From contig CAWDSQ010000007.1 of assembly GCA_963804955.1 (NCBI GenBank), forward strand, positions 32,001 through 96,000: 64,000 nt of DNA. Direction: 5' to 3'. Below are positions 1-64,000 of the stretch, one piece after another. The position numbers and the translations under genes were made by a program. Within the stretch, counting starts at the first letter, position 1. Every line of letters begins with the position of its first letter. The notes beneath the pieces are model-generated. The model ran no database searches. It was not told the DNA's origin and worked only from the letters and a program-made list of their open reading frames with translations. This stretch comes from an uncultured delta proteobacterium (GTDB taxonomy: Bacteria > Desulfobacterota > WTBG01 > CAIYCZ01 > CAIRTM01).

Positions 1-680
1 TTGTCAAAATAAAGTCGGCCTGATTCAGCGGCGTGCCCTTACTATTGATGCGCACGAACACATCCGAAACCGCCTCTCGTCAATATCCGATGCCAATTCA
101 AGCGCCGTAAATGGAAAACTCAGCAAACCCTGAAGCTAAGAATGCGGTCTTCAATAGCCAACTCCTCGGCTTCACTTATTTCACGAGCCGTCCGCAAATT
201 CGCAAGATAGTCCCGAATAATCCGGGTTATCTTGACATCCGCACTCCACAAAGAGGAAATGTCCGGGATGAACGATTTGTCACGGCAAACGGCAGCATCG
301 GCCACCTCAAACCTTTCTTCCAGTGGATTAAAGGCAATCTGGATTTGTTCGCTTTCAAAGTTTTCACGAAAAACTGGAATGTTTTTGATTACGGCATACA
401 AAGAGGTCAGGCGTTGCTGACCATCCACAATCACCAGGCGGGGCGGCTTCTGTTTTTTGTCGGTGCCGATAGCCCGGGTGGTGTCGGTCAGAGCATTTTG
501 CCAAAACAGTAGATAACCCACCGGGTATCCCTTGTACATGGAATCGAAAAGGTCGCGAACCTTGGCGTTCTTCCAGACAAAGGGCCGCTGAATGTCCGGC
601 AGCCCAATTTCGCCCAGCCCGATATACTTGACCAGTGTTCCCATGTCATAGTCAACTTTGGTAAATACGGTTTCACTCAT
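1..680 (-). CDS. DUF262-domain (GmrSD-type restriction endonuclease-like) protein, 5' part; frameshifted near 80-140, runs off window start
   Basis: Motifs LPDIQRPFVW, GYPVG, VDGQQRLTSL; after indels the reading continues as VFVRINSKGTPLNQADFILT, the DUF262 C-terminal motif. ATG at 680 with AGAGGAG RBS. Confidence 0.85.
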
Positions 681-806
681 GCGATGATCTCCTCTTGGGC
701 ATTTACGGGGCATTTACGGGACGCTGTTGATTGAGTTGATTTAGTTATTTCGCAGCCAAGAAATGTCGGTTTTCGTGCCTCAACCCTACACATCTACGGT
801 CTTCAT

Positions 807-1118
807 TTATAAATTGAGTGCAAAGGCGATTGCCTTGCGCACCTGCGCCATCTTTTCGGTTGAAAGCATTGTGATGCGTTCGCCTATTTTCCCTTTTGCC
901 ACAGTCTGGATATGGTCGCAATTCACCGCGCAGTCTCTGTGCATGCCATCGTTTTCAGACAATACGACTTCGCTGGGAATATCGCGGATGGTTGAAGTGA
1001 TCGGCGCGATGGTGACTTCACCAAGGTATTCAAGGATTGAATCGCGGGTAAGAATGAGCACGGGCCGTCTTTTGTCCGGGGGATGAAACTTATACCACCT
1101 GACTTCTCCCCGCTTCAT
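807..1118 (-). CDS. mazF: Type II toxin, PemK/MazF family endoribonuclease
   Basis: MKRGEVRWY...DKRRPVLILT...IAPITST signature; 103 aa; overlaps the antitoxin stop codon. Confidence 0.92.
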   Translation of the reverse strand: MKRGEVRWYKFHPPDKRRPVLILTRDSILEYLGEVTIAPITSTIRDIPSEVVLSENDGMHRDCAVNCDHIQTVAKGKIGERITMLSTEKMAQVRKAIAFALNL

Positions 1119-1348
1119 TCATCACCCCATACCTGTTCGTCATCCCAGGCGCTGAATTCATTTTTTTTGGCGGGGTGTGCTGCGTAGCCCTTCTTGTGCC
1201 TGTCCTCAAGTTGGCGAACATTAAGGTTGCTCAGTTCATTCCGAAGAGCAGTGCGCGTAAACGCCGAGCGGGTTGTTTTGAGTGACTTGACCGCTTTGTC
1301 AACGGAAGCAATCAGCTTGTCGTCAAGCGTCATTTGTACGGTGCGCAT
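1115..1348 (-). CDS. Ribbon-helix-helix (CopG-type) antitoxin
   Basis: MRTVQMTLDDKLIASVD...TRSAFTRTAL RHH pattern, acidic/Trp tail, directly upstream of the toxin. Confidence 0.88.
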   Translation of the reverse strand: MRTVQMTLDDKLIASVDKAVKSLKTTRSAFTRTALRNELSNLNVRQLEDRHKKGYAAHPAKKNEFSAWDDEQVWGDE

Positions 1349-1381
1349 ATATGCCTCTCAATAATGTTTATATCTATAGCT

Positions 1382-1410
1382 ATTATAATCCACAGGAGTA
1401 TCATGGTCAA
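1382..1410 (-). promoter_or_regulatory. sigma70-type promoter of the TA operon
   Basis: TTGACC-17 bp-TATAAT on the minus strand. Confidence 0.7.
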
Positions 1411-1443
1411 CAGGATTAATGTTTGCCGTGTTAAGGCTGCGCT

Positions 1444-2745
1444 TTAATACGGATAAAAGATAAAAAAGCACAGCGACATGCCGGCCAGCACCCAGAGCCC
1501 GACAGGCACTTCACGGCCCCGGCCTGCAAGCACCTTCATAAGCGGATAGAGCACAAAGCCGGCTGTCATGCCGATGCCGATATTATAGGTGAAGCTCATC
1601 AGCACAATGACTGAAAAAATAGGCACAGCCTCGGTGAGGTCGTCCAGTTTGGCCTTGGTAATGGTGGTGAGTATAAGAAGGCCCACAATGATCAGTGCAG
1701 GCCCATAGGCGCAGGGCGGTATAATGCTGAAAAACGGGGCGAAAAACAAGGCCGTTAGAAACAGCAGGGCCGTAACAACCGAGCTGAGCCCTGAACGGGC
1801 TCCGGACTCAACACCGGCGGCCGATTCGATATAGGCCCCCGCTGTTGTTGTGCCCAGAAGCGAAGCCGCAACTGTTGCCAGGGCATCGCAGAGCATGGGT
1901 TTTTCAATATCGGGCAGCCTGCCGTTTTTATCAAGCATGCCTGCCTTGTAGGAAACGCCCAGCAGCGTCGCCATCGTATCGACAAATGCCATGACGAAAA
2001 TCGTGAGGATGACTGAAAAAAACCCCCACTGCAAAGCTCCTGCAATATCAAGCTTAAACAGAATTGGAGCTATTGAGGGCGGCATGCTGACCCACTGCTT
2101 GGGCAGATCGATAATGCCGAGAGGAATGGCTAATAAAGTTGTCGCAAGGATGCCGATAAGCATGGCGCCCTTGACCTTTTTTATCATGAGCGCCGCTATG
2201 AAAATGAAACAGAAGACGGCAAGCAGCACGGATGGCTGCTTGAGATTGCCCACATGCACCGGAGCGCCCGGCACGCCCAGCGCCACAATACCTGCCTCGT
2301 TCAGGCCGATGAAAGTAAGAAAAAGGCCGATGCCGACGGCAAAGCTTATCTGCAGCCCCTGCGGGATCTGGTCCGTGAGCCAGCTGCGTATTTTAAAAAC
2401 CGTCAGCAGGGTAAACAGAATGCCTGCAATAAATATGGCTCCCAGTGCGGTCTGCCAGCTGTAGCCCAGCACCTTCACCACCGTATAGGCTATAAAGGCA
2501 TTCTCGCCCATATACGGCGCAATGGCAAAAGGCCGGTTGGCATAGACACCCATGAGCATGGTGCCGAAAAATGCGCTCAGAATGGTTGCCACCATGGACG
2601 CCCCGAACGGCATACCGGCAGCTTCGAGAATTTTCGGGTTAACGACTATGATATAGGCCATGGTTACAAAGGTCGTCAGCCCGCCGATAACTTCCTGCCT
2701 GACCGAGGTGCCGAGTTCGTGAAGGCGAAAATACCGTGCAATCAT
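1444..2745 (-). CDS. NCS2/AzgA family purine permease
   Basis: GGLTTFVTMAYIIVVNP, APYMGENAF, YIESAAGV motifs; many TM segments. Confidence 0.93.
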   Translation of the reverse strand: MIARYFRLHELGTSVRQEVIGGLTTFVTMAYIIVVNPKILEAAGMPFGASMVATILSAFFGTMLMGVYANRPFAIAPYMGENAFIAYTVVKVLGYSWQTALGAIFIAGILFTLLTVFKIRSWLTDQIPQGLQISFAVGIGLFLTFIGLNEAGIVALGVPGAPVHVGNLKQPSVLLAVFCFIFIAALMIKKVKGAMLIGILATTLLAIPLGIIDLPKQWVSMPPSIAPILFKLDIAGALQWGFFSVILTIFVMAFVDTMATLLGVSYKAGMLDKNGRLPDIEKPMLCDALATVAASLLGTTTAGAYIESAAGVESGARSGLSSVVTALLFLTALFFAPFFSIIPPCAYGPALIIVGLLILTTITKAKLDDLTEAVPIFSVIVLMSFTYNIGIGMTAGFVLYPLMKVLAGRGREVPVGLWVLAGMSLCFFIFYPY

Positions 2746-3098
2746 ACAATCCCCTTTTTGCGGCTTTTTTATACAACCACATGCCACAGTCATACTATGA
2801 TAATCAAGAGAAATAAAAAGTCTTATTGTATAAAATTTTTAAGACTTTTTACGCGCCGCAATGACCGTATTCTGCATCAAATAAAATTGAGCATCTGCAC
2901 CATAAACGCCGCAGTCAAACAAGGGTAAATTACTTGACATATAGTACGAGTTACAGTATTGAGTATAGAATACTTAGCATAAGAAGCATTTTTATCCTCT
3001 GGCTTTTTCTATGCTTTTATTCCCCGTTAGGACACACTGAATAAATTAATTACGCTTGACATATAAGAGATAGTTCCAGCACAGCGAAAGGAGCAAGC

Positions 3099-4814
3099 AT
3101 GGAGAAGAAAAAAATGATTCCGGCCAAACTGCCACCCGATATCTACCGGGCGCTTGAAGATGTGGTGGGCCGGGAATTTATCTCTCAGGACCGTGCGGTC
3201 CTGGAATGCTACAGCAAATTCTCAGTCGATGCCGGCGGAACGCTGAAAAAGCACATGAAAGACCCGAGCAATATACCTGCCTGCATCGTGTATCCGGAAT
3301 CGACCGAAGAGGTGCAGGCTATCATGCGCATCTGCAACCGCTATAGAGTTAATGTTATTCCTTTCACCAACGGCATGATCACCTTCAACGGCCCGACAAC
3401 GCCTGCCCCCACGGTCTGCGTGCATGTCAGCCGCATGAACAAGGTGCTTGAAGTAAATGAAGACACCATGACCGCACGGCTCCAGGCTTATGCCGACTAT
3501 GCCCAACTGCAGGCCGATGCCATGAAAAAAGGGCTCTGGAACGGCGGCACTCCTCTGGCAACCACGCTGTGCAAGCTGTCCTCGCAGAGCGCATTCGCCG
3601 GCGTGTGGCAGACCGACCACAAATTCGGCACCCTGTCGCGCAATATTATCAGCATTAAAGTCGTTTTGCCGACCGGCGATGTTCTGGTGACCGGCTCAGA
3701 CGCCGTCTCCGGCATGGATACATTCTGGGAATACGGCCCCGGCCCGGATCTGTTCTCCCTGGTACGCGGCAGCGGCGGCACGACGGGCATCGTAACCGAA
3801 GTCGTGTGCAAGCTGCACACCTGGGTCGGCGACCGGGAGCTCCCCGAGCCGCCGGCAGGCCGCCCGAGCATTCAGACCTTCACCGATGCAAAATACGATA
3901 CAGCCCCTTATCCCAAACGCCATAAGCTTTTGTGGGTTGAATTTGATGATCTTGAAACGGAAATTGCAGCACTTCGCAAGATCGGCCAGGCAGGCATCTG
4001 CATCGGCCTTAATGCGACCGGCGTGTATAATGCCTATTACTGCTCCCAGACGCAGGATCTCACGCTCGAGCGCGTGGCAAACAAATTCTTCCCGGCCTAT
4101 AACCTGTATGTAATCATTCAGGGCATTGTTTCCGAGGGCCAGATCGACTATGAAGAAAACATCGTGCGCGACATCATTGCCGAAACCGGAGGTAGATTTC
4201 TGACCGACGAGTACAAGGGCGACGTGCTGTATGCCCTTGCGCCCTGGAACCTCGACTGCATCCGCCATGTCACCGGCTACCGCATGAACCGCCACTCCTA
4301 CTGCGGCTCGAATATTCTCGGCGGCCCGGTCGATACGGTTGCCCGCAAAACCCGGGAGGTCTGGTCAAAAGCGCTCAATACCTTCGGCGAAACCTATGTG
4401 ACAGATCGCGGCGGCATGGATGATACGCCGTTTCTCTACTCCAGCAATCACAGCGGCCGGTTCTGGCTGACCGAGGCCGATGTCTACCCCGACATGAACA
4501 AGCCGGAACTGCTGCAGCAGGCCCAGGCAACGGTTGCCTGCGGTATGATCAACACCATAGCCGACAAGTACGGCCCCGGCGCAAACGGTCTTGGCGTCTC
4601 GATTGAGCCCATCACCTCGTTCATGCCGGAAGTCGGCCCCAATGCCCATCTGCTGTTCAGAAAAATACGCAATGTGTTCGATCCCAACGGCATCTGTGCG
4701 GCCGGACGGCAGATTTTCACCAAGGCTGAATATGATGCCTTCCCCGAGCAGGCTCTGGCGGGCTTTAACAAGCTGCGGCAGATGCATGGTCTGCAGTCCA
4801 TTGAGAGAAAGTAA
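3099..4814 (+). CDS. FAD-binding oxidoreductase (VAO/PCMH-like fold), divergent
   Basis: PACIVYPESTEEVQAI, RMNKVLEVN, GPGPDL, GTTGIVT, terminal FDPNGI; AAGGAG RBS. Confidence 0.85.
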   Translation: MEKKKMIPAKLPPDIYRALEDVVGREFISQDRAVLECYSKFSVDAGGTLKKHMKDPSNIPACIVYPESTEEVQAIMRICNRYRVNVIPFTNGMITFNGPTTPAPTVCVHVSRMNKVLEVNEDTMTARLQAYADYAQLQADAMKKGLWNGGTPLATTLCKLSSQSAFAGVWQTDHKFGTLSRNIISIKVVLPTGDVLVTGSDAVSGMDTFWEYGPGPDLFSLVRGSGGTTGIVTEVVCKLHTWVGDRELPEPPAGRPSIQTFTDAKYDTAPYPKRHKLLWVEFDDLETEIAALRKIGQAGICIGLNATGVYNAYYCSQTQDLTLERVANKFFPAYNLYVIIQGIVSEGQIDYEENIVRDIIAETGGRFLTDEYKGDVLYALAPWNLDCIRHVTGYRMNRHSYCGSNILGGPVDTVARKTREVWSKALNTFGETYVTDRGGMDDTPFLYSSNHSGRFWLTEADVYPDMNKPELLQQAQATVACGMINTIADKYGPGANGLGVSIEPITSFMPEVGPNAHLLFRKIRNVFDPNGICAAGRQIFTKAEYDAFPEQALAGFNKLRQMHGLQSIERK

Positions 4815-4838
4815 CCATTCCAGGAGAAGGAACAGGCT

Positions 4839-6314
4839 ATGGCAGTTGATAAATCAAAACTTGAAAAAATCGCGGGCAAAAAAAATGTCCTTGATGATGA
4901 AGCGACCCTGAAGCGGTTCTCCCAGGATCAAAGCTTTGTTTCTCCCCGTCGGCCCGATGTCGTCGTGTATGTCGAAAAGGTGGACCAGGTGCAGCAAATC
5001 GTACGGCTTGCCAATGAAACACTCACGCCCATCGTACCCTTCAGCTCCGGGCTCACCCTGCGCGGGGCGACCATACCCGATCAGGGCGGCATCATACTGA
5101 ACATGTCCAGGATGAATAAGATCATTGAAATCGATGAAGAAAACCTGTTTGCCATGATCGAGCCCGGCGTCACCTATAAGCAGCTGCAGGACGAGCTTGC
5201 CCCCAAAGGTTTCAAGGTGATGGCGCCCTTCGGCGCGCCGGCAGACCGGTCGGTTCTCACCAGCTATCTTGAACGCGATCCGGTCATGGCGGCCCCTTGC
5301 TTTGAAGACGGCAATTTTCTTATTATGGATACTGAAATCGTGCTGCCGGACGGCGAACTGTTCCACACCGGCAACTGGGCATCGGGTGGTCGTCCCGGCG
5401 CGCCAGCAGGCCCGATCCGCAATAATGTTTTCCGCCTCTGGACCGCAGCGCAGGGCACCTTCGGCATTATGACCAAAATGGTCGTACAGATTTCCTATAT
5501 CCCCGAGTCGCGCAAAATTTTCTTTATACCCTTTAAGGCGCTTGCCGATGCCATTGAGCCGATGAAACTCATCCAGCGCAGGGAAATCGGCGCGGAAAGC
5601 TTTATCATCAACAGCTTCAACCTCGCAGCGCTGCTCGCAGACAGCTGGAAGATCCCTGCCACATTCCCGGCAAAGCCTGCTGATACAAAGGAATTTGAGC
5701 AGATCAGAAAAGCGCTGCCTGACTGGACAATGGCTGTGGTGATCAATGGCCCCAAACGCCGCACCGATGAAAAAATCGCCTATGAGGCGGAGGCGCTGCG
5801 GGAAATCTGCGATACGCTGAACCTGGAACTGCTTGAAAGCCTGCCCAATGTAACCGGCGCGGAAAATATCATTGAAACAGAGCTGCTGCGGCCCTGGGGA
5901 GTACTGCGGAAATTCAACTACAAGGGCTCAGTGCATGACCTTACCTTTAAGGCGCCCATCACTAAGGTTGCCGAACTTGAAAAAATGCTGAACAAGCTTG
6001 CGGCAGTTGCCGGCTATCCGGCAGCCGATATCGGCAGCTACATCATGCCCCTTGAGCGCGGACGTGCCATACACTGCGAACTTGACCTGCACTGCCCGGC
6101 CGCAGATGGCCCTGAGCGCGAGATGGTAAAAAAACTCTGGCAGCAGGCTTCAGCCGAGCTTATAAATAACGGCGCCTACTTTGACCGGCCCTACGGCATA
6201 TGGGCGCCGCTCATGTACAGCCGCGCGGCAGAGTATTCGCAGATGCTTAAAAAACTAAAGGCGGAGACCGATCCGAATAATATTCTCAATCCCGGCAAGC
6301 TCTGCTTTGCATAA
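4839..6314 (+). CDS. FAD-binding oxidoreductase (VAO/PCMH-like fold)
   Basis: PDVVV, GGIILNMSRMNKII, EPGVTY, QGTFGI, DPNNILNPGK. Confidence 0.88.
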   Translation: MAVDKSKLEKIAGKKNVLDDEATLKRFSQDQSFVSPRRPDVVVYVEKVDQVQQIVRLANETLTPIVPFSSGLTLRGATIPDQGGIILNMSRMNKIIEIDEENLFAMIEPGVTYKQLQDELAPKGFKVMAPFGAPADRSVLTSYLERDPVMAAPCFEDGNFLIMDTEIVLPDGELFHTGNWASGGRPGAPAGPIRNNVFRLWTAAQGTFGIMTKMVVQISYIPESRKIFFIPFKALADAIEPMKLIQRREIGAESFIINSFNLAALLADSWKIPATFPAKPADTKEFEQIRKALPDWTMAVVINGPKRRTDEKIAYEAEALREICDTLNLELLESLPNVTGAENIIETELLRPWGVLRKFNYKGSVHDLTFKAPITKVAELEKMLNKLAAVAGYPAADIGSYIMPLERGRAIHCELDLHCPAADGPEREMVKKLWQQASAELINNGAYFDRPYGIWAPLMYSRAAEYSQMLKKLKAETDPNNILNPGKLCFA

Positions 6315-6352
6315 AATGCGTGAAACTCATTTTTCAGGAGGTTTAAACAAAT

Positions 6353-7681
6353 ATGACCGATTATGATGTAATAGTTATTGGTTGCGGCCCTGCCGGCATG
6401 ATGGCAGTCGGCGAGCTGACAAAGCGCGGCATAAAGGTGCTGGGCGTCGACAAAAAACCCAAACTTGATGTAAATATCCGCACCGCATCCGGGTACTGCT
6501 TTCTTGACCAGCCTTTCAACAAGGAGTTTATCAAGTGCATTCCCAAGGGCGATGTAACCGACCTGGAATATACCGACGGCGGCTTTACTGCAACCTATTC
6601 GGCGCCGATGCAGGGTATTTTTCACTCTCATATGTTTTCCGACACGGGCCGCCACTGGCAGGCTACAACGACCAAAAAGCCGTTTTACCACTTGTTTGAG
6701 CCGGCCAGATGCCATGCAGATCGCTATGCCTGGGCAAAATCAAAGGGCGCCGAGTTCATGGCCGGCACCTCGTTTATCAACTGCACACAAACCCCCGGAT
6801 CGGTTGAAGTGCTGCTGCGCAAGGATGGAAAGAACAAAACCCTTACCTGCAAGAAGCTCATTGCCGCAGACGGCCTCGTCTCCCGCGTGGCCAAGGTGAC
6901 GGGCGTTAACGAAAAACGGCTCAATTTCGGCATGAAAGGCCCGACAATCGAATATGAGATGGACGGCGTTGAAATGCCCTATGACCGCGGCGATTCCTTT
7001 TTCTTCGGCTCGAAAAACTTCGGCGGCATGGCAGGCGGCGTCATCATGGTCCCCAGCCCTCACGGCGAAAAGTGCTACCGCGCTGAGACCATGTCCATGC
7101 TTCCGGCATCAAGCGCGACCGATATCATTGAGTATTTCATTCACAAAAGCCCGTTTGCCAGCTGGTTTAAAAATGTCAAAATCCTGGAGATCAGCGGTGT
7201 TATCGTCGAATTCCTCGGCCCCCTGAACGTGCCCAAGCTCGGCAATATACTCTATGTCGGCGATTCCGCGGCCTATGGCGAGTGCCTGTATCAGTGCGCT
7301 GTCATGTGCGGCTATAAGAGCGCCCAGTGCGTTGAAATGGAGCTGAAGGGCCAGAGTGGCTATGACGAATACTGCGAATGGTGGGCCGACCATTTCGAGT
7401 GGGTGCGCAATCCCAAGCGCATGGCTGACTATACCAAGCGCGTGCTCTTCCCCCGCTTCTTCACGGTGCAGGAACTGGACTTCCTGTTTGACCTTTCCGA
7501 GAAGAACCGCATCGTCGTGGAAGAAGTCTCGGCAACCCCGTACACCTTCACACAGATGATCATGGAGCAGTTTATGGCCATGCCGGAAGTCCCCCAGAAG
7601 CTCAGGGAGCGCATGCAGTTCATTATCGATGCCGACATGTCCCAGGTTGCCGCAGTGGTCGGCCAGGTGCAGAAGTCCTAA
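6353..7681 (+). CDS. NAD(P)/FAD-dependent oxidoreductase, geranylgeranyl-reductase-like
   Basis: DVIVIGCGPAG Rossmann motif, IAADG, VGDSA; AGGAGG RBS. Confidence 0.8.
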   Translation: MTDYDVIVIGCGPAGMMAVGELTKRGIKVLGVDKKPKLDVNIRTASGYCFLDQPFNKEFIKCIPKGDVTDLEYTDGGFTATYSAPMQGIFHSHMFSDTGRHWQATTTKKPFYHLFEPARCHADRYAWAKSKGAEFMAGTSFINCTQTPGSVEVLLRKDGKNKTLTCKKLIAADGLVSRVAKVTGVNEKRLNFGMKGPTIEYEMDGVEMPYDRGDSFFFGSKNFGGMAGGVIMVPSPHGEKCYRAETMSMLPASSATDIIEYFIHKSPFASWFKNVKILEISGVIVEFLGPLNVPKLGNILYVGDSAAYGECLYQCAVMCGYKSAQCVEMELKGQSGYDEYCEWWADHFEWVRNPKRMADYTKRVLFPRFFTVQELDFLFDLSEKNRIVVEEVSATPYTFTQMIMEQFMAMPEVPQKLRERMQFIIDADMSQVAAVVGQVQKS

Positions 7682-7700
7682 GCGCTTACCTTCAAAAGTT

Positions 7701-7734
7701 AAAAGCCGCTGTGCAGACCACAGCGGCTTTTTTT
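7701..7734 (+). terminator. Rho-independent terminator
   Basis: AAAAGCCGCTGTG-cagac-CACAGCGGCTTTTTTT. Confidence 0.85.
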
Positions 7735-7873
7735 ATTGTTAAAATAAATCCTGCAGGTCGCAATAGAGATGCACCGTACGGAGAACAACACCGCGCAACA
7801 AGACCAATAAAGCAGAATCCAAACTGAACATCCTGCTGCGCGACCATGCTCAGTGCTGCGCTACATAAAACAG

Positions 7874-8065
7874 TTATTCCTTTTTCGGTTCGTTCTTTTC
7901 AATGAAGGCTTTGATGTCATCAAGGTACTTTACAATAGCCCTGGCCTTGGTAAGCCCGAACGAAAACCGTCCCCGTGGCCCGGGTATAGGCAGGGTAATA
8001 ACCGGATTGCCCTTGTATTCTCCAACAGTCACTTCATCCTGTTTTGCGGTTTCGTTCTCTGGCAT
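7874..8065 (-). CDS. Small conserved-looking hypothetical protein
   Basis: 63 aa with EYKGNPVI...FSFGLTKARAI...IKAFIE; purine-rich RBS. Confidence 0.7.
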   Translation of the reverse strand: MPENETAKQDEVTVGEYKGNPVITLPIPGPRGRFSFGLTKARAIVKYLDDIKAFIEKNEPKKE

Positions 8066-8094
8066 CAGTTTTTCCCCTTCATGTAAATGATAAC

Positions 8095-8331
8095 TTATTG
8101 GCAGTCACAAATTTTATCAAGGGACTCATCCTCCTCAAGCACGCCGTATATGCGCCAGCCGTTGCTGCCTGCATTGCTATAGAGAATGAGATCGGAAGAG
8201 ATAAAGGAAAGATATGCTGTGCTGCATTTAGGGCATATAAATGTCTTTGTCAGGTCTGTAAAATGATCCTTGCCATAGTGATTTACAATCGTCTCAAGAG
8301 TCTTGGTCAGAATTTCCTTGTAGAGCTTCAT
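8095..8331 (-). CDS. Small hypothetical protein with CxxC
   Basis: 78 aa ORF with ICPKC; GGAAGG upstream; co-oriented with 7874-8065. Confidence 0.5.
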   Translation of the reverse strand: MKLYKEILTKTLETIVNHYGKDHFTDLTKTFICPKCSTAYLSFISSDLILYSNAGSNGWRIYGVLEEDESLDKICDCQ

Positions 8332-8623
8332 ACTGGCGCCTTCCGCAAAATTTTGAATTTGATCCCCGTTTTAAGTGCATATAAAGGCATAACAGATACG
8401 TTTGTGAAGTCAATAAAAATTTACATTATGCTATGGAATAATCAGTTTTTCCAAAAGTTCCCAGGCCCAGGATGACCATGAAGCATACGGCAGTTAGCAG
8501 CGCAGCCGCGTCTGCCAAACAGTCAGGTAAATATTTCAGAGTGGGTTTCTACCTCCATACCCCTTTTTCTTGCACTGAGCTTCTTTGAATGGTATTTTTA
8601 TAAAAAACACGCACACAGGTACT

Positions 8624-9432
8624 ATGCTCATCACGAAACCCCGGTTCCCCAATAGCTATCTCAAAGCTTGCGCTTTCATTCTGGCATCGTCCTTTTTTTC
8701 TGCGCCTGTGCGGGGCGCATGCCGCCGCCGCAGGCAAAGCAAAAAACAACGCCAGGTATGCCGCGAAGCCAGAAGCCGTATCAAATATACGGGGTTTGGT
8801 ACTACCCCATTCCATCAGCCCAGGGCTATACCGAAAATGGTATAGCAAGCTGGTATGGCGACATTTTTCATGGCAAGCCTACCTCAAGCGGCGAAGCCTA
8901 CAATATGTACGACATGACAGCAGCCCACAAAACCCTTCCGCTTGGAACGCATGTTAAGGTCACCAATAAAAACAATGGCGGAGCAGTCATCCTGCGCATC
9001 AATGACCGCGGTCCTTTTGTAGCCGGCCGTATTATCGACCTCTCCTATACTGCGGCACAGAAGCTCGGCATGCTGCAGCCCGGCACTATCCCGGTCAGGG
9101 TTGAGGCTGTACAGGTGGCCGAAAAAACAGCTCTGAAAGGTAAAACAGTCTGGAAGGCTGAGTCAGTGCCTGATTTCCAGCACGGCAATTTCACCATACA
9201 GGTAGGAGCTTTTCAGCAGGTGGCAAATGCCATCAATTTACGGAAAGCCTTGCAGCAGCACTATGAAAAAGCGTCCATTCAGCCGCCCGCAACACGCGAC
9301 CGCGAACGTTATTTCCGCGTGCAGGTAGGGAAATATACAGACCTGCAGAAGGCTCAGCAGGAGGCCGATAAACTAAAGCAGAACGGGTATCCAGGGTCCT
9401 TTGTGGTTGCCCTGGATGAAAAAACCAGTTGA
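8624..9432 (+). CDS. rlpA: Septal ring lytic transglycosylase RlpA with SPOR domain (indel in T-run near 8695)
   Basis: [38 protein letters not shown]; lipoprotein signal split by a frameshift. Confidence 0.92.
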
Positions 9433-9569
9433 GCCGCAACTGGGAAATTTTTGAGTATATTCCCGGTCACCTCGGCAATGACTTTAAAAAGAACTCCAAC
9501 ACCCGTAATGCTGATCACCATGGCAAGCAGCTTGCCTGCCCGGGTGACAGGCCGGATGCCGTTCAGCAA
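9432..9569 (-). pseudogene. Potassium-channel pore/inner-helix fragment
   Basis: GIRPVTRAGKLLAMVISITGVGVL resembles the post-filter DxxPxTxxGK/R segment; the TVGYG filter is absent. Confidence 0.45.
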
Positions 9570-9702
9570 ATTTCAAGTATAAGGCATGCTGCAAATATAT
9601 GCGCTAAGGATTAAGCCTCGAGGTTACCCTGTCAGAGCAACGCTTGCCTTTTAAGCGCATTGCGCTATGATGGATAATAAACTTCTAAAAGGGCCAATAC
9701 CC

Positions 9703-10149
9703 ATGATGCAATTCAAAGATGAACGGGATCGAGAGGACGTGCTGAGCTGTCTTACGGAAAACATGAACGAAGAGTTTCGGGCGACGCTTCAATACATCTG
9801 CCACCGCATCTCGGCAAAAGGCATCGACGAAACGCTGTCGGATTCATTTAAATCTGCGGCCCTTGACGAAATGTCCCATATCCTCTTCTTCTCAGACCTC
9901 ATCACCAAATACGGCGGCGCCCCCCGGTTTACCCCCTGGCCCATCGACCAGAGCCCTGATGTCAAAGCCATGCTGACAAGCGATATAGCCCTTGAAAAAA
10001 AAGCCCGCGAGCGATACAGCGGCCAGCTTGAACGCTTTGCAGACTACCCCGAGCTTGCCGGAATAGTAAAAAATGTGCTCGATGATGAAGGAGATCATGA
10101 GGAGCTGTTTGCCGGCTATCTAGCCAGGCTGCCCGGTCCTGCGCTATGA
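9703..10149 (+). CDS. Ferritin-like diiron protein (bacterioferritin/rubrerythrin-like)
   Basis: E..Y, DEMSH, E..A...Y, DEGDH four-helix ligand pattern. Confidence 0.8.
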   Translation: MMQFKDERDREDVLSCLTENMNEEFRATLQYICHRISAKGIDETLSDSFKSAALDEMSHILFFSDLITKYGGAPRFTPWPIDQSPDVKAMLTSDIALEKKARERYSGQLERFADYPELAGIVKNVLDDEGDHEELFAGYLARLPGPAL

Positions 10150-12585
10150 AGCTTTTTGCTTGCGCGAAACCGGCTTTCTCCGTTTTTTCTTTCCCGCAGG
10201 CCGGGGCTCTGCAACCAGCGCAGCTTTGATCGCCTCATCAATACGGTCAACAAAAACAAATGTCATATCAGCTTTAACCGCATCGGGCGTTTCATCGAGA
10301 TCTTTTTTATTAAGCCGCGGCAGAATAACGGTAGTGATGCCGGCCCGCTTGGCAGCAAGAACCTTCTCCTTCAGTCCGCCTATCGGGAGAACCTTGCCAC
10401 GCAGCGTGATCTCGCCGGTCATGGCAATATCGGAGCGAATAAGTTTCCCTGTAAGCATTGAGGTGAGCGCACAGGCCATGGGAATGCCCGCGGAAGGGCC
10501 GTCCTTGGAAATTGCCCCTTCGGGAATGTGCAGATGAATGTCCAGCTTTTTGTAAAAATCTGTAGGTATGCCCAGCTCCCGTGCGTTTGAACGTACATAG
10601 CTCAAAGCCGCCTGAGCAGACTCCTTCATAACATCCCCCAGCTGGCCCGTTATGATAAGACCTTTAGCGCCGTCCATCTTTGTGGCTTCGACAAAAAGAA
10701 TATCTCCGCCCGATGGCGTCCAGGCAAGACCGGTAGCGATTCCGGGCATAGTTATGCGCTCTGCGATATCTGAAAAATATTTTTGCTGCCCCAGGAACTC
10801 CGGCACATCAGTTTTTCCGATATCCATGTGCGTAAGCGAGCCATCTGCAACCTTTCGTGCCACGCCGCGAAAAATTGCTGCAATCTCCCGCTCGAGATTG
10901 CGCACCCCGGCCTCACGTGTGTACTCCTGTATAACCAGCCGAATGGCATCATCTGAAATGGTTAAAGCATCTTCTGTAAGGCCGTGTTCCGCGAGCTGGC
11001 GCTGCACAAGAAATGTCCGCGCGATATGCAGTTTTTCAAGCTCGGTGTAACCGGGAAGCTCCAGCACTTCAAGCCGGTCGCGAAGAGCTGCGGGTATGAC
11101 ATCGATGACATTTGCCGTCGTTATGAAAAAAACATTTGAAAGATCAAAAGGGACCTCAAGATAATGATCTGAAAATGCATGATTCTGTTCCGGATCCAGC
11201 ACTTCCAGCAGTGCTGAGGACGGGTCCCCCCTGAAATCCATGCCCAGCTTGTCTATTTCGTCAAGCATGAAGACAGGATTACTGGAACCTGCTTTTTTCA
11301 TATTCTGAATGATACGCCCCGGCAGCGCCCCGACATAGGTACGACGATGGCCGCGGATTTCAGCCTCATCGCGCACCCCGCCAAGTGAGATGCGAATAAA
11401 CGTCCGGCCAAGCGCCCGGGCTATCGAACGTCCGAGTGATGTTTTGCCAACTCCCGGGGGGCCATAAAAACAAAGTATCGGACCCTTCATATCATTTTTA
11501 AGCTTGCGCACAGCCACATACTCCACAATGCGCTTCTTGATCTTTTCAAGATCATAATGGTCCTCATGGAGAACTTTTTCAACGCTGAGGATGTCAAGAT
11601 TGTCCTCAGTGGCCGTATCCCATGGCATGTCAGTAAGCCAGTCAATATAGGTTCTTGATACGGAATATTCGGCTGCCGCAGGCGACATCATGGCAAGCCG
11701 TTCAACCTCCTTGATCGCTGCCTTTTCAGCCTCTGCCGAAAGGCGGGCTTCTTTGATTCTGGCCCTCAGCCCATCAATTTCAACCTGCTGATCATCCTTA
11801 TCACCGAGTTCAGCCTGTATCTTTTTCAGCTGCTCGCGCAGAAGGTGCTCACGCTGACGCTGGCCGAACTCCTCAGCTATCTCGGACTGGATCTTGTTGC
11901 TCAAGTCCATCTTTTGAATCTCGGTTTGAATGATGCCGAGAGCTTTTCGAAACCGCTCCCGAATCTGGCGTTCTTCCAGCACCTCCTGCTGCTTCTGAAC
12001 GTCGGATGAGGAGTTGGCAACGGAAAAATCAATAATGCGTGAATAGTCATTAAGATTAGCGGCGATAATTTTAAGCTGATCAGAAAGCTGCGGCGATGCA
12101 TCCACAAGGCGGGCAAATTGATTTCGAAGCGTATCAAGCATCGCGTCCAATTCATCGCTCCGCATAATCTCATCTTCCAGAATCCGAACCTCAGCCATAA
12201 TATAGGGCTGTTTCTGGATAAAAGTATCTATCTGCATGCGGGCAACACCCTGACAGATAAAGCTCACTTCTCCCTCTCCGGTATTCATAAGCTTTATGAT
12301 ACGCGCTGCTGTTCCAATCATGCATAAATCAGATGTATCGGGTGTATCGACCTGCTGATTCCGTATCAAGGTAAGCCCCAGAAAACGGTCACGCACCGCC
12401 GCCTCGTTGATCATGCGTGCATAACTGGCGTTTTTGACTGAAATAGGCCCTATGGCATGCGGAAAAACAACAAAGTTGGTCAAAGGCAAAATTGGCAGTT
12501 GCGAAGGGATATGCGATTTTTCAGAATCTACGGCCTGCGGCGCATCAGAGGACACATCGACGGATACATCTTTTTCTTCTTCCAT
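10144..12585 (-). CDS. lon: ATP-dependent Lon protease
   Basis: Lon N-domain LPILPL, Walker A GPPGVGKTS, LDEIDK, catalytic KDGPSAG and KEK. Confidence 0.97.
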   Translation of the reverse strand: MEEEKDVSVDVSSDAPQAVDSEKSHIPSQLPILPLTNFVVFPHAIGPISVKNASYARMINEAAVRDRFLGLTLIRNQQVDTPDTSDLCMIGTAARIIKLMNTGEGEVSFICQGVARMQIDTFIQKQPYIMAEVRILEDEIMRSDELDAMLDTLRNQFARLVDASPQLSDQLKIIAANLNDYSRIIDFSVANSSSDVQKQQEVLEERQIRERFRKALGIIQTEIQKMDLSNKIQSEIAEEFGQRQREHLLREQLKKIQAELGDKDDQQVEIDGLRARIKEARLSAEAEKAAIKEVERLAMMSPAAAEYSVSRTYIDWLTDMPWDTATEDNLDILSVEKVLHEDHYDLEKIKKRIVEYVAVRKLKNDMKGPILCFYGPPGVGKTSLGRSIARALGRTFIRISLGGVRDEAEIRGHRRTYVGALPGRIIQNMKKAGSSNPVFMLDEIDKLGMDFRGDPSSALLEVLDPEQNHAFSDHYLEVPFDLSNVFFITTANVIDVIPAALRDRLEVLELPGYTELEKLHIARTFLVQRQLAEHGLTEDALTISDDAIRLVIQEYTREAGVRNLEREIAAIFRGVARKVADGSLTHMDIGKTDVPEFLGQQKYFSDIAERITMPGIATGLAWTPSGGDILFVEATKMDGAKGLIITGQLGDVMKESAQAALSYVRSNARELGIPTDFYKKLDIHLHIPEGAISKDGPSAGIPMACALTSMLTGKLIRSDIAMTGEITLRGKVLPIGGLKEKVLAAKRAGITTVILPRLNKKDLDETPDAVKADMTFVFVDRIDEAIKAALVAEPRPAGKKKRRKPVSRKQKAS

Positions 12586-12641
12586 GGATATCTCCTTATA
12601 CTAAGACTATATCCAGCCTCAAGCTGATTTCATCTGCGCTT

Positions 12642-13061
12642 TTATTCAACTAAAATTAAACGGCGGTCACACCTGAACAAGCGCAGATAAAGAAAGCCGT
12701 TTTCATACCGTGCCTCTATGCTGTTCTCGTCGATATCAGCCGGTATTCGAAAACGCTTCTGGAAGTGCCCGAAGTCTATCTCAAGCCTGTGGACCGATTG
12801 CTTACCGGGGATATCGGGCTCCCGGCGAGTGCCTGAAACCGATAGGAGCTTGCCCTCAACAACAATAGACACTTCATCCCGCGTGATGCCTGCAATGTCC
12901 AGTATGATAACCATGCCGTCATTTACTTCGTAGATATCTGTATCGGGCGCCCACATGTCTTTGGCATAACAACGCATGGAAGGCTGCGGATAATCAATAT
13001 CATCGTCCGGATGGAGCGTAAATGCTCCCATCTTGAACCAGTTGCACCTTGCTGAACTCAT
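12642..13061 (-). CDS. Hsp20/alpha-crystallin small heat shock protein
   Basis: WAPDTDIYE, EIDFGHFQKRFRIP, ARYENGFL. Confidence 0.9.
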   Translation of the reverse strand: MSSARCNWFKMGAFTLHPDDDIDYPQPSMRCYAKDMWAPDTDIYEVNDGMVIILDIAGITRDEVSIVVEGKLLSVSGTRREPDIPGKQSVHRLEIDFGHFQKRFRIPADIDENSIEARYENGFLYLRLFRCDRRLILVE

Positions 13062-13157
13062 ACTCTCCTCCCCAAACAAGATGTCTATCTGACCGCCCTG
13101 CACATGGCGTCTATGTTATAGCACTGTATACGCATATTTTACAGAATTGCAATTCAT

Positions 13158-13191
13158 AAAAAAGCGCCCGCGGATAAAACCCGCGGGCGCT
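13158..13191 (-). terminator. Rho-independent terminator after the PPIase gene
   Basis: AGCGCCCGCGG stem followed by a T6 tail on the minus strand. Confidence 0.8.
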
Positions 13192-13216
13192 GATCTGGTG
13201 CTTTAAAAAAGCATTC

Positions 13217-14323
13217 TCAATTTTTACCATATACTATGGTTGCCTGCTTGGTTAAACCATCAATATAGTCCTTAATGGCCTTCTGTTTGTTTTGCTCCTG
13301 AAGGCTCTTGATGATGTCAGGCTTCACTTCATCGAGAGTTTTTGTCTTTGCCTGCATATGCTCCAGCGTCTGAATGATATGATAGCCGAACTGGGTTTCG
13401 ACCACAGGACCTATCGCATCGACCTTCTGGCCGAATGCGGCATCCTCAAAAGGTTTCACCATTTGCCCCTTCGAAAACGTACCGAGATCGCCGCCCTTGG
13501 CTTTGCTGGGACAATCGGAACTTTCCTGCGCTAACTTAGCGAAATCTCCGCCTGCTAGAAGCTTCTTGCGGATGTCATCAATCTTAGCCTTCTTTGGCTT
13601 TTTCACCGTTTCGTTATCTGTGGCATTTGTCTTCACAAGAATATGGCGTGCGTGAACCTTTTCCGGCTCATCAAATTTCGCCTTATTGACATCAAAATAA
13701 TTCTTAATTTCTTCATCTGCGGGTGTGGGGCCAGCCGTAATCTGCGAATCCATCAGCTTCTTGGCCTTGAGGATATTCTTGATATCGGACTTCAGTTTGT
13801 CAATGCTGACACCCTGCTGCTTGAGAACATCCTCAAGTTTCGTGCCTGGGGGAATCTGCTGCTCATACTCCTTTAGCTGCGCATTTACTTCATCGTCCGT
13901 GACTATAATCTTCTTCTTGTCGGCTTCCTGCGCAAGCACGGTCTTCTGGATAAAATAATCTGAAAGCTGCTGGCGCCATTTGCCCTTCATCTGCTCAAGC
14001 TGTGCCTTTACCTGCTCCATCTGCTCGGGGGGTACCTGCTTTGAGATAGAGGCCATCTGGCCATCAAGCATTGCATCCACTTCAGCGGTGGTCAATTTTT
14101 CGTCATTAACTTTAACGATAAAATCATCCTTGCCGTCTGAGGCAGGTTTGGCATCAGCTTTTGGAGCCGGTACTTTAGGAACTTCGGCCTTGGGTTTTTC
14201 AACCTTTTGTTCTGCCGGCTTCTTGTCATTCTCTGAGGCCGAACACGCAACAAGGTTCATAGCAAAAACCATGGCAACAGCAAGTGCGAAAATGGGCATA
14301 CATACTGCTGGATACTTTTTCAT
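13217..14323 (-). CDS. Parvulin-type peptidyl-prolyl isomerase (PrsA/SurA-like lipoprotein)
   Basis: LVAC lipobox, VHARHILVK, SDCPSKAKGGDLG, MVKPFE, TQFGYHII. Confidence 0.93.
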   Translation of the reverse strand: MKKYPAVCMPIFALAVAMVFAMNLVACSASENDKKPAEQKVEKPKAEVPKVPAPKADAKPASDGKDDFIVKVNDEKLTTAEVDAMLDGQMASISKQVPPEQMEQVKAQLEQMKGKWRQQLSDYFIQKTVLAQEADKKKIIVTDDEVNAQLKEYEQQIPPGTKLEDVLKQQGVSIDKLKSDIKNILKAKKLMDSQITAGPTPADEEIKNYFDVNKAKFDEPEKVHARHILVKTNATDNETVKKPKKAKIDDIRKKLLAGGDFAKLAQESSDCPSKAKGGDLGTFSKGQMVKPFEDAAFGQKVDAIGPVVETQFGYHIIQTLEHMQAKTKTLDEVKPDIIKSLQEQNKQKAIKDYIDGLTKQATIVYGKN

Positions 14324-14676
14324 CAATACTCCTTTCAAAAACATTCACCTTTTACCCTCTTTTTATTTGAATAACTTCGCATATCTGAACATTTGGCGAG
14401 TTATCAAATGAGAGAGAGGCACCGTAATAAATTTGTACTATATCGGCTTGGGGGGCTGAGTGTCAATATAAAATAATCAGTTAAAAAGACAAAATCATGC
14501 ATTTGGAGCTAATAAGCTGACGTTGCGTTTATTTATTATTCTGGGACCAAAACCAGTACAGCACCCGTAACGGCAATCCGGGCATCGTGGAACTCAACAC
14601 GAACGATCTCAGTACCATAAGCGGCACTACTTGTATTCGCAAACAACCTTCAATTGAAACGCACGAGCCTCACCAG

Positions 14677-14717
14677 AAAATAAGCCCCCGTGACAAACAT
14701 CGTCAGAGGGCTTATTT
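14677..14717 (-). terminator. Probable terminator at the end of the reductase/chelatase block
   Basis: AAATAAGCCC...GGGCTTATTT inverted repeat. Confidence 0.6.
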
Positions 14718-14739
14718 GATTTCTTGATAGCTTAAAACT

Positions 14740-15968
14740 TACTTCTTTACCGGCATGCTTCCAGTTGCTCAAGCACTCAGCTGATCATCATTCCATGCAC
14801 CCAGGTGCACTACGGGAATTGAAGAAGGCACTCCTGACCGGTCCACCATGGAACGGAATTTCATGCTCGCTGTGAATGCTCTCCGCGCTTATGTTGACGG
14901 CGAAACCAGTATCTTTTTGACGCCGCCGGCAAGTAGCCCCTGCACAGCGGCTGTATGTCCGGCTGCTTGAATTCCATATAGGCAAGAGCGATATGAGCTC
15001 TTTTAAAGCCTTCGGCCGCAAGCAGCTTTTTTGTTTCCAGCCGGAATGAGTTCTCCTGCTCGGGCTGTGTTTTAAATAAGGCGTCCCAGGATGCGGGCTG
15101 GCCATGGGCACCAGCAGAATGCCGATATCGGATTTGTCCATATCCACTGAGGCCCTGAGTGCGCGCTCGACGTTCATGCGCATCAGCCGCTGGAGTTTTT
15201 AGCGTATCCGTGAACGCACAGCTTCACGCCGTGTTTTTCAGGCTGCAGAGCTCGATCTCTTTCGGCCCATAGCGGAGTGATCCGAATCGGTAAGCCAGAC
15301 ATTGCGAAGTACACGCCGGTCAAGCCCCCTCATGTAAGGCGCGGGCTGCCGCGACATCGGCATGCTGGGCGTCGTTCGGAAGCGGCGATATGCACACGGG
15401 AATTGAGGATCGCACTTTTTCCGGTATAAAGCCTCGATCCGCTCCATGGATGCGTATTTCATGCGGTTATGAAAGCTCTCGGCGCTTAAATTGACCGGAT
15501 TCAACCAGGACTTTCTTGAAAAAAAACGGCCTGAAGGGCCAGGCACAAACGGCACGCCGGTTTCATCCGATTTCATGTCGGATGGCATGATTTCCATGCC
15601 GGCAAAAGCGCCATCGTACGTCTCTAAGGCTCGCCGTGGGTAAAACAGATGATGGCTGTATGCCCAGGCGATGTTGAGCGCACCGGCGCGGGCTGTTTTT
15701 CAAATACCGGCGTCCCAGGTACACGGGCAGGCGATAAGCTACCAGCGAATGCCGCACATCAGCAGAGCCCGAGTCCATAGTCACCTGCGGACCTTGATTG
15801 CAAGCTCGCACGATCATGCGCATCAGACGTCAGGAATTTTTGAGCGTATCGGAAACGCACAGCCGGCACGCCATATTGTTCAGGCTGCAATGCCTCGATA
15901 TCGTACTGCGAGACCCCTGCGACAAGGGAATAAACGCTGCAATCATACCGTATACAAAACCCCGACAT
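14740..15968 (-). CDS. Ferrochelatase-family (class II chelatase-like) protein, heavily frameshifted; start uncertain
   Basis: Manual frame-joining gives GHTAIICFTHGEP-ETY (~15665-15615), MKYASM, GILLV-HGQPASWDALFKTQPEQENSFR (~15125-15040), NISAESIHSEHEIP and LGAWNDD, in the order expected for ferrochelatase-like proteins. Confidence 0.65.
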
Positions 15969-16047
15969 TTAAAAGAATAAGGCGGTCAGTCGCCGTCCTG
16001 TACGGCGACTAAAGCGCCGCTCCTCCGTTAACATTCATAAATCGGTA

Positions 16048-16069
16048 GGGGCTCAAAATTTTGAGCCCC
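16048..16069. repeat. Perfect palindrome, GTAG-headed (REP-like)
   Basis: gta-GGGGCTCAAAATTTTGAGCCCC; a second hairpin AGTCGCCGT/ACGGCGACT lies at 15988-16010. Confidence 0.6.
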
Positions 16070-16082
16070 GGCATTGGAACCG

Positions 16083-16762
16083 TTACAATTTTATAAGAAA
16101 CTGCTCCGGCCTCTTGGACCGCGGCGCGCGCAACGACTTCAAAGGTGCGGTTCTTCATGGCCGGGTTCTCCAGGGCATCAACGCACACGCGGGCAATCTG
16201 CTCGCGCTTCACGCGGCCCGTGATCTTGCCGCCCTCGCCGAAGGCGACTTCATCAGGACTTTTACCTTCGTGTACCCGCCGGGCCGTATGATCGTGTAAT
16301 CGATCCCGCAGGACTGAATGAATGCCTCGCTCTTGTCCCTTGTGACTCAGCACGCTCATCATTGGCCATCTATACATGGGCGATACGGCATCGCGGCTGT
16401 TGCCAACCCCGACGGATGAAATGACAACGATCTGCTTGAGGCCCTTTGCCTTGGCGGCCCGCGCAAGGTTCTGGTTACCCATATTGTCGATCTTGTCGTT
16501 TTCCGACCCCTGAAGGGCTTTTTGGAGCCGATGGCGCTTATCATGTAGTGCGCGCCTTCCATGGCCTTCTCAAGAACGGCACAGAGGTAAGATCCCCTCA
16601 GCGCACGGTCTACACCCGTGAGGCCGCAGGTTGGAGCCGAGTCAAACGGCGGCACCATGAGGGCCCGCACCTTGTAGCCCCGCTTCAAAAGCTCCTGCAC
16701 CACCAGCCTGGCCTGTCCCTGCCGTGGCGCCTGCAACCACTACTGTTTTTTCACCGAGCCAT
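16083..16762 (-). CDS. Atypical SDR / NAD(P)H-binding protein, frameshifted
   Basis: Joined frames: KTVVVAGAT..G..RLVVQELLKRGYKVRAL, ISAIGS, DNMGNQNLARAAK..G..QIVVISSVG, REQIARVCV..NRTFEV; GGAGG RBS. Confidence 0.85.
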
Positions 16763-16858
16763 ACTTGCCTCCTTGCAATATATTTTGTGGATAGCGCTTC
16801 GCAGGCCCAACCGACATCCAAGAAAAAACCAATAAAACTAAAGGACCGATATGCATTT

Positions 16859-18586
16859 TTACATCCCAACTCTTTTCTGAACTCCTCCACCGTCGCGCCA
16901 ATGACAGTTATCCCGTGATTTGCCGCGGGCATAATCCTCGGTGCCGGAAACTGCGGCCTGACGGAAGGGCGACGGCACAAGCTCGAGCATGCCCTTTGCC
17001 TCGTCATCCCACGGCATGGTGAAGGTGAGGCTTGAGATCGGCACTTCTTCATCTTCTTCTGCGGCCGGGGGAGGTACTGCGTCATCGCCAAAGACAGCCG
17101 AAAACTTGGCCTTGAACTTGGTTGGCGTAAACTTATCGGATACTTCCCGAAAGATTGTTACCGTCACATTAGTGCCCCGCTCTTTGGCGATCTGCTCGGC
17201 AACGGAATGCAGCTTTTTTAGGGCTGTAGCACGCACGAAGTGCGGTATCATCTCGCCAACCTTTATCATGGCCTGCTCTGCCGCGATGTCCCAGGGCACT
17301 GAGCCCGTGGAGATGGAGCCCATCATATCGCCCTTGGTCTCAAGGAATATGCCCATATAGACCTCGTTCACCAGGCCCTCAACAAGGTACTTGGCGCCCA
17401 TAAAGCCCATAAACGGGCAGTTCTCCGAGCTCAAATACCCGATGGTGGGAATATCCGAGAAAATAAAATTTTTGAACCCCTCATCCATGCTCACTTTCTT
17501 ATCATAGAAGTTGCCATAGATTACCATGGGGCCTTTTTCAACGAACTTGTCGCGCTTCTCCTCAATGGTGGGGCATATGAGCACATCATCGCACAGGGCC
17601 TCGAGGCGCTTTGCCGCATCGTGGTTGCTCACCGCAGTCATGACGATGCCAACGCCCACCTCTTTATTCAAAAACTCGCTGATGCCCACGGCATAGGTGT
17701 TGGCATTTTCAAGTGACAATGCCGCGGTCATTTCAAAGGTGACGGCAAAGACCATATTTGACGAAATGAACTCGAAGGCATTGGCCATCGTTTCTTTCAG
17801 ATACGGCGTCGCATCGATCTTGAAAAAACCGGCGACGCTCTCAAGCCATGCCGCAGAATTCCCGAACCCGATGGGGATAATGTCCGCCATATATGGAATG
17901 CCGAAGCGTTTCTCCATTTCCTGAGCCACCCGCACACCGCTGTCATAGGGGTAGATGCAGAGATTGAGCTCTGCCTGCGCAGCATTTTTAATCTGGCCGA
18001 TGGTTGCGCCTGCAGTGTAGACGCAGTTGACGGTGACGCCGATGCCGGCGAGCATCCGCGTCAGCTCATACACGTCGGCGCGCCAGTTGAAGGTCGAAAA
18101 CGTTGGGCCGATGATGTTGACCGACCGGGGGACTTTTTTGACCGCCGGGTCGACAAGATCAAGAATGCGGATAAAGGCAGTCTCCTTGCCCTCCACAAGC
18201 GAACCGCCGATGGGCGGGTGGATAATGACAGTGTCTTTAAAGCCAACCTTCTTCACAATGCCTTCCACATCGTCGCGCGTCACCTCGACAGTGGGAGCGG
18301 TCACGATTAAAATTGCGCCGGGCTTTTTTGCCGCGATCTTCTCGAGCGTGGTCTCCATGCGGTCTTCGGCGCCCTGCATGATGTTGGCATACGAGAGGTT
18401 GGTCGAATACAGCTCGCAGGACCAGTCATTGACCAGGGCATTCACATGCTGGTTTATGTAGCAGCCCGGGGGCGAATGAAAGATGGTGTCCGCGCCCTTG
18501 ATGCCCAGGCAGGTCCAGAGAGCACCCTCAAAAGCCGAGGGAGTGTGCAGCTCCTGCATTTTGAAATCTTTTTGTGTCTCATTCAT
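16859..18586 (-). CDS. Nitrogenase component-1-like subunit (BchZ/BchB-like) with two C-terminal PCP_red domains
   Basis: HSPPGC, STNL, RSVNIIGP, AQAELN, PIG, PFMGFMGA; C-terminal PWD..A...P.FVR and PWDDEA..L..VP..FR repeats; indels near the 3' end. Confidence 0.85.
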   Translation of the reverse strand: MNETQKDFKMQELHTPSAFEGALWTCLGIKGADTIFHSPPGCYINQHVNALVNDWSCELYSTNLSYANIMQGAEDRMETTLEKIAAKKPGAILIVTAPTVEVTRDDVEGIVKKVGFKDTVIIHPPIGGSLVEGKETAFIRILDLVDPAVKKVPRSVNIIGPTFSTFNWRADVYELTRMLAGIGVTVNCVYTAGATIGQIKNAAQAELNLCIYPYDSGVRVAQEMEKRFGIPYMADIIPIGFGNSAAWLESVAGFFKIDATPYLKETMANAFEFISSNMVFAVTFEMTAALSLENANTYAVGISEFLNKEVGVGIVMTAVSNHDAAKRLEALCDDVLICPTIEEKRDKFVEKGPMVIYGNFYDKKVSMDEGFKNFIFSDIPTIGYLSSENCPFMGFMGAKYLVEGLVNEVYMGIFLETKGDMMGSISTGSVPWDIAAEQAMIKVGEMIPHFVRATALKKLHSVAEQIAKERGTNVTVTIFREVSDKFTPTKFKAKFSAVFGDDAVPPPAAEEDEEVPISSLTFTMPWDDEAKGMLELVPSPFRQAAVSGTEDYARGKSRDNCHWRDGGGVQKRVGM

Positions 18587-18587
18587 G

Positions 18588-19824
18588 TCAGCCTCCATAT
18601 TTCCGCACAAGGCCCTGCCAGGTTTCATAGACGGGCTTGTGCATGTTTTTGAAGAAATTAGTGCCAAGATCGATTGCATAATCGTAGCCGTACTCACACA
18701 GGTACAGCATGTTGATGAACGTGGGCACGAGGCGCGACACGCACTCGGGCTGTGCTTGAAATTCAACCGACACGGCCGTGGGCTTAATCCTGTCGATTAC
18801 GTCGCCGATCAGGTCGAAATCCTCCTCGATAAAGGTAACGCCGTAGCGCTCCTGCATGAGCTTTTTTTCCTGCTGGTAAAATTTATTCTTCATGGACGGC
18901 ACCACAAAAACCTCGGCGCCGAACTCGGCAAAAATCTTGCCGACTGACACTTCGTTTGCCGGTCCTGCCACCATGAGCATGCGGACCTTCTCTTTGGCAA
19001 AACGCTCCCGGATTTTCTCAAGCTCCGGCTTCACGCGCTTTTCCTCTTCATCCACAAGGTCATGCAGCTTTTGATTGTTCATCCTGTCGGCAATAGCGCG
19101 CAGGAAGTTTGACGTGCCCTGAATGCCCGTGGGAATCTCGATAAACTCAACCTCGCCGCCGAAGTTTTCATTCAGGTGCTTGCAGGTAAGCCAGGGTGTT
19201 ATGTGAATGGGATAAGTATTTTTCCGCGCAGACGATCTTAGCCATGCTGTCGATATGGGGCGTGGGAAAGACGAAGTACGGGATATCGGCCTTTTTGAAA
19301 AACATCTCAAGAGAGGCAAGATTGCCCGCGTCCTGGCCCGTGCGGCCGACAATGCCGATAGAGCCGGGCACCTTCTCCTGTTTCTCAAACGTGTCGAGCA
19401 CCGCAACCCAGGCGGCATCAGAGCCCAGGGGCATGGAGCGCGGATAGTTGAAACCGGTAAGGCAGGTGCTCACTTTCAGCTCCGGGATTTCCTTTTTGAG
19501 CTCTATGATAACGCCTTCAATATCCTCGCCGATAAGCTGGGGAATGCAGGTATTGATGATGACGATGACTTTAGGGTGATATTTGTTATAAAGGTTCTTG
19601 ACCTGCAGCTTTAGGCCTGCCTCGCCGCCGAAAATGACGTCGCTTTTGTTGACAAGCGTACCGGCAGTCACAAGCTGCGCCGGTCGGCATGACATGGAGC
19701 CCACCTGGTTCTGGTACGAGCAGGGCTGGGGCCCGTGCAGAAGCGGTATGACGCCTTCGATTTTGCCCAGGCTTGCCAGGGCCTGAATCGTGGAGCAGCA
19801 GTGTTCATAGTGTTTCAGGGGCAT
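18588..19824 (-). CDS. Nitrogenase component-1-like subunit (BchY/BchN/NifD-like), one frameshift near 19220
   Basis: HCCS, LHGPQPC, DVIFGGE, NTCIPQLIGEDI; the ORFs 19168-19824 and 18588-19418 join at an A-run; AGGAGG RBS; abuts the next gene's ATG. Confidence 0.88.
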
Positions 19825-19995
19825 AGGGACCTCCTAATGTAAATTCCTGATTTTGGATTGCCGTATTTTGCATCCCGCAGATGTATTCCTTTTTTTAGCG
19901 AAATCCGCAGCCCACCCTGCATGTTGTCGACCGATTTCAACCAGTGAAGAGCTTCGGCTAATCAAATAATTTTTATTCTGCGTCCTGCACTTGCT

Positions 19996-20848
19996 TCAGT
20001 GCTTCCTTCCCGCAGCCTGGGCCCACCAGGCATGGCAGCTCTTCAAAAGTGAACGACGCGGGCACGGAAAGTTCCTTGTTGTTCCAGATCGACTCTGACA
20101 ACTGCCGAAACGCCTCGCACTCGGCTGTATCTGGCGCATGCTGGAAGAGTGTCAGGCCCTTGCCGGAGCACTCTTTTATCTTTTCGCTGTAGGGAATAAA
20201 TCCGACAAGATGGCTGCCAAGCTTTCGGGAAAATTCATCCAGAATGGTCTGCTCATCCTTAAGCTCCCGGCCATTGCCGATAATGCCGCCGAGCCTGACG
20301 CCCGAACGGGAATTGAAGCGCGATACAGCCTTGCAAATATTGGAGGCGGCAAATAAAACCTCCAGCTCGCCGCTGCTCACGATATAGACCTCGTCGGCAT
20401 GGCCTTCGCGAATAGGCATGGAGAAACCGCCGCACACCACGTCACCGAGCACGTCATAGAGAACCACATCGAGCTTCAGAACCTCCATCACATTGAGATG
20501 CTTGAGCGCCTCTATGGCCTCCACCACCCCCTTGCCCCCGCAGCCAAGCCCGGGGTCAGGCCCGCCGCTTTCCGCACAGAAAATCTTGCCGGAGCAGGTA
20601 TCGTTGAGAGGGCTTTCAAACACCACCTCGTCCATGGTGAGGGATTTCACCTCAAAGTTCTTCTTCCGCAGAATCCCCAGCACTGTCTGGGGCATTTTGC
20701 CTTTCAGCAGCAGACGCGTGCTGTCATGCTTGGGGTCGCAGCCCACATGCAGAACCCTTAATCCTTTGGCCGCAAGGGCAAAAGTTATATGGGATGACAC
20801 CATGGACTTGCCGATACCTCCCTTACCGTAAATAGCTATCTGGCGCAT
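19996..20848 (-). CDS. Nitrogenase iron protein-like ATPase (NifH/BchL/BchX family), copy 2
   Basis: YGKGGIGKS, GCDPKHDS, ESGGPDPGLGCGGKG, DVLGDVVCGGF; an indel near the 3' end makes the likely true terminus ...AWWAQAAGRKH*. Confidence 0.93.
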
Positions 20849-21052
20849 AGTGAGACCTCTGTGATATTTGTTGTGGCGAATTTCTTAATTATTCGTTCAG
20901 AAAATTTTGTTGGGTTCGCCCTGTTACAGCAGTTTTTTCACCATCACCTGATTTTTTGCCGGTGGGATTGAGTAACAGAGGCAACATTTTTGTCCGGGCT
21001 TAACCCAACCATCTAGAATGCTAAAAAGGTTGTCGGCATTCACGCCTGCCAG

Positions 21053-21892
21053 CTAATTTATATACGGCAGCCACCAGTCATAGAGCTCTTCAAACTCAAG
21101 GGTATTCGGAATGACAAGATTTTTATTGTCAAACACCTTCTGCCCGATCTCGCGGTAGAGATTCGCCTCCGGCGAATCCGGCGCGCATTGAAACACGGTT
21201 TCGCCATCGCCGCCGCATTGCTTCACGGTCTGGCTGTAGGGAATGACGCCCACGATCTGCGTGCCGATCTTTTGAGCAAAATCAGTCACCATCTGAAGTT
21301 CATTCTTCACGCGTCGCAGGTTAACGATGAGCCCGCCGAGCTTTGAGCCGGCCCGAGCGTCAAAGCGCTTGATTGCCTTTGACACATTGCTGACTTGATA
21401 GAGCGCCTCGAACTCGCCGCTGGTCACCACATAGGTTTCCTGCGCAAAGCCCTGGCGTATGGGCAGGGAAAAACCGCCGCAGACGACATCGCCCAGGATG
21501 TCATAAATAACGACATCGATATCAAGGGCCTTGAATATACTGAGTTTTTTTATCGTGTCGATGGCTTCAACCACGCCCTTGCCGCCGCAGCCCACCCCCG
21601 GCTCGGGCCCGCCGCTTTCAGCGCAGTAGATTTTGCCGCCGTTTTCAAACTGCAGGGGCGATGTGGTGATGATGTCCTCGGGAGAAAGGTCGTCGTACAT
21701 GAAATCATTTTTGCGCAGCACGTCAAGAATCGTGGGCGGAAAGTCAGGCAGCAGAAGGTAGGTGCTGTCATTTTTCGGGCTGCAGCCCATCTGCAGCACC
21801 TTCATTCCCCGCTCGGCAAAAGTGTAGGATAGATGGGATGCAACCGTCGACTTCCCTATGCCGCCTTTACCGTAAAGTGCTATCTGCCGCAT
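21053..21892 (-). CDS. Nitrogenase iron protein-like ATPase (NifH/BchL/BchX family), copy 1
   Basis: YGKGGIGKST, GCSPKNDS, ESGGPEPGVGCGGKG, DILGDVVCGGF; AAGGAGG RBS. Confidence 0.93.
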   Translation of the reverse strand: MRQIALYGKGGIGKSTVASHLSYTFAERGMKVLQMGCSPKNDSTYLLLPDFPPTILDVLRKNDFMYDDLSPEDIITTSPLQFENGGKIYCAESGGPEPGVGCGGKGVVEAIDTIKKLSIFKALDIDVVIYDILGDVVCGGFSLPIRQGFAQETYVVTSGEFEALYQVSNVSKAIKRFDARAGSKLGGLIVNLRRVKNELQMVTDFAQKIGTQIVGVIPYSQTVKQCGGDGETVFQCAPDSPEANLYREIGQKVFDNKNLVIPNTLEFEELYDWWLPYIN

Positions 21893-21910
21893 TGACTTCC
21901 TCCTTAATCC

Positions 21911-22384
21911 TTATAATGGACAGCGACATCGTTTCATAATTGAGCTTGCGGCGCGCAGCGATTTCAGCAGGCGCGTACGCTGCTTTTCGTCAAGACAACC
22001 AAAAATATTCATCAGCTCCTGCTTACGCGCCTTTAAAATACTGCCGTGAGCTTTTTTCCCGCTGTCTGTCATCTGCACTTTAACGACCCGCCGGTCACCC
22101 GTGTCGCGAATGCGCTCGACAAAACCCTCGTCAACGAGCCTGTCGACGACCTCTGTCATGCAGGGCATTTTCACATTGGCGATTTTGCACAGCTCGCCCA
22201 TGCTGTAGCGCCGGTCTTCATGAAAGGCCGACATAGCCTTGAGCTGCGAGCTGTTGACCGGGAACCCCATCAGCCCCTTGCTGCTCATAACCATTTGCTG
22301 AAAAAGGTCCGTAAAAAGATTACGGATCTCGATTAAATGCATTTCTATTTCGGTAAGCTCACTGAGTTGCTTGCTGTCCCCCAC
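21911..22384 (-). CDS. MarR family transcriptional regulator
   Basis: MTEVVDRLVDEGFVERIRDTGDRRVVKVQMTDSG wing motif. Confidence 0.92.
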   Translation of the reverse strand: MGDSKQLSELTEIEMHLIEIRNLFTDLFQQMVMSSKGLMGFPVNSSQLKAMSAFHEDRRYSMGELCKIANVKMPCMTEVVDRLVDEGFVERIRDTGDRRVVKVQMTDSGKKAHGSILKARKQELMNIFGCLDEKQRTRLLKSLRAASSIMKRCRCPL

Positions 22385-22747
22385 GTTACCCCATCCTTTT
22401 GCAAAGATGATCTGACCACAGACTGCTGCGACAGATCAAAATTTCAGTAAAAAATATTTCATTAAAAAAAAGTTCAATTATGAAGTATATAGACTGTGAA
22501 TTAATTTTTGTCAAGCCAGGATTTTTTATTTTTTTGGACTTTGAAATATCCCTGTTGTGCGGCAGAGAGTGTCATGCTGATTGCATATCTGCATCCGCCA
22601 ATAAAAAAACAGGCTTTTCCCAACAACATTGTTGCGGTCTGGCCTGTTTTCTCTGTGCGAGGAGACTGTACGCGTCATGGTCGATGCCCCGCCGCGAACC
22701 GGATATGGAGGGGAATCAAGCAGCATGCAGCATCACGTATATGGCGG

Positions 22748-23218
22748 CTAGGGCTTGGTTGTCTTCTTTAATATGCCCGAAACTTTTCGCAAGGCCGTGA
22801 GCAGTTCATCCTGATCCTTCTGTGAAAGTTTGCCAAAAAGATTGCCCATTTCCTCACGGCGGCGGCCTATGAACTTGTCGTGAATCTTTTTGCCCGCATC
22901 CGTCAGCGCCACTTTGACCACGCGGCGGTCCTTGGTGTCGCGCACCCGCTTGAGCAAGCCCTCGGACTCGAGCCGATCTACCATCTCGGTCATGCTGGGC
23001 ATCTTCACCAAAGCGTTCCTGCTCAGCTCCGTCATACTGTACTCGCGGTCTTCGTGAAATGCGGTAAGCGCCTTCATCTGCGAAAGCGTTACGGACATAT
23101 CGCTTATACGGCGGCTGCCCTTGACCATTTTGTTGAATATCTGCACGAAAAGGTTGCGCACCTCTATCATGTGTTCTTCAATCTCAGTGACTTTTTCCAT
23201 AAAAACCTTATTATCCAT
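22748..23218 (-). CDS. MarR family transcriptional regulator (paralog)
   Basis: MTEMVDRLESEGLLKRVRDTKDRRVVKVALTDAG. Confidence 0.92.
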   Translation of the reverse strand: MDNKVFMEKVTEIEEHMIEVRNLFVQIFNKMVKGSRRISDMSVTLSQMKALTAFHEDREYSMTELSRNALVKMPSMTEMVDRLESEGLLKRVRDTKDRRVVKVALTDAGKKIHDKFIGRRREEMGNLFGKLSQKDQDELLTALRKVSGILKKTTKP

Positions 23219-23257
23219 ATGCGGCCTCATTTTAGAATTTTTAATATTTCATTTCCT

Positions 23258-23286
23258 AATATATAAATGGCATATTTTTATGTCAA
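23258..23286 (-). promoter_or_regulatory. sigma70-type promoter upstream of the marR paralog
   Basis: TTGACA-17 bp-TATATT; a similar TTGACA-17-TATATA lies at 22486-22514 upstream of the other marR. Confidence 0.6.
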
Positions 23287-23630
23287 GCGTTATTTTATAT
23301 TTTCAAAGAAATTTTGATAAATGCAAATACTTTTGAAACCATTTTGCATATGAGCTATATAGCTAAACTGACCGCTGCTGCAATATATCTAACGACGAGG
23401 GCGTCTGAGCTTTTTTTCAATTTAATACAGTGGTTTAAACATTCATGTCTGGGACTTTTTGTGCAATCAGTCCTCTCGACGGTTCTTGGAATACTGGAGT
23501 TTGTTTAAAATTTCTTTAAGCAAGACGGGTTTTCAGAGCACAAACAGTTTAGCGGCTGCGGTTACATGTTATGAAACAGGCGCATACACTGTCTCTACTC
23601 AAAACTTAAAACAACACTGCATCGAAAAGC

Positions 23631-25289
23631 ATGAAAATAATCTACGCATCCGATATTCACGAGTCTTATAAAAATCTGCAGAAACTCTTTCGTGTGACGG
23701 ATGCCGACCTCTACATAATTGCAGGCGACCTCCTCTATAGCGCCTTCCCTTCCTGGGAACTTGCCGCACGCTTCACGGAGATGCAGCAGCGCGTCTATTC
23801 CTGGGGCTTAAGCCGGGGCATGACGGGCACACGCTTTACTATGGCCCGCACCATGCTTGAAACGCCGGAATCTTCTTCAATTGAACAGGCGCTTGCAAAG
23901 GAATTTCTTCGCCTCACAGAAATTGCACAGGCAAGCATGTTTCAAAAATACGGACGCATAGCAAAAATTTTTACCGCATCCGGCAAGACCGATATCATAA
24001 CCATCCCTGGAAACTATGATATGGATCTTAACAAAACCGAACTTGCATCATGGAACCTGCATCTGAAAACACGCATACTAAACGGCATTACCATCGCCGG
24101 CTATGGCGGATCACCGGTCTTCACCCCCGGCATACCGGACAATCTGCGCATAGCATACAATGAGCTCAGGCTGGATGGACTGCTCGTGTCTGAGCCGTAC
24201 GACTTTTTCATAAAAACCAACCCCGACATTATCCTGCTGCACCAGCCTGCCTATGGTTATCTGGATACAATTGCCACCTACGGCAGCATCGGCAGTATCG
24301 GCGTGCGCGATTTTATCGACCACAGCAGTGTACGCCTCGTGCTCAGCGGCCATATGCATGAAGACTGGGGTGCGATCTTCAAGCAGGGCAAAGTCTTCCT
24401 GAACCCTTCAAATTTCGGCCGCGTCGTTGAAATTCACCGGATTAAAAAAGGCGGCTACTTTACTGAATTTACCATGGACGGCGCTACTTTCAGGGGGGGG
24501 ATGCTGCGCCAGATCGACGGCGGCAGGGCATACGATATTGAGCAGTGCATTATGCGCGACGACAAATTCCGGCTGCTGGTGATCGACCTCAAGCGATACC
24601 GCTATCTCTCAAACATAAAAAAACGCCAGAAGCATATCCGCGCCATCCGCCTCTTCAATACGCTGCGGGGGTTCTTTCAGAAACATGAAACCGAGGCAAC
24701 CCGCACGCGCATAGAAGCACTGGAAAAATTCTGCCGGAAACTGCATAAAGAAGGCCATGACATAGCATTCCACCTGCTTGGCTCTCTTAATTTCGGCATG
24801 GCGACCGACACATCGGATCTTGACACCGTGCTCTACTTCCGCGACCCGGAGCTTACCGTGCCCGATGATGTCTCCTACCCTGTGCCCGACTACGTTCACT
24901 CACGTTTGGGAGAGCTGAAAGACAGCGGCATTGATCTTTCCATCTGCGATTGTTTGAATCTTGCCCGCATCGAGGAGGCGATCATCACGCAGGATGTGCA
25001 CAACACGCTTCTGCAGCGTTTTATTTTTTATTACGGGACCTGCCGCTGCGTGAATGCAGAGCCCATCAAGGAGGTTGAAAACCTGCTCATCCACAAGCAG
25101 CCGTTCCGCTTTGATGTGGAAGGGGAGCTTGCCGATGTCTTCCGCATGATGATCAGCAGCTTTCGCCACTCCTTCTCATTTAAAAAATACCAGATGCGCC
25201 TGCGTGAAAAAGGCCTGACCGTGCCGCCCTACATTGAAGAAAAAATCTGGGAGTATCTTGAGTATCGGGATGAAAAGCAGAAAAAATAA
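23631..25289 (+). CDS. Metallophosphoesterase fused to a C-terminal nucleotidyltransferase-like domain
   Basis: SDIH, AGDL, GNYD, HQP, GHMH; C-terminal LLGSLNFGMATDTSDLD (GS...DxD). Confidence 0.85.
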   Translation: MKIIYASDIHESYKNLQKLFRVTDADLYIIAGDLLYSAFPSWELAARFTEMQQRVYSWGLSRGMTGTRFTMARTMLETPESSSIEQALAKEFLRLTEIAQASMFQKYGRIAKIFTASGKTDIITIPGNYDMDLNKTELASWNLHLKTRILNGITIAGYGGSPVFTPGIPDNLRIAYNELRLDGLLVSEPYDFFIKTNPDIILLHQPAYGYLDTIATYGSIGSIGVRDFIDHSSVRLVLSGHMHEDWGAIFKQGKVFLNPSNFGRVVEIHRIKKGGYFTEFTMDGATFRGGMLRQIDGGRAYDIEQCIMRDDKFRLLVIDLKRYRYLSNIKKRQKHIRAIRLFNTLRGFFQKHETEATRTRIEALEKFCRKLHKEGHDIAFHLLGSLNFGMATDTSDLDTVLYFRDPELTVPDDVSYPVPDYVHSRLGELKDSGIDLSICDCLNLARIEEAIITQDVHNTLLQRFIFYYGTCRCVNAEPIKEVENLLIHKQPFRFDVEGELADVFRMMISSFRHSFSFKKYQMRLREKGLTVPPYIEEKIWEYLEYRDEKQKK

Positions 25290-25340
25290 AGCCTCTTACC
25301 AGAAGCTGGGCAAACATTTTTCTTGTACGTAGTCTTCCAT

Positions 25341-25898
25341 CTATTTTTCATCTCTTTTCCATATAACATTGCGCAAACCTTCGCGGTAGCACAGGCGTCG
25401 GATTTTATAGGGAAGTATGGTGACAATATTGAAATTGTATGATTCCGCAGCCTCTCCGAGGCCCTGCGCTTCAAGCTGTTTCAAATACCGTGAGTATGCG
25501 CGAATTTCATGAAAACGGGTTATATCTTCATTTTTTTTAAAAACATTGGCGATGCCCCAGACCTGCAATCCTGAGGCCCCGAAAAAATCAACACCGGGGT
25601 TGTAGGGGTCGGCGATGCTGTAGGATACTCTTTCGTTTGCATGCATGTTGGCTATTTTGCCCCCACCCTCGCAGAACATATGCACGGTAAGGCCGTTATT
25701 GAAATACTCCACGGGCGTGCACCGGGGTTCATTATTTTTGCAGGTTGCCAGGTGGAGCACGTTGTGGCTGCTGATATAGGTGATGGCCATTTCGATAAAC
25801 TCTTCTTCCGTCATGGCCGCGCGCATTTTGATTCCGGCCATTTCAAAGGCCTGCAGCTCTTTGGCGTTTGGTTGCGGTACGATCACTTTTCCCATCAC
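25341..25898 (-). CDS. Pyridoxamine 5'-phosphate oxidase-family (split-barrel flavin-binding) protein
   Basis: VLHLATCKNNEPRCTPVEY, GGKIANM..NERVS, GLQVWG. Confidence 0.82.
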   Translation of the reverse strand: MMGKVIVPQPNAKELQAFEMAGIKMRAAMTEEEFIEMAITYISSHNVLHLATCKNNEPRCTPVEYFNNGLTVHMFCEGGGKIANMHANERVSYSIADPYNPGVDFFGASGLQVWGIANVFKKNEDITRFHEIRAYSRYLKQLEAQGLGEAAESYNFNIVTILPYKIRRLCYREGLRNVIWKRDEK

Positions 25899-25922
25899 AG
25901 CATTCTCCTGTTGAGGCCCTGA

Positions 25923-26793
25923 TTATTCGTGGTGGTGTGCATAGACTGTTTTATCCAGATTTTTCACAAGGCCCGGAATCAGGCTGAACGGGAAGCATAC
26001 CAGAAGCTCATCATCCTTCAAGCGCATGAATGTTCTCCCGCCGTGGTCGCCTGCGGTGAAGGCAGGCCGGTTATTGGCAAGGGTTGAGGGAATGGTCATG
26101 AGGCAGGTTGATTTGCCCGCAAAGCCGGTGATAATCTCGCCGGTATCAAAAGCAAATGCAGTCGAGATGGCGGCCAACTGCGCAGGCGTAGCCGGAAAAA
26201 GCACGAGTTCTGGCCTGGTCTATCTCTTCAAAAGCACCGATGACCATACCCTTAAAAATATGGCTGAAGCGGGAAAATGCATCCCTGTTTTTTGTCATCG
26301 GCTCTCGCGAGGCATACAGGTTCCCTTCGCCAACGACGGATGCTTCAAGAGCCGCATCAAACTCCTCGCGCGTGACGCGTTTGGCGCCGAGGCCCATGTT
26401 TGCGCATCCTCCGCACATGCTCGCTTCAGCGGAAAAAAACAGCGGTGCCCCCTGGCCCTCGAATATGTCGCCGCATATGGCGCACCAGAACTGCGGGCCT
26501 TCCTCAACCGGAACATTAGAGGGCGCTTTGTCAAAAAATTTCATAGCCGCAATAGCTCGTGAAAGGCCGAGTTTATTCTTAAGGCAGAAAGCAAGTCTTT
26601 TCACATCGAGCATGGCATCTATAGCGCCCCTGCCAATGGCTCCGACAGGGCAATAGCGCACGCAGACCCCGCAGTCGCAGCACATGTCGGTGACGGCAAC
26701 TGTATCTTCCCGGCGGACGATGGCACGGTTAGGGCAGTTGCCGATGCAGGATCCGCACCGGGCGCAGAGTTCATCATTGATAGTAAACGGCAT
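25923..26793 (-). CDS. 2x[4Fe-4S] ferredoxin fused to a DUF169-like domain (frameshift near 26210)
   Basis: CARCGSCIGNCP and CCDCGVCVRYCP, then FWC, CGGC...LG, ATPAQL, KSTC, GDHGGR, LKDDELLVCFP. Confidence 0.8.
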
Positions 26794-27118
26794 TCAGGCT
26801 ATCCTAAAAAAATAAAGTTTCAACGACACAGACCAATCAGCATAAGAGAGCTGGCTTCCGGGTGATTGCTGCCAATGAGTGCCCCTGGATGGATACTAAA
26901 CCCGTAAAAAGCACCCCCGTTTCAAAAAACCGCCGGAAGTTCCGGCGCCTGCGCGATTTGATTACGGATCACATGCTTGAGAACACACACCCGGAACGCA
27001 GGGCAGGCAAAGCAGCCGCTGCAAAAACACTGCCTGTGATATTTTGACAATTCCATAGATGCCGCACATCGCAAAAACCAGCCCGCTGCAACTGAGCAAA
27101 CCTGTTCACTAAAGGCTG

Positions 27119-27598
27119 CTAAACGGAATCAGAGGCCGGCTGCAGCAGTGCAATGATACGAGGGGCGCTGCGTTCAACAATCGGCCTCAACTCTTTAACT
27201 ACAGCCAGATATTCTTCAGGAGAAACCATTGAAACATCCGGTATATCATAGCGCTGCATAATCATCTCGCTCAACATATAAACACGCAGGGCATACTGAG
27301 GGAATTCAGCTTGAAGAGCTTCTTTATGAAAGCTTGTCATGCACAAAACCAGATCAGACTCAGCCAATAAATTGGTTGTTATGGAGCGGGAACGATGATG
27401 AGTAAGATCAATGCCCACAGCAAGCAAATGAGGCAAAACTGACGGCAAAACACATTCGCCTTCCTGCGCCCAGGTGCCGCAGGAATGCACCTGCCAGGCA
27501 CCGGGGACCGCATACTGCTGCAGCCATTGTTTAAATAAAACTGCTGCTATAGGAGAACGGCAAAGATTTGCCGTGCATACGAACATCACTGTTGGCAT
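27119..27598 (-). CDS. Low-molecular-weight protein tyrosine phosphatase (Wzb-like)
   Basis: VCTANLCRS P-loop. Confidence 0.9.
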   Translation of the reverse strand: MPTVMFVCTANLCRSPIAAVLFKQWLQQYAVPGAWQVHSCGTWAQEGECVLPSVLPHLLAVGIDLTHHRSRSITTNLLAESDLVLCMTSFHKEALQAEFPQYALRVYMLSEMIMQRYDIPDVSMVSPEEYLAVVKELRPIVERSAPRIIALLQPASDSV

Positions 27599-27669
27599 AT
27601 AGCCGATCCACAAAAAAATATAGCCGGGTCATTTGCCGATTCGTCACGCCCAGAAGCAATGCGTACAGG

Positions 27670-29364
27670 CTATATACAGGTTGATGCTGTTTTTATCTTT
27701 TCGTTTTTACAATTTCGATTGAACTTTTTTTTGACTATAGATTTCATAAAGGCAGCCGGATGCCTGAGTAAACCGGGTTGGAGGTTGTCATCATCGCTGT
27801 ATTGAGCGTTATAATAATAACTGCTGTAGTGATAATTATAATAGCTGCTTCTATCACGAGGCGCCTTATTGAAAACGACGCCTAAAATATAGGCTCCTGA
27901 ACGCTCCAGTTGCTCTTTAGCGTGCTTCAGATCTGCAAATCGTGTTTTGCCCACCTCAACGACCAGCACAACGCCATCAACCCTGTTGGCCAGCACGGAA
28001 GCATCCGTCAGTGCCGCAATTGGCGGGGAGTCAAGCAGGATAATATCCTTTGTTCCTGCAATAGAGTCCAGCAACTGCGCCATTTTGTTCGACCCCAGCA
28101 GTTCAGCCGGATTAAGAGGAAGGGGTCCGGCGCTCAGCAGACTCAGGTTGGGAGCATCTGTTGGGCGCAATGCATTTTCAAGATTAAAAGACTCCTGCAA
28201 CAGGAGAGTTGAGAGGCCGCGCCTGTTTGATTTATCGAAATGCTTGTGCAGAGAGGGGCGATGCATATCGCAATCAAGCAGGACTACCGTTTTGCCGGCC
28301 TGGGCGAAAACAGTGGCGAGGTTTGCAGCCACAAACGATTTTCCCTCCTGTGCATTCAGGCTCGTTATGAGAATTCTGCGAACAGGCCTGTCGACGCCGG
28401 CAAACATAATATTGGACCGAAGAAATCGGAACGCCTCGGTAATGGGCGCACGAGGCTTTTTATGCGCGATCGGTTTGGCCTCTGTCTCCTTGCTTGAAAG
28501 AAGAACAGCTACTCCTATCAGAGGTAGTTGCAGCTCTGAGGTTATCTGTTCAGCATTTTTAATGGAATCGTCCAGGTAATCAATTATAAAAATCAAAACA
28601 GAACCGAGCAGCAAACCGAACAAAATCCCCACCGTCACACTTCGGGCAATGCGGGGGCGAATCGGAAACAGAGGCACACTTGCCTTGTCTACCACAATCA
28701 CATTGTTCAGAGTTTGGGCTTCAACCAGGCGTTGACTCTCATAACTTTGCACCATGCGGGATCGGCTATCCCGCAAACGGATCAAATCAGATTCAAGAGA
28801 GGCCCGCTTGTTTAATGCCAAAGGATCGTTATTGCTAGACAAAGCAGTAATCTGAGACTCCATCTGCTCAATCTGTTTATCAAGCGCAGCAATTTCTCTG
28901 GCCAGGCTTTTCTTTGATTCAACAAAACGGCTCGACTGTGTGGAATTATTATAGGCGATAAACACTTCCGGAACAAGGTTGCAGAGGGCTGCCGCACGCA
29001 CCGGGTCCGTATCCTCGATGCTCAACCTTATAAACTGCGTATCCTTCACCAGTTGTACCTGAAGCATCCAGGCTAGCGTTTGGGCATCAAACGGACACTT
29101 CAAACGGGCAACGACCTGAGAGAGTATCGCTTCTGACTGCATCAATTGAACATAGGTGCGCGCCAGCCGCTCACTGAGGGCAAGCGAATTTAAATCAACG
29201 CCCTTCGCGCTTGAAGCTTCGCTGATCAATATTGTACTGACAGCCTGAAACACAGGCTCCTGCATGGAACTATTCACATATGCAAAGCCGCCGCTTAAAG
29301 CCGCACAAAACAGTACAAGCCACCACCATCGCAAAAAAAGGTAGAAATACCCTTTAAGCTCCAT
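27670..29364 (-). CDS. Polysaccharide chain-length regulator / tyrosine autokinase (Wzc/CpsCD-like)
   Basis: Two TM segments, EAFRFLR, EGKS, LDCDMHRP, LDSPP, Tyr-rich tail YYNYHYSSYYY. Confidence 0.92.
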   Translation of the reverse strand: MELKGYFYLFLRWWWLVLFCAALSGGFAYVNSSMQEPVFQAVSTILISEASSAKGVDLNSLALSERLARTYVQLMQSEAILSQVVARLKCPFDAQTLAWMLQVQLVKDTQFIRLSIEDTDPVRAAALCNLVPEVFIAYNNSTQSSRFVESKKSLAREIAALDKQIEQMESQITALSSNNDPLALNKRASLESDLIRLRDSRSRMVQSYESQRLVEAQTLNNVIVVDKASVPLFPIRPRIARSVTVGILFGLLLGSVLIFIIDYLDDSIKNAEQITSELQLPLIGVAVLLSSKETEAKPIAHKKPRAPITEAFRFLRSNIMFAGVDRPVRRILITSLNAQEGKSFVAANLATVFAQAGKTVVLLDCDMHRPSLHKHFDKSNRRGLSTLLLQESFNLENALRPTDAPNLSLLSAGPLPLNPAELLGSNKMAQLLDSIAGTKDIILLDSPPIAALTDASVLANRVDGVVLVVEVGKTRFADLKHAKEQLERSGAYILGVVFNKAPRDRSSYYNYHYSSYYYNAQYSDDDNLQPGLLRHPAAFMKSIVKKKFNRNCKNEKIKTASTCI

Positions 29365-29577
29365 TCCAGGTCCTTTCACAGCCAGGCAATAGTTCTATCG
29401 ACACCATATAGCCTTCCGGACATAATCCATATAAAAAAACAGAAAAAACAAATTTTGATCAGCAAATGTATTGAATATCTATATATAGCTATAACCATAT
29501 TTGGTCAACTCTAATCTTGTGTACTGTAAAATGCTCTGGATTCATGCTCCGCGCTAAAACCCGACACCCTTCTGCGA

Positions 29578-30156
29578 TCAGTGCGTTACCCCTTCTCTTT
29601 TGACAACTTTAAGAAAGGTCTGTAGGATAATCTTCATATCCAGCAGCATCGAGTGGTGCCTCAGATAATACTCATCGAACGCGACCTTCACCGGGATAGG
29701 CAATTCGTCCCGGCCATTGATCTGTGCCCAGCCGGTTAAGCCAGGAGTGAGCCGGTGTACCCCCTTCTCGGTACGCAGCGCTACCAGGTCGTCCTGATTA
29801 AAAAGGGCCGGTCGGGGGCCGACAATGCTCATTTCTCCACAGAGAATGCTCCAGAGTTGCGGCAGTTCGTCAAGGCTCGACTTGCGCAAAAATTTGCCGA
29901 CCGGCGTCAGCCAGAGGTCGGGATCGTCCAGAAGATGGGTTGCCACTGCCGGCGTGTCAATCCTCATGGTGCGGAACTTCGGCATCCTGAAGATGCGGTT
30001 CTCACGCCCCACACGCTTAGACCAGTACAGGACCGGCCCCGGCGAGGTGAGCCGGATCAGCAGGGCAATAATCAGCATGGGAAAGGCTAAGGCAATACAG
30101 GCCAGCAGTGAACAGACAAAATCAAAAAGGCGTTTCATCGGTTTAGTCAAGCTCAT
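29578..30156 (-). CDS. Bacterial sugar transferase (small phosphoglycosyl transferase)
   Basis: KRLFD, KFRTM, LDELPQL, GEMSIVGPRP, PGLTGWAQINGR. Confidence 0.93.
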   Translation of the reverse strand: MSLTKPMKRLFDFVCSLLACIALAFPMLIIALLIRLTSPGPVLYWSKRVGRENRIFRMPKFRTMRIDTPAVATHLLDDPDLWLTPVGKFLRKSSLDELPQLWSILCGEMSIVGPRPALFNQDDLVALRTEKGVHRLTPGLTGWAQINGRDELPIPVKVAFDEYYLRHHSMLLDMKIILQTFLKVVKREGVTH

Positions 30157-31106
30157 CTATGGTTCAAAAACCAGTCAGCAGTCTCAGCAAGCCCCTGCGC
30201 CATGCTAAGCGGAGGCTCCCAGTTCAACTCCCTCCGGATCTTCCCACTGTCCACCATTAGGGATCCAGAAATACGTTCAACAGAGGCACCCTTACCGGTC
30301 ATTACGCCAGCCAAACGCATGAGCATCAGCGGCAGAGGGAAAAGACGCGCAGGCCGGCCAAGGGCAGCAGCGATTTGTCTCACCAGTTCCGGTGTGGATA
30401 TAGCATCTCCGTCGCTGACCAGATAGGTGTTGCCCGCTGCCCGCTGATGTATCGAGCAGACAACTATCGCATCCGCCAGATTCCCCAGCCCGATCAGACT
30501 CCGGCGATTTCGAATGCATCCCAGAGGCAGGGGAATACCCCGAACTACCATTTCCAGCAGTCGCCTGAAATTAGCCTTAACGCCGGGGCCGTAGACCAGG
30601 GGAGGCCGAATAATGACCACCTCAAGTCCTGTTTCCCTCTCCACCCGCCGCAGCGCGTCCTCCGCTTCCCGCTTGCTGATGCTATACGGATCCTCCGGCG
30701 ACGGTGGGTCATCTTCCGTATACAGTGCCGGACGGCCTTCACCGTTCACCTTTGCAGAGCTCAAAAATACCAGTCTTCGGACACCCGCGCTCGCGGCCTG
30801 CCGTGCCAGCCGCTCAGTGCCTGACACATTGGCCATCCTGTACTCGGCCAGGGGGTCGACGGCATGCTCATTCATAACATGGACCCTGGCTGCCAAATGC
30901 ACCACTATATCTATGCCGCGCAAGGCATCTGCATATTCCGCAGTATTTGACAGTGGCTGCACCAAGGCTTTTTCAACCGCGGAAGGCAGATGGCTGGTCT
31001 GCTCGCCTGCCAGCACCGCCGCGCGCACATTGAAATTTTCATGGCCCATTCGTTTGAGAAGAGCCGTTCCGACAAAGCCGGTCGCACCGGTAACAAGCAC
31101 GTTCAT
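30153..31106 (-). CDS. NAD-dependent epimerase/dehydratase (UDP-sugar 4-epimerase/reductase)
   Basis: GATGFVG, HLAARVH, YSISK, RPPLVYGPG. Confidence 0.9.
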   Translation of the reverse strand: MNVLVTGATGFVGTALLKRMGHENFNVRAAVLAGEQTSHLPSAVEKALVQPLSNTAEYADALRGIDIVVHLAARVHVMNEHAVDPLAEYRMANVSGTERLARQAASAGVRRLVFLSSAKVNGEGRPALYTEDDPPSPEDPYSISKREAEDALRRVERETGLEVVIIRPPLVYGPGVKANFRRLLEMVVRGIPLPLGCIRNRRSLIGLGNLADAIVVCSIHQRAAGNTYLVSDGDAISTPELVRQIAAALGRPARLFPLPLMLMRLAGVMTGKGASVERISGSLMVDSGKIRRELNWEPPLSMAQGLAETADWFLNHR

Positions 31107-31852
31107 ACAGGCCTCTGGAATAGTTGCGCCACTTTACGAAAATACTTTGAGTAGACTTTCAGCATGTTCGTTGAAATACCATTTTCGGCACAAGCCCGCA
31201 AAATCTCCCGGTTCAGTATCCAGTTGCTCCGCAGTCCACGCGTGCTGACCCCACCGGTACGCATCCGAACAATTACCTCAGGCAGATAGGCATACCGAAC
31301 GCGGTGACGGGCCAGGAAGCGGGCCGTCAGTTCGTAATCCGCAGCAATCCGGTAATCGGTTCGAAACAGACCAAAACGCTCATAGATCTCACGACGGACA
31401 AAAAAGGTCGGATGGGGCGGCATCCACCCCCATGCAAACTTTTCCGGTGTGAAGCCTGCACCCACATAGTAGCGCACCACCCTATCCAGATTGTCCGGCC
31501 GCACATACACCAGATCCGCAAACAGGGCATCGGCGCCGCTTTCCCGGAACACGCGCAGAACCTTCTCAAGCACCTGCGGCCCGGCGTATAAATCATCGGA
31601 GTTGAGGATGCCAACGATATCGCCGGTTGCGAGTCTGATACCCTTGTTCATAGCCTCATAGATGCCGTGATCAGGTTCGGAAAGAATACGGGCAGAGGGG
31701 GAGATGCGGCGCACGATCTCAAGGGTGTTGTCCGTGGATGCACCATCAATAATAATGTGCTCGGCCGAAGATGTCTGTTCATCAACACTGCGCAGGCAGT
31801 CTGCGATCGTCGCTGCGGAATTGAAGGTGGCTGTGATGATGGAGATATCCAC
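31103..31852 (-). CDS. Glycosyltransferase family 2 (WcaE-like)
   Basis: ISIITATFN, IDGASTD, AMNKG, LNSDD, PPHP, ADYE; GTG start. Confidence 0.9.
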   Translation of the reverse strand: MDISIITATFNSAATIADCLRSVDEQTSSAEHIIIDGASTDNTLEIVRRISPSARILSEPDHGIYEAMNKGIRLATGDIVGILNSDDLYAGPQVLEKVLRVFRESGADALFADLVYVRPDNLDRVVRYYVGAGFTPEKFAWGWMPPHPTFFVRREIYERFGLFRTDYRIAADYELTARFLARHRVRYAYLPEVIVRMRTGGVSTRGLRSNWILNREILRACAENGISTNMLKVYSKYFRKVAQLFQRPV

Positions 31853-31853
31853 C

Positions 31854-33611
31854 CTAGTTTTCCCTGCGCTCCATAAACCAGTTGCCCATAACCAGTACAT
31901 CCATCCGGGTGCGCAGAAAACAGTCCAGGGCTTCCTCCGGCTTACAGACCACCGGCTCATTTTCGTTAAAGGAGGTATTGAGGACCGTCGGCACCCCGGT
32001 GATGGCCTCAAAGGACTTGATCAGACGATAATAACGGGGATTCTGTGCCTCGGTTACACTCTGCAGGCGTCCTGAACCGTTGACATGGGTAACCGCCGGG
32101 ATCAGCGGCCGCTTATCTTCACGAATCTGATACACTTGCAGCATAAAGGGAACATCGTAATCGGTTTCAAACCATTCCTTAACTGCTTCACGGATTATCG
32201 AAGGGGCAAAAGGCCGAAACGATTCACGACGCTTGATCTTCAAATTCAGGATATCCTTCATGTCGGCTCGACGGGGATCGCAGACGATGGAGCGGTTGCC
32301 CAGCGCTCGCGGCCCCCACTCCAGGCGCCCCTGGAACCAGCCGATCACCTTGCCTTCAGCAACCCGTAGCGCCGTCCGGCGGCAGAGCTCTGCTTCGTCC
32401 AAAATCTCCTCAATCAGGCAATTCTCCGCCTGTATCTTTTGAGCATTCGCTGTCAACAGTTCACCAATCTCCGCGTTGCTGAACTCCGGCCCCAGATAGG
32501 CATGATCCATCACAAACGAACGCGGATTACCCAGTTCCTGATTCCAGACATAAAACGCAGCGCCGATTGCGCCGCCGCCGTCTCCGGCTGCCGACTGGAT
32601 ATACATCTCCCGGAAGGGGCTCCTCTCAAAGACCTTGCCATTGGCAACTGAATTCATGGCGCAGCCGCCGGACAGGCAGAGGTTCGGGGACTTTGTTTCC
32701 ATATGGACATGCTTCAGCAAATGGAAAAAGGCCTCTTCGTACATAGCCTGAAGAGAAGCGGCCAGATCCTTGTGATACTGGCTCAAAGGCTCATCCTTGC
32801 CCCGTGGCGGCCCCAGCAGCTCAGCCAGCTTCGCCGAGTAGACTGTACCGATCTTCGGCTCGCCGTCATCCCACACCATGGAGACCCCTTCGGAATGATG
32901 AATAAAATAATCCAGATCCAGCTCAAAGAGCCCCTTGGGCTTCAGGTGCACGATCCGTCGCATTTTCTCCATCTGAGATGCTGCACCATAGGGAGCCAGG
33001 CCCATGACTTTATATTCGTCGCCGTAATGGGGGAACCCCAGATACTGGGTCATGGCCAGGTAGAACAGGCCCAGGGAGTGAGGGAATGACACCTCATCGT
33101 GAACGGTGATGGATGCCCCGCTCCCCATGCCCCACATGGTGCTGAGGAAATCGCCGAAACCGTCTACTGAGACAACGGCGGCCGAATCAAAAGGCGAAAC
33201 AAGAAACGAACTGGCCAGGTGCGCCAGATGGTGCTCCACATCGTGGATGCGCGCACGGCAGCTCTCAGCTTTCACCCCGAGCCCCTCACACAGCAGCGCT
33301 CGAATATCTTTAACTTTTCCGGCATTTCTGAGCCGGTCTTTGATTGCTTCAAGGCTGGGGCGCTTGGTAAAGGCAAAAAGCGCCTTCTGCAGGAGGTGGG
33401 CGCTTGGTTTGCGGTTGATGGCGATATGGTCAACCTGATCGATAGTTATCCCGCCGGCTGCCAGGCAATAGCGCACCGCCTGAGTCGGAAGTCCGGCCCA
33501 GTGCTTGATGCGCCTGAAACGTTCCTCTTCGGCAGCTGCCACCAGTTGGCCGTTGATGAGCAGGCAGGCTGATGAGTCTCCGTGGTATGCATTCAGGCCG
33601 AGTATGATCAT
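31854..33611 (-). CDS. O-carbamoyltransferase (NodU/CmcH family)
   Basis: HGDSSA, EEERF, EHHLAH, EYKVMGLA, GPRALGNRS, LNTSFN. Confidence 0.95.
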   Translation of the reverse strand: MIILGLNAYHGDSSACLLINGQLVAAAEEERFRRIKHWAGLPTQAVRYCLAAGGITIDQVDHIAINRKPSAHLLQKALFAFTKRPSLEAIKDRLRNAGKVKDIRALLCEGLGVKAESCRARIHDVEHHLAHLASSFLVSPFDSAAVVSVDGFGDFLSTMWGMGSGASITVHDEVSFPHSLGLFYLAMTQYLGFPHYGDEYKVMGLAPYGAASQMEKMRRIVHLKPKGLFELDLDYFIHHSEGVSMVWDDGEPKIGTVYSAKLAELLGPPRGKDEPLSQYHKDLAASLQAMYEEAFFHLLKHVHMETKSPNLCLSGGCAMNSVANGKVFERSPFREMYIQSAAGDGGGAIGAAFYVWNQELGNPRSFVMDHAYLGPEFSNAEIGELLTANAQKIQAENCLIEEILDEAELCRRTALRVAEGKVIGWFQGRLEWGPRALGNRSIVCDPRRADMKDILNLKIKRRESFRPFAPSIIREAVKEWFETDYDVPFMLQVYQIREDKRPLIPAVTHVNGSGRLQSVTEAQNPRYYRLIKSFEAITGVPTVLNTSFNENEPVVCKPEEALDCFLRTRMDVLVMGNWFMERREN

Positions 33612-33887
33612 GAATATCTCCTAAAATTGAAAATAAATACATTGATTGACTGGTTTCAAAAATATAAAATCAAAATAAATCATCATGCTCAATGCAGCTA
33701 TCTCCGATACACGGAAAACGATTGGACTGCTGAATAGTGCAAGACGCGCTTGTTTGAGGTTATACGATGCCACCATACCGGCTATATAAAAAAACGATAA
33801 GATAAAAATTTTCCCGAATGGAAGTTGCAGATATGACTCAGGGTGAATAACTTTGCCTGACAAAAGGCACCGCCGCTTTTCCCCCGG

Positions 33888-35108
33888 TTACTCCTTTAAA
33901 TACGGCTGAATTATCTGCTTTCCTGTAATTACACCCCGAAACAACGCAATATTATCTTTTAACACCTGATCATCCTCTGCAGCGTTCCTTGCATACTTCC
34001 GTGCACGAAGCCGTTGCTCCACCCGTGCCGCCTTATTCAAAGCCGTCTGTGCCTCTATAACTGCGCAAAACCCTTCCTCCGCCTCCAAGGGCAGATCCCA
34101 CCCCACACCCTGAGCCTCCAGATTCCGCCATGGCGTCTTGTCGCTGATCAAAACTGGTAAGCCCGCGGCCAGGGCTTCGAAGATGACATGTCCATAGTTT
34201 TCTCCTCTTGTCGGTAAAAAGAACAAATCGTACCCGGACAGCGTATCCAGAACTTTATCGTGCGCAATTCTCCCATGATACTGGACGACCACATGCTTCG
34301 GCAAATCATGTATAAGTTGTTGGCAGTGCTGCCAGTAGGCGGCATCTTCCGCCACGCCATAAATGTCAAACCTAAGCGGCGTCTTGACTTTAGCAAGCAC
34401 CCGCAAGGCATAATCCAGATTCTTCATTTCACAAATACGGGACAGGAAGCACACCCGCAAAGGATCATGCTGACAGCGGTCGTTTTGATCTTCGAAGTCC
34501 GACATTGACGCTGCTGCGCCCGGCATGTCAGGCGCAAGAACGATAGCAAGAACGATTCTCTTGGCTATTTCTCCCATGGCCCGACGGACATCTTCGGCCT
34601 CATACACGCTGGATGCCTGCCAGGTAATGTCTTTATAAAGACTAACCGTATTTACAATACCCAGATAGGGTTTCTTTTTCCAGGCCTTTAGCGCCAGCGC
34701 CCCTCGGGCAAGTGACCCGCGAGGCGCAAGAATCGTCGGCCGCTTTGGTACAAGCCTCAGCAAGCGTGCCAAAAGTGGTAACTGAGTAAAAACCGGATCA
34801 AAGAAGCTATTCAAATACAGAACATCGTGCGGGATCTCCCTGAGAAGGCGAACCCAAAAAAGCAGCGACTGATTATGTGGCGAGCAGTAAAACACTTTCG
34901 CCTTGCCGACCTGATTCCAGCCATCAACGACCACATTCGAATAGGACTCCTTATCTTTAAAGTCTCTATCGGCTGTGACGATGCGGAAATCGAATTCATC
35001 GCTGAGCAACGACACCATGTTGGCAACCGTCTGAACCGGTCCACCTGCTTTGAACCCGGGCAGGTACCAGGGAATGGAAGTCAGTATTATTGGTTTAGTC
35101 ATTGTCAC
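33888..35108 (-). CDS. Glycosyltransferase family 4
   Basis: PGFKAGGP, ENYGHVIFEALAAGLPV. Confidence 0.9.
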   Translation of the reverse strand: MTMTKPIILTSIPWYLPGFKAGGPVQTVANMVSLLSDEFDFRIVTADRDFKDKESYSNVVVDGWNQVGKAKVFYCSPHNQSLLFWVRLLREIPHDVLYLNSFFDPVFTQLPLLARLLRLVPKRPTILAPRGSLARGALALKAWKKKPYLGIVNTVSLYKDITWQASSVYEAEDVRRAMGEIAKRIVLAIVLAPDMPGAAASMSDFEDQNDRCQHDPLRVCFLSRICEMKNLDYALRVLAKVKTPLRFDIYGVAEDAAYWQHCQQLIHDLPKHVVVQYHGRIAHDKVLDTLSGYDLFFLPTRGENYGHVIFEALAAGLPVLISDKTPWRNLEAQGVGWDLPLEAEEGFCAVIEAQTALNKAARVEQRLRARKYARNAAEDDQVLKDNIALFRGVITGKQIIQPYLKE

Positions 35109-35464
35109 CGCTCAACTTTCAGACCTACTGCGCCAGTACTGCTCTCTGGGCATCAACATGTTCCTTCACTATACTTTCGGGCCGAAAACGCCCGGCTTTT
35201 CAGAATCCGTGCGGCACCACTTACTGCCTGGATGCCGGCTATTCATAATATTCTTTCTCCGCAAACTCCCAGAGTACATGATAGGCGAACTGATGTACAT
35301 GCTGACCGCCTTCCCCTGACAACCCCGTGCAGGAGGGCGCTAAGTATGCGACCATATTTTCATACAGTCAAAAAGAACCATTTGCAAGATAGAACCCAAC
35401 GTACCAGAGCACAATTTGCAGTTAAGAGTGCCGTTGATTATCAGAAAACCATGCGGGTACTATT

Positions 35465-36991
35465 CTAAATCCTTCCTCGAAATATTACTCTATTGATAAA
35501 AAACAATATTATAAGCGGAATGGTGAGCAGCCTGATATTTGAAAGGAAATGCCCCAACGGTGCTTCCATAAGCAGAGTAAGCCCGATCACATACGGTGTC
35601 CAGGGATGGTCGGATAATCGTGCGGGGGAAAGAAGCCAGGCGCTGAGCAGTGCCCAAAAGACGCCCATTAGAGCAAAGGATAAAACCCCCCCGAACCAGC
35701 CATAATTCCCCACGAATTCAAAAGGAATAGTTACCGCAAGGTTGGTCACCAAATCAAATCTGTTGGCATAACCGACGTCCGCACCAACCGTCCGGGCAAA
35801 AAAATTTCCGATATTCATATCTCGTTTTTCCGGCAGGATTGCTCGCGGAACGAGAACCTCAAAGCCCCATGTGATAGTGTCGCCGCCCCACTCACCTTCA
35901 GAAAAGCTGTTACGCCTCGTCAGTTCAGCGGCAAGAGGAAAGATCCCCCTGAAAAGCACTGCAACATTTGTCTCTCTGCCCATGGCCAGGCGAAACTTAT
36001 CGGGATTGGTGAGCAATTCATAAAAAACCTCAACTCGCCCGCCGGAGGAATCTACCTTAGCCATGGCTGCAAGGTATCTTCCGTAGGTGACATACGGCGC
36101 TATGACCAATACAAAAAAAACTGTCACTATCGTGATGAGCATCCACGGGGGGCGCTGAAACCGGGATATATAAGCAAAAACATACAGGGCAAACAAAAGG
36201 GCTAGCGGCCCTTTCCAGCCCCCGTACAGAGCCGTGATAATAGTCTGCCATATGGTTACGGCAATCAGAATTTTGACAGTAAAGGGAATTTTTTTCCATG
36301 GCTCAGTCAGGTAAGTCATAAGTGACGAGTTTATCATCGGAGTGAGTGCTCCCACCGCAGAAATAACTCCGACCCACCAGATCGTCGTCTTTGTTCCGCC
36401 TAACATGGACGTCTCCTCTCTTCCCACAATACCCAAAACTTCCAGAAGCGTGATCAGCACACCAGAGACCACCATTAAGCCGGTATAAACAATAAAAACA
36501 TTGGTGGGGAAATTATCACCTGAGGGTTGAAGGAACCGAGCATAAAAGCTCTTTCCGGAAAGCCAGCGAAGTGTCGCCCGAGCGACAATAGCGTAGAGAA
36601 TAACCCCCGGGGCCACAATCCACAGTGCTTCCATTGCCGACACTTGCACTTGTCGCGCTAAAGCGGCATCAACCTGAAAATAGTTAAAGGCCGAAACGAG
36701 CGAAGGGCCAAAACCAATCCACCAGTAGAATAAACAAACAATAGCCTGAATCGGGTTGAGCAAAGGCCGATCCGCAAGCAATGATAATGCTATGTAGACG
36801 CATACTCCCAGGGTAATCTGCCCCATTACGTAGGTATCCGGAGCCCCCGTTAAAAGCCCCATGACGGCTGCAAGAGCTACTGACCCGCCGAGCGACAATC
36901 GAAACCAGCCTGAAAGAAACCAATCGCAGTACCGCGAAGACCTGCGATGATATATCCCCCTATCCGGTGCGCTTCTATCAGGCGTTCTCAT
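35465..36991 (-). CDS. Polytopic membrane protein, probable Wzy-type polymerase
   Basis: About 10 hydrophobic segments, VPRAILPEK loop, EFVGNYGW; located within the glycosyltransferase cluster. Confidence 0.65.
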   Translation of the reverse strand: MRTPDRSAPDRGIYHRRSSRYCDWFLSGWFRLSLGGSVALAAVMGLLTGAPDTYVMGQITLGVCVYIALSLLADRPLLNPIQAIVCLFYWWIGFGPSLVSAFNYFQVDAALARQVQVSAMEALWIVAPGVILYAIVARATLRWLSGKSFYARFLQPSGDNFPTNVFIVYTGLMVVSGVLITLLEVLGIVGREETSMLGGTKTTIWWVGVISAVGALTPMINSSLMTYLTEPWKKIPFTVKILIAVTIWQTIITALYGGWKGPLALLFALYVFAYISRFQRPPWMLITIVTVFFVLVIAPYVTYGRYLAAMAKVDSSGGRVEVFYELLTNPDKFRLAMGRETNVAVLFRGIFPLAAELTRRNSFSEGEWGGDTITWGFEVLVPRAILPEKRDMNIGNFFARTVGADVGYANRFDLVTNLAVTIPFEFVGNYGWFGGVLSFALMGVFWALLSAWLLSPARLSDHPWTPYVIGLTLLMEAPLGHFLSNIRLLTIPLIILFFINRVIFRGRI

Positions 36992-38076
36992 CTTCGCACC
37001 CCGCTTGTCTTGCTGCCGCCAATCTCCATTGATGCAAGAAGCAGCTGCCAGCCAAGCCGGATCCTGAATATCGCATGCACGCGCTTTTCCGGCGAGCTGA
37101 CGGCGGCCATGATTACTCTGCAAGCCAGATTCGCAACCCCGCACCAGAAGACGATAAAACGGTACAGGCAATAACGAACCAACCCTAAATTTTTCAGAAC
37201 ATAGTACCGGTTGTGGCGCAAAAACCTGATTTTAAAAGCAATCTCCTGTTCCCTGGAAAACTCGGTGCAGGAGCTTCCGAGAAGATGCATCACGACCGCT
37301 TCAGGAACAAACCATGTCTCCCATCCGGAACGGGACACGGCCAATCCCCAGTCAGCATCTTCATTATAGAAATGGTATGCCTCGTCGAGAACACCCACTT
37401 CCGGAAACACCTGTTTGCGAATCATCATAACAGCGCCGGTCAGCCAGCCGTCGGTGATACGGCACCTCGTGGAATAGGGAAATGAGTCTGTATGGTACTT
37501 ATCGCGAAAAGGCCGGGGTGCATGATTAAGAGCAAGCCCGAGGGTCAGCCGCAGTATCATGCTTGTCACCGTAAAATGAGCCTCGATTGAACGTTGTACA
37601 GTCTTATCGGCATTCAGCAATAAAGGCCCGCAAACAGCGGCGCGGGGATGGGCCTGCATAAAATCATGCATGATACCGATGGCATTATTTTCGAGAACAG
37701 TATCAGAGTTCAGCAAAAAAACATACTGTCCACGGGACTTCTCTATCGCCTGGTTGTTGGCCCTGGCAAAACCGAGATTCTCCCGATTTCGAATCAGAAG
37801 AATGTCGGGAAACTCATTCTCCAGCATCTCGCAACTCGTATCGATCGAGGCGTTGTCGACAACAATAATCTCATAGGAAAGGCCGGAGGTCTTCTCATGC
37901 ACGCTGTTCAAACAGTCACGCAGAAGGGCGCATGTGTTGTAGCTTATGACAATGATGGAAACGTTTATAGCGGCCCCGGCGTGCGCTGCTTCCCCGCCCA
38001 TGGTTCCCACATAGGACTTTGGCTGTGTGCCGTCTTTGCTCATCGTTGTCTTGCAAAACGTTCCGGGCTCATTCAC
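36988..38076 (-). CDS. Glycosyltransferase family 2 (start uncertain)
   Basis: VSIIVISYN, VVDNAS, NLGFARANN, LLNSD, NEDAD. Confidence 0.9.
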   Translation of the reverse strand: MNEPGTFCKTTMSKDGTQPKSYVGTMGGEAAHAGAAINVSIIVISYNTCALLRDCLNSVHEKTSGLSYEIIVVDNASIDTSCEMLENEFPDILLIRNRENLGFARANNQAIEKSRGQYVFLLNSDTVLENNAIGIMHDFMQAHPRAAVCGPLLLNADKTVQRSIEAHFTVTSMILRLTLGLALNHAPRPFRDKYHTDSFPYSTRCRITDGWLTGAVMMIRKQVFPEVGVLDEAYHFYNEDADWGLAVSRSGWETWFVPEAVVMHLLGSSCTEFSREQEIAFKIRFLRHNRYYVLKNLGLVRYCLYRFIVFWCGVANLACRVIMAAVSSPEKRVHAIFRIRLGWQLLLASMEIGGSKTSGVRR

Positions 38077-38353
38077 TGTTGGGCTCCTCGAGAACTCACG
38101 GGCTTACCTGTCATGGCAAACGACCGGAGCCCCGTATTATAGCGGCATGAACGGCACTGCCCGTTTACAAAGCGCACTGCTTTCCTGTCCACAACGAGAA
38201 ACACCGCATGCGATATAAAGAAACGCCACTGCTCCACGTATTGCGATGCAGCATGGAGCAGCGTTCTAATTCCATGTCGGGAAACGGTCATCTTCAGCCC
38301 TCAAAAAAACACGGAGGCGTATACCATGCGCATGTGCAGCAGCAAATTTCATA

Positions 38354-39091
38354 TCACATCTTGGGTAAACGCAGCTTGAGTTTGCTCCAGCGCCTCTCAA
38401 TCTCCTTTTCGCCAAGCGGAAAAGCCGCTATCCTGATTTCAGCAATGTCACCGCTGAAGGGCCGCCCACCCTCTGCTGCATTTCCAATCTGAAGAGGGAG
38501 GAAATTGTCTTTTATTGTATTCGCGGTGACAACTGTTCCGGCAAGGCTGCCGTCAACATACACACTCAGAGACTTTCCCTCGCCAAAAACTATTGCCACA
38601 TAATTCCACACCCCTGCGTTGAGTTTGAAATTTGCGCTTGATGACCACTCTGAGCCATCACCAAAACACATATAATAGATGTTTTGTTCTTTGTAAGCCT
38701 GTTGAACGGTGAAACCATCAATGGTTCCGACGCGGTGATTCGAAAGAATTGCCGCAAAGGGAACCTGCTGTGCAGAAGGTCTTACAATCACCTCTATGGC
38801 ATATGCTTCTTTCAGCAGTACAGGTTCAAGCATCACCCCGTTGCCGATATACCCTTTTTCAAATGCTATATGGAGCGTATCTCCGCGTTGTTTAGGCAAC
38901 AGACGACTGGCTGTTTCTTTAGGATGGAGCTTGGTTGATGTGCTTGCATTGTCATTCTGCACGGCTGTAATTTGAGCGATTGCAGCCTGCCGGACGGGAT
39001 TGGACGTAAAGATATCCGCCGCTTCGCAATAATCAAAAACCATCAATGAAGCCAGCATGAGAGCAGGCAGGCAGTGGTGTTTCTTGATCAT
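38354..39091 (-). CDS. Secreted LamG/concanavalin-A-like domain protein
   Basis: Signal peptide; WNYVAIVF...VYVDG...LQIG...FSGDIAEIRI. Confidence 0.75.
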   Translation of the reverse strand: MIKKHHCLPALMLASLMVFDYCEAADIFTSNPVRQAAIAQITAVQNDNASTSTKLHPKETASRLLPKQRGDTLHIAFEKGYIGNGVMLEPVLLKEAYAIEVIVRPSAQQVPFAAILSNHRVGTIDGFTVQQAYKEQNIYYMCFGDGSEWSSSANFKLNAGVWNYVAIVFGEGKSLSVYVDGSLAGTVVTANTIKDNFLPLQIGNAAEGGRPFSGDIAEIRIAAFPLGEKEIERRWSKLKLRLPKM

Positions 39092-39952
39092 TGATGAACT
39101 CCTTACGGGTAGTTGCTGCAAAAGACTTTTCTTATGAAACAAAGAGAGCACTACAACTCTTGAAACGCTTATTCCCATTTTCTGTACTGTCACATACAGC
39201 AAATCAAAGCAGCTCGCTATCCAGCAGGGCTGCTTTCACGAACAAAACTTTGCGCCACGCCTGCTTAACTGCCGTATTTGTGCGCAACAGCCCGTCATCC
39301 GAACATGCTGGATGCATCATGCAGGAAGCTTGGGGCAGGAAACACCACCTCTTTCTTGGATCAGGCTAGGCTGGACGACTCGTGCATGCAGCAATTAAAC
39401 TCTCACAAATTCGCCCCATTTTATACCATCATGGCGAGCCTTTGTCCAGAGCACAATGGCACGCTTTGAGACGTAAGATTCCCCTGCGGGCCTCCCGCTC
39501 TGGCACGAACAAACCCTGCTGATATCAGAGCTCGTGTAAATAATCTCAAAAAAAGAACCCCGTCATCAAACGCATATCCTGCGTTATGCGCTCATTTCGC
39601 CAACAGTCTTTTTATCTCCTCGCTGCACAGCCTGCATGCCGGCTTCGGGTGCAAAGAACCAGGCGGACGAGGCGCCAAAACCCTGTGTGACACTCCTGTG
39701 CGCAAAAAGAGCTTGAACGAAAAGAGCTCCGGGACAGGTAGCCAGCAACGAGGATTCGTTCCAACCAACAGGCCGGCCCTTGACAGGTTTTCCCATAGAT
39801 CAAATCCCTTAATAGGCGCAGTTTCATCAGAGCAGTCAAGCCCGATGGGCTGTACGGCCTTAAGCCGGCATGCAGCCACCGCCATGGCAATCAGGGATTC
39901 AGGTGCTTGCCAACCACCGGCCCGCACTTGCAATCACTGAAAAAAGACACGC

Positions 39953-40930
39953 TCAGCGACTCCGGGGCACTTCAGGCAATAACCGGTCTGACTCAACCAT
40001 CATACTGATCACATCCCGCATTTTATGCTTTGCCTGCCAGCCGAGCACCCTGAGCGCTTTCTCAGTGTTGCCTTGATTCTCCATGATATCAGAAGCGCGC
40101 AGCAGAGAGCGGTCGGCAACGACATGCGTTCTCCAGTCAAGACCAAGGCAGTGGAACGCCTCGGCCACAAAATCCTCCAAAGTATTTGTTTGACCTGTTG
40201 CCACAACATAATCATCCGGTATAGGCTGCTGCAGCATGAGCCACATAGCCTCAATATATTCCGGCGCCCAACCCCAATCACGAGCAATGGAGATGTTCCC
40301 CAGATGAAGTTTCTCAGCGCTGCCCGCCGCAATACGGCAGGCAGCCTTGACGATTTTACGGGTAACATAGCGCTCTGGGCGAAGCGGTGATTCGTGGTTA
40401 AACAGTATGCCCGTACAGGCAAAAAGATTATATGCTTCGCGATAATTAGCAACCTCCCAGAATGCTGTTGCCTTGGCTACGGCGTAGGGGCTGCGGGGCC
40501 GGAATGGAGTCTGCACGTCGGCAGGCACACCTCCTGTGTTACCAAAGCATTCGCTGGACCCTGCATTATACAATTTTATGGGCCGACCGATGAAACGTAT
40601 GGCCTCAAGCAGATTAAGGGCGCCAACAGTGATGCTCTCCAGGGTTTCAACCGGTTGTTCAAACGAAAGGCTAACGGAGCTTTGTCCGGCAAGATTATAT
40701 ATTTCATCGGGCTGTACCTTGGTCAATATCTGCAAAACGCTACGGAAGTCATTGAGAGCCATGGAGTGGGAGGTAATCCGCTCTCTGATACCAAGCAGGT
40801 GCAGGTTGCCGAAGCTTGACATCTGTGCATCACGAGAAGTGCCATGCACAGTATATCCCCTGCCCAGCAGCAGACGGGCTAAATAGGCTCCATCCTGGCC
40901 TGATACACCGCATATGAGAGCTTTTTTCAT
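39953..40930 (-). CDS. gmd: GDP-mannose 4,6-dehydratase
   Basis: GVSGQDGAYL, YNLAGQSSV, PRSPYAVAK, FNHESP, RDWG. Confidence 0.93.
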   Translation of the reverse strand: MKKALICGVSGQDGAYLARLLLGRGYTVHGTSRDAQMSSFGNLHLLGIRERITSHSMALNDFRSVLQILTKVQPDEIYNLAGQSSVSLSFEQPVETLESITVGALNLLEAIRFIGRPIKLYNAGSSECFGNTGGVPADVQTPFRPRSPYAVAKATAFWEVANYREAYNLFACTGILFNHESPLRPERYVTRKIVKAACRIAAGSAEKLHLGNISIARDWGWAPEYIEAMWLMLQQPIPDDYVVATGQTNTLEDFVAEAFHCLGLDWRTHVVADRSLLRASDIMENQGNTEKALRVLGWQAKHKMRDVISMMVESDRLLPEVPRSR

Positions 40931-41068
40931 GGCAGACAGATTCCCCCTTTTTTTATCTTCAACTGTTTACAATTCGCAAAAAAATCTCATATTTGAATGT
41001 TATGTCAACACGTCTAAAAAGCAACTAATTATACATGTGCTTGTTCCCTTGACGACTTGATAATAAAA

Positions 41069-43564
41069 TCAACGATAATTCATAAACGGTACGGCGACCA
41101 TAAGCCCGAGTTCACGAGCATCGGGTGACTGCTGAACTGCACGCATGGCATTCCATGTCCGGTCAATATTTATTGTAACGACCCTGCCCTCGGAACCGAC
41201 CCCGCCCACGGCACACTCAACCCACTTGCCTGTTCTGAAAACAACAGCGAGAGGCTTTCTACCGTTCAGGCTGACATGTGCCCGCAACTGAAAATCCTTC
41301 GGTGCAGGATGCCCGTTGCGCATATATATGCTTATGGCTTCAGGGGGCAATTGTATGGCGCAGCTTACACCGTTCATCCAGCAGAATACCGGCTTTACGC
41401 CCTCGGGCCAACCGGGAATGCCGGAAGCTGGCTCCTCGTCCCACAACCCGAAGCGCAACCCCTGTTTGCTTAAGTCAATCGCTGTGAGCGGTGTTCGAAC
41501 CAGAATTGAGAGCTTTCGACTGTCCTTACTTGTTGGGTGAAAAGATTTGGGCATCCAGGTGCTGCGTGCTGAGATCCGGAGGTCGTGTTCACGCAGATTT
41601 CCGCCAGCATACACGTACCGGCTTCGCCACCCAGCCTGCCTCCCTGCATCACGTGCTACTATCATGCCGTCAAGAGCAAAATCGACACGCTTCGGTCCTT
41701 CCTCAATATATTGGGGCGGCACCATATAGTTTATTATGTACAGACCATCGGTCGCAAACCTGAGAACGGAATTTTCACCCGCCCAGCGAACATCTCCCTG
41801 TGGGTCTTTTTCCTTGACGTAAAATCCTTCATAAGCAGCAGCATCGTTCTGGTAAATGCCGTACATATCAAGGCCATACTTTGCATCAAGATCTTTTGAC
41901 GACCGTGCCCCGGCATAGGCAAATCCGGCGCATATTACAAGCACGCAGCAGCCTGGGGCAAAACGCATAAAAAACCTCTGCACCCGTGCGGGCACATTCC
42001 CGACAGGCAAAGCCATTAAATAACCCAGGTTCAGAAACACCAGCATCCAGACGGGGGAAATATAGGGAGGGTCCTGGGTCAGCCCGTACTGGTGGAAACT
42101 GTACAGAGCAAGCAGCACGGGTATAGAGATCGTAATGCCGCAGCGAAAATACCCGGACATGCCCACGATAAATCCATAGGCGATCATAAGCAGCCACAGC
42201 ACACAACCGGCAAGGCCAACGCCGGTCAGCAATTGAAGATAGAAATTATGAGGCGTGTCAAACAGCGCTCTGGTATACCTGTTGTTTGAAAAAAGCGACT
42301 CGGGAATTTTCTCCATAATGCCGGTATGAAATCGGTAGCTCTCCCATCCAAGGCCGAACAGGGGCCGTTCCTGCCACAGTGCCAGAGCCTCTTTGGCAAT
42401 AGCTATTCTCTCCACGGGCATAAAAAAAGTGATGTATCTGTTTTTTAATTCATTCTGCCTGATTATGTTCAGCTGCAAGTCCCATGAGTTTAGCTGAGTT
42501 TCTTGCGAATTTTTGTACAGCTCAACCTCGATGTTTTTTTGAAACATATCAAAAACAACCAGGACCAAAAACAAACTCACTGCTATGGTAAAAGGGATTG
42601 ATATGGCAACCCTGATGGCAATACGAAATTTTTTGCTCGATTTTTCATCTTCAGCAGCATCTTTTGAAAGATAGAAAAAAAGCCAGCAGAAAAAAAGTGT
42701 CACAGGATAGGTCAGCCAGCCCGAACGCGCCCCGGTTAGTATTATGACAATCTCAAAGAGTATCATCACACCAAACAACAGTGCCTTTAATTTCCATCCG
42801 CGTTTGGAGAAAAAGCCGAACAGTATATAGGGGATGGTCATAGTCAGATATTCGGCAAACCAGCCAGCGTTGCCTGTGACCGATTGCAGGCGGAGATCCG
42901 TCTGCTTGAACCAGAGCAGACTGATCAGATTAAAATATTCAAGCAGGCCGGCAAGCGAAGACCACAGCCCGCCACAAAGCGTTCCAATGAATAAAAACCG
43001 GTAGCACTTCTCATAATCATGGCGCAGTGACAGTGCAGCAACAAACGCTATGAAAAGCAGTAGCCTCCAGACAGCTGCCACGGAATAAAGCGGGTCCGGC
43101 GGCAGCGCAGTAAAGATCGATTGGGCAGAGGACATAAACGACCACTGCATGAGCTTGGAAAAGACATGCTCGGGCAGCAGCTGCAGCGACAGACAGCATA
43201 TGGCGGCGAACAAAAAGAAAAACCAGGCAAAAACAGGGTTAAGCCTATTGCGGAAAGCGTTTTTTTTAATCGTGGTCAGAAGCAGTGCGAGCGCCAGCAC
43301 TGCAGTGAAAAATTCGAAAATAGCAGTATGGACGCGCCAGGAATGGTTGATGTAAAAAGGGAAGCTTGCGCCGAAGAGGAAAAGAATGTTCTTGATAAGC
43401 TGTTGCTGTTTGATGCAGACAGTTGCTGCGACGAATCCGACGCCGAGCAGCAGATAAAAAGCCGCCACTGACGCAACTTTAAGCTCCATATCGGCGATGC
43501 GAAAAACTATAGTACACGTCAGAAAAAAAAGGGCCGTTATATACAAAAGCCAGCGGACAATCAA
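41069..43564 (-). CDS. O-antigen ligase (Wzy_C) family protein with long C-terminal extracytoplasmic extension
   Basis: Many TM segments; GNAGWFAEY, TGARSG, PLFGLG, HNFYLQ. Confidence 0.82.
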   Translation of the reverse strand: MIVRWLLYITALFFLTCTIVFRIADMELKVASVAAFYLLLGVGFVAATVCIKQQQLIKNILFLFGASFPFYINHSWRVHTAIFEFFTAVLALALLLTTIKKNAFRNRLNPVFAWFFFLFAAICCLSLQLLPEHVFSKLMQWSFMSSAQSIFTALPPDPLYSVAAVWRLLLFIAFVAALSLRHDYEKCYRFLFIGTLCGGLWSSLAGLLEYFNLISLLWFKQTDLRLQSVTGNAGWFAEYLTMTIPYILFGFFSKRGWKLKALLFGVMILFEIVIILTGARSGWLTYPVTLFFCWLFFYLSKDAAEDEKSSKKFRIAIRVAISIPFTIAVSLFLVLVVFDMFQKNIEVELYKNSQETQLNSWDLQLNIIRQNELKNRYITFFMPVERIAIAKEALALWQERPLFGLGWESYRFHTGIMEKIPESLFSNNRYTRALFDTPHNFYLQLLTGVGLAGCVLWLLMIAYGFIVGMSGYFRCGITISIPVLLALYSFHQYGLTQDPPYISPVWMLVFLNLGYLMALPVGNVPARVQRFFMRFAPGCCVLVICAGFAYAGARSSKDLDAKYGLDMYGIYQNDAAAYEGFYVKEKDPQGDVRWAGENSVLRFATDGLYIINYMVPPQYIEEGPKRVDFALDGMIVARDAGRQAGWRSRYVYAGGNLREHDLRISARSTWMPKSFHPTSKDSRKLSILVRTPLTAIDLSKQGLRFGLWDEEPASGIPGWPEGVKPVFCWMNGVSCAIQLPPEAISIYMRNGHPAPKDFQLRAHVSLNGRKPLAVVFRTGKWVECAVGGVGSEGRVVTINIDRTWNAMRAVQQSPDARELGLMVAVPFMNYR

Positions 43565-43731
43565 AAAGCATCCTTTCTTTTTAAGCAGGCAGGTTAAAGA
43601 TTTATGCTGGTAAGCTAAAGGCCTTTAAAAATCTTTTCACCTGGGATCTTTAGCCCGAGCCTTGATAATTATTTTCTCGTTAAGCAACAGAACGGGAAGG
43701 ATAGATGGACATACGGGAAGCACCCCAACAG

Positions 43732-45672
43732 CTACTCATTGTGAACCACTTTGAGCCTTCTCCCGGGAGAGGCTTCCGCGGGTGGGACATAAAAAACCAC
43801 ATACTTCCCAAGGGTGTTTCTTATCAGCTCAGGCTCTCCGCTTATGATCATGTTTTCAAAATTTCTAATCATCTCTTCGATATCTTTCAAGGTAAAAACA
43901 GAGTGCTGGCGAGCCATGAAAATTTTTTCATGATAGGTTTTATCTGTCCCCTCTTCCGCAGTCAGCAACTCTTCGAAAAGTTTTTCCCCCGGCCTCAGCC
44001 CTGTATAGATAATATCAATATCAACGTACGGCTCGAGATTATTCAGCTTAATAAGATCCTCAGCAAGCGTTGAGATCTTAACCGGTTCTCCCATATCAAG
44101 AACAAACACTTCGCCACCCTTGCCCATAGTCGCCGCCTGCAATACCAAGGCGACAGCTTCAGGTATGGTCATAAAATATCGCGTCATTTCAGGATGCGTA
44201 ACGGTTACAGGCCCGCCTTTTTTGATCTGTTCGATAAACATCGGAATAACACTGCCCCGGCTTCCCAGCACATTACCGAACCTGACGGATATGAATTTTG
44301 TTCTGTTCTGGCTGTTGAGGGCGATCCCTGCGTATTCAGCCATCCGTTTAGATGCACCCATAATACTTGAGGGATTCACAGCCTTATCGGTCGATATATT
44401 GATGAACTTTTCAACATTGGCGTCCATACACAGTTTTTCAAAATGCCAGGTGCCGATAATATTAGTTTTGACCGCCTCTTCGGGGAAATACTCCATCAGG
44501 TGAATATGCTTGTAGGCGGCAGCATGAAACACAATATCTACCCGGTAAGCGCTCAAAAGGCGCTTCAATTTAACCACATCCCGCAGATCTCCGATCATGG
44601 GAATAATTTCGGTATCTGATGCGGGTTTGAATTCTGCAAGCTCCAGCAGCAGGTTGTTAAGCTCAGTCTCGTCAATTTCAAATACAATAATGGCTTTAGG
44701 GTTAAAGAGCCTGAGCTGCCGCACGATCTCTGAGCCGATTGATCCGCCTGCGCCGGTTACGAGAACTGTTTTGTTGTTTAAAAGTTTGCCAAGCGAACTG
44801 GCTTCAATTTTCACCGACTCTCGGCACAGAAGGTCTTCCACATTGATATCCCGAAGCTCCTTCACGGAAACCGCTTCCTGGGGAAGCCGATTGATGCTCG
44901 GAACTATCTTTATTTCCATGATCCCGGACTGCCTGAGCATATCATACAGCAGGCTTATCTGGCCGTGTGAAAGAGTACTAATGGTAATAATTGCAGCCCT
45001 CACATTTTTGTTTTTTACAATCCGCGGTATATCCTTAAGAGCACCCAGCACCCTCACGCTCTGTATCGTTGTCTGTATGAGTTTCGCATTATCATCAACA
45101 AATCCTACCGGCTTATAAATAATTTTTTCATTTCTGAACATTTCACGAACAATGCGCTCACCAGTGCCTCCAGCCCCGATTATAAGCGTTGGTTTCCCTA
45201 TATTGCGGGAGCGATAGGATAATTCAATAATGAGCCTGCGGGAAACACGAAAGATAATAATAAAAAATCCGGCAAGAATATATGCGCTGAGAGGCGTTGA
45301 CCGGGGAAGCGCATATGCTGAATAATACTCCTGTACGCCTGTATTTGCGGCAAACAAAAGGAGCATGCTTGCAAACAGTGCTCTCAGCACAATAAAGCAT
45401 TCATGAAGACCGAAATAACGCCAGCTAAAGCTGTACACACCGCCCATATACATGGCCACACATGGAGGTATGATATACGCCGGCAACCAGAAAAATGCTG
45501 TGTTTCTGATTTCATCTGCTAGAAAAAAATCAAAACGAAGCATCAGCGCCAAATTGAGACAGACACTTATGACCAGAATATCGGTAGAGAGATACAAAAA
45601 AGCGCGTATTATTGCCGCGCGCATATGAATCGCCTTCCTGATTTTTAATTTAATCATATTTGCATTTATCAT
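43732..45672 (-). CDS. Nucleoside-diphosphate sugar 4,6-dehydratase (PglF/CapD/WbpM family)
   Basis: N-terminal TMs, GAGGSIGSE, HAAAYKH, STDKAV, RFGNVLGSRGSV, RPGEKL. Confidence 0.93.
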   Translation of the reverse strand: MINANMIKLKIRKAIHMRAAIIRAFLYLSTDILVISVCLNLALMLRFDFFLADEIRNTAFFWLPAYIIPPCVAMYMGGVYSFSWRYFGLHECFIVLRALFASMLLLFAANTGVQEYYSAYALPRSTPLSAYILAGFFIIIFRVSRRLIIELSYRSRNIGKPTLIIGAGGTGERIVREMFRNEKIIYKPVGFVDDNAKLIQTTIQSVRVLGALKDIPRIVKNKNVRAAIITISTLSHGQISLLYDMLRQSGIMEIKIVPSINRLPQEAVSVKELRDINVEDLLCRESVKIEASSLGKLLNNKTVLVTGAGGSIGSEIVRQLRLFNPKAIIVFEIDETELNNLLLELAEFKPASDTEIIPMIGDLRDVVKLKRLLSAYRVDIVFHAAAYKHIHLMEYFPEEAVKTNIIGTWHFEKLCMDANVEKFINISTDKAVNPSSIMGASKRMAEYAGIALNSQNRTKFISVRFGNVLGSRGSVIPMFIEQIKKGGPVTVTHPEMTRYFMTIPEAVALVLQAATMGKGGEVFVLDMGEPVKISTLAEDLIKLNNLEPYVDIDIIYTGLRPGEKLFEELLTAEEGTDKTYHEKIFMARQHSVFTLKDIEEMIRNFENMIISGEPELIRNTLGKYVVFYVPPAEASPGRRLKVVHNE

Positions 45673-46160
45673 TGCACATCCCTAATAAACCGGAAATCAA
45701 CTACACACTACATCATACTGTCGATTTGATACGTCAAATTAAATAAATGCTGTCTTTGATTTTACCTAGCATATTCTGCTTCCATGCAACTGTGCCCGTA
45801 TTAGCCAAGTTACCCTGATAAAGCATTTCAGATATGTACTAACTCTAATTCCATCTTATTATATTTCCTTCCTGTATCAATGTCAAATATTTCAAAAAAC
45901 TATTTTTTACAAATAATGAAATATACGTTACATGAAATCACCCACTCAAAAAAAAATCGTGCATGTGCCCCTAAAAAATAATATATATTAAAAAAACTGA
46001 AATTCTGTTGATCCACACAATAAAAGTTAATACGTGAGCAAAAAGTCATCTTAACTTAAAAAAAGGCCGTCGCTCAATAATCCAGCAAATCAAGGGTGCA
46101 GCTAATTCAAAAACCGGGATTTTCGTTCTCACATTAGTGGGTTTTCACATTTAATTTTAG

Positions 46161-46236
46161 CACCCTCTCCCCAAACCCCTCGAAGAGAGGGAGACCTGTT
46201 TTTCCACCATCCCTTGATGGGAGGGATGAAGGGGAG
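46161..46236. repeat. Degenerate CCCTCTCCC/GGGAGAGGG-type intergenic palindromic element
   Basis: caccctctccccaaacccctcgaagagagggag...catcccttgatgggagggatg; a GC-rich island in an AT-rich spacer. Confidence 0.45.
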
Positions 46237-46297
46237 TTCGCCTAACTAGATAAATTTAAAGTCATAGCCCAATAGTTATATATAAAAAGTGAATAAC

Positions 46298-47443
46298 ATG
46301 AACATCCTCATTGCCGGTGATTTTTTCATTGCAGACAGTTTTAAAAACCAGCCACTGATTGATAATTCGGTGAAAGAATTGTTTGCGGCTGCCGATTACC
46401 GCATCGTTAACCTCGAAGCACCGTTAACGGCCAATGAGCCTGAAAACAGGATATTGAAAACCGGACCGCATTTGAGCAGTTCTGCAGAAACAATGTTGCC
46501 CTACCTTAAACAATTAAAAGTGGATCTGGTAACCCTTGCCAACAACCATATTTTTGATTATGGATGGAAGGGTCTGTCTGATACTTTCGATTCATTACAG
46601 AAAAATAAAATCAGTTACGTTGGTGCAGGTAACACCCTGAAGGAGGCCTCAAGGCCATTCACCTTTGAGAAAGAGGGGATGAAAATTGCCATCCTCAATT
46701 TTGCGGAAAATGAGTGGTCAATTGCCGAGGATGAAATGCCCGGCGCAAACCCCTTAGATATTATTGACAATGTAAACCAGATTAAAAAAACCAAAGCCAC
46801 CCATGATAAAGTTATTTGTATCATTCACGGTGGGCACGAGTATTACCACCTGCCCAGTCCACGCATGGTAAAACAATACCGCTTTTATGCCGAAAACGGT
46901 GCCGATGCCATTGTTGGCCATCATACCCATTGCATTGGAGGATACGAGGTTTATCAAGATGTCCCTATTATTTACAGCTTGGGGAATTTTCTGTTTACTT
47001 TACCGTCCAAACGAGAAGAATGGTATACTGGTTTGCTGACACAACTAAGTTTCGAAAAACAAAAAAAAATAAGTTTTAAAATCATGCCCGTTGAACAAAA
47101 AAAGGAAAGTTTTTTAATTGCAGCTTGCAATAAAAATAAAAAAAATATTTTAATGGATGATTTAGAAAATTATGTTAACATAATTCATGATTCAGCTCAA
47201 TTAAATAAATTGTGGAATATTTTTATAGAATCAATAAACAAACAACATTTAAATACTTACAGCCCTATTCAGCTTTTTAACAATAAATATATAACCGCAG
47301 TGTTTAAGAAACTCGGGATTGATACTTGGTTTATGAATATAAATCATTACAAATTAATACTTAATATGATTCGATGCGAGGCCCATTTTGATGCATCAAA
47401 AAAAATATTAAAAAATTTTATTTTTAAAATAAAAAAACGTTAA
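46298..47443 (+). CDS. CapA family (PGA_cap metallophosphatase-fold) protein
   Basis: AGD, NLEAP, LANNHIFDYG, HGGHE, GHHTH, YSLGNF. Confidence 0.9.
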   Translation: MNILIAGDFFIADSFKNQPLIDNSVKELFAAADYRIVNLEAPLTANEPENRILKTGPHLSSSAETMLPYLKQLKVDLVTLANNHIFDYGWKGLSDTFDSLQKNKISYVGAGNTLKEASRPFTFEKEGMKIAILNFAENEWSIAEDEMPGANPLDIIDNVNQIKKTKATHDKVICIIHGGHEYYHLPSPRMVKQYRFYAENGADAIVGHHTHCIGGYEVYQDVPIIYSLGNFLFTLPSKREEWYTGLLTQLSFEKQKKISFKIMPVEQKKESFLIAACNKNKKNILMDDLENYVNIIHDSAQLNKLWNIFIESINKQHLNTYSPIQLFNNKYITAVFKKLGIDTWFMNINHYKLILNMIRCEAHFDASKKILKNFIFKIKKR

Positions 47444-47536
47444 AAAAATTTTAATAATTAATTTAATTATAAAATTATTCTTTAAAGAGCCTTTTGCTGA
47501 AACTGCAAAAAGCCACGCCTAAAAAAAATTAAAAAC

Positions 47537-47565
47537 TTGACAACAAACAAACAAATGTCTATAAA
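47537..47565 (+). promoter_or_regulatory. sigma70-type promoter
   Basis: TTGACA-17 bp-TATAAA. Confidence 0.65.
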
Positions 47566-47622
47566 TAAGCTATGTGAGGGTAATATTAAAAAAACACGCT
47601 TCATTTACAAGAGGAGCATTAT

Positions 47623-48066
47623 ATGAAACACGCAACAGGGGCATTTTTCAGCATACTCATGGCGTTTGTCCTGATTTTCAGTATGGCTGGAAAAGCAGCG
47701 GCGCAGGAAGTCGCAGCAAATGATCCGGCTGAATCTGAAATGCTGCTCATCGATGATGCAGCTCAACAGGACGGAGACTTCAAGGCCTTTGCATCAACCT
47801 GCACACTGAAAGTTTTTCCGGAATCAATTCGCAGCAGGCGCCTGGGGCGTTTTGGTATGTTTATCGTGAGCGAAGGCGACGGAGTGGAATTTGAAAGGGG
47901 TGATATGGTTGATTGGGGAACCGACGATATCAATACCATTTTGCAGTTCAGATTCCCGCGGCGCATCTTCTCCCTTGTATGGATACAGGCCAATGCGGAA
48001 CCGGGCGAATTTGAGGTGACAGTTGGCGATGATGATAACTGCACGGGCACGCTTGAAATACGATAA
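47623..48066 (+). CDS. Secreted hypothetical protein (beta-rich)
   Basis: GAGGAG RBS, signal peptide ending AAA, two Cys, own promoter and terminator. Confidence 0.75.
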   Translation: MKHATGAFFSILMAFVLIFSMAGKAAAQEVAANDPAESEMLLIDDAAQQDGDFKAFASTCTLKVFPESIRSRRLGRFGMFIVSEGDGVEFERGDMVDWGTDDINTILQFRFPRRIFSLVWIQANAEPGEFEVTVGDDDNCTGTLEIR

Positions 48067-48101
48067 GCAACCGCGGTACGGGAACTTTTAAAGAAGTGTA
48101 C

Positions 48102-48134
48102 AAAGAGCCGGGTGTTGATGCACCCGGCTCTTTT
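48102..48134 (+). terminator. Rho-independent terminator
   Basis: AAAGAGCCGGGTG-ttgatg-CACCCGGCTCTTTT. Confidence 0.85.
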
Positions 48135-48462
48135 CATTTTCATGTATAGAGGCATAGTAGGATTTCGTAAAATGAGGAGTTGAATGGGTTCCCGGACCTC
48201 TGATAATAATAGGGAATAAAAAGGACCACCACCGAAACGGCTGTCGACCTAAAAAAAACGTCTCCTTTTTATAACGAAATGCAGTCCGGCAAGCACCTAA
48301 AACAATCAATGAAGACCAAATTGTACATAAAAGCGTTCCACCTGTGAAGGAGGGAATAATCCCTATATTCTCTCCAGCCATAAACCCCTCCTGCTTTCAA
48401 TTTTTTGTAACATAATGTTTGTCTTCGGTAGTGCGCCTGAAGACTTTTCAAAGGAGCCTCGA

Positions 48463-49257
48463 ATGGATAAAATATTTCGTTACGGTTTATGTTTCATCGG
48501 GCTCTTGGCGTTTATCGGTTGCTCGTCCGAAAACCCGCTTTACGAACAGATCATAAAAAAAATATCCGGCCGCTCACTGCTTGCAGGATGCCAGGATAAT
48601 CCTTCGGGCGATTCAACGACCGCTTTTACGGTAGGGGCTGAGACTGTCGCACACTGGGCTTTCAATGAAGGGAAGGGAAACACCGTCCATGATTTATCCG
48701 GCCATGGACATACCCTTAATCTGACCGGCACTTTTTCCTGGGGCGATTGCAGCTATGGAACAGGAATAAAGTTAGGAAAAGGCAGTGGTTCAACTCCGTT
48801 TTCTCCTGACTTTTATCCATCCGCTATCACGGTTGAAGCTATGCTCAGCCTCGATCGAATGCCTCCTGAAAACCTCAAGACCGATCCACGCATGATGATC
48901 GTTGCTGCATATAGTGCTGAGCAGGGTAAGGCGGAATACGGTTATGAATTACGGATCAACCGGTACGGAATTGTTGAGTTTGCTGTAGCAACCGGGGTTA
49001 CCAGAAGGTGGATCTCGGCCTTCAGTCGTCAACCAATCACCATTAACGCTCTCTACCATATAGCTGGGACCTACGATGGATCGACAATAAAAGTGTTCGT
49101 GAACGGTGTTTGCGTCGGTGAAACTCCTCACACAGGAACAATTGCCGCTCCGGCCGGCAAGGCGGAATTATTTATAGCGAACCGGAACAACGGCTGGAAA
49201 TTCTGGTATTTTGGGGTGATCGATGAAGTGAGAATCTCAAATTCTGCCCTCTATTGA
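48463..49257 (+). CDS. LamG-domain lipoprotein
   Basis: FIGC lipobox, AHWAFNEGKG..VHDLSG, YHIAGTYDG..VFVNG, GVIDEVRI. Confidence 0.8.
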   Translation: MDKIFRYGLCFIGLLAFIGCSSENPLYEQIIKKISGRSLLAGCQDNPSGDSTTAFTVGAETVAHWAFNEGKGNTVHDLSGHGHTLNLTGTFSWGDCSYGTGIKLGKGSGSTPFSPDFYPSAITVEAMLSLDRMPPENLKTDPRMMIVAAYSAEQGKAEYGYELRINRYGIVEFAVATGVTRRWISAFSRQPITINALYHIAGTYDGSTIKVFVNGVCVGETPHTGTIAAPAGKAELFIANRNNGWKFWYFGVIDEVRISNSALY

Positions 49258-49513
49258 CATCCCTCTTTTATTATTCGGATAATCGAGCCTGCATTATTAC
49301 CGGAGGACGGAGCAAGGGATCGCGTCCGTCTTTCGTAGTACTCTATCCAGCATCCCTTTTTTAAAGCCTCTATTGTGATACATCATGGCTTCCCGTGAGA
49401 CGCACGCGCATACACGATTTTAAGGGTCCTTTGGCGAGTAAATAAACCAAACAATAAGGCAGCAGACCTTTTACGGATAAAAAACACCTATAGGGAAAAG
49501 GATTATTATCGAA

Positions 49514-50854
49514 CTACTTCCCAACATCGCTTATGATAAAACGGGTCTTGCCCCTATCATGCGGAATATGCTTCACGAGTTGCAGTTTCACAGGTACTGC
49601 CTCGCCGATGCGATCACGCAAGTTAGCAAATGCCCTATCGATAATCTCCCTTGACTGCAGAGCAACCCCCTCCACACAACTCAGGGTGATAGAAAAGTCG
49701 GCGCGCTGATATATCTGGAACATTTTGACAGCCTCGGGATGGTCGTCAAATAATGTCGTAAGGAATTCGCCGCTGATGCTTCTGCCGTCCGGCAGCCTTA
49801 TTCTATCTGACACCCTGCCCCGAACCTTATCCATGAGGGGAAGCGTTACTCCGCAGGGGCAGGTTCGCATAAGTCTTCGTCCCACATCACCTATCTCGTA
49901 TCTGATAAGCGGGAACACCCGGTTTTCAAGGTCAGTGACAAGGACTCGCCCCCACTCACCATCGGGAACCGGCATCCCGGCAGTATCCACGAATTCTATG
50001 TGGCGTATATCGTGCATGATGTGCAGTCCGTTTCGTTCTTTGCATTCGGCCGCGAGCCAGGGTATTTCGCAGGACCCATATTGGTCATAAACCGGTGCCT
50101 GAAAAACCGATTGCATGATGCTCCGTTGTGCCTCGGAAAGCGGTGCCGAGGTTACCCATACCGCCTTAGGCGGTGTAATTGTTAGCCCGTTGTCGCGCAG
50201 AAATAGCGTGAATTCATATACTGCGCCAACATAGCCTTGGAGGATCGTTGGTTTTAGATTGTTATACCGAATGAGGAACGAACGCATTGTTTCCTGGGTC
50301 ATAAGCGCCGCATCGAGAAATATTCTCCGTGTCGGCCACCACAGCAAGTCGTTCAACAGGTTGAAAGGAAATATTCTCCGAAGGCGATAGATAAAGGCTA
50401 TGTCATCAGAGGGCTCGACATCCCACCACCTGACGACACGCCATAATGCTGTCTCGATGCTTACCCTACGATCATAGAGAACAGAAATAGGCATGCCGGT
50501 GCTTCCGCCGGTAGTGGCTCTGCAACAGTCACCCTTTGCAGCCTTGTCTGAAATGAACTCATCAAAGCAGGCTCGAAGATGCTCCCGCGTTACGATGGGA
50601 AGCCGCACAAAATCCTCGGGTCTTCTGATATCGTCAGGCGTTATGCCGCACTCTTCGAATACCCGCCTATAGAACCGTGTGTGCTTAGATGCAAAGCGCA
50701 CCAATTCACGTCGTTTTTCAAAATTCAGTTGGTCGATTTGCTGGGGTGCCAGACATTGTTGTGTTTTAAGGAGATTATAATACTTAAGCGACCCAGCACG
50801 AAAAACCGTGTTTTTCAATGCAAAAATTCTGCTGTTAAATAATAAATTACTCAT
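49514..50854 (-). CDS. Phenylacetate-CoA ligase-like / CapK family adenylating enzyme
   Basis: TTGGSTG, DQYGSCE, IRYEIGD, GRVSD, GKTRFI. Confidence 0.88.
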   Translation of the reverse strand: MSNLLFNSRIFALKNTVFRAGSLKYYNLLKTQQCLAPQQIDQLNFEKRRELVRFASKHTRFYRRVFEECGITPDDIRRPEDFVRLPIVTREHLRACFDEFISDKAAKGDCCRATTGGSTGMPISVLYDRRVSIETALWRVVRWWDVEPSDDIAFIYRLRRIFPFNLLNDLLWWPTRRIFLDAALMTQETMRSFLIRYNNLKPTILQGYVGAVYEFTLFLRDNGLTITPPKAVWVTSAPLSEAQRSIMQSVFQAPVYDQYGSCEIPWLAAECKERNGLHIMHDIRHIEFVDTAGMPVPDGEWGRVLVTDLENRVFPLIRYEIGDVGRRLMRTCPCGVTLPLMDKVRGRVSDRIRLPDGRSISGEFLTTLFDDHPEAVKMFQIYQRADFSITLSCVEGVALQSREIIDRAFANLRDRIGEAVPVKLQLVKHIPHDRGKTRFIISDVGK

Positions 50855-50892
50855 AAAAAAGCTCCCGTGCTACTACTTGCGCGTTCGACGCC

Positions 50893-51888
50893 TTATCCTT
50901 CGCGGTCCAGGCTCTTGTAAAGTTTTTCGTATTGTTCCGCAACATGTGCCGGTGAATACAACCGCGCATTGGCAAAGCCCCGAAGTATCAGATCATTTCT
51001 CAGCATCTCGTTATGGATGATTTCTAAAACACCCTCTCTAATAGAGTCAACATTGAACGGGTCAACAAGCATGGCGCCGTTACCGGCGACCTCTTTCATC
51101 GGCGATAGATCGCTCGTAATCAAAACACGACCGACAGCCTGCGCTTCAAGAATAGGAAGACCGAAGCCCTCATAGGTCGAGACAAAGGCGACAATATCGG
51201 CTTTATGGTATTCATGCAGCAACTCGTCAAATGAAATGCCGCTGTTCTGTGTGTATTCGATCTTGTTGCGTTCAAGTGCGTTTTTAATATCCTCATACAA
51301 TATCCCCACAATATGAAGATGGCAGGGAATACCCTTAAGTGCTTCTGCAAGACGAGGAATATTTTTATTTTTGGTGTCCCCAATTTGAAGTATTCGTGGT
51401 TTGTGAGTATTAAACAACTTTTCCTGCGGCAGAAAACGGGGGTCGATGCAGTCGGGTATGAACATTATTTTTTCCTCCGAGCATCCAGTTATCTGCATCA
51501 GGTCTTTTTTCGTCTGTTCCGATATTACGGTGACAAAACGAGCATGCCGAACAGGCAGGGTAAACCATATCCATTTATAGGCCCATCGCTTTATGGCATT
51601 TTTTTCATGCAGGATGGTTACGCAATCGTGAACCGTGAGGATAGTCCTTCGTGCAGGCAAAGCCATAACGACGTAGTGGACATCTCCGGTGACATGATTG
51701 ACTGCGCTCCGGTTGTGCCAGGCCCACAGCATATTGGCGATCCGCTTAAAAAATCCGTTGCTGGTAAATGGCATTACTTTTCTTGACACCTGCACGTTGG
51801 CAGAAAAATGCCGCGCGATTATGTCAAATAAATTTTCAATACTAAAAGAGCCTTTTTTCAACAATCTTACAAAGAGGGCAACTTGCAT
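50893..51888 (-). CDS. Glycosyltransferase family 4
   Basis: TVHD, KNI, YEGFGLPILEAQAVG. Confidence 0.9.
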   Translation of the reverse strand: MQVALFVRLLKKGSFSIENLFDIIARHFSANVQVSRKVMPFTSNGFFKRIANMLWAWHNRSAVNHVTGDVHYVVMALPARRTILTVHDCVTILHEKNAIKRWAYKWIWFTLPVRHARFVTVISEQTKKDLMQITGCSEEKIMFIPDCIDPRFLPQEKLFNTHKPRILQIGDTKNKNIPRLAEALKGIPCHLHIVGILYEDIKNALERNKIEYTQNSGISFDELLHEYHKADIVAFVSTYEGFGLPILEAQAVGRVLITSDLSPMKEVAGNGAMLVDPFNVDSIREGVLEIIHNEMLRNDLILRGFANARLYSPAHVAEQYEKLYKSLDREG

Positions 51889-52423
51889 GCAGAAATCTCC
51901 TGAGAGTCAAACAGGTCGATGAGTACGGGGGCTGTTTTCGCAAAACAAATACACTGAAGTCTCTCTTCGTTCCCACCTTTTCAATAATCTAAAGATGGGA
52001 TAAGGCACCATCAACATAAACATCCGGATGTAGTATAAAACAATGCTTGGCACTAGTTACCTAAATTTTCTTATACTATATAATCTCCAGAACAAGAAGA
52101 AAGAAAAAAATATACACAAAGAATGCAGGTAGAAGCGTATACCTACTATGTCCATCTGCTAAAAAAAAAACCTGGCAGCTACGCAAACCGGGGGTAACAA
52201 CACAGCTTGCAGCCTGGCGGAATGAGTAAAAAAACAGCGCTCCCCGTAACACCATTATGCGGACTGGATATCCTGCCCCTGATAATTTTCAGGATGTTAT
52301 CGAACGTGCCACCCCGACAATATATTAGCTCGCCGAACGCCCTGCATTTTATTACAGCAGCATCGAAGGCAGCCTAAACCCGCATATCAACATCTATGAC
52401 GATATTTGCTGACGATATTTGCC

Positions 52424-52452
52424 TTGACACACTACAGTCGCCATTTTATAGT
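52424..52452 (+). promoter_or_regulatory. sigma70-type promoter of the wzx block, preceded by a 13-bp tandem repeat
   Basis: TTGACA-17 bp-TATAGT; TGACGATATTTGC x2 at 52397-52422. Confidence 0.7.
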
Positions 52453-52559
52453 CAAATACCCGACTAATACGAGTTCCTATCATTTCAAATACAATTCTAT
52501 CCTTTTATGGCTAGTGAAAGCCGGCATAAAATAAGCCCTATTTAACTTTAAAAAGATAT

Positions 52560-53920
52560 ATGAATTTTTCAGTTGCAATTATTAATAAATTTTTACGCTT
52601 ATTTTTAAAAAAAGAGGCGAACTTAATTCATCTGAAATCAGGCATAAAAATATTTTATTATCAGGTTCATCCAATGTTGTTCTGAAAATTATTACTTCTC
52701 TTTCATCATTAATTTCCGTTCCATTGGTTATTGGTTATTTTGGAAAGGAACTCTTTGGTTTATGGATGCTCATAACATCAATCGTGGGATGGATGCAGTT
52801 GTCGGATTTTGGGTTAGGCCGTGGAATGGTCAACATACTTGCTGAGGATTATGGCAAGGATGATTTTTCTTCTGCTTCTGAACATATAAAAACATCCATG
52901 ATTGTTTTGCTGCTTATACTTCTTGTGGGCATTTTCCCTGTTTTACTGCTAGCCAATTATCTTCCATGGGAATTAATAATAAAAAGCGATAATGCTTTCC
53001 ATATCGATATGGCTCAAAAATGTTTTGTTATTGTTGGCTTGTTTTTTCTTCTTAATATGGCTGCAGGATTAATCGTAAATATTTTTAATGCGTTTCAGAG
53101 ACTCTATGTCGCAAATTCAGTAAACACCGCTTGTTCGGTGCTGTCGCTTGCGGTTATTTACACATGTGTTTTAACTAAATTGAATTTTTTAATAATGATA
53201 TTTTGTATTTCCGCTGTTACTTTTCTTGGTTATATGTATTTGTGGCACATGTTTTTTAAAATATTTCCGGACATAAATTTTAGAGGGCCTGTTAATAAAA
53301 AAATTTTCTTGAAAGTATCAAAAACAAGCGGTCCCCTCTTCATTTTTCAAATTGCATCTCTCCTGGTCAATCAAAGTTATAATGTTATTATATCTGTAGT
53401 TGCAGGCCTGACACTGGTTGCAGATTATAATATTCTTGTGCGTATTTTTTCCCTTATTTCTTTTTCTGCTGCAGCCATTTCAACTCCTTTTTATCCTGCT
53501 ATTCGTGAAGCTTATGAACGGAAAGATTTTACATGGGGAGAAAAATCTATCTGGAGAGCTTTTTTTATAAGAAACAGTGTTTTAATTGTTTTTTCAGTGC
53601 CTTTATTTTTTATTGGAAACGACCTTATTTATTTTTGGGTGGGAAAAACGCTGGAAAATAATTTCGGGTATCTTGGTTGGTTCTTTTTTATTGCGTTTCT
53701 CCTTTCTACAGGTATTAGCTGTGCTGCCGGCGACCTGCTTCTTGTTATGGATGATATATGGGCTCAAATTAAGATTGCGCTGATCAATGGTGCGGTGGTG
53801 GTAGTCGCGCTTTTTTTACTGGTAAAACCATGGGGACTTGTTGGTGTGTATCTTGCGGCATTTGCAGGAAATGCTTATCCTGCTTTTTGGGGCCTTAATC
53901 GATTGCGGTTTAAAATTTGA
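52560..53920 (+). CDS. Wzx/MATE-type oligosaccharide flippase (5' end probably frameshifted)
   Basis: About 12 TM segments, GKELFGLW, DFGLG, PFYP; ATG at 52560 with A/T runs upstream of the long ORF. Confidence 0.82.
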
Positions 53921-54879
53921 CAGGGATTTGGAAAATGAAAATTATTAGAAGCAATATTACTGGTTGTAGAACAAATAAAATGTCTTTATTGTTTAAAATT
54001 AGCAATGGATTACTTATGCCATTTTTTTTATTTATATCTTTACTCTTATGCATGAATGGCGCATTAATTCATTTTAAATTAATATTTATTTTTATATTTT
54101 TATTTTTAAACAAAAAATTAACCTCTAAAAATCTTTTAAAACTGCTGGTATGCCCATTTGATTCAGTAAGATATTATGAGGCTCACGTATTTTATAAAAT
54201 TTTAAAAAATAATGTTTTTAAATTCGAAAACTATCTTGATGTTTCTTCTCCGCGGATTTTTCCTTTTATTTTTTGTTTAAAAAAAAATAAATTAACAAAA
54301 AAATGTATTTTAATAAATCCAGACAATAAAGATTTGTCTGAAACACGGTCATTATTCAATAAAAGCACCATGGCGTGTGAATTATATAACATAAAAGTCG
54401 GTGAACTGCCTGAAGATGAGCAGTTTGATTTTATTACTTGCATTTCTGTTTTAGAACATATTCCTCAAGAAGGTGATATCGACGCAGTAAAGAAAATGTG
54501 GCGAATTTTAAAAAAAGGTGGATTCCTGTATATTACAGTGCCTTGTTCAAATGAGGAAATCAATGAGTATCGGGACATGGATCCGTATGGATTGAATGGA
54601 GAAAATTCCAGTGAGTATTATTTTTTTCAAAAATTTTACGATAAAAACATGTTGGAAAATAGAATTTTCAAAACAACAGGGAAACCAATTATTATGGAAA
54701 TTTTCGGAGAAAGAATTCCGGGAAGAATACATCATCTCGATATGATGAAAAAAAAATTAAATTATTTATCCTCTGCGGAATCTTTAATCACCTTTTTAAA
54801 TATAAAAAAGCTTAATAAAATTGAAGACCTGAATGATTTAGGTGTTGTTTGCATGTTGTTCGAAAAACATGTAGACTAA
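53917..54879 (+). CDS. Class I SAM-dependent methyltransferase-like protein
   Basis: LDVSSP, FDFITCISVLEHI, LKKGGFLYITVP. Confidence 0.78.
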   Translation: MTGIWKMKIIRSNITGCRTNKMSLLFKISNGLLMPFFLFISLLLCMNGALIHFKLIFIFIFLFLNKKLTSKNLLKLLVCPFDSVRYYEAHVFYKILKNNVFKFENYLDVSSPRIFPFIFCLKKNKLTKKCILINPDNKDLSETRSLFNKSTMACELYNIKVGELPEDEQFDFITCISVLEHIPQEGDIDAVKKMWRILKKGGFLYITVPCSNEEINEYRDMDPYGLNGENSSEYYFFQKFYDKNMLENRIFKTTGKPIIMEIFGERIPGRIHHLDMMKKKLNYLSSAESLITFLNIKKLNKIEDLNDLGVVCMLFEKHVD

Positions 54880-54907
54880 AGATGCGGCTTAACTTCGGAG
54901 AACAAAA

Positions 54908-56001
54908 ATGATAAAATTTCCAGTTTATCAACCATCACTGACCGGCAATGAAAAAAAGTATGTCAATGAGTGTTTGGATTCCACCTGGATTTCGTCTAAA
55001 GGCAAATTCGTTGTAGAATTTGAAAAGAAATTTTCACAGTTTATAGATATTAAGCACGCAACCACCGTCAGCAACGGGACTGTTGCCCTGCATCTTGCCC
55101 TTTTAGCTTTAGGCATAGGCGATGGTGATGAGGTTCTTGTTCCGACACTTACTTATATCGCCTCGGTTAATGCTATTGCCTACACCGGCGCTACTCCTGT
55201 TTTTGTCGATTCATTAAGTGACACCTGGCAGATTGATCCTGCTGATGCAAAAAAGAAAATAACGCCAAAAACAAAGGCCATTATGGCTGTGCACCTTTAT
55301 GGGCACCCCTGCGATATGGATTTATTAGCAGCGGTCGCAAAAGAGCACAATATTTTTCTTATAGAAGATTGCGCCGAGGCTTTGGGCACGCTTTACAAGG
55401 GAAAGCATGTTGGCTCTTTCGGCAACATATCGACATTCAGCTTTTTTGGAAATAAAACCATAACAACAGGCGAGGGCGGTATGGTTGTCACCAACGATGA
55501 AACGCTCCATGACCGTGCCATTCATTTTAAGGGTCAAGGGCTCGCAAAACACCGCGCAGTACTGGCACGATGTTATCGGTTACAATTATCGCATGACCAA
55601 TATCTGTGCGGCAATAGGAGCTGGCACAGCTTGAGCAGGCTGATTTTTTTATTGAAAAAAAAAGAGAAATTGCAAAATGGTATAAACTATTTCTTAAAGA
55701 TATCCCGGTAGAAGTTCATAAAGAAGTTGGCAATATTCGGCATTCATATTGGATGGTTTCTTTGCTTGTTGAAAATCCTTCGCAAAGAGAGCCTCTTAGG
55801 GAGCATCTTGAACGTAATGGCATTGAGACCCGACCTCTTTTTTATCCGGTTCATACCATGCCGATGTATTCCTGCAAATACCAGAAACATGCTGTTGCTG
55901 AAGATCTTGGCTGGCGAGGAATGAATCTGCCAAGCTACCCCGGGCTCAATAAAGAGGATGTTGCGGAAATAGTCCAGCACATAAGAGAATTTTTTACATA
56001 A
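54908..56001 (+). CDS. DegT/DnrJ aminotransferase, GDP-perosamine synthase-like (indels near 55555-55625)
   Basis: WISSKG, NGTVALHLAL, EDCAEA, SFFGNKTITTGEGG, GIETRP, NLPS. Confidence 0.88.
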
Positions 56002-56376
56002 AATCCTTTGAAATCAGGGGATTTGCTTCCACAGCATTCTCAGATGCTGTAAGCTCATTTAGTAAAACAGCGATTTGAACACATGAAGTTTTTTTCATTT
56101 TTCTTTTGACGCAGACACAGTGCGTACGATACTATCCCCCAAATAAAACGGTGTCTGGAATTTTTTGCCTAAGAGAATATTGCAGGTTTCTTCATGCTGC
56201 GAGGGTTTGATGCTGGTTTTGCTATGACCGCCCATAATGTTTGAATCGGTTTTTAGCATTAAAAAATTGTTTGGCACAATTAACTTTCCAGTATGCGTAT
56301 TTTGCCTGTAAAATGCACACTCTAAGCACCATATTTGTTAAAAGTTGATAACGAAAACTATATTGTAAAAAATTTT

Positions 56377-57594
56377 ATGATGAAAAAGATAGCTGTAATT
56401 GATCCTGCTCTGAACGAAGGAGGGGGAGTAAGGGCACTGGTAAACCTCCTCTTAGAGATAAAAAAGGTGCGATCGAACTTAAGTATCGACTTATTCTGCG
56501 ACCTAAAGAAGCTGAAAAAATTTGACTATAAGGAAATGCTGATAAAAAACGGTATTACTCCAAGGAGCCTGAAATCTTTTGGCGTTAAAGGTTTTTTTTT
56601 GCGAGGCATAGATTTCTATAATAGAACTATAAAAAAACAGAGGACGGATTTATGGCATGAAGGTGTAAAAAAAGATATTGAAAAATGTTGTGGGGGATAT
56701 GATTTAGCTTATTTTTTTTGGCCAATGAACACAAAGTGCCCGGATCTAAAATGTCCTATGGTGGCAACATTTCATGATTTTGGTTATGCTTACTTTTATG
56801 GGGTAGCCAAAAATCCTGTTCGCCCGTTTTCATGCGACGAGATTCCAAAATGGATGAAAAGCAAGGTTGTTCCTGTTGTTTCAACAAACTTTATGGCGTC
56901 CGAGCTGAAAAAATTATTCCCTCATGCCGCAGAGCCTACAGTTATCAATCTTACGTCTCTTAATGCGCACACCGATACTGCTTCTTATGAAACTTCGCTG
57001 GAACATGTTAAGCATCTAGGTATTACGGGGCCATACTTCTTATACCCGGGAAATTTGGGCGCGCATAAAAATATTCACAACCTTGCTTGTGCTATCTATC
57101 TCTTAAATAAAACGGGCAAAAAAATTACATTGGTTTATACGGGATCACAGTCTAATCACTACTCGGGGAAAGCAGATAAGTGGGCGGTTAATGTTACAAG
57201 CACTGATCAAGATGTCATCGGTCTCGGATATATAGACGACGAATTGCTTAATCATTTGATGCAATGCGCTGAAGCGGTCGTTTCACCTTCTCTTTATGAG
57301 GCAGGCTGCGGGCCGGCTTTCGATGCGTGGGCCTTGGGGATACCAGTTGCAATGTCCAATATTGATCCATTTGTTGAACATCTTGACATGATAAATGGAG
57401 TATATGCAACACTGTTTGATCCCCTGAACCCCTATGATATTGCAGAAAAACTTAACTTTGTACTTGAGAACAGGGCTTTTATTCTTCAAAAGGCGCGCGA
57501 GTCAAAAACAGCTCTTAAAAACTGCACATGGGAAAAAGCTGCAAGGTTATATGTGGAATTATTTGAAAATATCTGTGAGTTAAAAGCTTTATGA
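56377..57594 (+). CDS. Glycosyltransferase family 4
   Basis: FHD, YPGNLGAHKN, PSLYEAG. Confidence 0.87.
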   Translation: MMKKIAVIDPALNEGGGVRALVNLLLEIKKVRSNLSIDLFCDLKKLKKFDYKEMLIKNGITPRSLKSFGVKGFFLRGIDFYNRTIKKQRTDLWHEGVKKDIEKCCGGYDLAYFFWPMNTKCPDLKCPMVATFHDFGYAYFYGVAKNPVRPFSCDEIPKWMKSKVVPVVSTNFMASELKKLFPHAAEPTVINLTSLNAHTDTASYETSLEHVKHLGITGPYFLYPGNLGAHKNIHNLACAIYLLNKTGKKITLVYTGSQSNHYSGKADKWAVNVTSTDQDVIGLGYIDDELLNHLMQCAEAVVSPSLYEAGCGPAFDAWALGIPVAMSNIDPFVEHLDMINGVYATLFDPLNPYDIAEKLNFVLENRAFILQKARESKTALKNCTWEKAARLYVELFENICELKAL

Positions 57595-57721
57595 ACAAAC
57601 CCCTGACAATAAAAAAGCTGTTGCAGATAGACCTCCAATGGTTGGCCCGTCTATGTGAGCGCTTTGCTTTGAAGTGGAATGCACCTCGCTTTAACTGGAG
57701 CTTTGTAAATAGCCCTAGAAA

Positions 57722-58363
57722 TTAAATCTCTTGTGCCGGATTACCAAAAACAGAAACCCCGCTTTTCACATGCCTGATCACAACACTTCCTGCGCCAATT
57801 TTGACATTATCATTGATTCGCCGTGATGGAATGACCAGGGCTTGTGTACCTATAAACACATTTTTGCCCACTACCACATGACCAGCAATATCGACATGGG
57901 GCATAAGCGATGAAAAATCGCCTATAGAAGCGTCATGGCCAATCTGAGTCCCAATATTTATTGTCACAAAATTACCAACATGAACATTTGTTGATATAAT
58001 GGAATTCGGCAATACAACAGTTCCCTCCCCTATGTGTGAACCATGTGCAATAATGCAACCAGGAGCAATAAACGTAATAAACTGCACCTTGTGTTTTATG
58101 GAATTAACAATTTGCTCTTTAAGCTCACAGTCCGATACGGCCAATATTACGCGGTCGTTCGTTTCAAAATTAAAATCTTCTTCAAAACCTGCAACTTGAT
58201 ATTTTGTAGGATACCCATTTAATATATCGGCATCAATATCCAAATACCCCTCAATTCCCCAGTCTCTATCGGCCGCAGGGACTAATTGAAGCCAGCTTTC
58301 TATTTCACGCCCAAAGCCACTTGCGCCGATTATAAATAACCTGAATTGCTTCTTTTCTATCAT
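57722..58363 (-). CDS. NeuD/PglD-family sugar acyltransferase (hexapeptide repeat)
   Basis: GASGFGRE, IGHD, GAGSVV, GNPA. Confidence 0.9.
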   Translation of the reverse strand: MIEKKQFRLFIIGASGFGREIESWLQLVPAADRDWGIEGYLDIDADILNGYPTKYQVAGFEEDFNFETNDRVILAVSDCELKEQIVNSIKHKVQFITFIAPGCIIAHGSHIGEGTVVLPNSIISTNVHVGNFVTINIGTQIGHDASIGDFSSLMPHVDIAGHVVVGKNVFIGTQALVIPSRRINDNVKIGAGSVVIRHVKSGVSVFGNPAQEI

Positions 58364-58364
58364 G

Positions 58365-59126
58365 CTAATGTAATTTATATCCACCATCTATAATAAATTC
58401 ACTGCCGGTTATCCACCTTGCTGCATCAGATAGCAAAAATGCGCACATACCAGCTACATCACTGGGCGTACCCAACCCAAGAGGATGTGTATCTATAATT
58501 CCCTGTTTTGATTCTTCAGGAATAGTTTCAAAAAGCGCATTGGTCATCTCTGTTTGAACAATTGCAGGAAGTACGGCATTGACCCTTATTTTTTTTAAAG
58601 CCAATTCTAATGCCATAGCTCTTATTCCGCCAAGTAAAGCTGATTTTGAGGAGCAATATCCGACTTTTCCCTTCTCAGCTATTGCCGCCATAATTGATGA
58701 TATGAAGACAATGCTACCACCCTGATTTGAAATATTTTTTTTCTTTGTTAAAATTCGACATAATTCAAATCCGGCAATCACATTTACAGCAAATAACTTC
58801 TCATACTTTTGGGCATTCATCATTTGCAAAGGCACCGTCATTTCGATACCTGCAGCATGTATAAAACCATCAACCACACCAGTTTGCTTTATTGCGATAT
58901 CAACTAACCCTTCAATTCGATCGTACTGAGTAATATCAGCCACCATGCAATGATGCCCCGTACCCTCCAACTGATTCATAGCAGCATCAATCTTGTTCTT
59001 ATTGGTGCCCGACAAGATAATACGGGCCCCCAATTGACTGCATAAAACAGCGCATTGGCTGCCAATGCCCCCCGAGGCACCTGTAATAAGAATTGTTTTA
59101 TCTTCGAGAGTTACCAGCGACTTCAT
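58365..59126 (-). CDS. SDR, 3-oxoacyl-ACP reductase-like
   Basis: TGASGGIG, YCSSK, IRVN, ITG...DGG. Confidence 0.88.
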   Translation of the reverse strand: MKSLVTLEDKTILITGASGGIGSQCAVLCSQLGARIILSGTNKNKIDAAMNQLEGTGHHCMVADITQYDRIEGLVDIAIKQTGVVDGFIHAAGIEMTVPLQMMNAQKYEKLFAVNVIAGFELCRILTKKKNISNQGGSIVFISSIMAAIAEKGKVGYCSSKSALLGGIRAMALELALKKIRVNAVLPAIVQTEMTNALFETIPEESKQGIIDTHPLGLGTPSDVAGMCAFLLSDAARWITGSEFIIDGGYKLH

Positions 59127-59169
59127 TGCTTTTTATCTGACAGTTCCCAGTAAATGACACAGAAACGAG

Positions 59170-59391
59170 TTAGAACTCAACACTGCCCTCACCGATCAGT
59201 TTGATCAAATCCATTGGTGTATTGATGCTTTTAATATCAACCCCCTTGAATCTTTTCCCAAAGTTTTCATCGACAAAAGCAATAATAGACATGATGCCCA
59301 GAGAGTCGATGTCTAATTGAGTATCCAGGGTAATATCTGCAGTTAAATCAAGTGTTTCTTTTAAGCCATTTAAAAAGTCAGTATGTGTCAT
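59170..59391 (-). CDS. Acyl carrier protein
   Basis: 73 aa, acidic, DSL phosphopantetheine motif. Confidence 0.85.
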   Translation of the reverse strand: MTHTDFLNGLKETLDLTADITLDTQLDIDSLGIMSIIAFVDENFGKRFKGVDIKSINTPMDLIKLIGEGSVEF

Positions 59392-59403
59392 AGTCTCATC
59401 GCA

Positions 59404-60402
59404 TTATAAGTTTATAATTACTCCTCCCCAGGATAAACCGACACCGAAACCTACCAGCAGTATCTTGCTGCCAGAAGTTATTTTTCCGTCCTTGATTAGG
59501 TTATGCAACGCGATAGGAAGGGTAGCGGAAACGGTATTACCTGTTTCCTGCAAGTTTATATAAAACTTATCTTCTGGTATTTTAGCTTTTCTGCGCAAAT
59601 AATCGAGCATGTATTTATTTGCCTGATGCAAAACATAATAATCAATTTTATCAGGCTCTACTCCATTTATATTTAATATCTCATCTATAGCTGCAGGAAT
59701 TTTTTCAATAGTAAAATTAAAAATTTCAGGACCATTCATATACAGAAAGTTGGCATTAGTTAAGTTATCCGTACCATAAATAAAGTCAGAAGCATGAGGA
59801 TCAAACTTATTACGAAAGCCTCCATTTTTCACAATCGCATTATCATATCCGTTCCCGTCAGTATAAAGAACAAATTTCCCGAAACGCGACTTCTCTGTTT
59901 TTCCGATGAGGCAGGCTGCCGCTGCATCGCCAAAGATCGATCGATTTGCTTTGTCTTTCGGATGTATATGCTTGGAATAGGTTTCAGACATTACCAGCAA
60001 AATACGATTTGTTACACCTGCAGACATAAGTCCTTCGGATATGGCGAGCCCATATACAAATCCAGAACAGCCCAAGTTGTAATCAAAAGCCATGCATTTT
60101 GCAGGCAGCCCTAGCCGGGACTGTAGAAGGCATGCACCGGAAGGTAAAAAGTACTCCGGACTTTGGGTGCACAATATAACAGCATCAACTTCTGACCTGT
60201 CTACTTGGGCTAACAGTTTACTGGCAGCCTTTTCAGCCATATCAAGGGCAGTTTCATTATCTGCAGCAATATGCCGTTGTCTGATGCCGATTTTAGTTGC
60301 AGTCTTAGTATCCTCAAAATCCGGAAACTCGATTTTAAGATCCTCGTTTGTCAGAACCTTCTCCGGAAGATAAATTTCTATTTTTTCTATACAAGCATGC
60401 AT
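59404..60402 (-). CDS. Ketoacyl-ACP synthase III (FabH-like)
   Basis: LGCSG, FGD, HQAN, GNT, GFGVGLSWG. Confidence 0.92.
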   Translation of the reverse strand: MHACIEKIEIYLPEKVLTNEDLKIEFPDFEDTKTATKIGIRQRHIAADNETALDMAEKAASKLLAQVDRSEVDAVILCTQSPEYFLPSGACLLQSRLGLPAKCMAFDYNLGCSGFVYGLAISEGLMSAGVTNRILLVMSETYSKHIHPKDKANRSIFGDAAAACLIGKTEKSRFGKFVLYTDGNGYDNAIVKNGGFRNKFDPHASDFIYGTDNLTNANFLYMNGPEIFNFTIEKIPAAIDEILNINGVEPDKIDYYVLHQANKYMLDYLRRKAKIPEDKFYINLQETGNTVSATLPIALHNLIKDGKITSGSKILLVGFGVGLSWGGVIINL

Positions 60403-60689
60403 ATATTATTTTAATTATTGGTTAAAATTTAACAACTATTAAAAAACTCAGACTACTTAGATAAAAGTAAAGTTGCAGATTCTCAACAGACGAGATGCGC
60501 TTTTTCAGATGTCACAACAATGCAGCGATCCTACCCAACCTGCTATAATTTGCTTTTGAGCATATAAAGATTTTCAGGGTTAGTCAATAAATACTATGGT
60601 AACACTATGTTAGTTTAATTTCTGCTTAACGGACAGACCTATTAGCAGACTTACACCGCCAAGTTATCGCCCCCGCCGGGCCCACCATC

Positions 60690-60727
60690 ACAAAGAAGGC
60701 CGCTCCATTTGGAGCGGCCTTCTTTGT
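60690..60727 (-). terminator. Rho-independent terminator after lpdA (possibly bidirectional)
   Basis: ACAAAGAAGGCCGCTCC/GGAGCGGCCTTCTTTGT inverted repeat. Confidence 0.85.
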
Positions 60728-60750
60728 TTTTATAAAAAGCAAACTACGGG

Positions 60751-62487
60751 TTACTTCTTTTTGGGCATATGGATGGCTTTCTTGTCAACATCCAGCGCAG
60801 CTTCCATGATGCTCTCGGCAATCGTGGGATGCGCGTGAATGGTGTGGGCCATTTCTTCAAATGTTGCTTCCATCTGAATGGCAAGAGCTGCCTCATTGAT
60901 AAGGTCGGTGGCATGGGGTCCAAGTATTGCAACGCCCAGAACTTCGCCGTACTTCTTGTCGGCGATGATCTTCACCAGGCCGCCGGTCTCATTGATAACC
61001 AGTGCCTTGCCGCAGCCGACAAAGGGAAACCGGCCGATCTGCACGTCGCCGTACTTGGCCTTTGCTTCCTTCTCGGTCATGCCGACGCTTGCAACTTCCG
61101 GGCTGGTGTAGACAGCGCGGGGCACTGAGCGGTAGTTCATCTTGTGCTTTTTCCCCAGGACGTTCATTGCCGCTGTTTCACCTTCGGAGGTGGCTACATG
61201 GGCAAGCATGTAATTGCCGATGGCATCGCCGATGGCATAGATGCCGGCAACGCTGGTCTCAAGGTATTCATTGACCTTGATAAAGCCCTTTTCCATGGCA
61301 ACGCCGACCTTGTCAAGGCCGAGGCCTTCGGTATAGGGCGAACGGCCAACAGCCACGAGCACCAGATCGACTTCCTTCTGCTTGTCGCCGAAGGTCACGA
61401 GCTTCTTGCCGCCCTTGTCCTCGATCTTGCTGACGGACGTATTGGTAAGTATTTCAATGCCTTCCTTCTGTATCATAGCCGAGAATGACTTTGCGATCTC
61501 TTCATCTTCGGTCGGCAGAATCTGTGGCATCATTTCAACAACGGTCACTTCCACATCCATACGCTTCATCACCTGCGCGAACTCCATGCCGATAACGCCG
61601 CCGCCGATGATGAGAATGCTTTTCGGAAGCTTGTCAAGGGACAGTGCGCCGTCGGAATTGATAACGCCGGGAAGGTCAACGCCGGGGATGGGTACCTTGC
61701 TCGGCACGGAGCCGGTGGCGATGATGATCTTGTCGCACGCGATGGTCTCGCCGGTCTCTTTTACTTTCACGGTCTTGGCGTCAACGATTTCAGCCGTACC
61801 CTTGACAATCTTCATGCCGTGGCTTTTCAGAATGCCGCCGAGTCCGCCGACCAGCTGCTTCACAACAGTTGCCTTGCGTGCCATGACAGCAGGAAAGTCG
61901 ACGCTTGCGCCGGTCATGTTGATGCCGAATATTTTGGACTCTTTTGCCAGATGATACACTCCTGCCGACTGCAGGAGCGACTTGGTCGGGATGCAGCCGC
62001 GGTTGAGGCAGGTGCCGCCGAACTCATCCTTTTCAATAATGGTGACCTTGCCGCCGAGCTGGCAGATGCGGATTGCCGCAGGATAGCCGCCGGGGCCGCC
62101 GCCGATCACAACCACATGGGTGTCGGCAGCAGGGGCTGCCGGTGCTGCTGCGGCAGCGGGTGCGGCGGCAGCTGCCGGTGCTGCTGCGGCGGGGGTTGCG
62201 GCTGCTGCAGCAGGTGCTGCGCCGCCTGCGGCAACGCCGGCCAATTCGCCCTTGTCTGCCGCTATTATAGCGATAAGCTCAGCTACGGGGACTTCGCCTT
62301 CCGCGGGAACAACGATATGGAGATAGCCGTTAGCCGGGCTTTCCACTTCATAGGTGATTTTTTCTGTTTCAACAACAAGCAGAATCTCGCCCTGCTTTAC
62401 TTCTTCGCCTTCGGCCTTTTTCCACTCGGCAATCTTGCCGGTTTCCATGGTCAGCCCGAGCTTGGGCATGGTTAAATTGGTTGCCAT
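60751..62487 (-). CDS. lpdA: Dihydrolipoyl dehydrogenase (E3) with N-terminal lipoyl domain
   Basis: Lipoyl domain, AP linker, GGGPGG, GGTCLNRGCIPTK, HAHPTIAE. Confidence 0.95.
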   Translation of the reverse strand: MATNLTMPKLGLTMETGKIAEWKKAEGEEVKQGEILLVVETEKITYEVESPANGYLHIVVPAEGEVPVAELIAIIAADKGELAGVAAGGAAPAAAAATPAAAAPAAAAAPAAAAAPAAPAADTHVVVIGGGPGGYPAAIRICQLGGKVTIIEKDEFGGTCLNRGCIPTKSLLQSAGVYHLAKESKIFGINMTGASVDFPAVMARKATVVKQLVGGLGGILKSHGMKIVKGTAEIVDAKTVKVKETGETIACDKIIIATGSVPSKVPIPGVDLPGVINSDGALSLDKLPKSILIIGGGVIGMEFAQVMKRMDVEVTVVEMMPQILPTEDEEIAKSFSAMIQKEGIEILTNTSVSKIEDKGGKKLVTFGDKQKEVDLVLVAVGRSPYTEGLGLDKVGVAMEKGFIKVNEYLETSVAGIYAIGDAIGNYMLAHVATSEGETAAMNVLGKKHKMNYRSVPRAVYTSPEVASVGMTEKEAKAKYGDVQIGRFPFVGCGKALVINETGGLVKIIADKKYGEVLGVAILGPHATDLINEAALAIQMEATFEEMAHTIHAHPTIAESIMEAALDVDKKAIHMPKKK

Positions 62488-62517
62488 AGTAGTTACTCCT
62501 CTATTATCAAGTTTTCC

Positions 62518-62546
62518 GTAGTGGCGGGTTTGAAACCCGCCACTAC
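62518..62546. repeat. GTAG-type REP-like palindrome between E2 and E3
   Basis: GTAGTGGCGGGTTT-G-AAACCCGCCACTAC. Confidence 0.65.
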
Positions 62547-62575
62547 TATCATTAATTACGTTTGCCCTTATTTAA

Positions 62576-63967
62576 TTACGCCAGCACCAGCATCGGATCT
62601 TCATGCAGCTCTTTGATGGTCTGCAGGAAGCGGCCCGCGTCAGCGCCGTCGATGGTGCGGTGGTCATAGCTTATCGACAGGTTCATCATCGGCCGGATCA
62701 CGATCTGCTTGTTGACGACCACGGGCTTGTCGATGATCGCGCCCACGCCCAGAATGCAGTTTTCAGGCTGATTGATGATGGCGGTGAACAGCTCGGTGCC
62801 GAACATGCCCATGGCCGAAACCGTGAACGTGCCGCCGGTCATTTCCGCGGGGCCCATCTTGCCGTTGCGGCCCTTGTCGATCAGGGCCGTGCGGTCCTTG
62901 GCGATTTCGGTAATGGTTTTCTTGTTCGCGTTTTTAATGACCGGCACGATCAGGCCGTCCTTGATGGACATGGCCATGCCGACATTGATGTCCTTCAAAA
63001 ACAGGATGCCGTCATTGGTCCAGCGGGTGTTGATGACCGGATGCCGCTCGAGTGCCATTGCCGTGAGCTTGATCACGAAGTCGGTGATGGTCACGCGCAC
63101 GCCGTGCTTCTTTTCGACCGACTTCAGGATCTTCTCGCGGAATTCCTGAATCGCGGTTGCATCCACGCCGTTGGTCATATAGGCCATTGCCGCCTGGTTG
63201 CAGCTCTCGAGCATCTTGCGGGAGATGACCTTGCGCATGCTGGTCAGTTTCACGAGTTTATCGCCTTCGGACACTTTTTCTCCTCCTGTCTTTTGTTCTG
63301 CAGGTGCGGCTGCGGCAGGTGCTGCCTTTGCCTTGGCAAGATAGGCTTCGATATCCTCCTTGGTGATCTTGCCTGCGGGGCCGGTGCCAATAACCTGCTT
63401 GAGATCGATATTATTTTCTTTTGCCATCTTGTCGGCAACGGGGGTGATGCGAAACTTGTTTGCCGCCTGGTAGGCCAGCACATCGTTCTTTACCACGCGG
63501 CCCTCGGGGCCAGTGCCGCCGATTGCGGCGATTTCGATGCCGGCATCAGAGGCCAGCTTGCGGGCAAGAGGCGATGCTTTCACTCGCTCGCCGGCTGCAC
63601 GTGCGGGAGCCGGAGCGGCTGCTGCCGGTGCAGCGGTGCCGCGGGTGCTGCGGCTGCAGGAGCCGCCGCCGCTGCTGCCGGTGCTGCGGCTGCTCCCCCC
63701 GCCGCCGGCACATGCTGCGTCATAATCGGCCTTGTCAGCCCCGATAATGGCGATCAGTTCAGCCACAGGCACTTCGCCGTCCTGCGGCACTACTATATGC
63801 AAAAGGCCGCTTGCAGGGGACTCAACCTCATAGGTGATCTTCTCGGTCTCAACGACCAGCAGAATTTCACCCTGGTTGACCTGCTCGCCTTCGGCTTTTT
63901 TCCACTCAGCAATCTTACCGGTTTCCATGGTAAGGCCGAGCTTGGGCATGGTTAAATTTGTTGCCAT
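62576..63967 (-). CDS. Dihydrolipoamide acyltransferase (E2; PdhC/AcoC-like)
   Basis: Lipoyl domain, two E3-binding repeats (ASPLARKLA, ITPVADKMA), GGTFTVS, DHRTIDG. Confidence 0.93.
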   Translation of the reverse strand: MATNLTMPKLGLTMETGKIAEWKKAEGEQVNQGEILLVVETEKITYEVESPASGLLHIVVPQDGEVPVAELIAIIGADKADYDAACAGGGGSSRSTGSSGGGSCSRSTRGTAAPAAAAPAPARAAGERVKASPLARKLASDAGIEIAAIGGTGPEGRVVKNDVLAYQAANKFRITPVADKMAKENNIDLKQVIGTGPAGKITKEDIEAYLAKAKAAPAAAAPAEQKTGGEKVSEGDKLVKLTSMRKVISRKMLESCNQAAMAYMTNGVDATAIQEFREKILKSVEKKHGVRVTITDFVIKLTAMALERHPVINTRWTNDGILFLKDINVGMAMSIKDGLIVPVIKNANKKTITEIAKDRTALIDKGRNGKMGPAEMTGGTFTVSAMGMFGTELFTAIINQPENCILGVGAIIDKPVVVNKQIVIRPMMNLSISYDHRTIDGADAGRFLQTIKELHEDPMLVLA

Positions 63968-64000
63968 GTTAATTGACTCCTTTCCTTATTTAGTCACATC

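Follow-up and report, generated by a model that had tools for sequence, protein, structure and literature searches.

What does a nitrogenase-like reductase do in a bacterium without nif, bch or cfb genes? We addressed this question for an operon of an uncultured delta proteobacterium, located in a stretch of 64,000 nucleotides (GCA_963804955.1 CAWDSQ010000007.1:32001-96000) that is called the window below and from whose first letter positions are counted. The preliminary description of this DNA had reported that nif, bch, cfb and photosystem genes are missing, and this holds both for the window and for the genome it comes from, which is 87% complete: the only matches above cut-off to PF00148 and PF00142 in that genome are those of the present locus, and no haem oxygenase and no match to CobN/Mg-chelatase (PF02514), the nifB family or Photo_RC (PF00124, which covers reaction centres other than type I) was found in it. 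With a probability of about 0.6, we read the locus as a MarR-controlled operon for an uncharacterised nitrogenase-like (NFL) reductase of the DPOR/COR type, most likely acting on a (metallo)tetrapyrrole, a reading drawn from motifs and gene neighbours.

Layout and state of the operon

Eight co-oriented gene-like units occupy the minus strand from 14781 to 23230, all of them where the preliminary description had put them, with a promoter-like site ahead of them and a terminator-like hairpin behind.

23258..23286, minus strand: promoter-like -35/-10 site 5' of MarR1, sigma-70-like TTGACA-17-TATATT, 11/12
22748..23230, minus strand: MarR1, 160 aa, PF01047 44 bits, intact
21911..22384, minus strand: MarR2, 157 aa, PF01047 41 bits, C-terminal end altered
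21053..21892, minus strand: H1, NifH-like Fe protein 1, 279 aa, Fer4_NifH 290 bits, intact
19973..20848, minus strand: H2, NifH-like Fe protein 2, 291 aa as read, Fer4_NifH 305 bits
18591..19824, minus strand: A, component-1 subunit (NifE/BchN-like), Oxidored_nitro, frameshifted at 19216
16859..18586, minus strand: B, component-1 subunit (BchZ/BchB-like), Oxidored_nitro 196 bits, PCP_red 35 bits
16009..16775 (about), minus strand: NAD_binding_10 / NmrA-type atypical SDR, PF13460 31.6 bits on the C-terminal piece
15683..16006, minus strand: diverged partial copy of the chelatase-like gene (residues ~201-297), from blastn and tblastn against G003
14781..15674, minus strand: remnant of a CbiX/ferrochelatase-like gene (equivalent to residues ~95-403), ~79% DNA identity to the G003 gene
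14678..14717, minus strand: terminator-like hairpin after the last gene, 17-bp stem, then UUAUUUU

The promoter-like site is a consensus match only, of a kind that occurs 11 times in the region against 8.3 expected. The minimum-energy fold of the hairpin has a 17-bp stem and a short U-rich stretch, and a simple terminator scan does not list it. Not all of the genes are intact: frame breaks had been overlooked, and in the assembly MarR1 and H1 are the only ones that agree with their relatives over the full length. Relative to locus L021, one-nucleotide insertions alter the last few residues of MarR2 (at 21931) and the C-terminal ~20 residues of H2 (at 20036), and an extra C at 19216 (relative to L021 and G003) splits A over two frames, such that the Oxidored_nitro model matches positions 1–198 in one frame and 208–343 in another; A orthologs are 411 aa long and lie in a single frame in 11 of 14 genomes. 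In B, a +1 change at 16909 and a -1 change at 16864 give the final ~15 residues a different sequence.

The two units after B are more heavily affected. At least four frame switches run through the SDR, whose C-terminal piece passes PF13460 (31.6 bits, cut-off 27.2), and the Rossmann motif GEKTVVVAGATAGTGQ sits in a third ORF, in another frame; the intact 228-aa ortholog from G006, which itself scores 132 bits, matches in two frames by tblastn. Solved relatives of the SDR are distant (ChuY, E 3e-6; BLVRB, E 6e-4). The chelatase-like gene has no open frame, its three ORF pieces yield no Pfam family, and it was recognised solely by means of an intact 403-aa ortholog in a genome of the same genus (G003), to which it shows about 79% DNA identity with many one-nucleotide gaps. 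This ortholog passes CbiX (41 bits, cut-off 22) and Ferrochelatase (37 bits, cut-off 27). In the window, the N-terminal membrane part is replaced by the partial copy at 15683–16006, which is 65–72% alike to the chelatase-like gene (blastn, 72% to G003 6871–7159; also matched by tblastn; repeats D1 and D3), and the gene has a dN of 0.189, three times that of its neighbours, with a dN/dS of 0.186.

We consider it somewhat more probable than not that the operon has recently been decaying in this population. A local patch of assembly errors in an organism with an intact, working operon is a serious though less favoured explanation, for which several observations speak: all five core indels are single bases, dN/dS is 0.04–0.05 for H1 (0.05), H2, A and B, and the essential gene rpoB is split over two frames in the same assembly. 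Furthermore, contigs from other public runs (90–100% alike) lack the extra base at two of the five core sites, ~16906 and 20036 (the latter in a 98%-alike contig of run X2), and differ by one-nucleotide indels at eight positions within the SDR and the chelatase-like region (in the SDR at 16268, 16505, 16711, 16716 and 16723); split A or B genes also occur in two other relatives assembled into few contigs. The breaks are nevertheless clustered: the core genes have five over 5.3 kb and the 2 kb that follow B hold many more, whereas five long conserved genes, 18.4 kb in total, contain one (Poisson p 1.3e-5) and none is evident in the remaining ~50 kb of the window. Base-calling errors do not give rise to the replaced N-terminus of the chelatase-like gene or to its threefold dN.

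Regulators, Fe proteins and component-1 subunits

MarR1, which is 96–98% identical to its same-genus orthologs (dN/dS 0.06), and MarR2 both pass PF01047 (44 and 41 bits, cut-off 24.6), and neither reaches an NCBIfam equivalog (e.g., BilQ, 36–37 bits against a cut-off of 125). The gene pair is restricted to the own genus, with a single MarR in other relatives; a MarR gene was found upstream in all ten loci fetched first. The MarR genes suggest that the operon is MarR-controlled and, as first proposed, may be ligand-inducible.

Two distinct Fe proteins had been claimed, and both H genes are indeed retained in all 16 related loci that extend far enough upstream. H1 and H2 pass PF00142 (NifH/frxC; 290 and 305 bits, cut-off 25) and are 51–55% identical to each other, with the motifs retained in H2; across 14/14 sequences, neither protein varies in the P-loop GKGGIGKS, the switch regions or the two cluster cysteines. 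Among solved structures, MarH (9fmg_D, PDB 9FMG) is closest to H1, at 244 bits; H1 scores 225–244 bits to NifH/MarH and 153–160 bits to BchL. By sequence, the Fe proteins are nearest MarH and NifH, not BchX or BchL.

The proposal of a BchY/Z-like pair fared differently for each of the two component-1 subunits. In A, the best NCBIfam scores are to NifE and BchN, and BchY reaches only 18.7 bits; C9, C10, C35, C46 and C93 are invariant, and C10, C35 and C93 align with the three cluster cysteines of NifE/NifD. B, on the other hand, has the BchZ ligand pattern: its Cys42 aligns with Asp36 of BchB and matches a cysteine of a BchZ that passes the NCBIfam cut-off (P0134), and the site of BchB Cys95, which is Pro98 in B, is without cysteine in both. 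The COR-type four-cysteine inter-subunit pattern, three from A and one from B, is therefore present, and A and B are predicted to hold one inter-subunit [4Fe-4S] cluster in the manner of chlorophyllide reductase BchYZ. The C-terminus of B carries two PCP_red-type repeats, the second of which cross-matches PF08369 proteins of the own genome.

Among 1.84 billion representatives searched with B, only 15 reached E<=1e-30; the full-length matches are 66, 42 and 37% identical, the next ones 30% or less, and more than 60 unnamed NFL proteins rank ahead of true BchB representatives. The tree of B unites the B clade with those three full-length matches (support 100); the sister group (support 90) consists of BchZ and three unnamed proteins. 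In sequence phylogeny, B thus forms a clade of its own, next to BchZ and BchB.

Candidate substrates

A link to tetrapyrroles had originally been drawn from the chelatase neighbour and the PCP_red domains. Conservation of the SDR and the chelatase does not carry it: the order MarR-H1-H2-A-B is kept in 10/10 loci (those fetched first), but the SDR and the chelatase each follow B in only two of the 14 orthologous loci, and both are broken here. The link itself is strengthened by other contexts. The operon has a chelatase-like gene next to it in 2/14 orthologous and 3/8 sister-clade loci (the sister-clade copies scoring 65–79 bits), and such genes recur in three separate lineages; in the sister-clade genome G023, two full-length copies in tandem are followed by FeoB and a gene of the ferredoxin-bilin-reductase (FDBR) type. 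An FDBR-family gene is part of the G006 operon, and others lie within or close to it in G009:C8, G023 and G030. Since such genes are numerous (5–19 per genome), some adjacency is expected by chance, which we estimate at ~1 in 26 loci against the four seen. In G009, hemB and a class-III aminotransferase gene (hemL-like) lie directly upstream, and metal transporters (FeoB, P-type ATPase) recur near the clade and its sister clade. In five of the 14 orthologous loci, the genes after B are unrelated or without known identity. Given these neighbours of the clade and its sister clade, we regard a tetrapyrrole substrate as likely. The hosts are probably bacteria of oxygen-free sediments and the ring molecule is probably haem- or chlorophyll-like; we favour, if only tentatively, a version in which the enzyme reduces such a molecule after its uptake or salvage.

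In the mechanism that the motifs suggest, the paralogous NifH-type ATPases H1 and H2, each with motifs for a subunit-bridging [4Fe-4S] cluster, would pass low-potential electrons to the A/B catalytic core at the expense of ATP. The core would contain a single inter-subunit [4Fe-4S] cluster (three cysteines of A, one of B) and no site of the P-cluster or FeMo-co type, and the two PCP_red helical repeats of B would be of the kind that closes the pigment pocket in BchB and BchZ. Variable helpers may include CbiX/ferrochelatase-like (de)chelatases, bilin-reductase-like proteins, the NmrA-type SDR, metal transporters and outer-membrane uptake proteins.

A substrate that is hydrophobic or aromatic and not a tetrapyrrole, for example in ATP-driven reduction or dearomatisation during anaerobic breakdown of an imported lipid-soluble compound, seems unlikely to us, although OYE-type reductase, hydrolase and MarR neighbours would suit aromatic or lipid substrates equally well. 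Such neighbours include the ubiquitous upstream MarR gene, the alpha/beta hydrolases and OYE/Pyr_redox_2 reductase after B in G018, and 3-hydroxyacyl-CoA dehydrogenase genes upstream in two loci; MarH, the best solved relative of H1, is moreover part of a reductase of C-S bonds in sulfur compounds. A DUF1302-DUF1329(-BNR-MMPL) module follows B in 4/14 loci. In the literature consulted, DUF1302/DUF1329/BNR/RND genes are linked to fatty esters (Pseudomonas growth) and other hydrophobic compounds, not to pigments; such modules may also be tied to monoterpene and hydrocarbon metabolism. In favour of a tetrapyrrole, a DUF1302-DUF1329-BNR-MMPL module of the own genome adjoins an FDBR-like gene and a PCP_red protein. 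Against a hydrophobic or aromatic substrate stand the BchZ ligand pattern and PCP_red repeats of B and the recurrence of chelatase-like genes (three lineages), FDBR-like genes, hemB-hemL, FeoB and P-type ATPase, and the operons examined showed neither CoA-ligase nor sulfur-metabolism genes. Doubtful, too, is the idea that the product of the operon is a reduced metallo-tetrapyrrole of a new kind, as cofactor or pigment, with no imported substrate, by the logic of F430 (a CbiX-type chelatase plus CfbCD). The CbiX-type chelatase-like genes beside NFL genes do mirror cfbA with cfbCD (F430_CfbA matches the G003 chelatase at 42.8 bits, against a cut-off of 120), the hemB and hemL-like genes in G009 would fit, FeoB or P-type ATPase adjoining chelatase- or FDBR-like genes could supply metal, and B12-radical-SAM genes lie at two of eight sister-clade pairs; cofactor synthesis is likewise proposed for Group VI NFL systems in one report (PMC13474568). 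The distribution is patchy among close relatives, however, with no ortholog found in at least four same-family genomes that are 93–100% complete, and the present copy may be in decay; an accessory function, induced by its substrate, would go well with MarR control and outer-membrane uptake modules, and no counterparts of the amidase/ligase genes cfbB and cfbE were seen.

Returning to uptake and reduction, a more ambitious extension, which we regard as speculative and improbable as it stands, would make the family the entry enzyme of oxygen-independent tetrapyrrole breakdown or remodelling in sediment Desulfobacterota. First, a macrocycle derived from haem or chlorophyll would be imported and reduced in a COR-like, ATP-driven step; CbiX/ferrochelatase-like proteins would then remove the metal, to be handled by FeoB or a P-type ATPase, and the greatly expanded FDBR-like family would act on the products, though the genome is without haem oxygenase. 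The two Fe proteins might form a heterodimer, or each might drive one of two successive reductions; we know of no nitrogenase-like enzyme with either arrangement.

Comparison with known nitrogenase-like systems

NCBIfam scores for Nif, DPOR, COR and CfbCD all lie far under the curated cut-offs, and together with the separate clade of B they bear out the claim of an undescribed enzyme: by sequence, the two-component reductase has the nitrogenase fold and belongs to none of the characterised families. Nitrogenase proper (Nif/Vnf/Anf) was rejected on scores of 36–42 bits for nifD (cut-off 654), 49 for nifK (427) and, for H1, 300.5 for nifH (394), as well as on cluster cysteines numbering one in B and three in A, not the six of a P-cluster, and on the finding of neither nifB nor further PF00148 genes in the 87%-complete genome.

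Coenzyme F430 synthesis by CfbCD and CfbA (Group IV-B) resembles the present system in placing an NFL reductase beside a CbiX-type chelatase, and H1 and H2 score 297 and 295 bits to CfbC (cut-off 402). The CfbD model yields only 43 bits (cut-off 268), and where CfbCD has a single catalytic subunit, all loci here encode two different component-1 subunits. The hosts are bacteria without a methanogenesis context, and their chelatase-like protein is a two-domain protein of 325–403 aa, with an N-terminal membrane segment in G003.

With the methylthio-alkane reductase MarBHDK (Group IV-C) and with nitrogenase, the likeness lies in the Fe protein alone: H1 aligns over its full length, with all motifs, at 244 bits to MarH and ~225 bits to NifH. 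A and B have just 3+1 cysteines and not the six-cysteine P-cluster set, no NifB/MarB homologue was found, and the MarD and MarK chains reach only 39–78 bits to B.

Possible kin are the Group VI NFL systems of Elusimicrobia, likewise uncharacterised NFL systems of non-phototrophs without NifB or FeMo-co ligands, with at most four cluster cysteines and with a context-based tetrapyrrole proposal; their NifH falls beside Group V, at about 40% identity to NifH, and radical SAM genes are frequent neighbours (Meheust et al., 2020, 10.1101/765248). The Fe proteins here score much nearer NifH/MarH than BchL. Radical SAM genes are also no part of the orthologous operons, where a single upstream 214-aa fragment was found in 1/18 loci (sister loci, 2/8).

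The remaining relatives are those of Group V, which serve hosts that make (bacterio)chlorophyll; the own genome, 87% complete, shows no PF02514, no PF00124 and no further PF00148 or PF00142 gene. DPOR (BchL/ChlL, BchN/ChlN, BchB/ChlB) was rejected on its scores (BchB 150 bits against a cut-off of 490, BchN 57.5 against 420, BchL 208 and 218 against 345) and on its ligands, Asp36 being replaced by Cys42 and Cys95 by Pro98; shared with it are the domain order, a predicted inter-subunit cluster to which the N-type subunit contributes three cysteines, and the best matches of B, which are to BchB (150 bits) among HMMs and to 2xdq_B (105 bits, profile) among structures. COR (BchX, BchY, BchZ) also falls short in score (BchZ 115 against 529, BchY 18.7 against 425, BchX 176 and 183 against 331), and the present system differs from it in having two Fe proteins of NifH/MarH type, a second PCP_red repeat in B, putative MarR control and a host in which neither bch genes nor a reaction centre were found. 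Like COR, it would be a two-component ATP-driven reductase, with the BchZ ligand pattern in B, three cysteines from the partner subunit and a C-terminal PCP_red domain.

Composition and family placement of the operon

The nitrogenase-like reductase operon consists of eight gene-like units, all on the minus strand and running in a single direction between 23286 and 14678. A candidate sigma-70-like site (strong by consensus match) lies upstream of the first regulator gene, and the hairpin that the preliminary description had placed after the last unit is indeed found there, with a 17-bp stem and a short U-rich tail. The units are as follows:

22748-23230, minus strand: MarR1, MarR-type regulator gene
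21911-22384, minus strand: MarR2, second MarR-type regulator gene
21053-21892, minus strand: H1, NifH-family Fe protein (Fer4_NifH, 290 bits)
19973-20848, minus strand: H2, NifH-family Fe protein (Fer4_NifH, 305 bits)
18591-19824, minus strand: A, component-1 subunit, Oxidored_nitro gene
16859-18586, minus strand: B, component-1 subunit, Oxidored_nitro gene (196 bits) with a PCP_red domain
16009-16775, minus strand: SDR stretch with a NAD_binding_10 match
14781-16006, minus strand: last, chelatase-like stretch with zero Pfam matches

Elsewhere in the window, the segment 44000-59000 has a low GC content (0.36-0.42, relative to ~0.50 in the rest) and may represent an island.

All NCBIfam scores of the subunits fall far below the curated cut-offs (see table) and, judged by sequence, the reductase belongs to no characterised family. 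When B was compared with 1.84 billion representatives, 1148 proteins matched at E<=0.001 and 15 at E<=1e-30, the latter mostly fragments; the full-length matches at E<=1e-30 were 66, 42 and 37% identical to B, and all others were at most 30% identical. Two of 50 scanned representatives passed as BchB and one as BchZ, the remainder being unnamed nitrogenase-like (NFL) proteins. In a FastTree phylogeny of 125 sequences—11 B orthologs and those of the best 150 representatives with at least 380 aa, shorter ones being excluded—from which reference sequences of NifK, CfbD, MarK, IsrK and Group VI were absent, the B clade and its three nearest representatives formed one group (support 100), which was sister to BchZ plus three unnamed proteins at a support of 90, which is not robust, and which adjoined BchB. 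The best match of H1 among solved structures was MarH of PDB 9FMG (244 bits), followed by NifH (~225) and BchL (153-160). Because the Fe proteins are MarH/NifH-like and B falls on the BchZ side, the system is, on these comparisons, a mosaic in which a reductase component of Group IV/NifH type is paired with a catalytic subunit of Group V type.

NCBIfam scores of the reductase subunits (protein, model, score, curated cut-off)
H1, nifH, 300, 394
H1, CfbC, 297, 402
H1 and H2, BchL, 208-218, 345
H1 and H2, BchX, 176-183, 331
B, BchB, 150, 490
B, BchZ, 115, 529
A, nifE, 70, 505
A, BchN, 57.5, 420
A, BchY, 18.7, 425

H1 and H2 are 51-55% identical to each other; P-loop, switch regions and the pair of cluster cysteines are preserved in both proteins across all 14 aligned sequences. 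In subunit A, the invariant residues C10, C35 and C93 align to three cluster cysteines of NifE/NifD; subunit B has Cys42 at the position of BchB Asp36 and no cysteine at that of BchB Cys95, and both features are shared by the BchZ representative that passes the NCBIfam cut-off. From this ligand pattern, a single [4Fe-4S] cluster ligated by 3+1 cysteines is expected between the A and B subunits of the core, as in COR (BchX/BchY/BchZ), with P-cluster and FeMo-co sites predicted to be absent. Two PCP_red-type repeats are present in B, the first found by Pfam and the second cross-matching PCP_red proteins of its own genome.

Distribution and genomic surroundings

Five genomes in an even sample of 300 others from the phylum contained a close match, all of them in the family of the window genome or in the sister family. 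Of the six families represented among 40 nearer relatives, four contained matches, some to the PCP_red part only, and at least four same-family genomes that are 93-100% complete lack an ortholog. The order MarR-H1-H2-A-B was present in all ten loci first fetched, and both H genes were found in all 16 orthologous loci with sufficient upstream reach, two further loci being cut by contig ends.

The genes downstream of B are far more varied, as counted in the 14 loci with at least 1.5 kb available after it. The 355-aa and 202-aa neighbour proteins gave only scores under 0.9 in the ESM Atlas. Upstream, genome G009 carries hemB and a class-III aminotransferase gene, and G014 a sulfite/nitrite reductase-like gene.

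Genes found after B (14 loci)
Chelatase-like gene: 2/14 (window and same-genus genome G003)
NAD_binding_10 SDR: 2/14 (window and G006), plus the first 35 residues at the contig end of L021, a close relative
Fe_bilin_red gene: 1/14 (G006, inside the operon, 54 bits)
DUF1302-DUF1329, with or without BNR and MMPL: 4/14
355-aa unknown protein and alpha/beta hydrolases: 2/14, one followed by an OYE-type reductase
Unrelated or unknown genes: 5/14

In a sister clade of eight loci, whose B is 49-55% identical, chelatase-like genes follow the A-B pair in three; in one of the genomes (G023), two tandem chelatase-like genes, both above both Pfam cut-offs, are succeeded by FeoB and a gene resembling ferredoxin-dependent bilin reductases (FDBRs). 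FDBR-like genes lie within 7 kb in three of the eight loci (two above the Pfam cut-off, one by BLAST only). Two loci have a B12-radical-SAM gene, and one has a P-type ATPase gene. By the preliminary description's own test, the tetrapyrrole link would fall if homologous operons never kept the SDR or chelatase; the chelatase does reappear, in three separate lineages, and the SDR is rare. Three sister-clade loci (G017:C8, G018:C3 and G020:C434) contain two tandem A-B pairs, arranged as A-B, divergent gene, MarR, A-B; NifH-like genes are absent from the stretches fetched. Since the same three genomes carry an H1-H2-A-B operon elsewhere, their Fe proteins may be shared between catalytic cores.

The operon's own genome, which is 87% complete, encodes eight further Fe_bilin_red proteins above the Pfam cut-off (C22:17101-17853, C7:128977-129672, C32:76082-76861, C14:218657-219364, C5:99314-100042, C20:76598-77587, C30:325783-326535 and C7:387833-388570), and searches of this 87% gave no match to haem oxygenase or to reaction-centre genes. 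Of 41 relatives, 31 carry 5-19 FDBR-like genes each, and the eight genomes of one whole family carry none; such genes are so common that chance adjacency to the operon is not negligible; it was estimated at ~1 of 26 loci, versus four observed. Several PCP_red proteins also occur outside the reductase subunits (C24:90535-92157, C24:34257-35168, C5:69326-70195 and C7:306643-307164), one fused to the C-terminus of an MFS transporter, one fused to a DUF169 protein, and others N-terminal on small Cys-rich proteins. A cluster at C14:212000-223100 of this genome runs MMPL, DUF1302, DUF1329, BNR/Ycf48-like, a 607-aa unknown protein, FDBR-like, a 151-aa protein, PNPOx-like, a 286-aa PCP_red-ended protein and an MFS transporter, and thus connects bilin-reductase-like and PCP_red proteins with the uptake module that follows B in other genomes.

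Frame breaks in the window copy

Read against L021, whose B is 93% identical, the window copy shows five single-base differences between MarR2 and B:

21931: extra base, end of MarR2
20036: extra base in H2, last ~20 residues altered
19216: extra base in the middle of A, which is split into two frames
16909: extra base in B
16864: missing base in B

The last two together rewrite the final ~15 residues of B. The SDR stretch has at least four frame changes, and the last unit is recognisable solely by comparison (~79% DNA identity, many 1-nt gaps) with its intact counterpart in G003, a 403-aa gene (L011:6551-7762) that scores above the cut-offs for CbiX and Ferrochelatase; in place of the N-terminal membrane part, the window has a partial, diverged copy of residues ~201-297 (15683-16006). 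A structured RNA or tandem element at 14788-16000, considered because every frame contains stops and the stretch has an internal repeat, was rejected: Rfam gave no matches at E<=0.1 in 12000-26000, and the intact G003 ortholog resolves the repeat into the diverged partial copy and two homologous halves of the chelatase-like gene. An alternative genetic code was likewise rejected, the breaks being frame changes rather than in-frame stops and adjacent genes being normal, as were further frameshifts at the overlaps 31854-33611/31103-32011 and 35465-37171/36988-38076, which are separate complete genes. In G003, A carries a separate 1-nt insertion (L011:10199), 57 nt downstream of the window's break, and that genome lacks an SDR between B and the chelatase-like gene; in another close relative, whose A and B are also fragmented, an IS110-family transposase gene (L034:4734-5675) lies between MarR and H1.

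Progressive decay of this operon copy is the reading we consider probable, and the gradient of damage, worst in the chelatase, then the SDR, then the core, is consistent with it. Long conserved genes of the same assembly show ~1 break in 18.4 kb versus five in the 5.3 kb from MarR2 to B (Poisson p 1.3e-5 for the five), and breaks are far more numerous still in the 2 kb following B; rpoC, dnaE and two carB genes each read through in a single frame, and no split genes were seen in the remaining ~50 kb of the window. The chelatase-like gene is structurally rearranged, and its dN of 0.19 is three times that of its neighbours. This density, the clean ~50 kb and the rearrangement all count for decay and against local assembly errors, a reading that nevertheless remains a serious, if lesser, contender. 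In favour of such errors, the rpoB gene (C30:222099-226147) is split across two frames near 225000-225060 and, being essential, implies at least one indel error in the assembly; dN/dS is 0.04-0.05 for H1, H2, A and B versus relatives; and in two other few-contig relatives A or B is likewise split, at different sites. Also on this side, contigs from other public runs (90-100% alike) do not have the extra bases near 16906 and at 20036, and single-base indels at eight sites set them apart from the window in its SDR and chelatase parts; at most 0.27 of the sampled words occurred in any one run, the operon is not covered end to end by any contig, and the parts left uncovered carry no information. 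One contig joint (15169->15810) could reflect either a single-copy variant or a split in the alignment. The rpoB break interval holds AAAAAGTACTTA, similar to AAAAATACTTA at the subunit A break.

Synonymous divergence between the window and L011 is 0.88-1.09 in H1, H2, B and the chelatase part and 0.36-0.53 in flanking and MarR genes; this roughly twofold excess across 14781-21892 hints at allele replacement by recombination. Frame-broken or mis-assembled, the window copy is of lower value, and further study is better directed at intact orthologs (e.g., L012, L015 and L019).

Proposed function and relation to known systems

Gene order, family assignments, ligand pattern, conservation, selection and neighbour statistics form the observed basis of a functional reading in which the operon would be induced via MarR, and H1 and H2 would pass electrons to A/B with consumption of ATP. 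The substrate is probably a tetrapyrrole (probability roughly 0.65), and the family is repeatedly found near genes for metal transport and for chelatase-like and bilin-reductase-like proteins. A pigment that is taken up or salvaged is tentatively preferred as that substrate over synthesis of a new cofactor, which seems rather unlikely. A hydrophobic non-tetrapyrrole substrate appears improbable; in its favour, the DUF1302/DUF1329 module has been linked in print to fatty esters, at least in the published passages available.

Uncharacterised NFL systems are presented as the field's main open challenge in the available portions of a 2026 review (PMC13474568), which list Groups IV-A to IV-F, V and VI; in those portions, no NFL member with two Fe proteins, MarR control, or an origin in Desulfobacterota or sulfate reducers was found. 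A literature search yielded no description of the B clade; supplementary trees, which lay outside the search, might hold members. Nitrogenase is unmentioned in the accessible parts of pre-PcyA papers. Group VI NFL proteins (10.1101/765248) have, in the portion of that work available, a similar proposed role and differ from the present operon in Fe-protein placement and radical SAM context. In hosts that are not phototrophs, the family described here pairs Fe proteins of NifH/MarH type with a catalytic subunit of BchZ type. If a tetrapyrrole is reduced, the family would represent a third type of pigment-ring reductase besides DPOR (BchL/BchN/BchB)/COR and CfbCD, and it could raise the question of the fate of haem and chlorophyll remains without oxygen.

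Follow-up and report, generated by a model that had tools for sequence, protein, structure and literature searches.

We analyzed a 64,000-nucleotide stretch of DNA from an uncultured delta proteobacterium, which we call the window. All of the genes described here lie on its minus strand, in the conserved operon order MarR–NifH-like–NifH-like–A–B. A distal gene for a MarR-family regulator (22748..23230; Pfam MarR, E = 2.1e-11) is followed by a second one (21911..22384; E = 1.5e-10), which is immediately 5' of the first NifH-like gene. The two NifH-like Fe proteins are H1, the "upstream" paralog (21053..21892, 279 amino acids; Fer4_NifH, E = 2e-86), and H2, the "downstream" paralog (19973..20848, 291 amino acids; E = 7.2e-91). 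Subunit A is NifD/NifE-like, and its gene is in two pieces: residues 1-203, including C10, C35, C46, and C93, are encoded at 19216..19824 (positions 1-198 of 399 of the Oxidored_nitro profile, E = 7e-31), and residues 204-411 and the stop codon are at 18588..19214 (profile positions 208-343). By frame comparison, a single extra base at 19215 splits the gene into two frames. Subunit B (16859..18586, with its ATG at 18586) is a BchB/BchZ-like protein of 575 amino acids with a single interface cysteine, Cys42, and two C-terminal PCP_red-like helical domains (Oxidored_nitro, E = 1.7e-57; PCP_red, E = 1.1e-8). Next come a gene for an NmrA-like NAD(P)H-binding protein, which is frameshifted in the assembly (16009..16736; the 3' fragment matches NAD_binding_10), and a class II chelatase-like gene (CbiX/ferrochelatase fold, 14781..15902), which was located by tblastn with a same-genus protein and is spread over all three frames.

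The H1-H2-A-B core is kept across one class of Desulfobacterota, one Spirochaetota SAG, and Gammaproteobacteria, and the hosts of the relatives that we found are all uncultured anaerobes. In most of the related loci that we scanned, a MarR gene is at the head of the operon. Some genomes encode up to three A/B pairs, yet just one H1-H2 pair; the 3.49-Mb chromosome record of a Chromatiales MAG has a single A/B pair and no other. Our literature searches found no published description of the A/B family: the matches were general papers on nitrogenase-like (NFL) proteins or papers on Group VI, FDBR, or phototrophy.

Cluster ligands and relatives of subunits A and B

A preliminary description of this DNA had proposed a COR-like arrangement of cluster ligands, with three cysteines from A and one from B. 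According to a 2026 review (PMC13474568), a P-cluster has three cysteines from each subunit; DPOR has three cysteines plus an aspartate of BchB at the position of NifK-Cys95; and COR, from mutagenesis, has three cysteines of BchY and one of BchZ, again at the NifK-Cys95 position. The rules that the preliminary description had given for these three enzymes agree with this account. We located all of the motifs that it had listed. Subunit A contains HCC (19795-19803, residues 8-10), HGPQPC (19720-19737, residues 30-35), and NTCIP (19540-19554, residues 91-95). Subunit B has HSPPGC (18461-18478) alone, with TPSAF (18530-18544) and TAPT (18290-18301) at the other ligand positions. (The range that had been given for this pattern, 18440..19824, covers A and the first ~49 residues of B, but TAPT lies outside it.)

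The placement of these cysteines goes beyond chance. HMMER lines up C10, C35, and C93 of A with the P-cluster cysteines of NifK, NifE, and NifD, three in each protein, and the three cysteines of A are kept in 119/119 relatives of A. The interface cysteine of B (Cys42 counted from the ATG, or C38 in the numbering of our alignment A1) aligns with position 36 of BchB/ChlB, where "hsppgc" is matched to "hgpqgc" in 3aet_B and to "haplgd" in 2xdq_B. A MAFFT alignment with NCBIfam-labelled BchB (P0067 and P0127) and BchZ (P0133) gave the same placement. All 17 relatives of B have this cysteine, and none of the 17 has a cysteine at either of the other two beta positions (in B itself, serine replaces beta-Cys70 and proline replaces beta-Cys153). 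This none-Cys-none pattern is also that of BchZ P0133, which scores 806 bits on TIGR02014, while BchB has none-Asp-Cys. HSPPGC does align with the BchB aspartate and the BchZ cysteine, and B has no further cysteine at P-cluster positions; the preliminary description had staked its reading on these two points. The tally of P-cluster cysteines is 3/3 for A and 1/3 for B, which is short of the six that identify a nitrogenase.

We also found no sign of a FeMo-co site. When A is aligned by profile to 9d9u_A and 9spz_A, the position of the FeMo-co or L-cluster cysteine (NifD Cys275, or the L-cluster position of MarD) falls in an insertion or gap in A or is Val/Ile, and the position of NifD His442 is Leu. 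Within residues 204-213 of A, around the FeMo-co cysteine position, there is no invariant cysteine (column 204 is Cys in 54/119 relatives). The earlier statement that FeMoco-type Cys/His motifs are missing was thus correct. Other conserved cysteines could alter the ligand count: C46 of A (in SMSCRP, 19681-19698) is invariant in the 119 relatives, C9 of A is Cys in 101/119, and C206 of B (A1 numbering) is invariant in the 17 relatives.

The two subunits have different closest relatives. The best relatives of A are NifE and MarD, including the D-like chains of methylthio-alkane reductase entries (9fmg and 9d9u). Its similarity to BchN is weak, with 27 bits in the PDB search and 63-66 bits against models with cut-offs of 324-420 (for BchN, 63.4 vs. 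420). The BchY model matched neither the pieces of A (E ≤ 1e-3) nor an intact ortholog (E ≤ 1e-5). The predicted structure of A (pLDDT 77.6, with residues 33-63 below 50) is about equally similar to MarD, NifK, NifD, NifE, and BchN (Foldseek, TM ~0.7), so its fold does not single out a family. In JGI/IMG, relatives of A are labelled "nitrogenase molybdenum-iron protein."

For B, the best match by sequence in the PDB is BchB (E = 7e-19), and the predicted structure (pLDDT 78.8) is closer to BchB/ChlB (Foldseek, TMt 0.80-0.83 over the catalytic core) than to NifK/AnfK/VnfK (0.66-0.76). The ESM Atlas matches are to BchZ/BchB clusters only (0.91). B scores just 148.9 bits on the BchB model (cut-off 490) and 114.7 bits on the BchZ model (cut-off 529), and the alignment to the BchZ model spans nearly all of B, C-terminal domain included. 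In the tree, B and its orthologs form a clade with 100% support, nested in a clade with 97% support that also contains BchB and BchZ. The closest unlabelled relatives with the same cysteine pattern are P0014, P0015, and P0030 (26-30% identity); we speculate that they might be members of Group VI.

Fe proteins and nifH surveys

H1 and H2 are 52% identical, and both carry the P-loop and both of the cluster cysteine motifs. Across the family, the upstream copies group in one clade of orthologs and the downstream copies in another (12 rows each), and a branch with 100% support separates the two. The Fe proteins score nearer to NifH, MarH, and CfbC than to BchL or BchX. On the nifH model they score 296-300 bits (300.5 for H1), and their CfbC scores are just as high (297.4 bits for H1, cut-off 402), while they reach 183.2 and 176.1 bits on BchX (cut-off 331.2) and 208-218 bits on BchL (cut-off 345). 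In the PDB, H1 is most similar to 9fmg_D, the Fe-protein chain of a methylthio-alkane reductase complex (244 bits), as compared to ~225 bits for NifH and ~160 bits for BchL. "COR-like" is a good description of the ligand pattern and of subunit B only; A is not BchY-like and the Fe proteins are not BchX-like.

The preliminary description had also warned that these genes would be false positives in surveys of diazotrophs, which is plausible in part. The curated nifH threshold is 394 bits, so it rejects both genes. We also searched for primer sites, using degenerate IGK3/DVV-type patterns. These patterns match both H1 and H2 with 0-2 mismatches, so the genes can inflate counts of diazotrophs unless curated cut-offs or the co-occurrence of nifD/K/B are required. 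Neither gene has a site for the classical nifH2 reverse primer within 3 mismatches. The nifH1 forward pattern matches H2 with 2 mismatches, but it matches the window no more often than expected by chance. Public annotation adds to the potential for confusion, as it calls these genes "nitrogenase."

Genome context, candidate substrate, and integrity of the genes

The source genome is 87% complete, so genes that we did not find there are not proven absent. In this genome, there was no match to nifB (TIGR01290), and Oxidored_nitro (PF00148) matched one locus only, so we found neither nifEN nor a second nifDK-like locus. Nor were there any matches to Photo_RC (PF00124; reaction centers other than type I) or to CobN/Mg-chelatase H (PF02514). 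Together with the alignment and the lack of FeMo-co ligands, the results for nifB and Oxidored_nitro support the earlier proposal of an enzyme that probably has a single all-cysteine [4Fe-4S] cluster and an organic-substrate pocket and that does not fix N2.

Across 20 related loci, 9 have tetrapyrrole-related neighbors, in at least 5 different arrangements. CbiX/ferrochelatase-like genes are found in the window and in L021, L013, L014, and L020; Fe_bilin_red-like genes are in L015, L016, and L020 (some of them score 28-35 bits, close to their cut-off, 31); L011 has HemL/HemB/CobA-HemD/HemC; and L012 has a fragment of TP_methylase. The chelatases are most similar to the nickelochelatase CfbA, but at 43-80 bits they are below the cut-off of 120. 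(The 403-amino-acid same-genus protein matches both CbiX and Ferrochelatase and scores 42.8 bits on CfbA.) Radical-SAM genes are found in 3 of the 20 loci: L017 has a fragment, and in L035 and L049, a paralogous A/B pair is immediately preceded by BchE-like B12-radical-SAM genes. The BchE-like genes score 170-196 bits on BchE (cut-off 481) and score equally on HpnJ. The window ORFs that we scanned near the operon include no radical-SAM match. The tetrapyrrole-type neighbors in 9/20 loci seem to point to a tetrapyrrole substrate. These counts are not independent, because the loci are related. We dropped the idea that tetrapyrrole neighbors are a universal rule, as 11 of the 20 loci have none.

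Our preferred interpretation, to which we give a probability of roughly 60%, is that the operon encodes an uncharacterized two-component, ATP-driven NFL reductase with a 3+1 cysteine-ligated [4Fe-4S] cluster, which acts on an organic substrate, most likely a tetrapyrrole, and does not fix N2. Given their 3+1 cysteine pattern, the substrate of these nitrogenase-like proteins is almost certainly an organic molecule, probably a heme-like ring, rather than N2. From the sequences, we infer the cluster type, the electron path, the substrate class, and the regulation as follows. H1 and H2 would pass electrons to a catalytic component of the A2B2 type. One all-cysteine [4Fe-4S] cluster would sit at the A/B interface, held by C10, C35, and C93 of A and Cys42 of B, as proposed for BchYZ. 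From this cluster, an electron would move to the organic substrate, in the pocket where nitrogenase holds FeMo-co, and the PCP_red-type C-terminal helices of B might cap the substrate in the manner of DPOR. A tetrapyrrole, with or without a bound metal, is the most likely substrate, and reduction of one or more C=C bonds would yield an unknown cofactor or pigment. The MarR regulator presumably controls the operon.

A [4Fe-4S] NFL reductase of this kind might instead act on an organosulfur compound (as MAR and ISR do), an isoprenoid, a hopanoid, a quinone, or an aromatic compound. H1 is nearest to the Fe-protein chain of methylthio-alkane reductase and A is nearest to NifE and MarD, which belong to the sulfur-metabolism/maturase branch. 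Besides the 11/20 loci without tetrapyrrole neighbors, the recurrent neighbors include geranylgeranyl-reductase-family flavoproteins, radical-SAM proteins that are equally similar to HpnJ and BchE, SDRs, FAD_binding_4 proteins, and a DUF1302/DUF1329/MMPL export set. Nevertheless, we consider a substrate of this kind to be less likely than a tetrapyrrole. B is BchB/BchZ-like by sequence, tree, and fold, and it keeps the PCP_red lid domain, which, among the families named by our searches, belongs to the tetrapyrrole reductases BchB and BchZ. Also, genes for chelatases, bilin-reductase-like proteins, and Hem enzymes turn up repeatedly, in several arrangements that are unrelated to one another. 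As for the known organosulfur reductases, MAR (IV-C), whose chains (9fmg, 9d9u) are among the best solved relatives of H1 and A, retains all six P-cluster cysteines and the Cys/His ligands of the L-cluster, and ISR (IV-F) has one cysteine on D and three on K, which is the mirror image of the A/B enzyme.

Alternatively, the locus could be decaying into a cluster of pseudogenes, with real frameshifts in A, at the C-terminal end of B, and in the NmrA-like and chelatase-like genes. Four neighboring genes are broken, and A also has breaks, elsewhere in the gene, in L021 and in both copies of L014, which makes 3 of the 15 copies outside the window. In the window, A is represented by two overlapping ORFs in different frames (19168-19824 and 18588-19418). 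The first frame stops at ...CAEKY (19216) and the second picks up at YPIHITPWL (19214); at this break point, a same-genus relative reads CAEKYYPIHITPWL, unbroken. By tblastn, an intact 411-amino-acid ortholog of A covers residues 177-411 in the second frame. A short-read contig of run X4, which is not from reads of the same organism, aligns over 19193-19389 with one gap somewhere in that span.

The strain might truly carry the extra base at 19215, but this base is most likely an error of sequencing or assembly, rather than a sign of a dead gene, because the window is rich in indels. Relative to short-read contigs, there are at least 12 single-base indels in 5.2 kb among those listed, including those in the NmrA-like gene (16268, 16505/16509, 16711, 16716, and 16723). 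The last ~14 residues of B are garbled by two compensating indels within ~50 bases, which bring back the final residues; such a pair is typical of read errors. The intact 403-amino-acid same-genus chelatase-like protein matches frames -1, -2, and -3, and L016 has an intact NmrA-like homolog of 228 amino acids immediately downstream of B. A is intact in the other 12 of the 15 non-window copies. The broken copies are all in assemblies with few contigs (~36, 50, or 60), while most of the copies in assemblies of at least 100 contigs are intact. H1, H2, and the 1.7-kb gene for B are otherwise open, and same-strand overlapping pairs of ORFs occur elsewhere in the window as well. Overall, decay of the locus seems quite improbable.

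Comparison with known NFL enzymes

The 3+1 pattern equals the one proposed for COR (BchX/BchYZ, Group V NFL), and Pfam and the source databases name parts of the system as nitrogenase or protochlorophyllide reductase, but the readings as a cryptic nitrogenase or as a true COR or DPOR ortholog for (bacterio)chlorophyll synthesis are contradicted by our tests and are almost certainly wrong: all of the equivalog models score far under their cut-offs or, for BchY, do not match; B forms its own clade; the 87%-complete genome has no match to Photo_RC or Mg-chelatase H; and just 4 of 6 P-cluster cysteines are present, with no FeMo-co ligands and with nifB and nifEN not found. COR and the A/B enzyme both have three cysteines on the NifD-like subunit and one on the NifK-like subunit, with no cysteine at the other beta positions. 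They differ in that A resembles NifE/MarD, that there are two Fe-protein paralogs instead of one, and that B has a second PCP_red-like domain. DPOR (BchL/BchNB) includes the best match of B by sequence and by fold, has the PCP_red C-terminal domain, and has three cysteines on the partner subunit. However, the presumed fourth ligand in the A/B enzyme is a cysteine and not an aspartate, B has a proline where BchB has a cysteine (the NifK-Cys153 position), and the scores on the BchL, BchN, and BchB models are all far below the cut-offs.

CfbCD is also an ATP-dependent NFL enzyme with one all-cysteine [4Fe-4S] cluster, as we infer for A/B, and CfbCD reduces a metallo-tetrapyrrole. The Fe proteins score as high on CfbC as on nifH, and the neighboring chelatases are nearest to CfbA, albeit below its cut-off. 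On the other hand, CfbD is homomeric, with a symmetric 2+2 arrangement of cysteines, instead of two distinct subunits with a 3+1 arrangement, and the scores on the CfbD model are just 38.9-44.5 bits (cut-off 268), with CfbC also below its cut-off.

Group VI NFL proteins are described as having at most 4 of the 6 P-cluster cysteines, no FeMo-co ligands, and no NifB (PMC13474568). Group VI NflHDK are known from groundwater Elusimicrobia, Gracilibacteria, and Myxococcales (Meheust et al. 2020, bioRxiv 10.1101/765248); tetrapyrrole reduction was proposed from their gene context, and their NifH was reported to be sibling to Group V (bioRxiv 10.1101/765248; PMC13474568). Our family resembles these descriptions: it is uncharacterized, has no more than 4/6 P-cluster cysteines and no FeMo-co ligands, with no NifB found, and occurs in several copies per genome. 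It seems to differ from these descriptions in its hosts (the Desulfobacterota, Spirochaetota, and Gammaproteobacteria listed above) and in its Fe proteins, which score nearer to NifH/MarH/CfbC than to BchL/BchX. A neighborhood rich in radical-SAM genes is another mark of Group VI, and here the picture is mixed: there was no radical-SAM match in the scanned part of the window, but B12-radical-SAM genes adjoin some of the paralogous A/B pairs.

More tentatively, the family might be an undescribed NFL group in which a Fe protein that always comprises two paralogs (possibly as a heterodimer) drives one or several COR-type A/B reductases. Along with class II chelatases, BchE-like radical-SAM enzymes, and bilin-reductase-like proteins, these would form a highly reduced (metallo)tetrapyrrole cofactor in anaerobes that are neither phototrophic nor methanogenic, and Cys46 of A might act in the pocket as a proton donor or an axial ligand. 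This fuller scenario is possible but doubtful.

The ATP-driven reductases of the NFL type are few, and so far, every newly assigned one has brought new chemistry to light (F430 synthesis, C-S bond cleavage, and isethionate reduction). The A/B family adds a clade that sits next to the chlorophyll reductases, and its bacterial hosts are neither phototrophic nor methanogenic. Its putative all-cysteine 3+1 site has a proposed precedent in COR alone, and the structure of COR has not been solved. The substrate-lid domain on B is duplicated, and the two conserved Fe-protein paralogs are not reported in the available portions of PMC13474568. If the enzyme does reduce a tetrapyrrole, then bacteria of anoxic sediments would contain an unknown cofactor or pigment.

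Gene order and broken reading frames

On the minus strand, two MarR genes (22748-23230 and, nearer to H1, 21911-22384) are followed by two genes for NifH-like Fe proteins, H1 (21053-21892) and H2 (19973-20848). Next come the NifD/NifE-like subunit A (18588-19824) and the BchB/BchZ-like subunit B (16859-18586), whose ATG lies one base past the stop codon of A. The same strand also carries an NmrA-like gene (16009-16736) and a class II chelatase-like gene (about 14781-15902), both broken. The C-terminus of B (16859-17300, residues ~430-575) consists of two PCP_red-like helical domains with an acidic linker between them.

Gene A is not one frame but two. The overlapping ORFs 19168-19824 and 18588-19418 match positions 1-198 and, in a different frame, positions 208-343 of the Oxidored_nitro profile. 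The first frame ends ...CAEKY at 19216, the second restarts YPIHITPWL at 19214, and base 19215 is surplus; a relative from the same genus reads CAEKYYPIHITPWL, unbroken, at this point. We judged the split to be an assembly error for several reasons. Neighboring genes are broken as well: the chelatase-like gene lies in pieces in all three frames, and there are breaks in the NmrA-like gene. Two compensating indels scramble the last ~14 residues of B and bring back the final Gly-Met-stop. Compared with short-read contigs of related populations, the window has at least 12 single-base indels in 5.2 kb, located in exactly the broken genes, and one such contig aligns across 19193-19389 with a single gap. 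Finally, A is intact (411-430 aa) in 12 of the 15 copies outside the window, and the three broken copies (at L021 and both at L014) are from assemblies with few contigs, as the window's is. That the surplus base is a real mutation in this organism is improbable. Single-base indels are frequent in the assembly, at 14700-19900 and elsewhere, and they probably also affect the gene calls for the window's genome (G000; 4.26 Mb in 36 contigs) and the estimate that it is 87% complete. Same-strand pairs of ORFs overlap elsewhere in the window as well (for example, 30153-33611 and 35465-38076).

At 27670-43564 (minus strand) and 44000-60000, the window has a polysaccharide synthesis cluster, with genes for Wzz/tyrosine-kinase-like proteins, a sugar transferase, glycosyltransferases, a carbamoyltransferase, GDP-mannose dehydratase, and an O-antigen-ligase-like protein, and after it a low-G+C stretch (0.36-0.42 vs. 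about 0.50-0.55 elsewhere); this region may have been acquired. At 120-713 (minus strand) is the N-terminal domain of a GmrSD-type restriction endonuclease.

Putative cluster ligands and the cofactor site

A preliminary description, made from the sequence alone, had proposed that the cluster has three cysteine ligands from A and one from B, as in COR (BchXYZ). The motifs that it quoted are all present: HCC (residues 8-10), HGPQPC (30-35), and NTCIP (91-95) in A, and TPSAF (15-19), HSPPGC (37-42), and TAPT (96-99) in B. Its range, 18440-19824, extends from A into B as far as residue ~49, and TAPT (18290-18301) lies beyond it.

In HMMER alignments, C10 (the second Cys of HCC), C35, and C93 of A align to the three P-cluster cysteines of NifK, NifE, and NifD. 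The Cys of HSPPGC is the sole candidate ligand in B, and it aligns to residue 36 of BchB/ChlB. At this site, the BchB entry that is the best PDB match to B has "hgpqgc", and ChlB (2xdq_B) has Asp ("haplgd"). We also used MAFFT to align B with proteins labeled by NCBIfam as BchB (P0067, 733 bits; P0127, 642 bits) or BchZ (P0133, 806 bits). At the three beta positions, both BchB proteins have none-Asp-Cys, and P0133 has none-Cys-none. B is also none-Cys-none, with Ser at the position of NifK Cys70 and Pro at the position of NifK Cys153, so it has the BchZ pattern. The proposed 3+1 pattern holds.

The meaning of the positions in the different systems is borne out by a review (North and Shafaat, PMC13474568). 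In it, nitrogenase and methylthio-alkane reductase (MAR) have 3+3 Cys, DPOR (BchLNB) has 3 Cys and an Asp, COR has 3+1 Cys (known from mutagenesis), CfbD has 2+2, isethionate reductase has 1+3 (a prediction), and Group VI has four Cys at most.

The candidate ligands are conserved. For the A family, we started from the query P0153 and 120 other proteins and removed two of these 121 by length (368 aa and 559 aa); C10, C35, and C93 are each present in all of the remaining 119. The single candidate Cys of B is present in 17/17 B-family proteins, and none of the 17 has Cys at the other two beta positions. The main caveat on a strict 3+1 count is the additional conserved cysteines. C46 of A (in SMSCRP, residues 43-48, 19681-19698) is Cys in 119/119 relatives but lies outside the known cluster-ligand positions, and C9, which adjoins the ligand C10, is Cys in 101/119. 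In B, C206 is invariant and C328 is nearly so (numbered as in the B-family alignment, where the ligand, Cys42 from the ATG, is C38). The loop that holds C46 runs from the second cluster Cys to a conserved FGGE motif, and the predicted model of A has low confidence at residues 33-63, which include this stretch. The matching stretch of NifD presumably runs towards the cofactor pocket.

The preliminary description also saw no FeMoco-type Cys or His motifs, and profile alignments of A to MarD (9d9u_A) and 9spz_A agree: the Cys position for FeMo-co or the L-cluster is an insertion or Val/Ile, and the His442 position is Leu. In the 87%-complete genome, Oxidored_nitro is found at this locus only, H1 and H2 are the only NifH-family genes above the cut-off, and nifB has no match. 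For a Chromatiales MAG with the operon, the chromosome record (3.49 Mb) contains no further PF00148 gene. Judging from these sequence features, the A/B locus is not a nitrogenase. Also, we found no gene from the Photo_RC or CobN/BchH families in the 87%-complete host genome, so the enzyme would act outside of bacteriochlorophyll synthesis.

Distribution, neighbors, and a candidate substrate

The genome collection contains 32 loci. The MarR–H1–H2–A–B core occurs in uncultured Desulfobacterota (MAGs named "delta proteobacterium" or Thermodesulfobacteriota) and in one Spirochaetota SAG. MAGs from Gammaproteobacteria/Chromatiales have the core without a MarR match, and their B (508 aa) ends after the first PCP_red-like domain, as do the B-family proteins P0002 and P0003 (484-502 aa). 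The catalytic part of B is found (E ≤ 1e-60) in 8 of 401 sampled genomes from the window's phylum (8/8 in the window's own class). Metagenomes contain 161 clusters of A-family proteins, often called "nitrogenase molybdenum-iron protein alpha/beta subunit."

H1 and H2 are 52% identical, and the upstream and downstream NifH-like copies from 12 loci form two clean clades of orthologues with 100% support for the branch between them. The P-loop and the two cluster-Cys patterns were matched in all of the Fe proteins from Desulfobacterota and Spirochaetota, and four gammaproteobacterial Fe proteins missed one strict pattern each. Some genomes have two or three A/B pairs and, in the stretches seen, just one H1-H2 pair. 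For example, L013 (G017:C8) and L014 (G018:C3) have two further tandem A/B pairs, about 50% identical to the window's, that adjoin MarR, a CbiX/ferrochelatase-like gene, a geranylgeranyl-reductase-family flavoprotein, and a TPR protein. No NifH-like gene is nearby in the stretch examined, and these genomes have one H1-H2-A-B operon elsewhere.

We surveyed the neighbors at the window's locus and at 19 further loci, leaving out L042 and L045. Tetrapyrrole-related genes are neighbors at 9 of these 20: CbiX/ferrochelatase-like genes (window, L021, L013, and two each at L014 and L020), Fe_bilin_red-like genes (two at L015, and at L016 and L020), HemL-HemB-CobA/HemD-HemC (L011), and a TP_methylase fragment (L012). 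At L035 and L049, the genes immediately upstream of paralogous A/B pairs encode B12-radical-SAM proteins, for which BchE is the best or second-best model. Other recurrent neighbors are metal transporters (FeoB, P-type ATPase), geranylgeranyl-reductase-family flavoproteins, and NmrA-like reductases. From the neighbors, we infer with slightly better than even confidence that the substrate is a tetrapyrrole. We go no further because 11 of the 20 loci have no such tetrapyrrole-related neighbor, the loci are related to each other, and several of the matches are under curated cut-offs.

Within the window, 9-13 kb from the operon, 3099-7681 (plus strand) encodes two FAD_binding_4 proteins and a geranylgeranyl-reductase-family flavoprotein (64.5 bits on TIGR02032 vs. 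a cut-off of 158.8). Similar genes adjoin the operon at L052 and L021 and the chelatase at L013 and L014.

PCP_red, the substrate-lid domain of BchB, is also found at the C-terminus of an MFS transporter on contig C24 of the window's genome (L057:6536-8158, plus strand; MFS_1 E = 2.9e-32, PCP_red E = 4.3e-8). A second, broken copy is near L058 (C24:70062-70460), and at least 10 related genomes have frames of 523-551 aa that match the C-terminal PCP_red stretch of B. The transporter gene is near SDR, TetR, and PNPOx-like genes, and the protein may be a tetrapyrrole carrier.

Family placement

None of the proteins reach the cut-off of a curated model. B scores 148.9 bits on BchB (cut-off 490) and 114.7 on BchZ (529). 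H1 and H2 score 300.5 and 296.2 on nifH (394), 297.4 and 294.7 on CfbC (402), 207.7 and 217.9 on BchL (345), and 176.1 and 183.2 on BchX (331). For an intact orthologue of A, the top model is NifE, at 90 bits (505), and BchY has no match. "COR-like" describes the cluster site well but does not extend to family membership, given the BchZ and BchX scores and the unmatched BchY.

The preliminary description expected H1 and H2 to be false positives in surveys of diazotrophs. The curated nifH cut-off rejects both, while surveys based on Pfam or on names would count both. For primer patterns of the IGK3/DVV type, the matches have 0 and 1 mismatches in H2 and 1 and 2 in H1; neither gene has a site for the nifH2 reverse primer pattern, even with 3 mismatches allowed. 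The general problem of pseudo-nifH genes was reportedly put into print by Mise et al. in 2021 (PMC8597730).

Among 1.84 billion cluster representatives, just 15 proteins match B at E ≤ 1e-30, and the scores of the full-length ones fall from 870, 468, and 400 bits for members of the same family (P0001-P0003) to about 130. A 59-row tree unites the B family with 100% support. This clade lies in a 97% clade with three other groups, namely BchZ together with BchB, three unlabeled proteins of ~505 aa that share B's Cys pattern (P0014, P0015, and P0030), and an unlabeled clade of seven rows; B is nested in neither BchB nor BchZ. The predicted structure of B (pLDDT 78.8) is most similar to BchB/ChlB (TMt 0.80-0.83, 3.2-3.8 Å) and less so to NifK, AnfK, and VnfK (TMt 0.66-0.76), while the predicted structure of A matches all component-1 subunits about equally. 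The top solved relative of H1 is the Fe-protein chain of a methylthio-alkane reductase complex (244 bits, vs. ~225 for NifH and ~160 for BchL). By similarity across model scores, the tree, and the fold and PDB matches of B, A, and H1, the enzyme is a mosaic, with a chlorophyll-reductase-like B and with A and Fe proteins that resemble NifE, MarD, and MarH.

Our literature searches found no paper on the A/B family. Of the groups described so far, Group VI (Meheust et al. 2020) comes nearest, judging by its published description. Overall, the ligand pattern is confirmed, and sequence comparisons support the interpretation of this locus as a new variant of the [4Fe-4S] nitrogenase-like reductases.

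Follow-up and report, generated by a model that had tools for sequence, protein, structure and literature searches.

Tandem NifH-like genes with a Ser/Asp switch-I difference suggest a heterodimeric Fe protein with one hydrolytic ATP site

Can two neighboring Fe-protein genes, one of them without the switch-I Asp, encode a single dimer with two unequal ATP sites? The Fe proteins described in the available portion of a 2026 review are each built from two copies of a single gene product, have equal ATP sites in both halves, and spend two ATP per electron, and whether newer systems follow that cycle is listed there as unknown (PMC13474568). In the window (the whole stretch of DNA analyzed here, 64,000 nt), two NifH-like genes, H1 and H2, were found as a tandem pair on the minus strand, 5' of the genes for DPOR/COR-like catalytic subunits. 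The features of the locus are given below.

16859..18598, minus strand: K/B-like catalytic subunit with a C-terminal PCP_red domain (profile match)
18588..19824, minus strand: D/N-like catalytic subunit (Oxidored_nitro), interrupted by one inserted nt at ~19213
19996..20848, minus strand: H2, NifH-like Fe-protein paralog with canonical switch I (GCDPKHDS)
21053..21892, minus strand: H1, NifH-like Fe-protein paralog of 279 aa with the switch-I Asp replaced by Ser (GCSPKNDS)
21779..21781, minus strand: Ser38 codon AGC of H1, equivalent to A. vinelandii NifH Asp39
21911..22384, minus strand: MarR-family regulator directly upstream of H1 (profile match)
22748..23230, minus strand: second MarR-family regulator (profile match and context comparison)

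The H1-H2-D-K cassette was kept in 5/5 larger contexts from relatives, while the flanking genes were not kept; a MarR gene precedes the cassette in the relatives' loci L025, L039, and L040. H1 and H2 are separated by 204 nt in the window and by ~400 nt in two relatives (15–404 nt across loci), and the two genes are therefore not translationally coupled. No tetrapyrrole genes were found near the cassette in the window or the relatives' contexts, and no NifH-family gene besides H1 and H2 was found in the source genome. A promoter and terminator scan of the window gave counts not above those of shuffled sequence.

Both genes matched PF00142 over the full length (H1, 290.3 bits, E 2e-86; H2, 304.8 bits, E 7e-91; cut-off 25), and the two tandem Fe proteins named in the original prediction, one with GCSPK and one with GCDPK, are thus real members of the NifH family. 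The H1 protein carries GKGGIGKS...MGCSPKNDS...GCGGKG...DVVCGGF and the H2 protein carries GKGGIGKS...VGCDPKHDS...GCGGKG...DVVCGGF, so that the P-loop and both cluster Cys are retained in each copy, as had been claimed. Also present in both, as had been noted, were Lys at the NifH Arg100 position and the KI(Y/F)CAESGG segment. The deviant Walker A GKGGIGKS holds the signature Lys10 in either copy, and this Lys was kept in 96/96 H1 and 27/27 H2 sequences. The Cys that bridge the [4Fe-4S] cluster (Cys97 and Cys132 in A. vinelandii) were found in 96/96 and 95/96 H1 sequences, respectively, and both in 27/27 H2 sequences. The switch-I Asp of GCDPK (Asp39) is Ser in H1 and Asp in H2, and this family feature is present in H2 only. 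Otherwise, H1 keeps the P-loop, Lys10, Lys15, Ser16, Lys41, Asp43, switch II, and both cluster Cys; within the H1 set, whose 96 sequences were chosen by the GCSPK motif, Lys10, Lys15, Ser16, Lys41, Asp43, Asp125, and Cys97 were kept in 96/96, and Asp129 and Cys132 in 95/96. The Ser codon had been placed at 21782–21784; it is the AGC at 21779–21781, and 21782–21784 is the preceding TGC codon for Cys.

Every NCBIfam equivalog cut-off was missed by both proteins: nifH TIGR01287 (H1 300.5 and H2 296.2 against 394.35), CfbC NF033200 (297.4 and 295 against 402), BchL TIGR01281 (208 and 218 against 345), and BchX TIGR02016 (176 and 183 against 331). With these sub-cut-off scores and DPOR-like partners, neither H1 nor H2 is a true nitrogenase NifH. 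The best solved relative of H1 was MarH (9fmg_D). NifH, MarH, CfbC, BchL/ChlL, and BchX share with the window pair PF00142, the Lys10 Walker A, the switches, two Cys per subunit, and D/K-type operon partners. As far as the available portions of the sources describe them, those five are homodimers, whereas the window has two gene products that are ~52% identical, one of them without the switch-I Asp.

The D-like subunit was intact in five relatives (411–421 aa), and the alignment placed three Cys at the NifD/BchN cluster positions. For the K-like subunit, which contains PCP_red, the best match was BchB (E 2e-18); Cys takes the place of the BchB cluster-ligand Asp36. The pair resembles DPOR (BchNB) and COR (BchYZ) in the three Cys of its D-like member, the single ligand position of its K-like member, and PCP_red; it differs from DPOR in the Cys at Asp36 and in scores far below the BchN/BchB/BchZ cut-offs. 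A Cys at this position is proposed for BchZ in the available portion of PMC13474568.

Several 1-nt indels were present in the operon as assembled in the window; they affect H2, D, K, and an NAD-binding gene downstream. As assembled, the H2 ORF runs over 19973–20848 (291 aa) and ends ...FEELPCLVGPGCG... without WW, while the other frame reads FEELHAWWAQAAGRKH up to a stop at 19996–19998 and matches the orthologs. An extra C at ~20034–20036 shifts the frame, so the assembled ORF extends to 19973; at 20036, X4, a contig from a relative, is one base shorter. The WW segment of H2 that had been described from 19996 is accordingly absent from the assembled ORF, and the stop at 19996–19998 is there in the other frame. 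In the D gene, two relatives' contigs (X2) stop at 19212 and restart at 19214; there, TTAT stands in the window against TAT or TTT in relatives, a difference that resembles a consensus error at a position that varies. The final 16 residues of the K-like subunit are shifted by a +1/−1 indel pair, and a split of the same kind affects DegT, an unrelated gene at a distance of 35 kb. These comparisons used relatives' contigs, the best DNA run of which had 0.45 of the words, and X1 does not cover 19203–19505.

Because H2, D, and K carry frameshifts, this copy could be decaying rather than mis-assembled, and the Ser could be an error or H1 or the whole operon a pseudogene in the source genome. We consider such an explanation very improbable, since H1 is intact in the window, the DegT gene is split likewise outside the operon, the D-gene site differs from the relatives' reading in the manner described, dN/dS is ~0.05, and Ser is present in every ortholog. 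A sequencing error at the Ser was rejected, as was the notion that the Ser is unique to this genome: the orthologs share it, and a change from GAY to AGY takes two base changes. The codon was AGC in 26 and AGT in four locus rows of window-clade orthologs, and TCA, TCC, or TCG in an independent clade of fused and paired proteins. Support for the Ser codon in the window comes from these orthologs.

The Ser/Asp pair was found in the same order, with verified motifs, in 19/19 relatives' loci from genus to class. H1 lay directly upstream of H2 in 20/20 genomes with an H1-type gene (61 relatives searched); in an even sample of the phylum, H1 was present in 8/401 genomes, with an adjacent H2 in 8/8. 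No genome with H1 and without H2 was found among the 61 relatives or in the 401-genome phylum sample. A gammaproteobacterial MAG has the H1-H2-D order of the window, and a search for the K41Q-type pair at E 1e-85 in a Gammaproteobacteria class sample returned the seed genome alone (1/401). The related-locus search of genome contigs yielded eight close loci. GCSPK was present in 77/120 database matches, and the 72 P-loop-bearing matches with ≥67% identity all read GCSPK except P0077, which reads GCDPK. In an unbiased search of 50%-cluster representatives (140 domain rows), the switch-I position was Asp in 132, Glu in one, and Ser in seven, and 7/7 Ser rows fell in a paired or fused clade. The identity of orthologs varied in step (H1, 72–96%; H2, 71–95%), and with dN/dS of 0.04–0.07 for H1 and 0.02–0.05 for H2, both genes are under strong purifying selection.

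The original prediction took H1 and H2 for sister paralogs, and the trees bore this out: an H1-type clade (support 97) and an H2-type clade (98) join with support of 98, and the pair stands apart from rows labeled NifH, CfbC, PRK13230, and BchL. Three H1 sub-lineages altered switch I differently (D39S; K41Q; K41M with GKGSIGKS), and 8/8 H2-type rows read GCDPKHDS, with no switch-I change. H1-type proteins with a fully canonical switch I were also present (P0077, P0081, P0082, P0084, and P0095), so degeneracy does not define the pair. A second, separate clade likewise splits into S-type and D-type branches. The AU test rejected one common origin for the 17 Ser rows (p 0.001), a group defined by motif after a first tree was seen. 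The Ser codons are AGY in one clade and TCN in the other.

In one genome of the window family, G008 (95% complete), the cassette is D-K-H: its only H gene is of the H2 type and nests in the H2 clade, and H1 is absent from the whole genome; therefore, an H2-type protein can presumably work as a homodimer. Together with the H1-types of canonical switch I and with an identity of ~52% between H1 and H2 that leaves the same cluster and P-loop elements in both, this genome is consistent with a mixed population, in which H1:H2 dimers exist beside H2:H2 dimers and H1, without being obligatory, adjusts the ATP cost or the docking in certain conditions. We regard this as improbable given that both genes are retained strictly 1:1 across relatives, from the genus to the class level, and are under equally strong purifying selection. 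G008 also fits two separate homodimers, in which H2 would be the working ATP-hydrolyzing donor and H1 a nonhydrolyzing homodimer with another job, such as helping cluster insertion or maturation of D/K, or locking D/K by tight regulatory binding. NifH has maturation roles independent of ATP hydrolysis, and Asp39 variants form tight complexes; both facts, like the variable H1-H2 gaps, agree with separate homodimers. Against them, no nucleotide-binding or cluster residue is missing from H1, nor is the trans-acting Lys10, a Lys10 in an H1 homodimer would serve dead sites only, and H1 without H2 was never seen in the genomes searched.

Further evidence came from the second clade, in which a single chain of ~584–600 aa combines an S-type with a D-type, an arrangement seen in many independent assemblies and phyla. 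All four cluster Cys were present in 97/97 two-domain proteins. The N-half had Ser39 in 96/97 and Lys10 in 97/97, and the C-half had Asp39, Lys41, and Asp43 in 97/97. Lys10 of the C-half was replaced by Thr or Asn in 58/97, exactly the 58 in which Asp43 of the N-half was lost. Loss of Asp43 in the N-half and of Lys10 in the C-half leaves one intact composite ATP site only if N pairs with C; pairing like with like leaves none, and this speaks against two homodimers, which we judge unlikely overall. The complementary loss in the 58 sequences may be a single inherited evolutionary event. In the window clade, the D39S step alone was seen and neither H1 nor H2 has lost Lys10, so the argument from complementary loss is taken from another clade than that of the window. 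As a separate observation, a candidate charge pair across the interface (H1 Arg194 and H2 Glu195) is conserved in the window clade and is Gly in both fused-clade halves. The BchL "DFD patch" motif was not found in two BchL representatives.

The sequence data suggest that H1 and H2 probably pair into one Fe protein, a heterodimer that hydrolyzes ATP at one site and only binds it at the other. The original prediction had offered an asymmetric heterodimer with one degenerate ATPase site or a regulatory paralog. The heterodimer is favored because H1 and H2 are invariably found as a pair with one gene order, the switch-I changes are confined to H1, and the fused clade shows complementary loss; the regulatory paralog is less supported, and a separate role for H1 keeps some weight from G008. 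In the proposed mechanism, H1 and H2 would be the two unequal subunits of an ATP-driven one-electron donor for a nitrogenase-like reductase of the DPOR/COR kind, whose D-like and K-like subunits the next two genes encode. A single [4Fe-4S] cluster would be held by Cys102 and Cys138 of H1 and Cys103 and Cys139 of H2, with one nucleotide bound per subunit. Lys10 acts on the nucleotide of the neighboring subunit, and D43N NifH binds ATP and does not hydrolyze it, according to the available portion of PMC13474568. The H2 site, with its own P-loop and switches and Lys9 of H1 reaching across, would be a normal hydrolytic site, whereas the H1 site, with Ser for the switch-I Asp and all binding residues kept, would bind ATP with poor or no hydrolysis; the Ser might support slow hydrolysis. 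If the H1 site is binding-only, ATP at both sites would be needed for the conformational switch and ~1 ATP would be spent per electron. Docking of the heterodimer on D/K would be fixed in orientation. We infer from sequence that H1 pairs with H2, that the H1 site has lost hydrolysis, and that the ATP stoichiometry is as given.

No natural heterodimeric or fused Fe protein was found in the literature searched, engineered constructs only; Elusimicrobia Group VI gene maps might show paired nifH. A heterodimeric A. vinelandii Fe protein was reportedly made as a laboratory construct by Chan et al. in 2000. This heterodimer, linked BchL, and a KoNifH fusion resemble the natural proteins in being single-chain or mixed dimers with one nucleotide site altered. 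In the available portion of PMC7948495, a linked single-chain BchL dimer had wild-type-level activity, and activity was lost when one half carried K44A and was unable to bind ATP. Whereas that engineered half lost ATP binding, the natural S-types lose catalytic residues and keep every binding residue, which fits the need of linked BchL for ATP binding in both halves. A KoNifH-NifH translational fusion with an ArsA linker is reported to be soluble and, per the title of the paper, functional (PMC13385145). ArsA, of the same P-loop superfamily, has two homologous deviant-Walker-A halves per chain, as in the fused relatives; it differs in having no bridging [4Fe-4S] and no D/K partner, and it matches H1 weakly over the P-loop. 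The two ArsA sites are non-equivalent.

Tentatively, and with some doubt on our part, Fe proteins with a single hydrolytic site may have arisen independently at least twice, as two-gene heterodimers and as single-chain pseudo-dimers, by a stepwise route from Asp39 to Ser and then loss of Asp43 and the partner Lys10. These genes are currently labeled "nitrogenase iron protein NifH," "AAA family ATPase," or, for some fused relatives at NCBI, "ArsA-related P-loop ATPase," and such labels could make them miscounted as nitrogen-fixation markers. A natural, conserved heterodimer, if true, would provide material for dissecting the role of each ATP site, with one site that seems to bind ATP and not hydrolyze it and with single-chain forms whose dead site is further degenerated. 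It would also test electron gating at half the ATP cost and the adaptation of a symmetric donor to a D/K partner that is itself asymmetric. If Fe proteins do run their cycle on a single hydrolytic site, two ATP per electron would not be mechanistically necessary in this enzyme class, and ~1 ATP per electron would be achievable.

The two tandem NifH-like Fe-protein genes, H1 (Ser in switch I) and H2 (Asp in switch I), are found in an operon-like row in the window:

22748-23230, minus strand: MarR-family regulator
21911-22384, minus strand: MarR-family regulator
21053-21892, minus strand: H1, 279 aa, NifH family (Pfam E 2e-86)
19973-20848 (ORF as assembled), minus strand: H2, NifH family (Pfam E 7e-91)
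18588-19824, minus strand: D/N-like Oxidored_nitro gene (D-like), split into two ORFs
16859-18598, minus strand: K/B-like gene (K-like) whose C-terminal domain is PCP_red

By Pfam, both H1 and H2 match the NifH family over their full length; they score below every curated NCBIfam cut-off (nifH, CfbC, BchL and BchX) and share the motifs GKGGIGKS, GCGGKG and DVVCGGF; switch I reads GCSPKNDS in H1 and GCDPKHDS in H2. The Ser codon, placed near 21782-21784 in the original prediction, is indeed AGC but lies at 21779-21781, and 21782-21784 is the preceding Cys codon. The closest solved structure to H1 was 9fmg_D (E 1e-71), which a 2026 review identifies as MarH of methylthio-alkane reductase (PMC13474568). 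No further NifH-family gene above cut-off was found in the host genome (4.26 Mb, 36 contigs, 87% complete), and by these genes the host is not a nitrogen fixer.

H2 carries one surplus C at about 20034-20036, and the contig of a relative has one base fewer at 20036; the alternative frame gives the terminus FEELHAWWAQAAGRKH and a stop at 19996-19998, matching the orthologs. The FEEL..WW segment proposed to be common to both copies is found in H2 only once this frameshift is corrected, not as assembled. Compared with the 96%-identical ortholog locus L025, the D-like gene has a surplus base at about 19213 (TTAT in the window, TAT in L025, TTT in a relative's contigs), and the K-like gene has a +1/-1 pair within its final 47 nt (+1 near 16905, -1 near 16862). 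The downstream NAD-binding gene (16009-16736) is split, as is an unrelated DegT aminotransferase gene (54893-55998, split into 54893-55708 and 55618-55998). Consensus errors from long-read assembly probably account for these 1-nt indels (window 16859-20100 and 54893-55998), but five of the six noted fall in the H1-H2-D-K cassette or its immediate flank, and a true decay of the window's copy is a less likely alternative. The reading frame of H1 itself is intact.

The K-like subunit aligned best with BchB (E 2e-18) and has Cys at the place of the BchB cluster ligand Asp36, the arrangement proposed for BchZ of COR according to PMC13474568; in the D-like subunit, three Cys occupy NifD/BchN positions. 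We infer that the partner enzyme would be a reductase of DPOR/COR type with [4Fe-4S] clusters only. Across relatives, conservation is confined to the four-gene cassette, which a MarR gene often precedes, so the substrate is not readable from context. At 14400-16000 (about 1.6 kb) no convincing ORF, Pfam match, tandem repeat or plasmid match was found, nor any Rfam match at gathering or at E 0.1. Genes at 27000-63000 make up a cluster for polysaccharide biosynthesis (chain-length regulator/tyrosine kinase, sugar transferase, epimerase, GT2 enzymes, carbamoyltransferase, DegT, acetyltransferase), and a GC drop to 0.36-0.42 at 44-60 kb suggests acquired DNA there.

When 61 relatives were searched, an H1-type gene at 71-100% identity was found in 20 genomes, the window's own included, with a second match (51-58% identity) immediately downstream in 20/20; a twenty-first genome holds both H1 and H2 as fragments. 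Homologous loci carry the Ser/Asp pair, as had been asked of them: H1 reads GCSPKNDS and H2 GCDPKHDS in 19/19 relatives' loci. The Ser is thus not unique to this genome, and a sequencing error is ruled out. A single H1, that of L024, has an internal TGA. Ortholog identity moves in parallel (H1 72-96%, H2 71-95%), dN/dS was 0.04-0.07 for H1 and 0.02-0.05 for H2 (Nei-Gojobori script, four closest comparisons), and the intergenic gap is 204 nt in the window and 15-404 nt in relatives. In an even phylum sample H1 was present in 8 of 401 genomes, with H2 adjoining in all eight. GCSPK was found in 77 of the best 120 database proteins; one close relative, P0077, reads GCDPKNDS, and a branch at 55-63% identity reads GCDPK, GCDPQ, or GKGSIGKS with GCDPM. 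On a gammaproteobacterial MAG contig, H1 (GCDPQADS) is followed by H2 (GCDPKHDS) and a D-like gene. In a gammaproteobacterial branch, the H1-types (L031 237-1944, from a Gammaproteobacteria MAG, and P0086-P0118) retain Asp39, while Lys41 has become either Gln or, in combination with GKGSIGKS, Met; these K41-altered gammaproteobacterial forms are partnered by canonical H2, and the pair occurred in 1/401 sampled genomes of the class. The named sources were all MAGs, from Desulfobacterota/Thermodesulfobacteriota, Spirochaetota and Gammaproteobacteria.

H1 was searched against 1.84 billion cluster representatives, with multi-domain matches cut into domains, and two trees were built: FastTree with 166 rows, and IQ-TREE with 81 rows chosen from the 166, P-loop and switch-I columns taken out. 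The H1-type clade (support 97) and the H2-type clade (98) joined at 98 in both trees, which bears out the proposal of sister paralogs, and both lie outside the rows NCBIfam-labelled NifH, CfbC, PRK13230 and BchL. Because D39S, K41Q and K41M lie on separate branches inside the H1-type clade, some of whose members keep a canonical switch I, and because 8/8 H2-type rows are canonical, duplication preceded the changes, with the nucleotide site altered repeatedly in the H1 lineage alone.

The leading representative matches to H1 were 571-596 aa with two NifH domains each, GCSPK in the first half and GCDPK in the second. On the trees, first halves and second halves fall on two sister branches (supports 85 and 95), and the clade they form is distinct from the window's and also holds unfused members; in L034 an unfused pair, with Ser at A. 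vinelandii position 39 upstream (S-type) and Asp downstream (D-type), stands behind D- and K-like genes. The fusions are genuine. Nine full-length proteins of 584-589 aa belong to one 90% cluster and ten of 596-598 aa to a second, in each case from different assemblies. With P0128 as the query, about 100 clusters were listed, with sources in Thermodesulfobacteriota, Chloroflexota/Dehalococcoidia, Binatia, Myxococcales and others. A single origin of the Ser rows was rejected: constraining all 17 to one group, chosen by motif once a first tree was known, was 119.5 log-likelihood units worse (AU p 0.001). The Ser codons, AGY in 30 locus rows of the window's clade (about 20 genomes, several loci being the same place twice) versus TCN in 3 rows of the parallel clade, are consistent with two origins.

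The fused genes of L036 (2801-12213) and L035 (7346-11315) lie amid acyl-CoA metabolism genes (3-hydroxyacyl-CoA dehydrogenase, enoyl-CoA hydratase, AMP-forming CoA ligase, aldehyde dehydrogenase, ferredoxin), in L036 also beside D/K-like genes. This setting hints at a nitrogenase-like reductase whose substrate would be a CoA thioester and not a tetrapyrrole. Other NifH-like duplications are canonical in both halves (GCDPK/GCDPK; P0124, P0127, P0134, P0405-P0408; L033 5837-7557), as tandem genes (L033), fusions, or triple fusions that include a component-1 domain (about 950-1080 aa). Among representatives of about 700 aa, many begin with a NifH-like domain.

Of 116 proteins examined, 97 with two full domains and <700 aa were kept; the 19 left out comprised fragments, proteins with a single domain, and fusions of larger size.

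Residues in the two halves of 97 fused proteins (A. vinelandii NifH numbering)
Lys10: N-half 97/97; C-half Lys 39, Thr 47, Asn 11
Lys15: N-half 97/97; C-half 97/97
Ser/Thr16: N-half 97/97; C-half 97/97
Position 39: N-half Ser 96, Asp 1; C-half Asp 97
Lys41: N-half 96/97; C-half 97/97
Position 43: N-half Asp 39, Ser 43, Asn 15; C-half Asp 97
Cys97, Cys132: N-half 97/97; C-half 97/97

Absence of Lys10 from the C-half and absence of Asp43 from the N-half coincide exactly, in one and the same set of 58 proteins. According to PMC13474568, Lys10 works on the nucleotide in the neighbouring subunit, and D43N NifH binds ATP with no hydrolysis possible, so the lost residues would all fall in one composite site, made of the cis residues of the N-half and the trans Lys of the C-half; in the remaining composite site every residue is invariant. 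Like-with-like pairing would leave zero intact sites, and N-half pairing with C-half would give one whole site and one binding-only site. Since the 58 form one clade, the complementary loss may be one historical event, kept across 49-100% identity.

Full-text literature searches, together with targeted reading in a 2026 NFL review, turned up natural Fe proteins only as homodimers and asymmetric ones only as engineered. In the sister-genus genome G008, which is 95% complete, the genes run D-K-H (L041, G008:C88, 2924-7143); its one H2-type gene groups inside the H2 clade (94/93), and a whole-genome family search found no H1. An H2-type protein is probably able to work as a homodimer, and calling the heterodimer 'obligate' goes too far. 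Both this genome and the H1-H2 intergenic gap speak against the heterodimer reading. A single-chain linked BchL dimer had activity equal to wild type, a linked dimer with one half unable to bind ATP was dead (PMC7948495), and a KoNifH-NifH fusion is reported to be soluble and, by title, functional (PMC13385145). The natural S-types differ from that BchL mutant in that they are predicted to keep binding and lose catalysis, and the published engineering fits the predicted heterodimer model. The window pair has Ser39 in the upstream copy and retains the binding residues, both Lys10 and all four Cys. Both lineages converge on Ser itself at position 39, plus Ala versus Ser at position 18, and this convergence suggests that Ser was selected, more than tolerated; the window pair would be the first step on the path seen in the fused clade.
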